From Chlorokybus atmophyticus (taxonomy: Eukaryota; Plantae; Mesostigma and Chlorokybus algae): 64,000 nt of DNA. Positions 1 to 64,000 of the stretch are shown here, in pieces (within the stretch, counting starts at the first letter, position 1; each line of letters starts with the position of its first letter). The stretch lies in NCBI GenBank assembly GCA_009103225.1, contig RHPI01000772.1:289538-353537 (forward strand), written 5' to 3'. The position numbers were made by a program, and so were the translations under genes. The notes beneath the pieces are model-generated. The model did no database searches and was not told the DNA's origin. It saw only the letters and a program-made list of their open reading frames with translations.

Positions 1-818
1 CAGTTGCATGAGTGTGGGGGTAATAGTCCTCTGGTATGTATGGCGAATGCGCAGTTGAATGCAGACTGTGTGGGTATGTGGGGAAATGTGTGGCAGGATT
101 CACACACCCGCAGATGCACATACCCACACAACCATCACGCGCTACCAAGTGAACACCATGATAGCCATGTCAGCTCACCTTCAAGCCCTTAGGAACAGGC
201 GTTGGCATAACACTGTGCCACCTGGCCTGGAATGCATTTATAAGACAACTGACTTTTCGACGTTGTTGCAAAACTAGGCAGGAGATACAATCTACGGACC
301 AGCTCTGTGCAAGTCATGCAACCAGTTTCAACACGAGCACACGTGTATCAAGTAAACTGTGACACAATGGCATCAGTATTATGCGACCCTGAGAGCTGAT
401 GCCAAGCACGATTGCTTTCCCAGGTACACGCATCAGCATCCCTACACACCCTCATGCAGTAGAGTAGTTACTCTAAGTACACACACATATGTACACACAC
501 AGCATCCCTGACTGATGTTGTGTTGCGTCGTGCATTGCCGCCAGAGGCAAGCGCCCCATGTGACCGCTGGCAGAGCGGAGTCACACTGCAGAGCAGCAGG
601 TGAAGATCACTGCTGGCCAGGCCAAGCACACAAGCACTGATGTTCACTGTTTTGATCGATATTGAACTATGGTGAGCCATTATGTAACACGCTCACGGGT
701 GCACAACACCCGCACTTGTTTGTGAATGCATGTTACTGTACATACACTGTTGACCCCAACGTGGCGCACTCACGATTGGTATGTTAAACACATTGCCGCA
801 TGACATATGTTGCCTCAC

Positions 819-3074
819 CTGGGGAGTCAATGCCAGAGTGTCGAGGCGCAGGCTCGGGCGGCTTGTCCGCGTCGGGCAGCTCGTTAACGCGACGCTTCAC
901 GGGCACACCTGGCGGCACACCGTCGACCACAACATCCTCCTGGAAAGCAAGCATGCATGCATGTGTGGTTTGATGTTGCACACACAAACACACACGCACA
1001 CACATGTGCACACACACACAAACACACAATGGTAGGCGCACGGATTCACTGCTTGAATTCGTTGAGAGCAATTGCTGCTCTCAACGAATTCAAACGCTCT
1101 GTAGAACCGAGCTTGTTTCATTTGTACGTCAATGCATACGACGATGTGTAAAACAGAATCGGCTCTACAGAGCTCTGGATTTGTTGAGAGCAGCAGTCAA
1201 TCTGTTCGCCTGCAGAGGCGTATGGCATTAAGCTACACATCTAGGGTTAGGGTGAGGGTTAGCGTGCGTTTGCCCATATGTTTGCGTGTCTAAGTTGTGT
1301 GCATGTCTACACACGTGTGTGTATGCACGCGCGCGCACACATGCAACGCTACCACCAGTCAGTGTCGTACCTCCACCAACTTCAGCGCCTCTTTGCTGAC
1401 GGGCAGCGGCTCCGCATCACCAACAAGCCAGGGCTTGTCTGAAGAACAAAACACACGCAAGTCAACATACCATAAGCTTGATACCAACTGCACTGTGTGG
1501 CGAAAAGGTGACAATTGCGCACACCTGGCGGATCGGCACCAAGCCTGTAGCGCGGTCTTGTTTCATCAGGCGTGTCATTGGCAGCTGCAACTCCTGAAGG
1601 CGAGTGCCGGGCGGTACTGTTTGCAAATGACACCTATATGATTATGATGTGGTTAAAATGCAGTCTTACACGGTTGTGCACCACGACATGTTGTTTGGGT
1701 GTTTGAATCCATGCACACTCTTGGCCACACAACAGCAGGCAAAAGGGGCAAGTTGTTACAGAATTGCATATATGCTTGCATATATGCTGAAGTACATCGT
1801 CCCTGTGTCAACTTACACGCACGTAAGTTGACAAAGGGACGAAGTCTACATTTATACTTCTTTACAAACGACGTTGATTCACATATCAAAAGAACTCGAA
1901 TAGCTTGTTAGGCAGCTCAATACCTCGAAGCCACTTGAGCTTGCTTGTGCCGCCTCCTCACCAGGCCTGTCGACTGCAAATGCGTGTTAACAAAGTCGAA
2001 TAAAGTCGAATAAGAACACGAGGTCTAGCAAGAACACTGCACATCAAAGAGTGTCTCACATGCATGCATGCATGCAGCACGCCCATCCTTGTGGTCTTCC
2101 AAGCAAGTCCCCCAAGAGACACGAGACTCTAACCTGTGGAAGTAGCTGGGGAAGGCGGGTTTGTGGTCCGATCCTGCACAGTTGCCGCCATGCGCTCGAA
2201 CTCTGCGTACGATATCCAGCGCAAAACGATAGTGTATGAAGCGGGGATGCGCGTTATGTAACGACCAAACGGCAGCTGTAGATATTGGAAAGTTTCACAA
2301 ACAAGCAAACTATGACCACGGTCGTAATAAACGATGAGATGAGAAGTATTGTTCGTGAACTGAGGCTCTTGCTTTGCCCGAAGGCAGCGAACATCGCTGA
2401 ATGTTAAGGCTCTGCGTGCATGTGTCTTTGTATACCTACATGCACAATCCAATGCGGAAACAAACAAAAGCATGCATGCATGTACCAGCAGCAGCAACGA
2501 CAACCGCTAGTACTACGGTAGTGCAATCGTGCCTTCCTAGCAGTAGACTGCCTGTTAACGCATGCACACACATGCTACCAACGCAACAGCTGCATGAACA
2601 CCTTCACAAACACAACCGGGCAGGGCATCCAATCCATAGTGACGAACATACCCAACCCAACCCAACCCAACCCAACCCAACCCAACCCAACATTCTGCTT
2701 GCAAAATGCGCACACACACACGAGATACCCTCGCTCTTATCCCACGCTGAATGCATGCCCCGGGATGCCATACCATATCCCCTCGTCTTCCCTCCCATCC
2801 CCCCCGCTCCCCCAACCGCCCCCACCGCCATCCTCCCGAGCCCCGTCAGGTCCCCCGACGCGGCGGCCGCGACGGCGGGGACGCGCGCGAGGACGAGACC
2901 GAGCCCGCGGAGGACGCGGGAGGCGTCGTGGGAACGGGACGCCATGGCGGAGAGGAGTGAAGTGTCTGCCCGACGGGCGACGCCGACGACGCTGCCGCCG
3001 CCGCTGACGACGACGACGGTGCGGTGGTGGCGCAGCTGTGTTTGGTGGCAGGGGGTGCTAACAGCAGCAGCCAT
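819..3074 (-). CDS. Multi-exon gene, hypothetical protein (partial model; may extend further left)
   Basis: Exons with clean AG/GT borders on the minus strand: 939-819 (EDVVVDGVPPGVPVKRRVNELPDADKPPEPAP), ~1429-1362 (DKPWLVGDAEPLPVSKEALKLVE), and candidates at ~1625-1530, ~1975-1925 and ~2200-2135. A GC-rich possible first exon starts at ATG 3074 (MAAAVSTP...). No family recognised. Confidence 0.45.
1053..1196. repeat. Fold-back inverted repeats in an intron
   Basis: Perfect 18-bp stem TTGAATTCGTTGAGAGCA/TGCTCTCAACGAATTCAA (1053-1093, 5-nt loop), plus an imperfect ~48-bp inverted repeat 1072-1120 vs 1149-1196. Confidence 0.85.
2651..2690. repeat. (CCCAA)8 microsatellite
   Basis: Eight exact pentamer copies. 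Confidence 0.95.
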
Positions 3075-3423
3075 GCATTGGCCTACGTGGCAGGGGGTGC
3101 GTGGGCGGGCATGACGCCAAAACAAATAACATGTCGTCAATGACTCGTCATGCACTGACACAAGAATGCTTGCTGCTTTTGGCTTCATGTTTACTTCCGC
3201 AACTGCAAGGTAAGCTTGGCTTCATTAACGTACACTACGGTGCAGCTATCATAATTGATGTTGCAGACTGCATGCCATGCAAACTTAAACCCCTCTTTTA
3301 TTACTCAAACAGATTGCAAAGCATGCAATGTATAGCAAATTGCATTGATGATTTTCGGCACGCACTTCTCCCTCGCACCCCCTGTGCGCTCATACCTGCA
3401 TCCGGATCGATCAAGCCAAATGA

Positions 3424-3642
3424 CTAGGTGTCGGACAGCGTGATCAGACCCATCGACACGGCTTTTGGGGTCAGCCAATGAGGAGCGCGAGTAGTGGTGA
3501 CGGCCGACATCGACAACGTAAGCAAATCCCAGAGAAATGGTCGGTAGTAAGTTGCAAGTAAGCGGACCAGCGCGGAAGCGGCGGCGTTCCTTTGAAGACT
3601 CGCGAAAGTCAACATCGGACTAGGCGAAACGCGTGCATGCAC
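3424..3642 (-). pseudogene. Degenerate Ty3/gypsy RT thumb/connection fragment
   Basis: ALVRLLATYYRPFLWDLLTLS...TTTRAPHW resembles the gypsy motif FLGLAxYYRRF...LTxLT...FxW. Confidence 0.5.
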
Positions 3643-4509
3643 GCTGCCTTGTGTAGGAGTCGGATTTGTAAGAGATGTGGCCCGAGCTCCTTTGCTATAT
3701 ACCTTTTCACCTAATCGTTGCCTTGCCCTTGGTGCTCTCTTGCACTATTGCATTAACCTGCGAGCATGGCCACCGCCCCGTCGCCTGCAAACCGCATCCT
3801 CCCTTGCATAATTCGGTAATTGCATGCCTTGCACAACCACAATCACGGTTGTAGGCATCCACTAGATTGCTGTTAGGTGAGTGCTTGCAGCACGTAAACT
3901 CGCTTTACTTGGCAAACTTGAATCACACATGAATACCCTTGCATAACTGCTGTGTGCTTGTCCACATTCATCTTTAGTCAAAGAGCTTGTTGACTTGCAA
4001 CTTACTCAACAGCACTTAATCATCACTTAAAGTGTTTGTGTTTGTTTTGCCTGGGTAGTGTTCGTCGCGTGCGTGTGCATGCGTCTCAGGAATCAAGGGC
4101 TCAGCTGGGGAACCTGACAAGTAAGAACACATAGAGGGTGGAGGCGAGCTGATTCTGCTACCACGCTACCTGAATTCGCTCTAGCACCTCCCCTTTTTAC
4201 AGACGAAGAAGTGGGTGGCCACAACCCACCAGTCACTGCAACCCTCCTACCCTCTTCTCTTAGCGACCCCAGCTCCGGAAGTGAACACATGGCTGCCCCC
4301 AGCGGCAACCGAGGCAGCAACGAAAGCAGTGGCAGCGGAAGGAAGCTGGTCTTCGCTGGAGCAGCGGGCTCCATCTCATTAAAGGACTGGCTCTGCCGCT
4401 TCAACTCCATTGCCTTTACTGCGAAGGCACGAGCCCGGGACTGCTGAGATAACAAGCAGAACTTCATCCTGCCTACGAAGTATTCGGATGACGTCGCAGT
4501 AGCCGTGTG

Positions 4510-5760
4510 GCACGAGGTTGCCTCTGCACATGAGCTTCTGGAAGACGAGATAATGCTTCGCTCCGGCTCCTCCATAGGTCCCACCATCTCTGCTGTAGAA
4601 CAGGTGCTCCACGCCCGCTGCCGCAAGCTGCTGTACGCGTTGCGCAAACGCCACCAGCACGGAGGAAACCGACACCTGCAGCAATGGCTCGGGTACTACC
4701 GCCACCACTAAATCCTTTGTGCCAGTATTGCAGAAGGACGAGACTAATGAGGCATACCGTTAGCGATACAGCGCAGCTATCGCTGCTTATGCTCTCGCCT
4801 TGGCAGCTGCCTCTCCTGCCACGGCGCCTCTCGCAGCTCATCATTCACCAGCTGCAAAAGACGTCTCAACGCTGGCAGCACTCTTGCCATGGGCGGACTT
4901 GGTTCTTTGATTAAGCTAGCGCTTTCCCGCTTACACCCATCGCAAATTGTACACGGTGACTGACGAGAGACTGAGGGACTATTGGATGCCTGACCCTAAC
5001 GGACCTAACGACTTTGGCCACAAAGGGACTGAATAAACTGCCGGTGCGTATTGTGGACAATAACCAATTGCCAACCGCCGATCGTACAGCATAGTGGACT
5101 GTTGCCTACCAATGATGACGTGACATCACGAGGTTGCCTCTACGCATGAGCTTCTGAAAGACGAGACAATGCTTCGCTCCGGCTCCTCCTTAGGTCCCAC
5201 TATCTCTGCTGTTGAACGGGTGCTCCACGCCCACTGCCGCAAGCTGCTGTACGTGTTACGCGAACGCCACCATCCACCCGCACGGAGGAAACTGACACCT
5301 GCAGTAATGGCTCGGGTACTACCGCCACCATTAGATCTTTTGTGCCAGTATTGCAGAAGGACGAGAGTAATGAGGCTTACCGTCAGCGATACAGTGCAGC
5401 TATCGTTGCTTATGCTCTCGCCTTGGCAGCAGCCTCTCCTGCCACGGCACCTCTCGCAGCTCATCATTTACCAGCTGCAAAAGACGTCTCCACGCTGGCA
5501 GCACTCTCACCGTGGGCGGACTTGGTTCTTTGATTGAGCTAGCGCTTTCCCGCTTACACCCATCGCAAATTGTACACGGTGACTGACGAGAGATTGAGGG
5601 ACTATTGGATGCCTGACCCTATCTAACCCTAACGGACCTAACGACTTTGGCCACAAAGGGACTGAATAAACCACCGGTGCTTATTGTGGACAATAATCAA
5701 TTGCCGACCGCCAATCGTACAGTATAGTGGACTGTTGCCTACCGGTGATGACGTGACATA
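4510..5760 (+). repeat. Tandem duplication, ~620-635-bp unit (4510-5126 / 5127-5760)
   Basis: Both copies start CACGAGGTTGCCTCT and end GTGGACTGTTGCCTACC..TGATGACGTGACAT; high identity by eye. Confidence 0.9.
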
Positions 5761-7500
5761 AACATATTTTGACGGCCGACCGCCGTTCATACTGCTTCTG
5801 TAACGGTGACCTACCTGTAATGGCAATTAAGTGTATATTCAGGCCCCTAATGGCGGCGGTCGATACCAGTGAGTCAGAGTTGACCCGCGGCCGGCCGTCG
5901 GCCGTACATAAGCCGCGGTGGCGACTAACCTACATTGGCAAACAAGTGACCATCCAATCTCAACTAAGTCTCCTAGGAGGGACGAGCGATGGCGGCGAGT
6001 AACTGTTAGTCCGGTTATCTATACTCGGCACACTTAATGGAACAATAGTACCATTGCGCTGGTACAACAATCATCAAAGTACCCTATACGATACTCATTA
6101 TTCAATGGTACAACGGTGCTGTCGTACCATTTAGTAGTGGTACGACTGTACCATTGAACTTGAAGACGTTGAGCGTTTGAAACGCAGCAGCGTTTCAAAC
6201 GCTTATTTACAAGGTCAGTTGTGCGGCGATGACGGCGGCGGTGGCGGTGGCGGTGGTGGCGGCGGCACGGTTGGTGAGTTTGTGTATATGTGTGTACACA
6301 GAGTAGTTGAGTTGCATGTGCATGATGGCGTTATGTTAAGTGCAACAGCGCAACCCGCCCTTCTTACAGGCCAGGCCAGGCCAGGCGGCGGCGGCGGCGG
6401 CATGGTAGGTAAGTTTCTTTGTATGTGTGTGTATGATGCCGTTGTGTTGACGCCCTTCTTGCCGACCAGGCCAAGCGAAGGAGGAGCGGCGAGGGCGGCA
6501 AAAAAGCGGCGGCGCAGGCGCGGAGGAGTGGAGAGTGGAGGAGCGGCGGCTGAGTATAAGGGTAGAGTATATATGGTAGTAGTAGTAATAGCTCAACATA
6601 GTTTACATTGTAGCGTAGCAACATGTTACAATGTTTATTGTTATTATATAATATTATATATTTGTGAATCAGTCAAGTTATTATATTATATTATATATTT
6701 GTGACTCGCCGTCTCTCACAGTTGACGACAATCACATGTAGTACCTGCTCGTAACTGAATGGTACGGATAGGTATTGGGGACAGTGACGTCAGGTACCTT
6801 GAAGGTCCCATAAAGTACCCCAAAGGTACAGTCTACCCCCGTTATAAGAACCATGTTTATCTTTCAACTTTTTATTCTATTAACGGGGTTATTCTCTTGG
6901 CGCTTATAAGAATATATATTCTTTTATCATTTAAAAAATATATATTCTGTTAATGGGGATATCGACCGATAACCTGAAGCCACGTCATCATTTGCTGACG
7001 TGGCAAAATTTAAACTCATATATCCTCTATAAACCTTACAATACAATATATGAACTTAATGATTTAATTTATATAATTATTCTAATATCAACAAGACAAT
7101 CATGCTATTAATTTTCAAGCCTTCTTTGTAGTCTTATTACGTACAAGACTATTCCACTAAATGAAGATGTTTGCCTGTAAAACCAATGGTCTTTTTATAA
7201 TCCATGATCTTAGCGGGGTTATTCCCTTAAAGCGAAGTCTTTTAACGGGGGTAGACTGTACCTGATAGTTGCGTACACCGGCGACTATACCTTCGAGGTA
7301 CAGTCGCCGGTACCTAACTGTTGGGTACCGATTAGTTAGGCTAAGTCCCCTTTGCTTGACTGATGGGTATTTAACAGGTACCTGTCAGTCTAGGTCAGTC
7401 CCTTTGGTAAAACGGCCGCCGCCTAATGGTGACGGCCGTTATACTCAGGTCTTTATATCGAGATTACAGGTGGACTGAGGTACGACAGTCTAAATAAGTA
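5622..7500. mobile_element. Non-coding 1.9-kb insertion into gag (non-autonomous element, Helitron-like or unknown class)
   Basis: Removing 5622-7500 restores a continuous gag frame (DYWMPDP-I-LRCTTVANILSAGRGNNLRWAVDK). 5' end A|TCTAACCCTAAC; small hairpin GACTG..CAGTC 10 nt from the 3' end; no TIRs seen. Confidence 0.65.
6829..7258. mobile_element. Tc1/mariner/pogo-type MITE (430 bp)
   Basis: TIRs CAGTCTACCCCCGTTA / TAACGGGGGTAGACTG flanked by a TA duplication inside a GGTACC target; AT-rich non-coding interior. Confidence 0.85.
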
Positions 7501-10500
7501 TCCTCAGATGCACGACCGTTGCCAATATTTTATCGGCCGGCAGGGGAAACAATTTGCGATGGGCCGTTGACAAAGCGCAAGACCTCATCATGCTTAAAAG
7601 GAAGCAAAACGAGACGCCAGTCCAGTTCTACGAGCACATCGTGAACTTCTGGTCGAGGACACCACCCTTAACGAGATGCCTCTCAACCCTTATCATCTGG
7701 CACGGGTTCATATGGACAACCTTGACCCACCCCTGCGAAAGCATGTGAAGGCTAACATGTGAGGTGAAGCCAATCACACCCTTTACTAGGCATACATGCG
7801 CGCCGTGTACTAGCAAGAGAATTTGGTTTAAGAGCAGGCTGCTCTCGAAATCAGTGGCCTCACACATTGCAGCAGCCGCCCCGGCTTAGTATCCACCCCT
7901 GTACCGCCCAAGCGCACGCGCTCCGCCCATGCCGTTGTGCAAGAAGAGGACAGCCCCTCTCAACCCTGCCACCGGTGCGGCAAGGAGGGGCACCTTATCC
8001 AAATATGCCCGATGCCACGCGATGATGCCCTTTGCAACCACTGCGGCATGGAAGGGCATCTCGAAGTTGTTTGCTACACATTGCTGAGCTCAGGGAATCT
8101 CTGACAACAAAAACCTCTCCAACCGGCACTGGCGCCGACTTGAAAAAAAAAATACAAAGGGAATGGCAAAGGCAAAGCCGGCCCACCCAATAGTAACAAG
8201 TCTAAGGGTAAAATTGCCATCAAGATCGCCTCTGTTGTTAGGGGCAACCCTGACCTCCATGACGAAAGGGATGGTCTTTTAGCCGAGATTAAAGCTCTTC
8301 ACAATCGGAGGGATGAACTAGAGTACCTCCTCAACAGTAACCAGTTAGCGGCCTGCCCGGTCACTTGACCATTCAGAACTCCTGCCATCAGGGGCCCATT
8401 GCCCTTCACACGATATGTTGGGGCAGATCGTCGTACACTCCCCACCTAGCTCATCCACATCCCCACCTTACCAACGAAGAGCAACCTCGCCATCAGCAGA
8501 GGCTGCCGCAGCTAGCACCACCCCGGCACAGGCTGAGTCTTCGCCAGCGGAGGCCACAGCACCTGCTGTCATTACACTTAAAGACATCGCCAGTATAGCC
8601 CCCTCCCCCATTGCTCATGCTGTCCCTAACGACTCCGCCATCATCGGTCGCCATTGACAGGCAGAACTTCCGGAAGGAGTCGAGAGGCACGCCATCCGGT
8701 GGGGCCGTCTTCATAATCACTGGCGCGACAACATGCGCACTCGCCCCATGATGAAGAGGAGCTAATTGATGTGGCATTCCTTCACGCTCGGCAATTTTCT
8801 AATATAATAGCATATTGTTATGATGCCGTGGCAGACAACGATAACACCGTGCAAGATGCTTGGGTGCTGGACAACCTTGGAGGCCTGGTTGGTCTTGTGA
8901 TGGCACGACGCAATGCCCGGTTGGGCAGGCGTTGCACCCCGCCATCGTTAGTCGGATGGAGAAAGTTCTTGACACCCTACCACCTTTCACGCTTCTCATC
9001 ACTGTGTTGTGGGTGCTCAACCTGGCTCAGCATCGCGCTGTCAATGCTCCTGCTCGCAAAGCTCGTAAATGGGGTGTGACTTTGGGTGAACTTCAGGTGG
9101 CATTGGCTTAAATTGTTGCCGAACGTGGCAGCAACCCTTCCTTCCTTTTTCCATTGAGACCGCCCGGCCTAATGCATCTGCCACCCACACCAAGGGAGGT
9201 TGTCATGCGGGAACAGTTAAACGAGTCCGTGTATAGGTATGACATTTATCTGACAACCTTAAATGCGCAGCGAGCCAACATGGCAACAGGAGGGACGCCC
9301 ACTACAGACCAGGCCATCTATCCACAATTCATTGGACGTCTTTGTCACCTGCAGGACGCTACCTAGGCCTAGGCATGGCCATCACCAACCAATGTGGAAA
9401 CCTTGGAACAGAAAATGCTTAAGGCTATTGCAGCAAGATCCCACCATTGGCTATCCGCTCGACGCTGACTTGCCACATAACGACTGTGTACGTCTGAATA
9501 ATGCCATCATTGCACGTGTACACACCCTCTCTCACTTGATCCACTTGGTGCCAACAAACGTACGGTTATCTCCACAACAACTGACGCGATTGAGTAGCCT
9601 GAAGGCATATGAAGACAGAGTCCTCATGGATGTGCTCGAGACCACGCGCCATCGACACACTCATCGATATGAGCCCAACGACTTACTTTCATGACTGGCG
9701 GCACACTAGCTAGCAGCGTAGGCAAACCACAGTTTGATAGATTACAACATGCCAAGAATTTCGTCTCCCACACTAGTTTTGAATTTCACAATGCCCGCAG
9801 TGGAAGGCGAACACCCTCGCGCAGAATCGTGCACGCTGGTACATGACACTCTCCTTCAGCACACGCTCAGCCCACTGCCTCCCACGCCTCCAATATCACT
9901 GCCATCTGAGCTGTCGGCGCTTGCAGACAACACCTTGCACCAGCAATCACTTGACCTGGCACCCACCAATGATGCCAAAGCAGTGTTTTATGAACAAGCA
10001 GCGATTCCAATTGACGCAGCTTCAAACGGTGTATACAATAGCATTCATTCATTCAGGGGCGGTGCACTATGTATAAGAGCGCAGACGTGTCCGCGCCGCC
10101 TTACGGCTGCATCGAGTGGGCCAGCTTCAGGCTAGCGCACCTGAACGCATCGCCAATGAACGTCCATGGGTGTCTACACCAGAGTCAGGTACCGGACACC
10201 CCACGCGCTCTCCGCCACAAGCCTACCTGGGGCACCGGCGACAAGGAGCTTACATGCCGCTGCATCTTGTCCGTGCAGCGCAGGAGCAGCAATTCCGCAT
10301 GGACTACCTCCGCCACAAAGGCTCAGCTCCCGCCATTGCTCTGGAAGAAGACCCCCATACAGCACTTGTCAGTGCTTTTCAAGCTGACAACAAAATGTGT
10401 AGGAGATCTCTGCAAGGCCGCGTGACATGTGAAGACCTACGGCTTGCTCACCAGCGATGACGCCGTCGACAAGTAAAGAAGGCGAAGCGAGAGCTGTGGT

Positions 10501-11312
10501 TGCTGCGTGCTAGGCTCTTACTTCAAGATGCACCACCACGCACACTCTTTGAGCTCACACACGCCCAACGGCTGCGCAGCACGCTCTTGCTCGGCAGGGG
10601 GCGGGGGGGGGGAGGGAGAGGATGTTGCTCAACGCCAAGCTCACAAGACACACTTTTCAAGCGATTCTCTTCCGCGACCGTACATGGACGCTGCACACCA
10701 CCTGCCAACAAGCCGTGACAATCCACAGCCACGAAGGTCGCCCACTTGCCACGCGTGTACGTTGGCACTTGACAACTTACGCCAACAAATTGCACGAGGG
10801 GCCATGGCATGATTTGGTGCGGCTAGGATGCGGCATTCGTGACAAAAAACTTGAGTAGTTTATCCTCTGGCTGATACACCCATTACACTCTCTGGACTCA
10901 AATCACTTCATTTGCGCCGCCGCCTGGTTGGAGGACTTCTTGCTGGTGCGGCTCCCTCTCATGCTTACTCGGATGATTGACAGCTCCATGATCCAACCTC
11001 CGTGGAAGAACCGACTACAAACGTGGGGAACAGAAGCAACAAGAGTTTAATGATGACAGCAACCTTCTTACCATGGAACCCTTGATCGCAACAGGACTTC
11101 TCTTGAGAGCACATTTTTCCATCATGAAGATGATCATGAGACCCGTAATCTTTGACAGGTGATACAGAGTCAAGTGCGGAATAGAGAGGGAGTCTCTGAG
11201 GAGGTAATTAACCAAAGCAGCCGAGCACGTAGTGATGCAGAGCATGACCTAGTAGCAGCCTACGTGGCTCTCCTCTCCATTGTGCTCATCACTGCTTACG
11301 GGGGGTCATCGC

Positions 11313-13826
11313 TGTTGAAGGTATCACATGGGTGATGCTTGTATCCGGTCAGCTTGCCCTCTACACAAGAGTTGAGAGTTGAAGGTATGGGCTGAGCACG
11401 TGGACTCCAAACTTAGCAAGATGGTCGAGCCAGGCCGGATTCCGGACCAGCTGAGTAGAGCGTTGGAAGAAACCGCGTAGCTTTGTGGATACGTAAGCTT
11501 AGCAGGTGTGGCTTAGCTTGTTGGAAATCTCTGGTCGTGAGCTAAACAGCGCAACTTAGAGCGCGTTGAAGGGCTGAGTATTGTGCACGCGGTGCTTGCA
11601 AATGTAGACGTGTGTAGAAACTGGTGGGGTATAAAACCTCTGGACTTGTATGGCATTTATGGCAGTAGCAGTTATGCTCTTGTGTTAATGTTGTTGGCGT
11701 GTCACTTGCACGTGTGTATGTCAACAGGTTATGGGCCCACACATGCTTGTGTAGGTTGATGGAGTGTGTTACAATTGTGTGAGTAGCTGTAGTTGCTTGG
11801 TGTGGAGTAGGTTGTAAGGTCTGCAAGTAGCAGAGGGCAACCACGGCCACAAGCATGGATGGCTTGAAGTTCACAATTGAACCACTGGACGTTGACAACT
11901 ACAACACATGGGGCATGGAGATGGAGCTACTACTGGCCCACAAGGAGCTGTGGAAGTATGTGGATCCGGCGGAGGCAGTCCCTGTAGGCAAAGCGAGTAT
12001 CGGGGCAACATAAGGGAGAAAAGCTTTATCTTTGATAGGCTTGCACATGGCTGATCATCACCTGGTGTTGGTGAAGGAGTGCAAGAGTGCACAGGAGCTT
12101 TGGACGAAGTTGGATAGCCACTTCAAGTCGCGCAACATGGCAAGGAGATTGCAGCTGAGGCAGGAGCTCAACTCATTACGCAAGGAGAGCTGGGAGCCCA
12201 TTGTCAAGTTCATGGCGCGAGCGAAGGCGTTGTACAGGGACTTGCTGGGTGTTGGCCATAAGCTTAAAGAAGTTGAGGTGGTGTGGGCTGTGCTCTCAAG
12301 TTTGCCCAAAGAGTACAGGGTTGTTGTCACTATCTTGGAGTCTGGGAAGGAGGACTTGTCAATGGATGGGGTGACACCAATGCTTCTTCAAGAAGAGCAG
12401 CGCTTGAGGAAGGAGGATGATGATGGAGAAGGAGCACTTGGAGGCACTATGGTATTCACGTCATCATCGAAGCATCATGTGAGGAAGGGCGTTCGAGGCA
12501 TCAACGTGGAGTGTTGGCACTGCGGGGAGCGTGGTCATGTCAAGATGAAGTGTCCCAAGTTGAAGAAGAGCTGATGGTGAGCAGCGAGCGGTTGCTTTCC
12601 ATGCATCGGATGAGGGAGCGGAGTATCTTGGGTGGGTGCTGAATACGGGAGCAAATAGACAGCTTACAAGCGACAGGAGCAAGCTCACCAACCTCACTCC
12701 TTTACTTGAGCCAGTTACGGTGGATTTTGAGAACCGGCAAATGCTGGAAGCTGTTGCAAAGGGAGATGCCAATCTGAGGTGCAAGGTTGGTTGTATGGTG
12801 AAGGAGGTTGTGCTTAAGGATGTCTTGTATGTGCCAGGTGCATGTGCTAGTTCGTTCTCAATACGTAAAGCCACGATAGTTGGTGCAAAAGCTGTATTTG
12901 ATGCGGACAAGGCTGGTATAGAGCTTGGCGGTGTCACGCATGTAATAGGCATTAACAGGGGTGGACTCTACTATGTGGAGGAGGACGGTGCGCACAAGAT
13001 TGTTGCAAAGACAAGGGTGGTCGAGAAGACAACGTTTAAGACACCACAAGGTCATGGCAACAAGGAGGAGGCACATAAGGTTGCTGTCACGAGAAGCTCG
13101 AAGCCTGTGGGAGCTGCGAAGAGCTACAAGGAAGCGCTGGCGAGCAAGGTGCAGCAAGTGAAGGTTAGCAAGGAGCATGTGCATCAAGAGCATCACAGAG
13201 ACAAGGGCAAGAAGTTGAAGGCCAACCAAGGGGCCCAAGTTGCTGTGAAGGACAAGGTGTTCTTTAATAACAAGTTTTAAGCTTTGATGGGAAGCGTGGA
13301 GGAGCTGGAGCAAGAGGAGGTAAAGAGCTTCTATGCCATTGTTCGGAAGAAGAAGAGAAGCAAGGATGCGAATATGTTGGAGGTGTTGAAGATCAAGCTG
13401 CCCGCGTGGGAGTGTTGAAGGTATCACATGGGTGATGCTTGTATCCGGTCAGCTTGCCCTCTACACAAGAGTTGAGAGTCGAAGGTATGGGCTGAGCACG
13501 TGGACTCCGAACTTAGCAAGATGGTCGAGCCAGGCCGGACTCCGGACCAGCTGAGTAGAGCGTTGGGAGAAACCGCGTAGCTTTGTGGATACGTAAGCTT
13601 AGCAGGCGTGGGTTAGCTTGTTGGAAATCTCTGGTCGTGAGCTAAACAGCGCAACTTAGAGCGCGTTGAAAGGCTGAGTATTGTGCACGCGGTGCTTGCA
13701 AATGTAGACGTGTGTAGAAACTGGCGGGGTATAAAACCCCTGGACTTGTATGGCATTAATGGCAGTAGCAGTCATGCTCTTGTGTTAATGTTGTTGGCGT
13801 GTCACTTGCACGTTTGTATGTCAACA
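11313..13826 (+). mobile_element. Non-autonomous Ty1/copia LTR retrotransposon (gag + protease only)
   Basis: 414-bp LTRs 11313-11726 and 13413-13826 (TGTTG...CAACA, ~12 differences). PBS GGTTATGGGCCC at 11727. Gag from ATG 11855 (MDGLKFTIEPLDVDNYNTW; stop at ~12011; knuckle CWHCGERGHVKMKC). Protease-like WVLNTGAN; GLYYV pre-integrase-like motif. No integrase/RT/RNaseH. TSD imperfect (ATCGC/CTTGC). Confidence 0.92.
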
Positions 13827-16459
13827 CTTGCCACCAGCATTGGGAGCATGCCCTCACCGGTGAGGGGCTTTGTCGAGCATTATAGGTGGCCTCCCGCGAC
13901 TAACCTAGCCAAGATGGCGGCTTAGAGCCACCTGCTCCACCAGCTGACCCGCCCCCTCCGCTAGTTGATTCACCCCCCTTAAAAGAGTAGGCCCCTTCAA
14001 CAGCGGGGGAATCCACCGCGGAGGGCACATCCGAAGTCGAGATGGAGGACCCAGCTGCACCAACGCAAGAAGGTGAACCACGAGCTGCACTTGTTGTACT
14101 CGCCGAAACATTGGCTGACAGCCCAGCCAACACAGCGTTGTTGCCCCGTCATCATTAAGCCTTTGCGGGCCACCTGACACCATAGACCAACTCCGGTTTC
14201 ACCCAAACATTGGCATAGTTTACAACCTTCTGAGCCATGTCACTTTTGCACACCACTGCTGGTCCCCTCGCCACGTACTGTTTGACACCGGCGCCCATCC
14301 TGTTATCACGTGCAGGCGAGCTGGCGAACTCATTGGTATTGACCTCGATGATTTGGATGAGTTGTCGCACGAGATCCACACTACTTATGGCGCTTTGGAG
14401 ACAACCAGAGGAGAGACGCGCCAGCGCATACCACTGCGCTGCATCGGCTACAGATGAGAAGAGACTACCGTCCAAAATGTGTTTTGCCTTGTCTCCAATT
14501 CGGAAATGTTGGACATCTTCATTGGCATTGAGGCCTTGTTTTCAATCATCGCGGTAATCAACACATGGTTAGAGCACGCACTCTTCCGGCCACGCTGGCA
14601 TCGGGGCAATGGAACACTCGCTGTTGTTCCTCTACGCTTTCGCACCTCTTCTCATTACCCTCTTACATCTATTCCTACCCGACGCGCCAACGTCGTTTTG
14701 CAATGCAGCTTGAACCTGCCTGAGGGGGATCAAGTAAAACCTTAGGCGCTTTACTTAACAAGCTTAAATCACACACGAACACCTTTGCGTGCACTGCGAT
14801 AGGCTTGTCCACATTCATTCTAAGTTAAGGAGCTTGTTGACTTGCAATTTACTCGCACCGTTACACATAAGTGCTAGTTTTAGAGCTGTGTGGGGGGGTT
14901 AAGGGGTATTGCTATATTTGCAAAGGCTTGGTCGCAAGTCTGTGCGACACACTCATTCATTTATTGTTGTAGGCATTGCTAACTTTTGATGATACGTTAT
15001 TCTAGACCGAGCGTATACATTGCGGTTAAAGTTGGTTGGTTATCAGCTTAAGGAGGGGGGNGAGACCAGATAATTGTTCATATGAGGCAGCGTGGTATCC
15101 TTGCACTCGTCCTTGAGGAGACTTATGCAAACAGCACCGGCGGAGTCCAACATCGCCGCTGCTACACAATGTAACTCACGTTTTGAAGTGCATGACAAAA
15201 TATCAACTTCACAAACTGAGGCTCCTCGTAAAGTAGCCAAGCAAGTTCCCGCACAGCACCGCCGGCTTGCACAGGCTATTGCGGCCCGCGTGGCACCGCT
15301 CCAGTCACCTCGCCCCCTGTGCCTCTCGATAGTCTTCGCTAGCTGGACCTTTCTACAATGTGCATGACACCACAGCGGCGTTGCGACGGCAGTATGTCAA
15401 AGGTGATATGTTGTTAAAGGTACATGTATAGGCGGCGCTTACATGTAGTTGGTACGATCAGCTTAACCTTAATAGATACGGGAGTTACAAAAGTTACAGG
15501 AGATTTGGCAGTTATGGTTAGCCGTTATGATCAACCGCCGTCAACTTTCACTTGGACTGTTGACTAATGTTGACTAGTGTTGACTTTGACTCGGATTGAA
15601 TAGAGTTGACTAGTGCTTGATAGCATGGTATATAAGACACTGTATACTGCTTAATACAATGGGTCGCATATTGTCTCTGTAGTTGGCGTGCTTGCTTGTA
15701 ATAGACAAGGCCAAATTTCGTAATTTTCATGGCCATTTTAGGCCTTATTTGTGAGATACCATGTTATTCATAACTTGTGATGGATATCGGCGAGTTGCGA
15801 GTCTGCCGCAGATATCGACCGGCCCAGGGCCTGTCTGGAAGACGCCAGAAAACGGAGGGCCAGTCGAGAAGGGCTCGACTAGATTTCTGGAAGGGCCTGG
15901 CGCCAAGTAGTATAACTTGACTATATGAGCAGCAAATGAGGAGATCTTTGGTGCGTCGGACAGTTCTAAAAGTGTACTACAACATTCTGCAAGAATATCT
16001 TAGCTTCTAGTGCCGTCTAGCGCTAGAATCGTCTAAACAATAGCATGTTCAGACTGATAGGTATAAAAGTGACATTTTACAATTTGCAATACAACCTTTG
16101 GGTCCCTAGTTTCTTGTGTGCAAGCTTGGTGGTGGTTAGCAGGGGTTGCTAGCGTGTGTCCACTGGTGTGTGCTTGCTTGTGTGACGATCCAAGGCGCTA
16201 CACGTGTCGGTGTGTAGCTTGGAGCGCATGCGCGTGCGTATGCGAGTGGCGGGGCGCGCGTGTGTGCTTGGCAGAGGGGGCAAGGTTCCGGTGTGAATAC
16301 CGTGTCTTGGTGAGAGGGTAGTTGATTGGACCAACTCACAGGTGACAAGGCACGAGCACCGTCACAACTGGTATCAGAGCATGGTTTACGAAGGGAGAGC
16401 GGAAGTGTGTGGGCGTTTACACTTTTCATTCGGGAGCGGAGTGTAGTGTGTTAGTGGAG

Positions 16460-17486
16460 ATGGAGGATGCTCGTATGGAAGAGCTTCAAGCTGCCATCTT
16501 AGCATTGAGGGAAGAGCTTCATCACACTCAAGCGGCGGCACAAGCACAACGCGAGGCGTATGAGCATGCGATGACGCGTGTACAAGTTCCCATGGCATCA
16601 AGCTTGCGCGTGCATGTGAAGGTGCCAAAGCCCAAGCCATTCAAGGGTCAACGTAATGGCGATGCAGTGAATGAATGGATTTTTCAAGTATCGTCGGTTG
16701 GAGCTCACGGAGGTACCCGCACACCTACATGTGGAGGTTGCCGCAATATTGCTTGAAAGTGCAGCACTTGTGTGGTGGAGGCATCGATGTACGCATGTTG
16801 CAAGTGGGTTGGCGCTACCATTCACCATCATGGAAGAGTTGGCACTGGAGGTCAGGCATCAATTTGTTCCCGTTGAGAGCGTGAAGGCCGCACGCGACAA
16901 ACTTGCAGCCCTTGTGCAAATGGGGTCGGTGATGGCGTATACGGCTGTGTTGTAGCAATTAGTGATGTCCATACCCAATATGACCGAGGAGGAGCAGCTG
17001 GACATGTATATATGTGGTTTAAAACCTTTGGGGCGTAAAGAAGTGGAGCTACGGGACCCGAAGACACTCGCGGAGGCTATACGCATCGCGGAGCGTCTCA
17101 ACGCGTCGTACTTCAAGTCCACCACCACAAACACTGATTGGAGGCAAAGGCATGGTGATCAGCCCCGGGGAGGCTTTGCACATGCATGAAGATGAGGAGA
17201 ACCAAGCTTAGCGCTTGCCAATGGAGGTGGAGCTGACTCTGGGCCTGCGCCAATGGAGGTGGGTGCCATACACACGCGTGGAAGTGAGGCGAAGCACGGC
17301 GGACGTGGTGAAAGAGGTAAAGGTGTGCGCAAGTGTTATGCGTGTGGGTCGACTTAGCATTTGGCGTACGGATGCCCCAAACGAAGCACGCAAAGGTTAA
17401 CACCGGATGGCAATCCTCGCTGTGATCGTCGCGTCAACACTATGGAGCAAAATGGCGTGGAGCAGGAAAACAGCTTTCCCCAGTAG
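16460..17486 (+). pseudogene. Chromovirus gag
   Basis: PKPKPFKG, AALVWWR, LVQMGSVMAY, YICGLK, PKTLAEAIRIA and knuckle CYACGST*HLAYGC; frameshifts and premature stops. Confidence 0.88.
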
Positions 17487-17508
17487 GTGAGGAGGCTACT
17501 ACTGGGGA
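17465..17508 (+). promoter_or_regulatory. Putative -1 programmed ribosomal frameshift signal (gag-pol)
   Basis: In-frame G_GAA_AAC heptamer, 5-nt spacer, 10-bp stem TCCCCAGTAG/CTACTGGGGA. Gag stops at 17484-17486. The -1 frame leads to protease DSG at 17690. Confidence 0.7.
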
Positions 17509-18068
17509 TAGGAAGGAGCCTCATGCACGTACGAATGCTGTGACAATTCTATCAAGGAGGTCAGAGGAGATGGCTATGAACGCGCCAACGGTGGTGAGTT
17601 ATGCAAAAGAGGAAATCGCAAAGTACTTCGGGCTTCGAGCACACATTTGCGATGACCAAGGACGATAGAGAGAGTGTAAGCTCATAATCGATAGCGGTGC
17701 CAATAGCAACTTTATAAGTTATGATATTGCGCGGCGTTACAGTTGGCTTTCGTCATTACGAGGAGGTGAAGTGAAGCTTGATGATGGAGAGCCACCCTCT
17801 GGAGGTAATGGCGCTGCGTTCATGATCAAAGAGTTGTGCGTTCGCATTGGGAAGATGAAGGAGAACATTCACCTCTCAGATCGCAGGGCGGATCGGCGGC
17901 GGCGGAGGGGGTGAAGGAATGNAGGCTGGTCTCCTACCCCTGGGCAGGGGGGCTCTCTGACCCCGCCTGATTCGGCGGTAGTTTGCCCGCTGCGCTGCAG
18001 CAGCTGGTCAACGCAGCTGACTTTTCTGGTGCAGCTCCTAAACGCTGCACCACGCGGAGACCATAGCC

Positions 18069-21000
18069 ATGGTGGCTGCTGGTGATCAGGGGCAGGTCCC
18101 CCTGACTCCTCTCCTACCTATGGAGGACTTCCCTTTCCTCGGAGGCGTCGTCCATGAGCGACGAGGAGCGTCTCCTGGTGTTCCAGTTCCGGACGAGCCC
18201 GTGCTCAAGCCCGCTACATGGGCGGATGCGGTGGCAGGCGCCCCTCGGCAGCCACCCCTCCATTCTCTCGATAGCATCGAGGGGACTCTCTCAGAGAGTC
18301 CCACTCTCACAGCTAAGTTGATGGCTGATCTTGCACACACTCCAGGCATCATTGCTAGCACCCTCACCACCACATCCGCATATGCTATCTCACTAGATGA
18401 GCGTGCGTGTGAGCGGTGGCAGTCAGTCTTAGAGCAGCAAGCACTAGTGTTTAGATTCAGATGCACTGAGCCTCAGACATTAGAGTCACGCTTGACATGG
18501 ATAGAAGCTTTGAGTGCACGCAACCCGGCTGCTCCACTGATTGCATCAGTGCACTACACACGGGCGGGGGAAATCCAAGCACTCTTTCACACGGCATCCG
18601 GCACAAAGCACGTCCTTGCCCTTGCAGAGCAACGTCGCTTGCCCACGCTGTTGGGCAAGCCAGTCACGGTGCTTTGTTGGAGCGAGGGCGGTGACGACGA
18701 CAACTTCTAGGTCTCCTTCCAGGGAGCGCATCCTCGAGTCCTTTTCTCTCTCTCTCAAGTCCTTTCCCCGTATGGGCAGCTTGGCGATCCCCTCCGCTCA
18801 GCCGCCTCCGCTTCCCGCTCGTTCACCACACCATCTATGCGCTTTTGCTTCAAACGCAAGGCAGGTGCAGTGCTCCCCCCCTCCGTGCTCATCAAGTCCG
18901 TGTCAGGAGGAGTGGAGCACCTCACGGAGGTGCGCATCATCACCCCCCAGACACCTCCCACCTGCTTCCGCTGCAAGCAAGTGGGGCACTTGCGCAGTCA
19001 TTGCACGGCGCCCCTCCCAGCGTTGACGGCAGCACAGCAAGGCGCAGCTCCCCCCCGCAGACCAGGAGCCTCTCCCCCCCTCAACAACCCCCCCCTTTAC
19101 TNNNNNNNNNNNNNNNNNNNNNNNNNNNNNNNNNNNNNNNNNNNNNNNNNNNNNNNNNNNNNNNNNNNNNNNNNNNNNNNNNNNNNNNNNNNNNNNNNNN
19201 NNNNNNNNNNNNNNNNNNNNNNNNNNNNNNNNNNNNNNNNNNNNNNNNNNNNNNNNNNNNNNNNNNNNNNNNNNNNNNNNNNNNNNNNNNNNNNNNNNNN
19301 NNNNNNNNNNNNNNNNNNNNNNNNNNNNNNNNNNNNNNNNNNNNNNNNNNNNNNNNNNNNNNNNNNNNNNNNNNNNNNNNNNNNNNNNNNNNNNNNNNNN
19401 NNNNNNNNNNNNNNNNNNNNNNNNNNNNNNNNNNNNNNNNNNNNNNNNNNNNNNNNNNNNNNNNNNNNNNNNNNNNNNNNNNNNNNNNNNNNNNNNNNNN
19501 NNNNNNNNNNNNNGGCAGCTGCGCAGGCCCCCCCCCCTCGTCTCCCCACCCCACCTTACCCGCACCCTCCGCCAGCGCTTCGTGCGCAGATCTTGCCCTC
19601 GTCCTCCAGCAGCTGCCTCGCATGACTGCTGATGGCCCAACCCAGCAGCAAACGCTGGAAGGTTGGCTGGAGACAAAGCTTCCGCCGCCGCGCGCAGAGC
19701 ACCCTCCTCCCTCCCCGCGTGTGGCTCCGTATCCGTCACCCTCAAAGTTGTGGTGTGACGATCAGGATGAGGAGGATGACCTCCCGCCAGCCCCGCCTGC
19801 TGGTGGGATGGTCCCCCACGACCAGCCAGTGCAAGCTGCTCGCACAACCCAGGCTGATCGCCATCCCCAACAGCGTCTCTGGTTGGGAGAACTGCTTGAG
19901 GATGCGGGTTTCAAGCCTTCTTCTTCACCATGGGAGACGGCGTTCATCGTCCCAGTGGTGCTTGCCAACGCAGGGGACTCCGCTGACTGCTTGTCCCTAC
20001 TTCTCACGGACACAACACAACGCAACACGGGGCTGCGTTTTGGCAACCTCTTCCCCTCTGCGCAGGGTGAGGCTGACGGCATGCAACATTGTTGCTCCAT
20101 ACTGCGGGCAACGCTGGAGCAGGCCGGTGTGTCACTAGACGCCACCAGGAAGGACGCTGAGCTTGAGTCGTCTGTCTCAAACTCAAGCCCACTCGCGGGG
20201 GGCACGCCATTGCATCCGTGCCTATTCGTTCTTTGCCCACTGCTTCTTCCTGCCGAGGCATGCCACCAAGCAACGGCGCAGCAGCAATGGGTGTCCTTGT
20301 CGGAGTGGCAAGCCCAGGCCCGCCCCAAACTTAGCAAGCACGGAAAGCCTCGCATCACACCCTTGATGATAGCCTCCGCGATGCGCACATGGTGGGAGCA
20401 ACATGCACGCACTCCGCTATCATCACCGTCTCACCCCTCCTCCTCACACACAGACTTCTCGGAGTCTCCCTACACTACCCCTCGCCCACACCACCCCGCA
20501 ATGTCCGCCTCCCCATCCCCAATGGACAGCTCCTCCGTTCCCCGCCTCCCTCCCCCATCCCACCACACACCCTTCCGGGAGGCCTCCCCCCCGTCGGTGA
20601 GAAGAAAATTGCAGCTCTCCCCGTCACACCCCCCTCTCCCCGCAATCACCACCACCCCTTCGGAGAGACTTGCACCCCACCCGCATGCTCTGGCAGTCCT
20701 GGTGTACAAGTATGCGGCCCAATGCTGGTGGCTGGGTCTGGTTCGCCAGAACGGCGACAAGCTAACCATCCCGGCTACCTTGCCAGCGGACCCCTCCCCC
20801 TCCGATCATGGTAGGCAGGCGCGGGGGCTGGCTTTGGCCATGCTGGGCGTCCCGGAGTCTACACATTTTACTCGAAGCCCGGAGCTCTCATTCATGCACA
20901 CGGCGGCAGATGGCACGCCATACCATGTTCACACGTGGTTGTGGCACGACGAGGAAGTAATGTCACAACCCCCCAACACCTCAGGCGCGGAGGATGTGCT

Positions 21001-21211
21001 GTGGGTTGATCCACTCCTTGTTGAGGGCGTTGCGGGAGGCAGCCACAACCTCGTTGAGGCACAGGTGCTGGAGATGTTAGAGCACGCTTCTCACGTCACC
21101 GCCAACACCTCCGCTCAGCACCCTTCTTCATGTCCGTCATGGCCTTTGGCTGGCGGAACCCCTCCTCAAGGCGCGCCATACTCTTGGAAGCGGGTGTTGG
21201 GCCTTGACTGA
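18069..21211 (+). pseudogene. LINE ORF1 (DUF4283-like region, CCHC knuckle, long Pro-rich extension with two Nudix-like segments)
   Basis: ORF from ATG 18069 with one in-frame TAG at 18708 (probable TGG). Knuckle CFRCKQVGHLRSHC at ~18960. After the N gap an open frame of ~565 codons runs 19514-21211; its frame relative to the part before the gap is unknown. Confidence 0.75.
19102..19513. other. Assembly gap (N run)
   Basis: 412 N. Confidence 1.
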
Positions 21212-24200
21212 TGCAAGCGTCTTCAAGTCTCACGTCCACGTTCTCCGTGTGGACATGGAATGTTCGAGGCATGAACGGCAATCAGTCAAGCTTGGCAGGT
21301 GCATCTTCGCATGGTCGGCGTCACATATCGGCAATCACCCGCTTTCGCTTATGGCCTTCGACGAAGGATGGAGTCCTTCTTTTGCAAGAGACCAAACTAG
21401 GAACGTCACCAGCTGCTCAATGGACGGCGAAATGCTGTTGGCGAGGCCTGAGTGTGTGGGGCCCTGCGGAAGGCACACGCGGGGGGGTGGCAATCCCGTG
21501 CCCACCAGCTTGGCAGGACTATATCATTGACACAGGCGTGGCCGCCCCTGCTAGATACTTTTGGGTGCGTGTTCGTTGGTTTGGTGGAGTCCTTCTCCTC
21601 GCCAGTGTGTACACACCCTCGGACACGCGAGAGGCCAGAGACGCTTTCTTCTCTACACTCCCCTCTCTCCTCCCTCACGCGGATTGGTATTTGCTGGGTG
21701 GTGACTGGTACTGTGTGGAGGATGTGGATGAGGATTGCTCTCGCCACGGTAGACTCCCTAGCATGGAAGACGCAGGTGCTCTTCATGCGATGGTGGGGGA
21801 GATGGACTTGCATGATGTGTGGCGCAGCTGCAACTTTGGCACTCGCGCCTTCACTTGGGACAACAGGCGTGAGGCCACAGGCTTGCGCGCCTTGATCGGT
21901 TTTATGCTTCCGCCACTCTCAATACTTTCTTCGACAGCTCCTCAATCCTGCAGGAGGAGTGGCTGTCTGACCATAAGCCAGTACATTTATCTATACGCTC
22001 TAGCTCGGAAGTGGACCAGGGCCCGGGCTTGTGGAAGCTCAACCCCGCTCTTCTCAAGCGTTCTTCTTTTATGGCAGAGTTGGAAAGTCTGTAACAGCTG
22101 CACCGGCTTACCTCTCCGCACCCCGGGCAGGCCTACGTACAATGGTTGAAGCTGGGCTTGCGAAGGTTGCCATGATGGCGCGGCAGCACTGGCACACTGT
22201 ATGGCAACAACACAACAGGCAGCTACATCATCTGCAGGACCAGCTGGTCAGATGTGAGGCGGCGTTGTCTGCTAGTCCTGGAGACACAGCCATTCAACTA
22301 GAGCACTCCCGTCTACTGACTGATCTGGGTGCACTCTCTGGGGTGCTGCAAGAAGGTGCTGCAATGCGCTCAAGCGCCCGCTGGCGTCTTTAAGGGGAGC
22401 GGATGACCTCCTTCTTCTTTGCCCAAGGCCGTCCTCATACTCAAGCGCACGTGCTTCATTCTATCACTCATGCCCACGAGCCCTTGCTAACATCGGTGAC
22501 CAGCAATAGTGGTATGTTGGACGAGGTCTCAGCATTCTACCACAAGCTATACACCTCCTCGCCCTCCCCGCCAGCAGCAAAGGCAGCTGCAGCCCGACAG
22601 TGTTGGCAGGCATTGGATAGGAAGGTCTCCGCTCAGCAGGCTTAGGTCTTGGAGTCTCCATTGACGCTGCTTGAGTTGCACGCTGCACTACAGAGCATGC
22701 CCCCGCACAAAGCCCCAGGCAAGGACGGCCTCACCACGGCGTTCTGGCAGACTGCATGGCCTCTCTTAGGGGAGGAGTATTCTCTTTACTGTCAGCACGT
22801 TCAAGCGGAAGGGCGGTTGGGTGAAGGTCAGCGCGAGGGGGTCATCCTCATGTTGCACAAGTAAGGAGAACAGTCTGACCTTCGCAACTGGTGGCCCATC
22901 ACGCTGCTGCCCACCCACTACAAGATTCTGGCTAAAGCTCTAGCAGTTTGCGTGGCGCCTGTGCTTCCTACGGCAGTCCACCCGTCGCAGGCAGGCTTTG
23001 TGCGCCACAGGTACATCGTGGACAATGTGTTAGTGGCCCTGGACACTATGCAGCATGCTGCACACACAGGGCAGCGCGATGCTCTTCTCCTGCTAGACTT
23101 TGAGAAGGCATCCGACCGGTTAGACTGGCACATTCTAAATGGCGCGCTCTCGCATTTGGGCTTCGGCCCGACCTTTCTGCAATGGGAACGCACGATGAAT
23201 GGGGGGAGCTGGAGCTCGGTGCTAGTGTCTTCGCTCTGCACCGCAGTGTGCGACACGGCTGTCCATTGGCTCCCTCTCTTTTCATCCTTGCCACTGAGTG
23301 TTTGGGTGCTCTCCTCCGCATCACTCCTGAGGTTGAGGGTATACGGTTGCTGCAGGACTGCAGGACGAGGCCCACGAGCTAAAGTACACAGGATACGCGG
23401 AAGACACGGAGGTCTACATTGCTCTCACCCCAAGCAGCTTCCACGCCCTTCGCAAAGTCCTGCACCTGTATTGCTTGGCCTCGGATTCAGTCTCAACCTG
23501 AGGAAGTCAAAAGGCATTCTTCTAGGTCCTCCCTCGGATACCCCCCCCCCCCCCCCTGCGGGGTGCATTGGCTGTCAGCAGGGGAAGCGATCTCTCTTCT
23601 TGGTGTTCCCATGGGCATTTCTAACCACCAGGACCAGCTGTTCACCGAGGTGATAGCCAAGATGCGGCGCAAGCTTGAGCTATGGTCGCGCCAGCACTTA
23701 TCCTTGGTGGGGCGGGCTCTCACAGCCAACCAGACCGTCCTGTCATGTCTCTGGTATCTAGCAGCGATAGCCTCTCCCCCGGCGACGGATCTCAGACAGC
23801 TGACCGCCAACTGCAGGGGGGTACATATGGCGGCATGACCCCGAGCAGCGTGCCAGAGGCGGGCAAGTAAACTGGCCCACTGTTTGCTTGCCCAAGCGGC
23901 TTGGGGGCCTAGGGGTGCTGCACCGGACATGGCAAACCACGGCTTTACTAGCCAAGTGGGCTGCCCGCTTGATGGACCTCACATGGGCGGAATGGAAGGT
24001 GCTGGGCTTTCGTCAGGTTTACATGTGGGGTACTGAGCACCTCCCCTCACGGACAGGCCTTTCTCGCTTGATACGCTGGGTACCTGAAGGGGCGGCCCTG
24101 TACGTTGTCGGCCTGCCCATTCGGCACCTTCCGGTGCATTGGCGCAACATCTTTCAGGCGTGGATGCAGGTCCGCCCTGCTGCGCCGTCACCAACAAACT

Positions 24201-25604
24201 TTGATGAGGTTTTGAGACAACCTCTCTTTTACAATGCACACGTTGTGGACGGGCTCGGCCAGGTGGTGGGTGGCTTTCAGCCTTCCAGGCGCTACTGGCG
24301 GCACTGGGCAGAGGTAGGCTTTCTCACGGTGGCAACGCTTTGGGATAGTTGTTCTGCGTCGGCCATGTTCAGCTTCTACCCTTGCACTGTGGGTGCCCTT
24401 GGATGATAGGCCGGAAGAACACGCAGCCGAGCTGTGGAACCTCCTCCCGGCAGCTTGGCGCCTGCTGCTGCACGGCGGGAAAGGGTGTCCTACTGTCGGA
24501 GAGTGGTGGGGCCTTCTCACTCCTGATCACAAGGTCAGTGCGGCACTGCGTGCAGAGTCCACACACGGCCAGCTCTGCACCGGCTTGCTCTTTCCTCTTG
24601 TCGGCGATGAGGGAGACATCCTCGCCCCTCCCCCCCCCCGTTCACGACTGGCATCTCCACGTTGCAGCGCATCCGGGTCCTGCTAGAGCCTGTGCGCTGG
24701 CGAGGCAAGCCCGCCATCGGCTCCCCGGCATGGTTGGCATTGCCCGACACTCAACGCTATCTGGGGTGGCGTGTAGCGGGGGGAGCTCCCTTGCACATGC
24801 TCCACATGGACCCGGCGTTGTCTATATGGGGAACGCAGGCGTCTTCCCCGCAGCAACCCCTCTCATTATGGGATTACACGGTCAAGTTCGGCTACACCCT
24901 CCTCAGCACAGCGCACGCACACCGGGCGCCTGCATTGCGCCGATGGGACCTTGAGCAACACCCGGTATCATGGCCGGCTCACTGGTCGCGCCTGCACAAG
25001 ACACCCTTGGCGGCCAAGCACCGTTCTTTCTTATGGCTATTGTCACACCGGGCATTGCACACAGGTGACAGCATCGCGAAGATGAACCTTTCTGGGGAGT
25101 GTATGTCATGCTCTCGGCAATGTCTTGAGACTCCCGAGCACCTCTTCCTTCGCTACTCGCTGGTCCGTGCAGTCTGGGCTTGGGCCTTTGCTTGGAATGG
25201 AGACGCCTTGGCGGCTCCCCTTTTCCCTCTCCTTTTCCCAGCTGTTTCACACTTCGTTTCCCAGTTCTCACACACAGCTCCATCTGGTGTGGTTGACTCT
25301 TTGCGCATTGACTCTCTGGCACATCTGGGTGGCCAGGTGTTCGGTAATGTACTCAGGTTCCTCTCCCTCCTCGATTGTCATCGTGTGCTCTCTCGCTTCC
25401 AGTGTTCAGGTTTGGGCCAAGGAGGAGTGGCTTCTAGTCACGTTCTCGCGACAGGAAGACATTCGACTTGCTCGTTTCACAGCCTTCACGGACTCGTGGG
25501 CTTGCCACTCTATCCTCTGCTCTACAGCCTGGGCTTCTCCTCTTCCTCGGATACACTGGCATACTCTAGATACTAGTGTTCGTGATGTGTTCTCTATTGA
25601 TTAG
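21211..25604 (+). pseudogene. LINE ORF2 (APE endonuclease, RT, zf-RVT)
   Basis: WTWNVRG, LLQETK, LLGGDW, SDHKPV; RT PITLL..YKILAKAL, QAGFV, LDFEKASD, VRHGCPLAPSLF, YAED; C-terminal CMSC...ETPEHL and LWHIW; multiple stops and frameshifts. Confidence 0.92.
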
Positions 25605-28600
25605 CATGTACTAGCCTTTTTGTCGCCTCAAACTCTTGCATGTTTCTTCTTCATACATTTCTCTTGTTAAAATTAAAAAAAAAACAAAGGAAAATGAAAG
25701 AGAACATGCGATTTTGCTGCATCACCCTACGGAACGGGTTTGACGGGATTTTGGGACTACTGTGGCTATGGCAACATAATTCATCCATTAATTGGAGGAA
25801 GCGCATGCTCACCATCGAACGAAATGGTGAAGAGTCCATTCAAGCTGCGTCGGACGTCATTGAGGCGCGGCACGCACAATCAGGTGGTACGACGACTGAC
25901 CAAATCTCTAATGTGCAATTGAGGAAGTTATTGTCTCCACGGAAGGCAAAGGCTGTATGGTTGTGCGTGGTGCGTGAAAACACTGCAAAGTCAGCACCGG
26001 AGCTAAGTGACGATGTTAAGATGGCTACGATGGACCCCAAGGTGTGTAAACTTGTTAAAGAGTACCAAGATATCATGGTGGACGGACTTCCATCTGGTCT
26101 ACCACCTCCACGGAGCGTAGACCACCGTGTGGAGCTGATTGAGGGCGTGCACAAGCCACCGTATCGACCCGTATACAAGTTGTCACCTTTGGAGCTGAAA
26201 GAGGCCGAGAGGCAGGTGGGGGACTTGCTGAAAAGAGGCTACATCAGGCCTACAACATCACGAAGAGGAATTGCTTTCCACTCCCATGTATTGACAAGTT
26301 GCTGGAGCAAGTGCAAGGTGCGCAGTATTTCACAACACTTGATCTTGCTGGAGGTTATCACCAAATCCGCATCGCGCCCGAGGATGTGGAGAAAACAGCT
26401 TTTAACACACGTTATGGGCACTACGAGTGGTTGGTTATGTTTTTCGGACTTACGAATGCGCCGGCAACTGTTTAAACGCTAATGAACAGCGTTTTCGCTG
26501 ACTTGATTGGTAAGGGAGTCCTCGTGTACCTCAACGACCATTTGGTGTACGCGAAGACAAAAGAGGAGCACGTGGCACTTCTACGGCGCGTGTTGCAGCG
26601 TTTGCGCGAACACAAGGTGTACGCCCAGCTACAAAAGTGCAAGTTCTTGCTTCGAGAGGTAGAGTACCTAGGCCACATCGTGTCGCATGAAGGCATCAAG
26701 CCGGACCCCAACAAAGTGCAGGTGGTGCGCGAGTGGGCTTCCCTGACCAACGTAAAGGAGGTGATGTCTTTTTTGGGCCTTGCGGGATATTATCGCAAGT
26801 ATACCATGGGGTTTTCGCGCATAGCTGCTCCCTTGATTGCCCTACTCAAGAAGGGAAAGCCTTGAAGCTGGTCAGCAACAGAGGAACATGCATTTGCTGC
26901 GTTGAAGAAAGGCGCTGACGGAGGCACCAATCCTGGCTCACCCCGACATGGAAAAGACATTTATTTTGGCTTGCGACGCGTCCGACACAGCCGTAGGAGC
27001 TGTTTTGCAGCAAGACCATGGCAACGGCCTTCAACCGGTAGCAATTTTCAGCAAGAAGATGAGTGGTGCGGAGCTGAATTACCCCGTGCACGAGAAGGAA
27101 CTTTGGCGCAAGTAATGGCGCTACGACAATGGCGTTGTTTTCTGGAAGGCAAAAAGTTCATGCTTGAGACGGATCACTCTCCACTGAGGTACTTACAAAC
27201 ACAACCTCATGCAAGTCGCAGACAAGCACGATGGCTGAGTTCTTTCAACTTTTTAACTTCGATACCAAGTACAAGCCCGGTACGTCAAATGGTGTTGCTG
27301 ACGCGCTGAGCCGGCTTAATGCAAATGAGGCACTCGCTCAAGTGCAGCCCGAGTGGACTGACCGGATTCGGCAAGTGCTTCGTGAAGACATGGAGGGTAT
27401 GAAAGTGTTGCAAGAGCTGAAAAGTGCAGCTACGGACACAAGTGGGCATTGGTCAATGCGCGACGGGCTGCTATGGCACCACGGGCGCTTGTACATCCCC
27501 AATGTCGCGCATATCCGTGTGAAGTTGCTGAAGGAAGCCCATGACGTGCCCATTGCTGGTTACCAAGGGTTAGAGAGAACTTTGGCAAGCTTGAAGCAGC
27601 GTTTTTACTGGCGAGAGATGCATCGCGATGTGCGCGACTACGTGGCGTTGTGCGACGCATGCCAAAAGGTGAAGGCAAGCAACCAAAAGCCAGGTGGGTT
27701 GCTGCAACCTCTCCCTGTGCCATTGTGCAAGTGGGAGCAAGTTACCATGGACTTGATCACGGGGCTACCAAAAACAAAAGAAGGGTACGACGCTATACTT
27801 GTGTTCGTTGACAAAACTAGCAAAATGTAGATTTTGGGAGGCGCTGCATAGTGCACTGGGTACCACACTGAAGTTTAGCACGGCATGCCACCCCCAAACT
27901 GACGGGCAAACGGAACGGGCCAACTGTGTGATCGAGGACATGCTGCGTTGCTACGCTAACGCGCGACAAGACAATGGGGCGGAGCTGCTTAAGTTGGTGG
28001 AGTTTGCGATCAACAACCACCACAATGCAAGCACAGGTGTCACTCCCTGCCTTATGAACTACGGGCAACATCCATAGACACCGTTGACTGCATGGACACC
28101 GCGACGACATGACGTGCGTGTGGAGGCAGTTAATGACTTTCTCACAAAGTGCGCGGACATTAATAAGGCAGCTAGGGAGGCGCTATTTGTGGCATAATAC
28201 AGGCAGAAAAGCAGTACGCGGACGCGCATCGCCGACACCTCACCTTTCAGGAAGGCGACATTGTGTTACTCTTCGCGAAGCATGTACAGGTGCGTACGGG
28301 AGTTAGCAAGCTGAATAAACGCTGGTTGAGACCATTTAAGGTCAGCAAAGTTATTTCGGACGTGGCGTACAAGCTGGAGCTACCCGAAACCATGCGTGTG
28401 CACCCCGTTTTTCACGTCTCCCTTCTAAAGGCATATCGAGGACAACCGCCAGAAAGGCCGCCCCCCAAAGTTGGCACGGATGGTGAACCAGAGTGGGAGG
28501 TAGAAGACATCCTTGGTGAGAAGTTTGTGCACGGCGTGCGCAAGTTCTTAGTTAAATGGAAGGGCAATCTATTGCATGAAGCATCCTGGGAGCCAGAGGC

Positions 28601-29459
28601 ACACTTGGCTAATGCTCGAGACGTTGTGCGCGACTATTTTGCTCGACGACAACCTCGCGAGCTTCGAGGACGAAGCTCACCTAGGGGGGGAGGAGTATAA
28701 CAGACATGGCCAAATCTCGTGATTTTCATGGCCATTTTAGGCCTTATTTGTGAGATACCATGTTATTCATGACTTGTGGCGGATATCGGCGAGTTGCGAG
28801 TCTGCCGCAGATATCGACCGGCTCAGGGCCAGTCTGGAAGACGCCAGACTGCCAAACGCCATAACGGAGGGCCAGTCGAGAAGGGCTCGACCAGATTTCT
28901 GGAAGGGCCTGGCGCCAAGTATCATAACTTGACCATATGAGCAGCAAATGAGGAGATCTTTGGTGCGTCGGGAAGGTCTAGAAGTGTACTACAAGATTCT
29001 GCAAGAATATCTTAGCTTCTAGTGCCGCCTAGCGCTAGAATCGTCTAAACAGTAGCATGTGCAGACTGATAGGTATAAAAGTGACATTCTACAATTTGCA
29101 ATACAACCTTTAGCTCCCTAGTTTCTTGTGTGCAAGCTTGGCGGTGGTTAGCAGGGGTTGCTAGCGTGTGTCCACTGGTGTGTGCTTGCTTGTGTGACGA
29201 TCCAAGGCGCTACACGAGTCGGTGTGTAGTTTGGAGCGCATGCGCGTGCGTACGCGAGTGGCGAGGCGCGCGTGTGTGCTTGGCAGAGGGGGCAAGGTTC
29301 CGGTGTGAATACCGTGTCTTGGTGAGAGGGTTGTTGATTGGACCAACTCACAGGTGACAAGACACGAGCACCGTCACATTGCTGCACTTGTCTTTGGTGT
29401 GTGCACACTTGTATGTGGGGGGGCATACACACACACTAGGTGCATCACTAGTTCTCAAC

Positions 29460-30480
29460 ACCATTACTTTATTGAAAATGTTTGGAGGAGTCGGCAGTAG
29501 ATTAGCAACCGTGCTAAGCGTGGGCATCCCAGTCAGCAATAACTTCTGCTACAACCCAAGCCCGCAAGCACAGACCGCAGTGTTTCATTACCTGTTTTAA
29601 ATGCGCAAGGAGTTCCTACTGCTGGAGCCGTGCGCACCTGCAGGCAGCCTTCGTGCCTTACCTCAAGACAATCGCCTCATTACAGGGGAACACATGCTGG
29701 CAAGGGGGGGTTGACCTCATCGTATGCGGATGGGAATGTTAAGGGCACTCATGCGGAGGCAAAGGGAGTTGACCTGCAATACCCAAGGTTTAAGTTGTTT
29801 GGGAGTTGGTGCGCATCATACATACACTTCAGTAGCACCATGACAGACCTCCAACATACCTTCATGAGAACGTCTGTGCTCAAGATGACCGATGCGGCAA
29901 TGTGCGTGCCGACTACGAACAAGTTGCACAATGCTCGGCGCACCCATGGTAATCAACGCTGCTGCTCACGGCTCTCGTGCCCGCGAGTTGCACAGCATGT
30001 GGACAAACCTTAATAATGCAGAAGACTTGGCAGCAGCTCAACTTATGTCCGTTAGGCCCCTTGGCCTACAAGTTCAAGACATCTTGGCTCCTGGGGCTAC
30101 ACCTTAATCGGACACTCGTCCAGACAACATGTCACAGCCCACTCGACCATAGAAGACTTGATGCTTTTATGGTCGATTTGTGTTTATTTAATGAACTTTT
30201 CCGTTACACAACAAGCACTTTCACCCATGCAACAAGGTTGGTCATCATGTGGCTGCCTTGCCAACATTGTTGGCTTACAGAGGCTCACATTTATTTTGCA
30301 ATGGCAACATTGGTATGGTTTAAAATAGAAGTCTCAACTATCTGCGAGAACCTCTGGCCACTGAACGCGAGTTGGCAATGGGATTTTGGCCTGATGCCAT
30401 CACGCATGCTCTTAAGCTGGCAAAACGCAACTACCGAGAGCTACCTGCTCGCGCCATGGACCAGAAGAAGCATGATTTGG
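29460..30480 (+). pseudogene. DNMT3-like C5 cytosine methyltransferase domain inside the gypsy pol
   Basis: Motifs in canonical order: I ITLLKMFGGVGS (29463-29498); IV VDLIVCGWEC*GHS (Cys 29737); VI PPTYLHENV (ENV 29866-29874); VIII LGAPMVINAAAHGSRARELHSMWTNL (29934-30011); IX REPLATERELAMGF (30345-30386); X RELPARAMD (30435-30461). Confidence 0.85.
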
Positions 30481-30571
30481 TTGCTAAAGCATGCTAAAAC
30501 ATGCTGAGCCCTTCAATACAGCTATTTGCCACGCCAATCACCCTGGCCAAACGCTAGGGGGCGGGGGGAAA

Positions 30572-31128
30572 NNNNNNNNNNNNNNNNNNNNNNNNNNNNN
30601 NNNNNNNNNNNNNNNNNNNNNNNNNNNNNNNNNNNNNNNNNNNNNNNNNNNNNNNNNNNNNNNNNNNNNNNNNNNNNNNNNNNNNNNNNNNNNNNNNNNN
30701 NNNNNNNNNNNNNNNNNNNNNNNNNNNNNNNNNNNNNNNNNNNNNNNNNNNNNNNNNNNNNNNNNNNNNNNNNNNNNNNNNNNNNNNNNNNNNNNNNNNN
30801 NNNNNNNNNNNNNNNNNNNNNNNNNNNNNNNNNNNNNNNNNNNNNNNNNNNNNNNNNNNNNNNNNNNNNNNNNNNNNNNNNNNNNNNNNNNNNNNNNNNN
30901 NNNNNNNNNNNNNNNNNNNNNNNNNNNNNNNNNNNNNNNNNNNNNNNNNNNNNNNNNNNNNNNNNNNNNNNNNNNNNNNNNNNNNNNNNNNNNNNNNNNN
31001 NNNNNNNNNNNNNNNNNNNNNNNNNNNNNNNNNNNNNNNNNNNNNNNNNNNNNNNNNNNNNNNNNNNNNNNNNNNNNNNNNNNNNNNNNNNNNNNNNNNN
31101 NNNNNNNNNNNNNNNNNNNNNNNNNNNN
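30572..31128. other. Assembly gap (N run) between the DNMT and RT regions
   Basis: 557 N flanked by G-rich tracts. Confidence 1.
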
Positions 31129-34099
31129 GGGGGGGGGGGGGGGGGCGTGAAAACTAGGGACCCATTATTCATCTGCATGGGTATTCACGGCGTCGAATCT
31201 AAAGCACTTGAGGAAGAGCTTGACGCCCCTCCCTCACAGCTACGAACCGGAGCAAGAAGGTTGGCGTATTTGCTGTATGGCCTCCGACAACGTTGAGGAC
31301 AAGTTAGAGCCTCTCGTTCAAGAGCACAAGACACAATTTGCACATTCACTCAAAGACTAGGCAAGTGCACCTTCATGAATTCACTATTGACTTGGACACA
31401 CCTGGGCCCATCTTCCGCAGGAAGCATCCGTTGGCAAAGATTGACGTGGAGCTCATTAAGACCAACTGCAAAAAGCTGCTGGACGCAGGATTCACTCAAG
31501 AAGCAACACCCAGCACACAATATGCAGCAGCAACCGTCATGCGCATGAAGAAGGATGAGCAAGGACAATGGACACAACGGCGCATGTGCGGCGATATCGC
31601 AATCTTCGCAACCACATTGTGCGGGATCGCTACTGCATGTATACACCTGATGAGATTTTTTACATTTGCACCTGTAAGTACTTTTTAATGTTGGATATGC
31701 GCTATGAGTTTCATCAAATCGGCATCCAGGCGGAGGACAAGTGTAAAACCGTTTCTTGGGGCACCCAACATTGTATCAATAAAAGGTTATGCCTTTAGGG
31801 AGAATGCACCTGCCGTCTTCCACCGCATAATGGACAAAATCCTTCATGGGCTAGACAACTCCATGTGTTACATCGATGACATCCACACTGCTAAAGCGAA
31901 CCTGCAGCACATCGAAGAGGTATTGCACAGACCAAAGAAGCACGGGCTAACAGCACACTCTTAGAAATGTACCCTTTTTGCTGACAGGATTCCATACCTC
32001 GGCCACCTTATTCTCCCCAACGGAGCGATGGTGCAGCAGGCAAAAGTGGATGTGTTGCTGAAGGTGCCACTACCCACGGACATCTCGCGGCTGCATGCCT
32101 TCCTTGATCTTGCCAACTACTACCGACGGTTTATGCTCAACTTCTCCAGGTTGGCCAACCCCTCGATGACCTGCTGAACAAGGCCAGCACTTAGCACTGG
32201 GGTGAAGCCGAGCAACAAGCCTTCAAGGCGCTAAAAGGCCACCCGCAGTAGGCCCCCATCCTGGCGCGCTCTGACTACAGTGAGCCCCTCATACTCCACA
32301 CCGACTATAGTCGGCTTGGGCTGGGTGCGGTGCTCTGCCAGAAGAATATAAAGGGCAAGGAACAGGTCACTGACCTGTTCCTTGCCATTTGGCATTGCCT
32401 ACCAGCCAAAGTAATAACGCTGCAGAAGCTAACTACATCATCTATGAAGGGGAGCAGCTTGCAGCTGTTTGGGCCATTCCTGTTCTGTTCTTTCGGCCAT
32501 TCCTTTTCGACTACAAGTTCGAGCAAGTAATTGACCACCAGCCCCTGCAATGGCTTCTCTCTCTCTCTCACAAGCAACAAACTCACTGGCAAGCACGCGT
32601 GTTGGGCCTTGCTGCTGCAGGAATACGAATTTACCAATACCCACAAGGCGGGCATTGTCAACACTGATGCTGATGGCTTGAGTCGCAACCCCAACCCCGA
32701 CACGGTGGATGCCACTGGCGCCCGATACAACGGTGACACCCCGCAAAGACGCCGTGTTGGTCGTAGCAGCTAGCATACCCGCCGAGGCCCGCAACTCAAT
32801 GCTCAGGGCCACCATACCCTCTGCAAGTGAAAGAGACATTTGGATGTATGAGCTCACCTTGCAGCTGGTCAAAACAAGAGCTCTGCTAATTAAGCTGGAC
32901 CACAAAGCTGACCGCGCGCAGCACCATTAAAAGAAAAACACTTGGGACAACGACGCCCTGTGACGCATTATAAATTATGGCCAGCGTAAGGAGGTTCCGC
33001 CACCCAACCGCCGGGCGTCCATCACCTCCAACTTGCATTACCAGCTTGGGCACTTCCGCATGAAGCGCAATGCCCAACATGGTGCATGGTGACTACTGGT
33101 GGGACGGACTTGCACGCAAAGTTGCAAAGGTGTTGAGACAGTGTAAGCCCTGCAATCGCATCCGGGCAAGCTTCTCACATCGCCACCCTCAGCTGCACCC
33201 CTTGCCCATTATGGGCTTGGTCAGCGCTGGAGCATGGACCTTGCAGGCGAGCTACCCGTCATTCGTCGCGGCAACGTATACATACTTGTCGCCATCGAAC
33301 ATTTCAGCAAGTGGGTGGAGATACCTTTACCAGAAAAGACAGTAGCGACGGTGATGCGGGCTTACCTGGAGCATATTCTCACCGAATCTGGTGCATGTGC
33401 AGTGCTGCTTACTAACAACGGCACCGATTTCAAGGGAAGTTCGACATTCTGCGCAACCGCTCACTTATCGATCACCGCCGCACCAGCCGTGATCATCCTC
33501 AGGCGGATGGCCTGGAAGAGAGGATGGTGCAAACAGTCAAGTCAAGAAAGCGCTCCGTTGCTACTGTGTGACCCACCGGCAGGAGAAAAGAAGAGTGGGA
33601 TGATTTTCTGGTTTGGCTCGCGCTTGGGAACCGCTGCACGAGCCAACAGCCTTGCGTAGCTTTAGCCTATGTTTCCTCATGTTCTGGCGGGAACCGCCGC
33701 TGCCCTTTCGCATCCGTCACGCGACACAAGCAATGGAGGACATCATCAACAAACCCACTGACATGATGGAGGTGTCGACAACCCGGGCTACAGTGCTCAC
33801 AGCCTTTGTGCCCATGGCTTTTGCCAACCTCAAGAGTGCGCAACAACGGGACAAGCAGCGCGACACACACGTAGCGGGGGCTATATAACATAGACACGCA
33901 ACGCTTGAGACTATTTTTACCCAAAAAAGCAAACCAAAGACACTTTAGACCCGGCCAACTACGGCACCGTATGCAAGATGGTACAAGTGTGCGCTCAAGG
34001 CACACTGTCATTGCGGGACCCCTCTGGTGGCACCGAGATGAACCACGTGCAAAACTGCTTCCCTTGTCACCCCCCGTACGTTAAAGGCCTTAGCAAACC

Positions 34100-34250
34100 C
34101 CGCCCGCTCGAACGGAAACTGCAATCCATCGGTTGCGCGTCTAATCATCAGCCATAGTTGGAGTGTGACACTTGCCGGAAGTATTGACATGAGGCTTGCA
34201 GTCTCGTGTAACAAGTGTTGTCGCCGACCCCAACATGGCGTCTTGCTCTG
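34100..34250 (+). pseudogene. Degenerate PHD finger at the integrase C-terminus
   Basis: IGCASNHQP*LECDTCRKY*HEAC...PTPTW fits the PHD pattern LxCDxCxxwwHxxC...W; the first Cys pair and the end are decayed. Confidence 0.6.
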
Positions 34251-37108
34251 TTAGCTCAAGATGGCACTAGCATAGATGCCAAGCTCATCACGAGAACGCC
34301 AATGACCAGGCAGGAAGGAGCTTGGTGAGTGATCACAGCCTCGTACCAAGCTTGAAGGACCACACAGTCCGATTTTCCCTTACCACTCTCTCTCCCTGCA
34401 CTTATCGCCCCATTACCACAAGTAACTCAGCCCTCAGGCTTCTTCACTTATCGCTCCTCAAGCTGTACCGCAGCACCACTCGCTCTGCGCATATATACAC
34501 CACACTGTATGTGTTTCCCTCGCGAGACATGCCCCGCGATTGAGTCTGACCTGCACGACAGCATGACATGCAATCTGCCTATGATGGTCTTAATGTTACT
34601 TTTTATTCATGTTTTATGTAGCCCGTTAAGTACCTTACTTATAAGACTACGGTTACAGATAGAAAGCTATAAACCACCCCTCACGAAGTAAGCGCTCTTT
34701 TACAATTAAACATCTGCCGCATATGCTCACGTGTGAACTACACCCCCCACCCCACCCCGGGACATACATGGTAACCTTGATGCTGTGCATTTGTGGGTGT
34801 TTTCAATTTGGCGGTGCCACGAGAATACTATGATGCCATCGCTGAAATGTCATAGTGCACCTCGCGTGATCCCTCAAGCGAAAGCACACAAAGTAGTGTA
34901 TATCTACATATCGAGGCACAACTTTCTTAGTAACATCATAATAGTTGTACGCGTATAACTATCTGATACCATTTGTTCCCCTTTGACCCCCTAGCCATTC
35001 AGACATAAGTTATGTTTTTAAGCCCTTCGGAGACCTTATTTTTCTATTACGCGTGACGCATTGTGCAGCAACCGATTCCTAGTGCGCATTATCATCATTT
35101 CGTGGTGCATTTTGCTTGCAAAGCAGCGCATAAGGTATGGAGGTAATTGCGCTAGCAGATTGCATGCGCTAATGAGGTCTATAGATCGACTGCCTTGATA
35201 GAGGCTGTGGCCTCACTGTCCCACGAGACAGATTAAACAATTTGCTACAGTGTACACATGATGATCTGTGCTGCAATCTCATGCTGTCACGGCAATACTT
35301 GCATTGCCCAAAGATGGGTGCGCCGCCAAGCACGCACAGACCCGCCTTGAATCTTTTCTACACTCTCATCCTGACCATCACCCACGCACACACGTTGCGA
35401 ACTCACCGCAAGTGATGAGCCCGGTGTGCGCACCCACATGCACTAACACATCAACATATCCACAGCGCCACGCAGCCACGTCCACACCCGCCGCCATCAG
35501 CGTCGCGTTCGCCTCAAGCGTTTGGGTCCTGATGGTTTTGACACTCAGCTCAGCATGACCACCACCGCTGCAGCACCGCGCTCCATCATCATTAATGTTT
35601 GCGTCTGCTGCAGCGCACATGCAACGCGCTACTTGGAGACCCGCAGTTGGCTGTCCACGCGCACGTGCGCCTCACACACAACCGTAACATGTGGTCGGAA
35701 TTTCTCCCTGAGCTAGCCATGCGTCTCCATCATTAGGACATAACTTCTGTCGGCCTGCGAGCAATCCTTAGTTATGTAATTGGTGATTGTGCGGTGTGTA
35801 TGTGTGATAGATTTGCCTGTAAAGTTGGTGTGGAGGAGAGCCACGGCGTCTGGAGGGCTTCATCCGCATATGCCGTCAGCGAGTGGCATGCGCCTTGCAG
35901 CGGGCACATGCGATGGCGATCTTGGAGCGTGGAGCGGCAGTACCGGGGAGGGGTCATGTGGCGCAAGGCCCTCCAACAACCGAGGCGGACGCAGCGCTCT
36001 CATAGCATCGTAAGGTGTGGGTGTGTGTCTAGGGTTGTGTGATGTGTGCGGTTAGGCATGGTGCAACAATGACAGCCAACACTGACATGTCAATCATAAT
36101 TGAGGTTTGTTAGAGTTGGTATGCTAACTGTGTACAAGATAAGTCAAGTGTAATCGTGCATGCAATTGTACACGCACTACCATGCGACATGAACACTATT
36201 AACTACCGCATTGCAACTACTACACACTTCGACCTGTCATCATCGGCCTAAAACCTACTGCACTACCACGTGTTGCACTGGTTGTGTGTCCACGAAAGCA
36301 CGTCATAAATCATGTACACAACTGCCACTAGCCCTTCCCCGCTGGGCATGCATGCACTTGTACACGTTTGTTAACCTGCCCACAAGGCTTGTGTGGTGCA
36401 GGGATCATAGTCTCTGTTGTGCTTGTAGCAGTACCACGTTACGATTGTTAAGTGCTTCTCAGCAACCGTATTGTTGTTGTGGAGCATATAAACTTGTGTC
36501 ACTTGGGTTATGCACCTCGAGTATGCCTTTGTTGTAAGCAACCATCAAAGAAGGTTTTGCTCAAGCATTGTCACTTGCCGCATAATCATGCAGAATGGTG
36601 AAACTGCGACATTCGAAATTCTTCTTGTATAAAGCATTGGGACTGCCCAATTTACAGTTCTAATCGCTCATCATGTGCAAAGTTTGCATTTCAAGGCCCT
36701 TAGTATCATGTCCTCACCACCAGTAGAGTATGATGTTTGCTTTGCTGCAGCGCATGGGGCCTACATGCATCTGCATCCGGCCCGCTTTCGGCTGGAGCTT
36801 GCTTCCCAAGCAGCTCTTATGCGAGTTATGCATGTGATCCGGAAGAAGACTCATAACTTGTACTGTGACTCACTTACAAACATAGCAACAGACAAGCCGC
36901 TTGCTCGTTCGACATTTGTGGGTTGCACTTGAACTGCAGATATTTCTTGCCAACTTACTACGGGGCTACGCACAATAGGTATAGATGCCTTAACTATGTC
37001 TAAACAGTGAGCACATGCATACGTTTCTACAGCACTGCTGCACTAGTGAATCGACCTTGCCAACATGTGAACTCAATTGGCAGCATGCGTACTAATATCA
37101 ATTGGATG

Positions 37109-45188
<8,080 letters not shown>

Positions 45189-46937
45189 TGCCCTGGCTGC
45201 CTGTCAGCCTCGCACCGGCCGCCTCACCACCAGCAGGCTGCAATGCGCAGCAAGCAACAACCAACACACTTCAACAAGCATCCAATCTGCCGGTAAACAA
45301 CTTCACAGCGCTGCAAGCAGGCTACACTCACTAACAGCCTAACCAGGCCAGGCCAAGCGAGGCCAGGGGCGCGCACCTATGACAGCCGGCGGCCAAGCAA
45401 GCAGGCGTCCCAGCTCCACTGCGCCATTTTAAGCGCCCATCCCGCCACACGCACGCTTTGTCGCCTGACTGTAACCCTGCCCCGGCCCCTAGCGCCGCCC
45501 CCGCCTCCCCCCGCCGCCCGACCACCGCAGCAACCAGGCCGTCGCCTGGTCAGCAGCTAATTCGGGCCGGAGCAATGAGACAGACCGCTGGTATCGCGCC
45601 TGGCCCGCCATACGCCTGCGAGATACCGCGGCAGTAACTTCGCCTGTCGCGCTATGCACGCAAAGACAGGGTGGGGCTGTTGCTTTTCTTGGCGCGAAAA
45701 CCTTCGGCATGCATTACGGACCGTAATGCAGGGTAGATCTGCGACTGTCGCATCTGGAAGCATGTTTCCTTCATAACTAACTTGACGTGCTTAATGGCAC
45801 TGCTTGTTGACCTCATGTGTCATCATGGATACTCGTATAGCCTGAAATTACTTAATTGATAAGTAACACTATTACACGCATACGCATATATCATGCAATT
45901 GATTGTATATGACCTATTGCACATATCAGTCAACGTCGGGATCAACAATAACGACGACATTTATTTTTGTATTACATGTAGAAATGTGAAGTACATATCC
46001 ATCTATGGCCTTGTAACATGAAATACTAATGTTAATGCAATTATATACGCACATATCATGTAAAATATTGCATGTGCCTTGATTGCACACGTGCAATGAC
46101 GCGCATTAGTTCAAATTCTATAATTTATTGTTGCATGGTGTAAATTGCATCCGTTTTAACCTCGTGAAAAATTACATCGTTGCAAGCACCATGCATGGTT
46201 CTTGCAACGATGTAACATGCACGATGTATACAGGTGACAAGTAGGTATATAGCTTGGTTGATTGACAATGTGCAGTGGTTGAAGCGTGTAAAATTTCACA
46301 CGAACTTTTCTTCGCCAAGTTGACAAAATGAAAAGGCTGTAGCTTGTTTACCTTGGTAGGCCGAAGGCGTTGCCAAGTTGCAACGGTGATGCGAGTCACG
46401 ACCAAAATTCTTTCGCAATTGACATTTTCTTCTTCAACTGGTGACTTGACAGAGGTCCCAGCATGGCGCCATGCAACCCCGACCCCGCTTAGCTTATTAG
46501 TGGCCCAAGCTTGGGTCTCTTACACGTGTAATACGGTAAGCTGAGCGCGCAAGCATTCTGAACGTGACAGCCACTGGCAGCTGAACGGCGGCAAGATCAC
46601 TTCTTCACCATCGGCTGCTTGAGGTTCAGTTAGACAGTCCTGCCTTACCGTCCGAGGCGAGCAGCCATGTGCTGCGACTTAGCTTCTCTGCAGCGGTGTT
46701 TCTCTGTGTGAGCTTGCAGCTTGCATGGGTGTGAACTGCTCCGCTTCGTCTGTTGGAACCTGCGGCCGGTGCAGCAACCACTTGAGCTGCCAGCTGGCCT
46801 GGCTCCGTCGAAACGTTGTTTTACAGTTGGCTGTCAGCGTTCATTGCGGTCGACTTTCAGCTGTTTACTACAAAACGGCTTGCCTCGCTTGTAGACCATG
46901 GTGTTCCGTTGCTGAGCAGCCACTCAAGCCGCTAGTG

Positions 46938-49900
46938 ATGGCCGTGGAAGTGCAGCACACAGCGGTTACTGCTAGCCAGGTGCAGAACATCCGGAAGGAA
47001 GCCGCCGAGCAAGTGCAGGTAATCTAAGCTGTCAAATTGGCTGATGCCAGCCGCGACGTTGGAGTGACATTATGTACCAGTCACACCATTGAACGTCCAC
47101 ACAATCGTTGCATGGTGACGAACTAGGACCACAAAGTTTCCTTGCGTTGTGAACATGCATGCCTCATGGCACTGAGTCAGCCAGTAAAATTTCTCCGCAT
47201 GCATTGCGTGTTGGATCTTGCCTGGACCAAGTGCTTGCCAACAGTGTTGTTTTTGGGAAGTAGCCAAGGCATAGTTTCTCTGCGCCGCTTCACTGGTGCC
47301 TGCAGCTGTCACTGACAGCTAGTGAGCAGCTGCCAAGGCGCAGCTGCAGAGTTTAGTCAATGCATGCTCAACCACCAGAAGAGACGGAACTTGTTGCTGA
47401 CAGGATGCATCCTCCAAGTTGGCAGAAGCCATGTCGCAGGAGTTCCAGCTGTAAGCATGCAAAGACCATGTTTTGCTAATCAGGCACAGTTTTAGTGGCT
47501 TGCGACCACCAACTTTACACCATGCCGCATTGCATTTATCAGTATGCAGGACTTGGTGTGGACAGCGCCACACAGGGACCCTTTCCCGACAGCATCCAAA
47601 GGGTAGGGCTTCAGAGTCTCTCACTGAACGGTGTCGTGCTCGCAACCGGCCGCGTTTGCAGTAGATGCTCTGCCATGCCCTTTCTCTGGTGATGCATACA
47701 CTGCATCGTCAGAGAGGTAACCGCCTACTTCGTCTCCCAGGATCATGGCACATGTGGAGGCAACGACAAAGAGGCTGCATGAAATGTCACAGGCGGCTGA
47801 TCGCACAGGTACTCAATGGATTGCCCACATGTTCTTGAGGTACCATGCTGCATTGTCTGGAAACAACGAACCGCAGACGGGCTCAGTGAGAGACTGTGCT
47901 TGACAGGTGACTACGTCGCCCTGCTCCAGACCTGCATGTCTATCCAGGAGCTGTGCACTGTTGTGCTGCCTTTGCTGTACAAAATGCGCAGCGATTTAGC
48001 AACTAAGCTGCGCCTGCACTTCAGCCAGCAAGGTCTGTGCCATTGTCGGGCATGATTGATTTTATCCTCTGCACAGCATCCCACCACGCTGACTGACTGT
48101 TTGACGAATGCAGCAACTGCTGAACGCATGGAGCAACGCATGGATGCTGCATTGACCACCAGCCTCGTCAAACTCTGGTACCTACGCAGCACCAGCAATG
48201 TTGCGGTGTCACGAACTGTTGGCACCATACGATGTTTAAGACATAGTCTAGCCTTGACATACCAAGCAGTTTACCAATCAATATTCACTTGCCCAAAACG
48301 CACCCAAGAAAGTTTATGCACTGCGTTGATCTGCAGGCACTCTCCTGGTGCGGCACAAGCCATGAATACCTTACAAGCACTTCAGCGCATTGCAGATGAA
48401 GTTCTGCAAGCCCATGCGGCCGGGTGCGAGCTGGAGATGGACAGCAGCGTGCGTCCCCTGTTGCCAGGCAGCAGTGCTTCCGCTGGCCTCTCATCATCGT
48501 CTGCACGTACAGCGTCGGCAGAATGGGAAGCACCACCGCCGGTGGAGATGAAGCTACTGCTAACTCAGCAGAGCCGCACTGTTGCACGCACCGCCAAGGT
48601 TCATCCTGAGGACTTCAGCCCGGCGCAGAGGTTTGTTGCTTAAAGCCTTGCATTTTATGCGACTTCATCAATTAGTCATGCAACTCTGTGTACGATAACT
48701 CATTGAATCTGCTTCACTGCAAAGTTTGTCCACCAATGCGGAGACGGCGAGTGATGGGGATCTGCATGCTCCTGAGCCATCTGGGACACCATGCCAGGGT
48801 GGCAAAGGTACAGTATGCAACATCACAAACACTCAATAGTACGTTCACCAGGTACGTGACATCGACTGGTATTTGCCTTCTTAGTGTCGATGCCTGGATG
48901 CAGTTGCTTCACCCTGCGCCAGTCTCTCAAGTATGGAGTCCCGGGAGTCCCCATTCATGCACGCCATCGTCCAATGCACACAAGCCATGCTTGCAATTAC
49001 AGGTGAGCAGCTCTAGTGGTTTCCTATTCCCACCGCTTTCTGGATTCTATTCTTTCAAGTACATAAGCATTCCATTGCACCATTCTAGTTGCAAGTGCTG
49101 AAGATGCTGCATCATGTGTTCTGGTCAAGAACACGTGGCTAGAGTGTTCTGTGAGAGACATTGCGTGTCTGTTAGTACCAAACGCACATATGAGCGTGCA
49201 TGCTGCCGCGATGTTCACGTATGCCTTTGATATTGCTAAGCAGGTGTGGACAGTACGCGCAAAGCTCATACGCCACAAGACGCATTTGGGTTTCTGTCAA
49301 GCGAACCGGCCTGCCTACATGTACCCGCTGCTTGTCACAGGGAACTGTTTGCCACGAAATCTGAGAACTTGGCTGAAAGCCCGTCAGCAGAACGCTCTGT
49401 CTTGCTGCGCACGCAGACGGTGTTTGGCTCTCAGCCAGTATCCACTGCCGCCCTTGCACCTATTGCACCACTACAGAAACAGGTCGCTCAAGACTCCTGC
49501 TCGCAGTCACATGGTGGCGGCGCTACAGAGTCAACACCTTCATATCAAGCTGGCCATGGGAGCACACCTGCGCCCTTGTCACCGCCAAGGGAGACCACCA
49601 CCGCTGCATGCGCTGACCTGGTCGGCGGTGGTGGCACAGCAGACCCAACAGCTGTACCCTCTGCGCCAATCGCAGTTCAGCCCGAGCCTCACAACATGAT
49701 TGTCCCGGTGCCAACCCCAAGCCTACAGCACTGCAACGACGATGCGCCCTCATGCGCTGTGCCAGAAGTCTCGGCACAGCAGATGTCAGGAAGCCGCGTG
49801 GCACTTGCAGAGCTATGTGTGGCTGAGTCGCCGTCTTCTGAGCAAATCCAGCTGCTCAGCCCTGTCTGCTCACAGCACACCACTACAACCTCAGTCCGAC

Positions 49901-52025
49901 GCTGCCTCAGCCTGCAGCGCCGACATCATGCGCCATCGCACATGGCATGCAGAGAACACATCACCATGATGGCAGCCGACGAGGCAAGTGAAAAGCTGTG
50001 TCCAATGGCAGCAGAACACCTCGGAGGTGATGGCGGGACTGTTCCTGTTGAAGCTCGTTTGAGTACAGCAGCGCCCGCGCAAGAGGACGTTGTAGGACGG
50101 CCTGCTGCATGCGATCCTTCACTGCCAGGCACCGATGCGGCACTTGGATCAACGGTCACTGGAACACAGCAATTGCCGGGCCAGCACAGGGAGAGCGCTG
50201 AACGGGAGGCTCCTGCAAACAGCAATGGTGGGAACCTCAGCGTTCAGGACAAGGGTCCGACTGGCCAGGGCCTCCAAGGCGCTGCACCGTCTTCTGGTAT
50301 GGACTAGCTCGAATTCGGCCTGATATGGTGTCGCATTTGTTGGTATTACTGTTTATGCGGTGTCAATTTGACCAAGTCAGCCACGGCACGCCTGCTGGTT
50401 GTGTCGTGCAGGCACACGTGGCGAGAGTGCAAGTCTCTTTGCCAAGCAGCATGACCGCGCCCAAGTCAAGGTTGAAGAAGTGGAGTTGGTTGACATGCGT
50501 CAACCAACACTATATGCCCCTTACACAGCCACCCCAAGCTGTGCCAGACCCTTTACCAAAGCGCCTCCTCCAATCGCAACCAGCGCTGCACAGTCTCTGA
50601 GGAGAGACGGCTTTGAACAGTTTAACGCAAAGTGTAGTAGCCAGATAGTCCCTGTGGAGATAGAGCTCACAGAGTTGCACCACAGCGCAAAGCCCGGTCA
50701 AGATTCTCGTGAGTGCTTGTCATTGCATCCGCGCACCTTGGCAGCATGCTTGCTGAAAGCAGTCCACTGACTGTACCAATGTGCTTTGTTGCAGACCCCA
50801 CGGCAACTCTAACACACGAGACGCTGCGTACAAGAGTGGTTGAGTCCACAGAACGGGCGTCGACATCAACGCAAGAGCGCACCGAGGAGGTCGAGATGGC
50901 AGTCATTCAGCCCTCTTGGCGGTGCGTTACTTCGCAGGTGGAAGTGGAGTTGGCAGTCCGAAACAGACTCTGCTTGCATCCGGAGCCACACTGGCTGGTG
51001 ACCTTCAGCATCAGCAACTTGACCTCAAGGCCTGTTCAAGTCGATGGCCTTACTGTCAAGCTGGAGGTACTTATTGTTGGGTTCACATACACCTCGCTAC
51101 GTACTTGGCCCCTGTGTATGCAGTGTGCATGCAAGATGTTCATTCTTGATTGCGAGTGAGTAGTGACATCTAAACGTTGGAAGTTAGTCAAGTACATGCA
51201 ATGCTAGTGTGCATTTGCTGCTTGTGGTTGCGTGTAACAGTGTATCGCTCTTTGCAGACTGAAGGAGAACCGAAAGTTGTGCAGTGGGGGCCAGGCCAGA
51301 TGGTTCTCATGGGCGATGCTCCCTCCTTTGTGTGCTACGCCATCAAGGCACCTTCTACAACGCGTGGCCCACCTCAACCGTGCTATCAATGGCACTATCA
51401 GTATGTTATTGTGCTTTTCCGCTGACTGTGGTGGCAACTGCCATTGTGGTCATGTTTCAATGTACTCGCTGGCATCTGCAGGCAATTGAATGCTTCCGTT
51501 AACCATCTTGCTCTAGAACCACCGTCCCCAACTCACACAACGCAACAGGTGCACCCGATGCAGCTAACATATGCGCTTCATTGTTGGTTCGTACGTGCGT
51601 ACCGCAAGTTCTATTGGACGTTTCACATGAATCAAAAGTGTCATTGCATGATGTGGTGCTACTGATGGTGAAGCTCAACAATTGCTGAACTGCCAAGATG
51701 CATGTGCAGATGCAGGCTGACTGCTGTGCACGGCATGTGTGTATGGCAACAGGAACAACAGTTGCCACAGCAGAACGAGGCTGACAACACTTCGCATGCC
51801 ATCTCTTCGCCACGCAGCTCGGGATCATCAGGGAAGCGGCGCCGTACAGAAAGCTTTTCCAATGGCAAGCACCTTCAAAGTGACGACTTACCAGTCCCTG
51901 CAAACAGCACAGAAGGAAACGTCCATGTACTAAACGTCCAAGCCGGCAGCCACACCCACACCAGGTCCTGGTCCACATACCTCAGCGGCCTGCTTGCACG
52001 CACATCCAAGAAGACCCGACAGTAG
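46938..52025 (+). CDS. Hypothetical multi-exon protein with helical N-terminus, S/T/P/A-rich middle and ApaG-like domain
   Basis: Spliceable exons ~47900-48030, 48078-48177, 48337-48630, a long exon ~49250-50300, ~50800-51066, 51258-51400, 51481-51550 and a last exon ending KKTRQ* at 52025. Start codon uncertain. Confidence 0.65.
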
Positions 52026-52861
52026 AGTCTACAAACATAGGTCTGTCATCAGGCCGCATGATGTCGCTGGGAATATGGGTGAATAGCAAGGCCATGTGCA
52101 CACTGCTGCGAGATTGTACTACGCTTTTTTAACGATTCTGTGATAGCAGCACTGACCAACTGCTGGTGCCTTCAACACAAACCGCACTGTAGCAAGCTAG
52201 TCAATTGCTGCAGCGTGCAACTCTACCCAACATCATCGAGCTGCCATTCTAAACACTCAGTCCTCAGGTATTGTCTTGTTTTCCAGTCTCGTGAACAACC
52301 TGCCAGAAACCATTATGAATGTACTGTGAAGATGTGCGTTTGTCATGAAAGCTGTGCATGCCTGCGCTGAGTGTTGGCAAGTCGTGCCCACAGCTTGCAC
52401 ACTGGTCAAGCGGACATTGCCACAACTGTACATGGGTCAAGCTCTCATGACCACGGAAAGAGAAAAGCAATTAAGCTTGGACAAGGACGACACTACAGGC
52501 CATGCACATTGAACAAGAAGTGCAATGCCACCATTTGGTATAGAAGTCCACATGACTGCCCAGGGCACAGAGTTAGCAGCCTGCAGCCTGCAGCACATAT
52601 CAGGTCCAATGGCAGTATGCAGTGTTTATTGTTGCTTGCAATGTACTATAGATGCATGGGACATTGCTGCCACCTTCAGATAACTGTACACAGGCAAATT
52701 GAAAGGTATAATCTGATTTTTGGGGTTGTATGCACATAGGTGTGTCACTACAGTATCCACAGCATCCATGCCCCTGCCGTGTGTAAACCCGTATATGTGT
52801 TTACCTGCCTTAAATGCACGTATCAACCCAATTGATCTGCTGCTCCTGGCAAAACGCAACA

Positions 52862-55800
52862 TCAACTTGTATCCGCAGTGCGGCTGGCAACATCATCGCC
52901 GCCATTGTCATCAGCCGCATCGCTATCTGACCCCTCTACCAGCTCCCCTCGCATTGCGGCCTTCCTCATGGTCCACGCGGGAAAACTCGGGTAGCGCCGG
53001 TTGAATGCAGCGGCGGACATCTGCACAATGGTGTAGGGCCCTATGCGCTTCGCCGTGGGGCGGCCGGCCACTCTGTAGATTGCGTTGATAAACTCGATAC
53101 GATCAAACACGGCGTGGCTGCACGGTAGCATCCTCCCCAGCGTCACGGGGGCCCACTGCTGCCTCTGCTCCGTTGTTGTGAGCTCCAACAGCCTCTGGAC
53201 CTTCTGCGCTAGATTGTCATCTGCATGCCAGAAAGTGTTACTCAACCCGGTGCTACACTTGCACAGATCCTTCAACAACTGGTCCCTCCGCACACCCATA
53301 CTACACATACAATCATCTGACATGCGAGTATATAGCAGCAAGCTGCTTTGACGCGTACCAACGGAGGTTTGCAGAAGGGTGGGTTGGGCTTCTAGTAGCT
53401 GATCTACCTGATGGCACCAGCAGCACAGTGAGTGAAACAAATAATAAAACAAGCACATTCTGGATCTAACCCAAGGAACCAAGGGTAGTGGTCGTACCAT
53501 ATCTGGGGCACACAATTTGGCCTCCTCGAGCATCTTGCGCAATCGTGCCACTTTGGGCTTGATGTTGCCCTCAACATCGAGCGAAAGCATGGTGGGGCTG
53601 CGCTCGACCATGCGCTGGATGTTGGCATTGGGCAGCACCTCCATCAGCTGCTGCAGCCGCGGCTGGATGGAGCCCAGGATGTCCGAAGAGAGCAGCGGCG
53701 GATGCTTCTCCACCATGCGTGTCACGTTGGCATTGGGAAGCAGCCACTCCAGCAGCTTGAACTTCTTTGCCACCTGTTACTACCACATACCAACATGAAA
53801 CCACAAAACAACGGCCATGCATGCGCGCGCACACACGCAGGAAAGGACACACTTAACACTATCAAATGCGGTGTTTTACCATGAGTCAAGCATGCAACAA
53901 GCACCAACACACGTACCGTAGTAGGGTCTTGCGTGAGCAGCGTCGGTTGTCGCTCAACCATCCTCACAATGTTTGCATTAGGGATCAGCTTCTGGAGCGC
54001 AATAATCTGCGGTAGGGAGGAGAGGTAAGCAGAGCAAAACCCCTGTGTTATACCAAGATAGTTCAACAAAAAACAAGCAACCTTTGGCACAATGGTTGCG
54101 GGAATATCTGATGCGAGCACGTCCGGATACTTTACGGACATTTGGATCACATTGGCTTCAGGAAGAGCCTCCTGCAGAGCCTTCAATCTCCTGCAAAGGA
54201 CGATTAATCAGCACAACGATGCCACATGCATACAGAATGCATACTGCTGACAATCAACATATCGTACTTTGCAAGCTGGGCCCTGTTCCGGTAAAGGCCC
54301 CTGATTCGTGTGTGGCTGATTAGTCGCGCGCGCTGAGCTGCGTTGAGAGCGCCCTGACTCCTCCAAAACTTGTCCAACCGTGCCTGAACCCCACATGTTT
54401 CCAGTTGCACGAGACCATGTGTCAAGGATTAGAGCAAGATTGACTCTTGAACAATTGATTGTTGATACAACTTTAAACAGAAATAATAGTGTTGCCTTTT
54501 TCTAGTTTCTTGCGTCAAGCCAGGATCTGCCCCAAGTCAGTTCCATCCAGCAAGAACGATGTAGCTCATGTGCTGTGCATGTAGATAACATGGACAATGA
54601 ATGCTAATTCTGGTAGCTTATTGCAAGCAATTCTAGTTTCTTGCGTGCATTGAAAGTATATTGTGGCAACAGATAATGACGACATCACACCAGTAGTAGT
54701 GACAATGATGCAGTGTGCATTGTTGCACCCACCACTTCTTCCTCAGGGATCTCGCTGTCGGGTGGGTTACGTCGCCAGCGCTTCCTGTTGTTGTTGTAAA
54801 CGGCATTCTCCTCGGCCTCCTCATCTAGAGTAAACAGCGGCGGCTGCACAACCACAGCGAGATCCGTGTCTAGGAGTGTTTCATATACAACATGATCAAT
54901 GTAGCATCATTCATACATGAGATTGCCGGCATAACGAGACATAGACAGAACAACAAACCCAGTGGTCAAACTACAGCAACATTCATATGCGTGCTGATAC
55001 AGCTTGACAACAGAATTGTAGTAAGTGCTAAAGCCCAATTATGTACACATATACGCGCACACACACACATGCACACGCACAAGTTCGCGAAGCATGCGTA
55101 CACCGCTTTGCCATACCCTTACCAACACTTGTCCTCTCAAGCGCCTTGATGTTGTTGGGTCTGTCGTCGTTGTCGTACTTGGTCCCAAGGACGCCCGCTC
55201 CGCTGCGTCCTCCAGCACAACCGCGCTCTCGTCCCTTTCCTTCATGAAACGCCATGCGGCCGGGCCCAGGTCGGCGCCGTTGTACCGAGCTTCTGTAGCA
55301 GGGACTGCACTCTGCTGCACAAGTGTGTAAGTGTACCTGCGCGCAAGTGCATACCCACACACAGGCATGCACGCGCACATAGCATGTTTACTTGTAACAA
55401 CTCGTTGAAGCCCAGATGCCAAGCAATGGAGGTAATCGATATGCACATTTGGACATACCCATAAGATTAAGCTATGACGCTGCAGAACTGTTGCAGCCAA
55501 CCATGTCCAACGACAGAGTTGCAAAAAATCGTGTGTTGGACGCGGGTTTACCTTCATGATGCTATTGCTATTTCCATGACACATACACGATTGTAGTCCA
55601 AAACATGCACAACTTACGCTGATACATGACAAGAGAAGCAGGTCAAAGTTTCGAAGCTACAGAGGTTCAAAGTGCACAATGACATGTACCATATCAACCT
55701 CTCATGCACTGAGTGTAACACCGACATGGACAGCTGCCCATAAGCGGGTGCAAAAGCATTGGGCAGTCCTTTCACACGCATACCTACACTTATGGCTGAT

Positions 55801-64000: not shown

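Follow-up and report, generated by a model that had tools for sequence, protein, structure and literature searches.

A 565-codon open frame with two candidate Nudix-like modules precedes ORF2 in an L1-like LINE of Chlorokybus atmophyticus

Of all the parts of a LINE, the ORF1 protein is, to our knowledge, the one about which least is understood, and we know of only a few accessory domains in it: RRM, CCHC, coiled coil/CTD, esterase and PHD domains and, in dinoflagellates, a DNMT. In the classification of Khazina and Weichenrieder (summarised in PMC4120745), a type I ORF1 carries an RRM followed by a CCHC knuckle. Accessory globular domains, to which a role in assembling or targeting the RNP is ascribed, are found in the type IV ORF1 (esterase) and in the PHD-bearing ORF1 of CR1/L2 LINEs (PMC3905857, PMC4120745), and HHpred assigns these esterase and PHD domains to known folds at 95 to 100% (PMC4120745, Table 1). 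The SymbioLINE-Dnmt elements of dinoflagellates encode in ORF1 a DNA methyltransferase that is recognisable and under purifying selection (PMC5890265). A first-pass annotation of the locus described here knew of no account of a Nudix domain in a LINE, and the literature that we searched likewise contained none.

A dead L1-like LINE bounded by target-site duplications

The DNA analysed, referred to as the window, is a 64-kb stretch of Chlorokybus atmophyticus (contig RHPI01000772.1 of assembly GCA_009103225.1, positions 289,538 to 353,537, forward strand). It contains a full-length but decayed element (Table 1) whose parts follow one another as ORF1 with a CCHC knuckle, a long open frame, here referred to as the extension, and an ORF2 that carries APE-like, RVT_1 and zf-RVT regions. 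The two copies of the target-site duplication are identical at 17 of 19 positions, which was equalled in none of 200 shuffles, and together with the A-rich 3′ tail they are the hallmarks of target-primed insertion. The 5′ copy lies within a Gypsy protease-like reading frame that picks up again beyond the LINE. Within ORF2, an APE-type endonuclease is followed by the reverse transcriptase and then by zf-RVT, a domain that we take to be typical of plant L1-type elements. The original reading as an L1-type LINE is supported in that the knuckle, the APE-like start of ORF2, RVT_1 and zf-RVT make the element L1-like. Neither blastn nor tblastn found a second copy of the LINE inside the window.

This copy is dead, with eight disruptions in ORF2 and one in ORF1, and the pieces of both broken frames were searched separately, with no read-through of stops. 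The N-terminal part of ORF1 had no Pfam match, while zf-CCHC was found in its continuation at an E value of 5e-4 to 1e-3, slightly short of the Pfam cut-off. No RRM was detected by Pfam upstream of the knuckle, although LINE RRMs are noncanonical (PMC4120745). The reading frames on either side of the assembly gap are unequal and the length of the gap is an estimate only; the extension is presumably fused to the knuckle-bearing ORF1 across it.

Table 1. Features of the LINE and its insertion site (positions in the 64-kb window)
Feature	Position	Strand	Evidence or remarks
5′ target-site duplication	17850–17868	+	19-nt direct repeat
L1-like LINE, full-length but decayed	17869–25688	+	About 7.8 kb counting the N gap; between target-site duplications, A-rich tail
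ORF1, N-terminal part (213 aa)	18069–18707	+	ORF list and sequence; closed by in-frame TAG at 18708–18710
ORF1, continuation in the same frame	18711–19101	+	CCHC zinc knuckle at 18963–19004; open into the N gap
Assembly gap, 412 N	19102–19513		Pro-rich coding sequence on both flanks
Extension	19514–21208	+	
Head of extension	19514–19870	+	Pro-rich, low hydrophobicity; sliding-window composition
Module 1, candidate degenerate Nudix-like domain	19871–20400 (core about 19940–20305)	+	ESM Atlas neighbours
Linker, Pro/Ser/Thr-rich	20401–20683 (aa about 296–380)	+	50–60% P+S+T; sliding-window composition
Module 2, candidate degenerate Nudix-like domain lacking catalytic glutamates	20684–21092	+	ESM Atlas, custom HMM
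TGATG	21209–21213	+	Stop of extension overlaps ATG of ORF2
ORF2	21211–25576	+	3 in-frame stops (22391, 22643, 22862), 5 frameshifts
APE-like part of ORF2	21211–22146	+	Exo_endo_phos (PF03372) proteins, 28–29% identity, E 1e-7
RVT_1 in ORF2	22865–23650	+	E 1.7e-8; goes on in another frame
zf-RVT in ORF2	about 24980–25177	+	E 9e-10
A-rich 3′ tail, short	25664–25688	+	Directly 5′ of the 3′ target-site duplication
3′ target-site duplication	25689–25707	+	Partner of 17850–17868

Length and composition of the extension

As the first-pass annotation had described, the frame that follows the ORF1 knuckle is uninterrupted. From the edge of the gap to the start of ORF2, its 565 codons contain no stop, while each of the remaining five frames contains 8 to 22. 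The longest open run over six frames averaged 173 codons in 2,000 shuffles and never exceeded 400, and the extension is also the longest ORF of the window, the runner-up that lacks Ns having 353 aa. The accompanying remark that this frame stays open while ORF2 is stop-ridden proved correct; yet if disruptions were as frequent in the extension as elsewhere in the LINE, 2.8 to 3.1 of them would be expected there, and the probability of finding none is about 0.045 to 0.06. The contrast is therefore mildly surprising, suggestive rather than decisive. The G+C content is about 60%, and ORFs of up to 216 aa are present in the other frames; codon position 2 of the extension is G+C-poorer (0.56 versus 0.66), as is that of ORF1. 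In sliding windows, hydrophobic stretches low in Pro, Ser and Thr occupy residues 121 to 295 and 385 to 525, approximately, of the extension. The proposed division into two segments joined by a Pro/Ser linker was thereby recovered, and every peptide string cited for the two segments was found at its position.

Two candidate Nudix-like modules

A full HMMER search of the extension against 1.84 billion representative proteins gave zero matches, and scans of viral and metagenome contigs returned no relatives. A distant metagenomic LINE, whose RT is 40% identical, has no extension-like counterpart in its upstream sequence. For the individual modules, nothing was found in Pfam, NCBIfam and PHROGs at E values of up to 10, among PDB sequences or by word search, nor for module 2 by tblastn against phages. 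Since a word search with E. coli Nudix proteins retrieved only close NudB/MutT orthologues, we built custom Nudix HMMs from annotated genes, comprising 12 E. coli paralogs and then also 7 phage proteins. Neither module reached a significant Nudix profile match, and hhalign probabilities against Nudix were below 1% (0.08–0.45). In ESM Atlas searches, Nudix was the sole named family for both modules. Their recognition scores, 2654 for module 1 and 2996 for module 2, exceed 2300, a level met by 9 of 100 shuffled or reversed proteins; the Nudix matches share 91 and 118 of 256 features, respectively, where true family members usually share at least 170 according to the tool. The AlphaFold2 (AF2) models, calculated from single sequences, are unusable (pLDDT 39–44) because no relatives were found to inform them, and fold searches are uninformative either way.

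Module 1 contains the strings AFIVPVVL (19940–19963), LFPSAQGE (20048–20071), RATLEQAGV (20105–20131) and QWVSLSE (20285–20305). Nudix clusters (PF00293, including a giant-virus cluster at 0.93) made up 14 of its 30 ESM Atlas neighbours, the top match of the search being 0.94, whereas the custom HMMs gave p values of 0.1 to 0.5 and thus no profile support. When the module was placed by MAFFT --add, its FP, E, R..E..GV and WVS fell on matching Nudix columns; hhalign favours another register. By inspection, the Nudix box GX5EX7REUXEEXGU is not matched. The echo of this box noted earlier in RATLEQAGV holds for the R, the middle E, the G and the U, but the first and last glutamates are gone, leaving one of three, and the distance to the upstream E deviates by one position. 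A further pair of box-like strings near the head of the extension (19799–19843 and 19883–19912) was placed on the Nudix box by hhalign and HMM, not significantly, and such a third string upstream shows how easily the motif arises in this sequence. The AF2 model of module 1 is all-helical (pLDDT 43.9).

Module 2 contains AVLVYKY (20693–20713), WLGLVRQNGDKLTIP (20729–20773), RGLALAMLGV (20822–20851) and EDVLWVD (20990–21010). Its top ESM Atlas match was 0.96 (0.95 is reached by about 1 in 100 shuffled proteins, according to the tool), and 6 of 30 neighbours, at 0.95, were clusters consisting to 100% of PF00293. The custom HMMs scored it at 1.8 to 2.6 bits (analytic p 0.006–0.008, shuffle p 0.005–0.012), which is borderline and higher than any score reported among 42 open stretches taken from the window as decoys (best 0.1). 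The module is aligned in the right register, YHVHTWLW, VLWVD and the final helix coinciding with the matching strands of Nudix, with its conserved Trp and with the helix at its C terminus, and at low mact hhalign aligned the module collinearly with Nudix across 132 columns. Masking the ten most conserved Nudix columns lowered the match to p 0.05–0.1, and masking the catalytic columns, which should favour a pseudo-enzyme, did not raise it. RGLALAMLGV retains none of the box glutamates, and the Nudix box is not matched on inspection. The AF2 model (pLDDT 38.6) has the secondary structure E-E-E-H-E-E-E-E-short H-E-H, presumably the Nudix order of elements; Foldseek (PDB, BFVD) and VIA wide searches with this model, which is too poor to count, yielded noise and no Nudix match.

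An origin of the two modules by tandem duplication of one was rejected on sequence grounds, since their alignment scores, local as well as global, equal those of shuffles (z about 0). A profile made from the alignment of the two modules matched only ankyrin 'GTPLH' repeats, by chance.

The proposal of two degenerate Nudix folds thus fared unevenly: the ESM Atlas neighbours of both modules and the borderline HMM score of module 2 speak for it, but module 1 is at chance level and the curated libraries are blank, and these data weakly suggest a Nudix fold. The reading that we prefer, to which we assign a probability of roughly 0.45, is that the extension is an ORF1p tail with at least one highly diverged, noncatalytic Nudix module, module 2 being the likelier one, that serves as a ligand binder. 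That ORF1p carries catalytically dead Nudix domains in tandem, which would read either a nucleotide or the cap or NAD-cap at the 5′ end of the RNA, seems doubtful to us.

Under the preferred reading, the 565-codon frame would belong to an L1-like LINE family, either as the C-terminal tail of its ORF1p or as an additional, closely coupled ORF, and would have been retrotransposed as part of the LINE. Besides Pro-rich spacers, it would comprise two folded modules, each about 130 to 170 aa long, of which module 2 would more probably than module 1 be a diverged Nudix fold that has lost its box glutamates. Since the catalytic glutamates are mostly (module 1) or wholly (module 2) gone, a Nudix domain in this extension, if there is one, would be a noncatalytic binder, predicted to hold its ligand instead of hydrolysing it. 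The predicted ligand is of the nucleotide-diphosphate type, the most plausible candidate being the 5′ end of the LINE RNA with its cap or another modification, and binding would take place inside the ORF1p-RNA particle, where the 5′ end would be recognised or protected in addition to the general binding of RNA by the knuckle region.

Alternative readings and comparison with known systems

The most serious competitor, possible though we would bet against it, is that the ORF1p tail is genuine and specific to the family but that its modules have another or new fold, for example that of lineage-specific RNA-binding or oligomerisation domains, and that motifs of low information content and a generic alpha/beta pattern account for the Nudix likeness. 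The blank sequence and profile searches agree with it, as do the chance-level scores of module 1 against the Nudix HMMs, the three competing box-like strings and the ESM shared-feature counts, which fall within the tool's range for chance matches or distant relatives; modularity and variability are, moreover, known features of ORF1, whose types include an 'unclassified' type V (PMC4120745). Such a fold leaves unexplained, however, why ESM Atlas names Nudix alone for both modules independently and why module 2 scores in register at p of about 0.01 for a hypothesis set beforehand.

It is improbable that the frame is, or always was, a nonfunctional, lucky stop-free stretch in a G+C-rich decaying LINE, the modules being meaningless. 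The decay of ORF1 and ORF2, the non-negligible probability of 1.7 kb escaping disruption and the long ORFs in other frames at this G+C content would be in keeping with such luck, but the extension outruns the longest of all shuffled frames, ends precisely in the TGATG overlap with the start of ORF2, shares with ORF1 the lower G+C at codon position 2, and in both modules exceeds the ESM recognition level that few shuffled or reversed proteins attain. We give even less credence to host or other-element coding sequence captured by one LINE lineage through transduction or template switching, with no role in retrotransposition. LINEs do acquire foreign domains, such as the DNMT in the ORF1 of SymbioLINE (PMC5890265), with the esterase and PHD domains as further examples (PMC4120745), and the distant metagenomic relative lacks a detectable counterpart; however, the HMMER search found no donor, the extension is seamlessly joined to ORF2, and a function would be compatible with capture, the two not being mutually exclusive.

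A Nudix-derived module would suggest that the assembly of LINE particles includes a step in which the 5′ end of the RNA is recognised or protected. Should the doubtful tandem of dead Nudix domains be true, the LINE family of this early-diverging streptophyte alga would have a new type of ORF1 and would be the first retrotransposon known to bear a Nudix domain. If the Nudix reading is wrong, a 565-residue extension with two folded-looking modules and no relatives among 1.84 billion proteins still stands, and it would then be an uncharacterised ORF1 type.

Like plant-type L1-clade LINEs with a type I ORF1, the Chlorokybus element has two ORFs, a CCHC knuckle in ORF1, an APE-like endonuclease, RVT_1, a C-terminal zf-RVT, target-site duplications and an A-rich tail; unlike them, it has some 565 extra codons past the knuckle and no RRM detectable by Pfam. 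With the Nudix superfamily (PF00293; MutT, RppH, NudC, Dcp2 and viral decapping enzymes), the modules have in common a size of about 135 aa, collinear strand-like hydrophobic runs, a Trp-containing strand in both, the FP..E...R...E..GV string of module 1 and ESM neighbours that are Nudix clusters. They differ from it in the unmatched box (against RELQEEVGI of MutT, RATLEQAGV keeps one of the three glutamates and RGLALAMLGV none), in the nonsignificant profile match and in the lack of a confident fold. In contrast to the esterase and PHD domains in ORF1 of CR1/L2 LINEs, the modules have no significant match of any kind. SymbioLINE-Dnmt carries another domain in another host lineage, whereas the identity proposed for the Chlorokybus LINE is a candidate one; with its enzyme-derived domain in ORF1, upstream of the RT-encoding ORF2, it nevertheless provides a precedent for the arrangement suggested here.

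Anatomy and insertion site of the LINE

The LINE is inserted in a Ty3/Gypsy element and splits its protease-like region; the interrupted frame picks up again past the 3′ repeat (flanks 17700-17868 and 25689-26480). The LINE itself ends in a short A-rich tail. Both mismatches in the target-site duplication are G/A positions, and these two differences between the copies hint that the insertion may be old. ORF2, whose stop-broken pieces were searched separately with no spliced model and no read-through of stops, carries 3 in-frame stops and 5 frameshifts; some of the frameshifts could be assembly errors rather than decay. Single Ns occur at 15061, 17922, 40071 and 59135, and two sized gaps appear as N runs (19102-19513 and 30572-31128). 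It should be noted that between the APE and RT regions of ORF2 (22004-22390, + strand) four APOBEC-type Pfam families weakly matched the same 30 residues (E values of 0.02-0.14, all under the cut-offs); the matches are probably due to chance, though all four families are related.

Features of the LINE and its insertion site
Feature	Position	Strand	Details
Target-site duplication, 19 nt	17850-17868 and 25689-25707		17/19 positions identical; reached in 0/200 shuffles
Full-length non-LTR retrotransposon	17869-25688	+	19-nt direct repeat at both ends; A-rich tail
ORF1	start 18069	+	one in-frame TAG at 18708, same frame beyond it; open up to the N gap
CCHC knuckle of ORF1	18963-19004	+	zf-CCHC, E 5e-4 to 1e-3
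Assembly gap	19102-19513		412 N
Extension	19514-21208	+	565 codons, open from the first post-gap base; frame differs from that of ORF1 before the gap
Module 1 of the extension	~19871-20400
Module 2 of the extension	~20684-21092
TGATG	ORF2 start 21211	+	extension stop overlapping the ORF2 start codon
ORF2	from 21211	+	APE-like start; RVT_1 (E 1.7e-8); zf-RVT (E 9e-10)

The open frame between ORF1 and ORF2

The first-pass annotation had described an uninterrupted frame of about 565 codons, and we indeed found 0 stops in this frame versus 8-22 in each of the other five; the peptide strings it quoted were all located at their coordinates. The extension is the longest ORF of the 64-kb window and exceeds the longest open run in 2000/2000 shuffles (six frames; shuffle maximum, 400 codons), and its G+C content is reduced at codon position 2, the same pattern as in ORF1. 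A sliding window reproduced the proposed layout of two globular segments and a Pro/Ser linker, revealing a Pro-rich head, hydrophobic module 1, a linker consisting of 50-60% Pro/Ser/Thr and hydrophobic module 2. The extension genuinely belongs to the LINE unit and almost certainly constitutes either the C terminus of ORF1p or an ORF whose translation is coupled to that of ORF2, any fusion to ORF1 being unreadable in this copy because of the N gap.

The contrast between this open frame and the stop-riddled ORF2 was also present. However, at a disruption rate of ~1.7-1.8/kb outside the extension, 2.8-3.1 disruptions are expected within it, and the probability of observing none is ~0.045-0.06; the intact frame is therefore suggestive but no proof of selection. 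Likewise, a substitution simulation gave a probability of 0.05 for the extension to stay open at 5% divergence.

Testing the two modules for a Nudix origin

Custom Nudix HMMs were built from 12 annotated E. coli paralogues, later joined by 7 phage proteins. Scoring was run with every filter disabled, and 3000 shuffles of each module served as background. Module 2 scored 1.8-2.6 bits (analytic p of 0.006-0.008; empirical p of 0.005-0.012), exceeding the reported scores of 42 decoys, open stretches taken from the window (best, 0.1), and aligned in the expected register of strand, conserved Trp and C-terminal helix; when the ten best-conserved columns of the Nudix HMM were masked, the match weakened to p of 0.05-0.1. 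Module 1 remained at chance level (p of 0.1-0.5). Neither module reached significance in hhalign, which at low mact aligned module 2 collinearly with Nudix over 132 columns and favored another register for module 1, through a third Nudix-box-like string at 19883-19912. Located in the Pro-rich head, before module 1, this string pairs with another at 19799-19843 (AGGMVPHDQPVQAAR ... LGELLEDAGF; HMM p of 0.1-0.15), and the pair either is what remains of an additional module or reflects a motif arising easily in this composition. The third string illustrates how cheaply the Nudix-box motif comes in this sequence. No similarity between modules 1 and 2 was detectable.

In the ESM Atlas, Nudix was the sole named family for both modules, the hypothesis having been set beforehand. 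Module 1 (recognition, 2654; first match, 0.94) had 14/30 neighbors in a Nudix set. For module 2 (recognition, 2996; first match, 0.96, where in the tool's own calibration about 1 in 100 shuffled proteins reach 0.95) 6/30 neighbors were pure PF00293 clusters at 0.95, and the remainder were unnamed phage proteins. The shared features (91 and 118 of 256 for modules 1 and 2) lie in the tool's range for chance matches or distant relatives, which counts against Nudix. AlphaFold2 without an alignment yielded a pLDDT of 43.9 for module 1 and 38.6 for module 2; at that confidence, the order of secondary structures in module 2 fits a Nudix layout, and searches of the same model with Foldseek (PDB, BFVD) and VIA wide returned only noise (best Z, 4.8), which is no valid refutation of Nudix.

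The proposal of a degenerate Nudix-fold cargo draws on the borderline HMM score of module 2 and the ESM neighbors, and is opposed by the chance-level HMM scores of module 1 and the loss of most box glutamates. We tentatively estimate at roughly 45% that at least one module is a Nudix-derived, noncatalytic domain, module 2 being the likelier one; that both are is rather doubtful. The main rival, in which the tail of ORF1 is an orphan with a different fold, is a serious possibility, and the extension passed none of the defining tests of Nudix membership. A meaningless frame, open by chance, appears improbable beside the shuffled sequences, and a captured fragment without function more improbable still. 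Should Nudix-derived domains be present, hydrolysis is unlikely, because by inspection against the box of MutT module 1 keeps 1/3 of the box glutamates and module 2 keeps 0. A binding role within the ORF1p-RNA particle would then be the favored mechanism, the presumed ligand being either of the nucleotide-diphosphate type or the 5′ end of the RNA.

Relatives of the extension and known ORF1 types

The window contains no second copy, and no relatives of the extension were found by word search, by HMMER run without filters over 1.84 billion representatives, in viral or metagenome contig scans, or by tblastn against phages; nor was there a match among PDB sequences or, at E values up to 10, in Pfam, PHROGs and NCBIfam. 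The ORF2 endonuclease piece likewise matched only two distant proteins; databases therefore seem to lack the LINEs of this alga, and the blank searches thus say little about the spread of the tail. Near-identical copies of a distant LINE (RT 40% and APE 28% identical to the element here) were present in five samples, on JGI metagenome contigs L020-L024 (7.3-7.7 kb; G+C, 0.46). This LINE has a knuckle-like stretch ~1.2 kb upstream of its APE, and no homologue of the extension was found in it.

The first-pass annotation knew of no Nudix domain in LINEs, and our full-text literature search likewise found no such report. Known ORF1 types comprise RRM, CCHC, coiled coil/CTD, and PHD or esterase domains, plus the unclassified type V (PMC4120745; PMC3905857); a DNMT is found in ORF1 of dinoflagellate SymbioLINEs, and KnitGypsy-Dnmt3 elements are known from Klebsormidium (PMC5890265). 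As it stands, the element described here is an L1-like LINE that differs from its known counterparts in adding a long orphan ORF1 extension.

Follow-up and report, generated by a model that had tools for sequence, protein, structure and literature searches.

A cytosine methyltransferase (DNMT) had been predicted upstream of a Gypsy reverse transcriptase (RT) in a 64-kb stretch of DNA, which is called the window throughout. This raises the questions whether a Gypsy element had carried a methyltransferase of its own, to which kind of element it belonged, and what such an enzyme would have done for a transposon. The reading that we prefer, at a probability of roughly 85%, is that the window contains a decayed DNMT3-like domain, which very likely was a part of a Gypsy Pol, and that the ancestral enzyme would likely have methylated new cDNA prior to integration.

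Detection of a DNMT3-Like Domain

A near-complete, dead C5-methyltransferase domain was found at 29460-30464 on the plus strand. Its conserved motifs follow each other in the unpermuted order I-IV-VI-VIII-IX-X and are spread across two reading frames (Table 1). The original prediction had claimed DNMT motifs in order on one strand, and all motifs quoted in it were found at their predicted places. The region 29463-30554, with stop codons written as X, was used as a phmmer query, and the matches, which are cluster representatives at 50% identity, comprised 235 proteins at E≤1e-3; 51 of these reached 1e-10, and the best value was 1.5e-20. A profile match to C5-methyltransferases had been proposed as a check, and the family profile that was built from the phmmer matches covered the domain in four pieces, spanning model positions 5-319 of 320. 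Because this profile derives from matches to the window's own frame, the middle piece, whose frame the query did not contain, was tested separately, and it reached 46.8 bits versus a maximum of 6.5 bits in 200 shuffled sequences. No second DNMT match to the family profile was present in the six frames of the window.

The more specific proposal of a PF00145 match had a divided outcome. A direct Pfam scan of five open reading frames (ORFs) of the DNMT region and of four frames with read-through of stops yielded no family, and thus no PF00145 on the pieces in the window, whereas 17 of the 30 phmmer relatives that were scanned matched PF00145 at E≤1e-3. A phmmer search of the PDB with the window frame retrieved nothing relevant, only two designed proteins, and in a word-indexed protein search with 29937-30554, which covered longer proteins only, none of the 1304 candidates passed.

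Table 1. Coordinates of the DNMT3-like domain, of the other parts of the element and of the interrupting chromovirus in the window.
Feature	Position	Strand	Evidence and remarks
gag zinc-knuckle remnant, tentatively same element	7904..8083	+	tblastn of P0161, E=6e-5
Aspartic protease, DTGA motif, probably same element	14272..14598	+	family HMM 38 bits; PF13650 only E=0.12
Chromovirus Gypsy, younger and unrelated, between protease and DNMT	15697..29378	+	perfect 5-bp target duplication
DNMT3-like piece 1, motifs I-III, SAM-binding part	29460..29711	+	HMM 5-89, 33 bits; one stop, at 29598
Motif I	29472-29495	+	frame 3
DNMT3-like piece 2, motif IV GWEC with catalytic Cys, motif VI ENV	29701..29934	+	HMM 91-171, 43 bits; frame differs from piece 1; four stops
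Motif IV	29713-29739	+	frame 1; then a stop, then GHS at 29743-29751
Motif VI, ENV	29866-29874	+	frame 1
DNMT3-like piece 3, motif VIII and start of target-recognition region	29937..30129	+	HMM 165-237, 50 bits; one stop
Motif VIII	29940-30011	+	
Insertion of ~84 nt within DNMT domain	30130..30213	+	6-nt direct repeat at both sides
DNMT3-like piece 4, target-recognition region, motifs IX and X	30210..30464	+	HMM 236-319, 70 bits; one stop
Motif IX	30348-30386	+	frame 3
Motif X	30438-30461	+	frame 3
Assembly gap, 557 N, between two G-runs	30572..31128	.	
Gypsy RT, frameshifted	31464..32162	+	PF00078 E=1e-7; family HMM 139 bits
RNase H, frameshifted	32195..32644	+	PF17919 6e-12, PF17917 2.4e-8
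Integrase (H2C2 zinc finger and core), frameshifted	32988..33649	+	PF17921, PF00665
Integrase C-terminal region, ends in decayed PHD finger	33867..34247	+	tblastn of P0161 residues 2210-2342, 43.5 bits

State of the Copy in the Window

The domain carries two frameshifts and seven stops, besides four stops in the short insertion. The latter is flanked by direct repeat copies at 30124-30129 and 30208-30213 and contains an internal 9-nt inverted repeat; no further copy of it was present in the window. The catalytic Cys of motif IV and the Glu of motif VI are retained. In contrast, both arginines of motif VIII (RxR) are replaced, and the acidic residue of motif II, which is D or E in the relatives, is N. 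It had been proposed that the copy is a dead member of its family, which agrees with the frameshifts, the stops and the insertion, and no enzyme can be made from it.

One deviation requires a different explanation. The residue preceding the catalytic Cys is E (EC) in 69 of 123 relatives and P (PC) in 37 of them. EC was considered as a decay mutation and this was rejected; since EC is the majority state of the family, it is inherited. The motifs that had been quoted in the original prediction therefore have to be judged differently, motif IV with its EC being normal for the family, while the quoted motif VIII lacks both arginines.

Kinship to DNMT3

When the family profile was compared with the PDB, the top 29 of 52 matched sequences were DNMT3A/B/C (best 1.4e-22), followed by DRM (3.6e-11) and then by M.HhaI (1e-7). 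The predicted structure of the intact relative P0083 had a pLDDT of 96 and matched the fold of DNMT3A/3B/3C with an E value of 8e-21 and TM values of 0.7-0.8. Based on the profile ranking and the predicted fold of the relatives, the domain would be closest to DNMT3, ahead of DRM, DNMT2 and the bacterial enzymes. Identity between the window DNMT and the DNMTs that were retrieved did not exceed 39-40%.

Among the relatives the catalytic residues are well conserved: the Cys of motif IV is kept in 113 of 123 rows (9 further rows have a gap), and the Glu of motif VI as well as the second Arg of motif VIII in 119 of 123 rows each. The near invariance of these three residues argues for a real enzyme in the family.

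Two Slots for the DNMT in Pol

In the relatives the DNMT occupies one of two slots, either between RNase H and integrase (type A) or between protease and RT (type B). Type A was assigned when the DNMT followed RT/RNase H or directly preceded the integrase, and type B when it lay between protease and RT. The best 150 of the 235 matches comprised 77 type A proteins, 12 type B proteins and 61 fragments without assignment. In type A relatives (P0003, P0018, P0055, P0058, P0142 and others) the catalytic residues are intact, and a PHD finger is present at the C-terminus. The DNMT shares one ORF with RT and RNase H in the intact relatives P0161, P0164, P0166, P0167 and P0152. The intact type B protein P0161 has 2358 amino acids and contains protease, DNMT, RT, RNase H, integrase and PHD finger in one ORF.

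The window element was compared with both types domain by domain. The DNMT trees were calculated without the 27 of 150 matches that had fewer than 180 aligned residues. In the FastTree phylogeny (124 rows) the window fell into a clade of 20 rows that contained all ten B rows and no A row (support 96). In an IQ-TREE phylogeny of 41 chosen rows, A was split from B plus window with 100/95; its bootstrap had not settled, and 4 of the 18 B rows had been labelled from their tree position instead of their architecture. The parts behind the gap gave the same picture. The RT-RNase H tree grouped the window with all seven B proteins versus 49 A proteins (86/90), the closest being P0164 with 54% identity, and the integrase tree grouped it with all four B proteins versus 61 A proteins (support 94). 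In the protease tree the window was in a 13-row clade with 12 type B proteases (support 90), on a long branch. The division into A and B architectures is congruent across these four domain trees. In addition, RNase H and integrase are about 115 codons apart in the window, compared with 118-128 in four type B and 492-980 in 47 type A relatives, and thus the window Pol has no DNMT in the type A slot.

These data bear on the possibility that the DNMT came from a type A element or is a host DNMT3 pseudogene, which lies beside an unrelated RT by chance. Although type A prevails among the best matches, the window DNMT groups with B in two trees, it is neither preceded by an RNase H nor directly followed by an integrase, and it is collinear with the model of the transposon family, the single short insertion being the only break and none being of intron size. 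We therefore regard a type A or host origin as very improbable.

Probable Linkage of DNMT and RT Across the Assembly Gap

As had been predicted, an assembly gap lies between the DNMT and the RT. A distance of ~0.9 kb had been given, and the RT model starts ~990 nt after the end of the DNMT model, including the N residues. P0161 is collinear with the window from the DNMT, across the gap, to the decayed PHD finger at about 34250. Also P0164, P0166 and P0167, which like P0161 contain DNMT, RT, RNase H and integrase in a single ORF, align in order across the gap. The lengths fit as well. Without the N residues the DNMT-RT linker has 144 codons, while it has 107-187 codons in nine type B relatives and 143-159 in four of them. 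From motif X to a tryptophan in front of the RT there are 81 codons in the window and 79-118 in six relatives. The G-run at the edge of the gap lies 32 codons past motif X, and GG is found at 28-37 codons in six relatives. The linker in front of the RT begins at about 31260. Against the linker profiles of either type, the 36 residues that follow motif X gave no score.

The linker length argues that the true length of the gap is probably near zero and that DNMT and RT likely belonged to one Pol; the assembled gap probably overestimates a break at a G homopolymer. The joins across the gap are deduced from relatives and lengths rather than from a spanning read and are likely on this basis; that both sides formed one ORF is, in our opinion, highly probable. 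Alternatively, the gap could hide the true junction, with the DNMT and the RT-RNase H-integrase part stemming from two type B copies in tandem or nested arrangement, or from an assembly mis-join. The 557 N between the parts, the nest of insertions in the window and the ease with which multi-copy elements are mis-joined would be compatible with this, but the linker length, the distance to the tryptophan and the position of the G-run fit one continuous ORF, and the type of the element would be unchanged either way. We consider such a hidden junction improbable. The central claim of the original prediction, a dead Gypsy element whose RT is preceded by a DNMT3-like domain, was supported by the collinearity with P0161 and by the DNMT, RT, integrase and protease trees, which all indicated type B.

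Further Putative Parts of the Element and Nested Insertions

The window is eukaryotic DNA with a GC content of ~51% and has a nest of transposons in its left half. Protease, RT, RNase H and integrase, with domains of the Gypsy type, are present in this order, as in Ty3/Gypsy elements. The PHD profile reached just 8.9 bits at the C-terminal end of the integrase region and was not significant in a scan of the whole window. That the protease belongs to the same element is probable, if less so than the joint ORF across the gap; without the chromovirus its distance to the DNMT would be ~387 codons, while it is 33-300 codons in 14 of 15 relatives and 659 in one. If the assignment of the protease is correct, the element predates the chromovirus that interrupts it. 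A dispersed repeat is found at 3901-4007 and at 14747-14854 (81% identical), and its second copy, between protease and chromovirus, may explain the long protease-DNMT spacing. Between the gag knuckle remnant and the protease there are ~2.9 kb of extra DNA without explanation. At 8900-11300, between the putative gag knuckle and a copia-like element, ~2.4 kb of decayed ORF-like sequence without a convincing Pfam match were observed, which may be a further insertion or a long spacer between gag and pol.

The chromovirus is delimited by long terminal repeats (LTRs) at 15697-16366 and 28696-29378, which have 33 differences in 670 columns (4.9% divergence). It contains a chromodomain (PF00385) at ~28500 and, at ~16369, what we take to be a primer site of the tRNA-Met type. 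A LINE of ~7.7 kb with endonuclease-like and RT-like ORFs and a zf-RVT domain (PF13966) is nested inside it (~17930-25590). The LTR that ends at 29378 was considered as the 5' LTR of the DNMT element and was rejected, because it pairs with the LTR at 15697-16366 and closes the chromovirus. Terminal repeats of the DNMT element were not found in the window, and a comparison of the 5' flank with 34201-37100 gave one 30-nt match at chance level. DIRS-like repeats of the A-coding-B-A-B type were likewise not found in the window.

Two additional repeats were observed further upstream. The small copia-like element at 11313-13826 has 414-nt LTRs (2.9% diverged) and ORFs resembling gag and protease; neither an RT nor an integrase was seen in it, and its flanking 5-mers agree at three of five positions. 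A tandem duplication of ~620 nt with 91% identity is located at 4511-5759.

Host Genes and Position of the Host

Downstream of the element, at about 37100-44000 on the minus strand, lies an intron-rich gene for a kinesin-like calmodulin-binding protein (KCBP/ZWICHEL, MyTH4-FERM-motor). In a kinesin tree of 52 rows, none of which was named Klebsormidium, it was sister to a Mesostigma protein (67% identical, support 95), and both were inside the streptophyte clade (support 100). Judging from this one gene, the host has its position beside Mesostigma as an early-branching streptophyte alga and is neither a land plant nor a chlorophyte. A long G/C homopolymer with one N was observed inside the kinesin gene (~39900-40070). 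Two further regions on the minus strand presumably are genes, one with short repeated helical motifs and mTERF-like in appearance (52862-54207), the other with exons that seem to resemble a histone deacetylase family protein (62013-63152).

Possible Function of the DNMT in the Replication Cycle

Gypsy Pol is packaged together with Gag and RNA; inside the particle it is cleaved by the protease and synthesizes cDNA. A DNMT within a Pol that is packaged and cut in the particle would be delivered in cis to unmethylated cDNA. It could methylate this cDNA, probably at CG like DNMT3A and SymbioDIRS-Dnmt3, and the product would be a new copy that is already methylated, probably at CG, before it is integrated. 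We give this scenario an even chance. A CG-marked copy might pass for host DNA or might damp its own expression. In Klebsormidium, CG methylation is found on gene bodies as well as on transposons, while CHG and CHH methylation are found on silent transposons (de Mendoza et al., 2018, PMC5890265); with a CG mark, a new copy might therefore be taken for host DNA. From what is known of its family, the PHD finger would be predicted to read histone tails and thereby to guide integration.

The element itself retains no trace of self-methylation, since its CpG content is not below that of its surroundings: the observed/expected ratio was 0.66-0.75 in the element, 0.61 in the host kinesin gene and 0.51 in the copia-like element. 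This is one of several observations that would fit a different task of the domain, e.g., as a DNA- or chromatin-binding module, or in the methylation of RNA or of a host target site instead of cDNA. Others are the occupation of two distinct Pol slots, the replacement of the canonical PC by EC in the majority of the relatives, and the inactivity of the Klebsormidium Gypsy enzyme in yeast; yet the yeast assay likewise gave no activity with human DNMT3B, for which reason the authors call the result inconclusive (PMC5890265), and the relatives keep Cys, Glu and Arg almost without exception. A task of this kind is unlikely in our view, but it has considerably more weight than the two alternatives discussed above, and methylation of new cDNA is still the preferred reading.

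Range and Origin of the Family

A host was named for 9 of the 30 relatives that were looked up. Seven hosts are streptophytes, all on the B side (Closterium with six proteins, Calypogeia with one), and two are chlorophytes, both on the A side (Scenedesmus sp. and Cymbomonas, the latter with P0136, an annotated protein without RT/RNase H). A tentative scenario, which we would rate below even odds, is that Gypsy-DNMT3, rather than being peculiar to Klebsormidium, goes back to one ancient capture predating the chlorophyte-streptophyte split and diverged into two sister lineages, both PHD-bearing and with different Pol slots. Under this equally tentative scheme the DNMT would precede the RT in streptophytes (the Mesostigma-side alga, Closterium, a liverwort) and, in chlorophytes (Scenedesmus, Cymbomonas), would follow RNase H and precede the integrase. 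Were it true, the window would bear witness to this family in the earliest-branching streptophyte lineage.

As such, the locus is a fossil, and the concept of a Gypsy element carrying a DNMT3 has been in print since 2018. The suggestion that it might represent a new lineage is therefore correct in part: the host lineage is new and the copy is divergent, but the kind of element was already known. The window adds range, as Gypsy-DNMT3 reaches the earliest streptophyte branch, and a single broken query led to a large family (235 clusters at 50% identity) with chlorophyte members and two Pol slots. Literature searches in openly accessible text found no report of two DNMT slots or of chlorophyte members; terms specific to the family occurred there in the 2018 article and in a 2026 preprint only, and no papers were retrieved that connect DNMT3, retrotransposons and Closterium. 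Intact ORFs such as P0161 and P0164 make it possible to address experimentally why a transposon carries an enzyme that normally silences transposons, and also to test the activity of a Gypsy DNMT, which was left unsettled by the yeast assay of 2018 (PMC5890265).

Comparison With Known Systems

In sequence and fold the best matches of the family are mammalian DNMT3A/3B/3C, with which it shares the motif order I-IV-VI-VIII-IX-X, whereas the motif order of plant DRM is permuted. From both groups the family differs in several respects: it is 22-24% identical to them, it has WEC or WPC instead of SPC in motif IV, its segment between motifs II and III is longer, its target-recognition region is family-specific, and no PWWP or ADD was among the Pfam matches of the relatives.

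The capture of DNMTs by retrotransposons had been cited in the original prediction as known in charophytes and dinoflagellates, and the Klebsormidium and Symbiodinium cases are indeed described by de Mendoza et al. (2018, PMC5890265). SymbioDIRS-Dnmt3 and SymbioLINE-Dnmt of Symbiodinium likewise have a cytosine methyltransferase on a retrotransposon. SymbioDIRS-Dnmt3 is reported there to methylate CG de novo in yeast and, similar to the Gypsy-DNMT family, to exist with two domain orders in Pol (PMC5890265). As described in that article, the Symbiodinium elements are DIRS elements with a tyrosine recombinase or LINEs, whereas the window element has a Gypsy RT, an RNase H and a DDE-type integrase.

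EpiLTRs/DAM-LTRs are Ty3/Gypsy elements with a methyltransferase in Pol, which were described in a preprint, some of them from green algae including Cymbomonas (bioRxiv 10.64898/2026.05.21.726589). Their DNMT is said there to be sister to DNMT4 and to be located at the 3' end of Pol together with DAM and a chromodomain, while the window DNMT precedes the RT and is DNMT3-like. Pfam detected no chromodomain or DAM in 31151-34501, the chromodomain further upstream being that of the nested chromovirus. In this preprint Gypsy-DNMT3 is regarded as an acquisition of its own, made in streptophytes, and Sarre et al. (2025, PMC12344493), in the part concerned with these elements, repeat the range of 2018 and call the LTR elements Copia.

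The closest known system is KnitGypsy-Dnmt3 of Klebsormidium nitens, in which a DNMT3-related domain is encoded in the Gypsy Pol ORF, flanked by DIRS-like A-coding-B-A-B repeats, and for which a Ka/Ks below 0.2 was reported for the DNMTs (PMC5890265). It shares with the window a Gypsy element in a streptophyte alga and an intronless DNMT3-related domain with unpermuted motifs inside Pol. The differences are the host, which is Klebsormidium there and has its position beside Mesostigma here, and that the window copy is dead; among the 30 relatives looked up, no entry bore the name Klebsormidium. The main text of 2018 does not give the domain order, and thus the likeness concerns the kind of element and not type A or B. 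Loci of type B relatives were searched with P0164 (0 of 16) and P0161 (3 of 49). In two of the three fetched loci, L002 (10279-10994) and L003 (3014-3678), a B-x-B pair of direct repeats ~530 nt apart follows the PHD finger; L001 ends inside the integrase, and a 5' A copy was not seen. L002 and L003 encode a DDE-type integrase despite this DIRS-like repeat pair, which fits the A-coding-B-A-B layout given for KnitGypsy-Dnmt3 in the legend of Figure 4c (PMC5890265). Taken together, it is well supported that the window element belongs to the Gypsy-DNMT3 kind that KnitGypsy-Dnmt3 represents.
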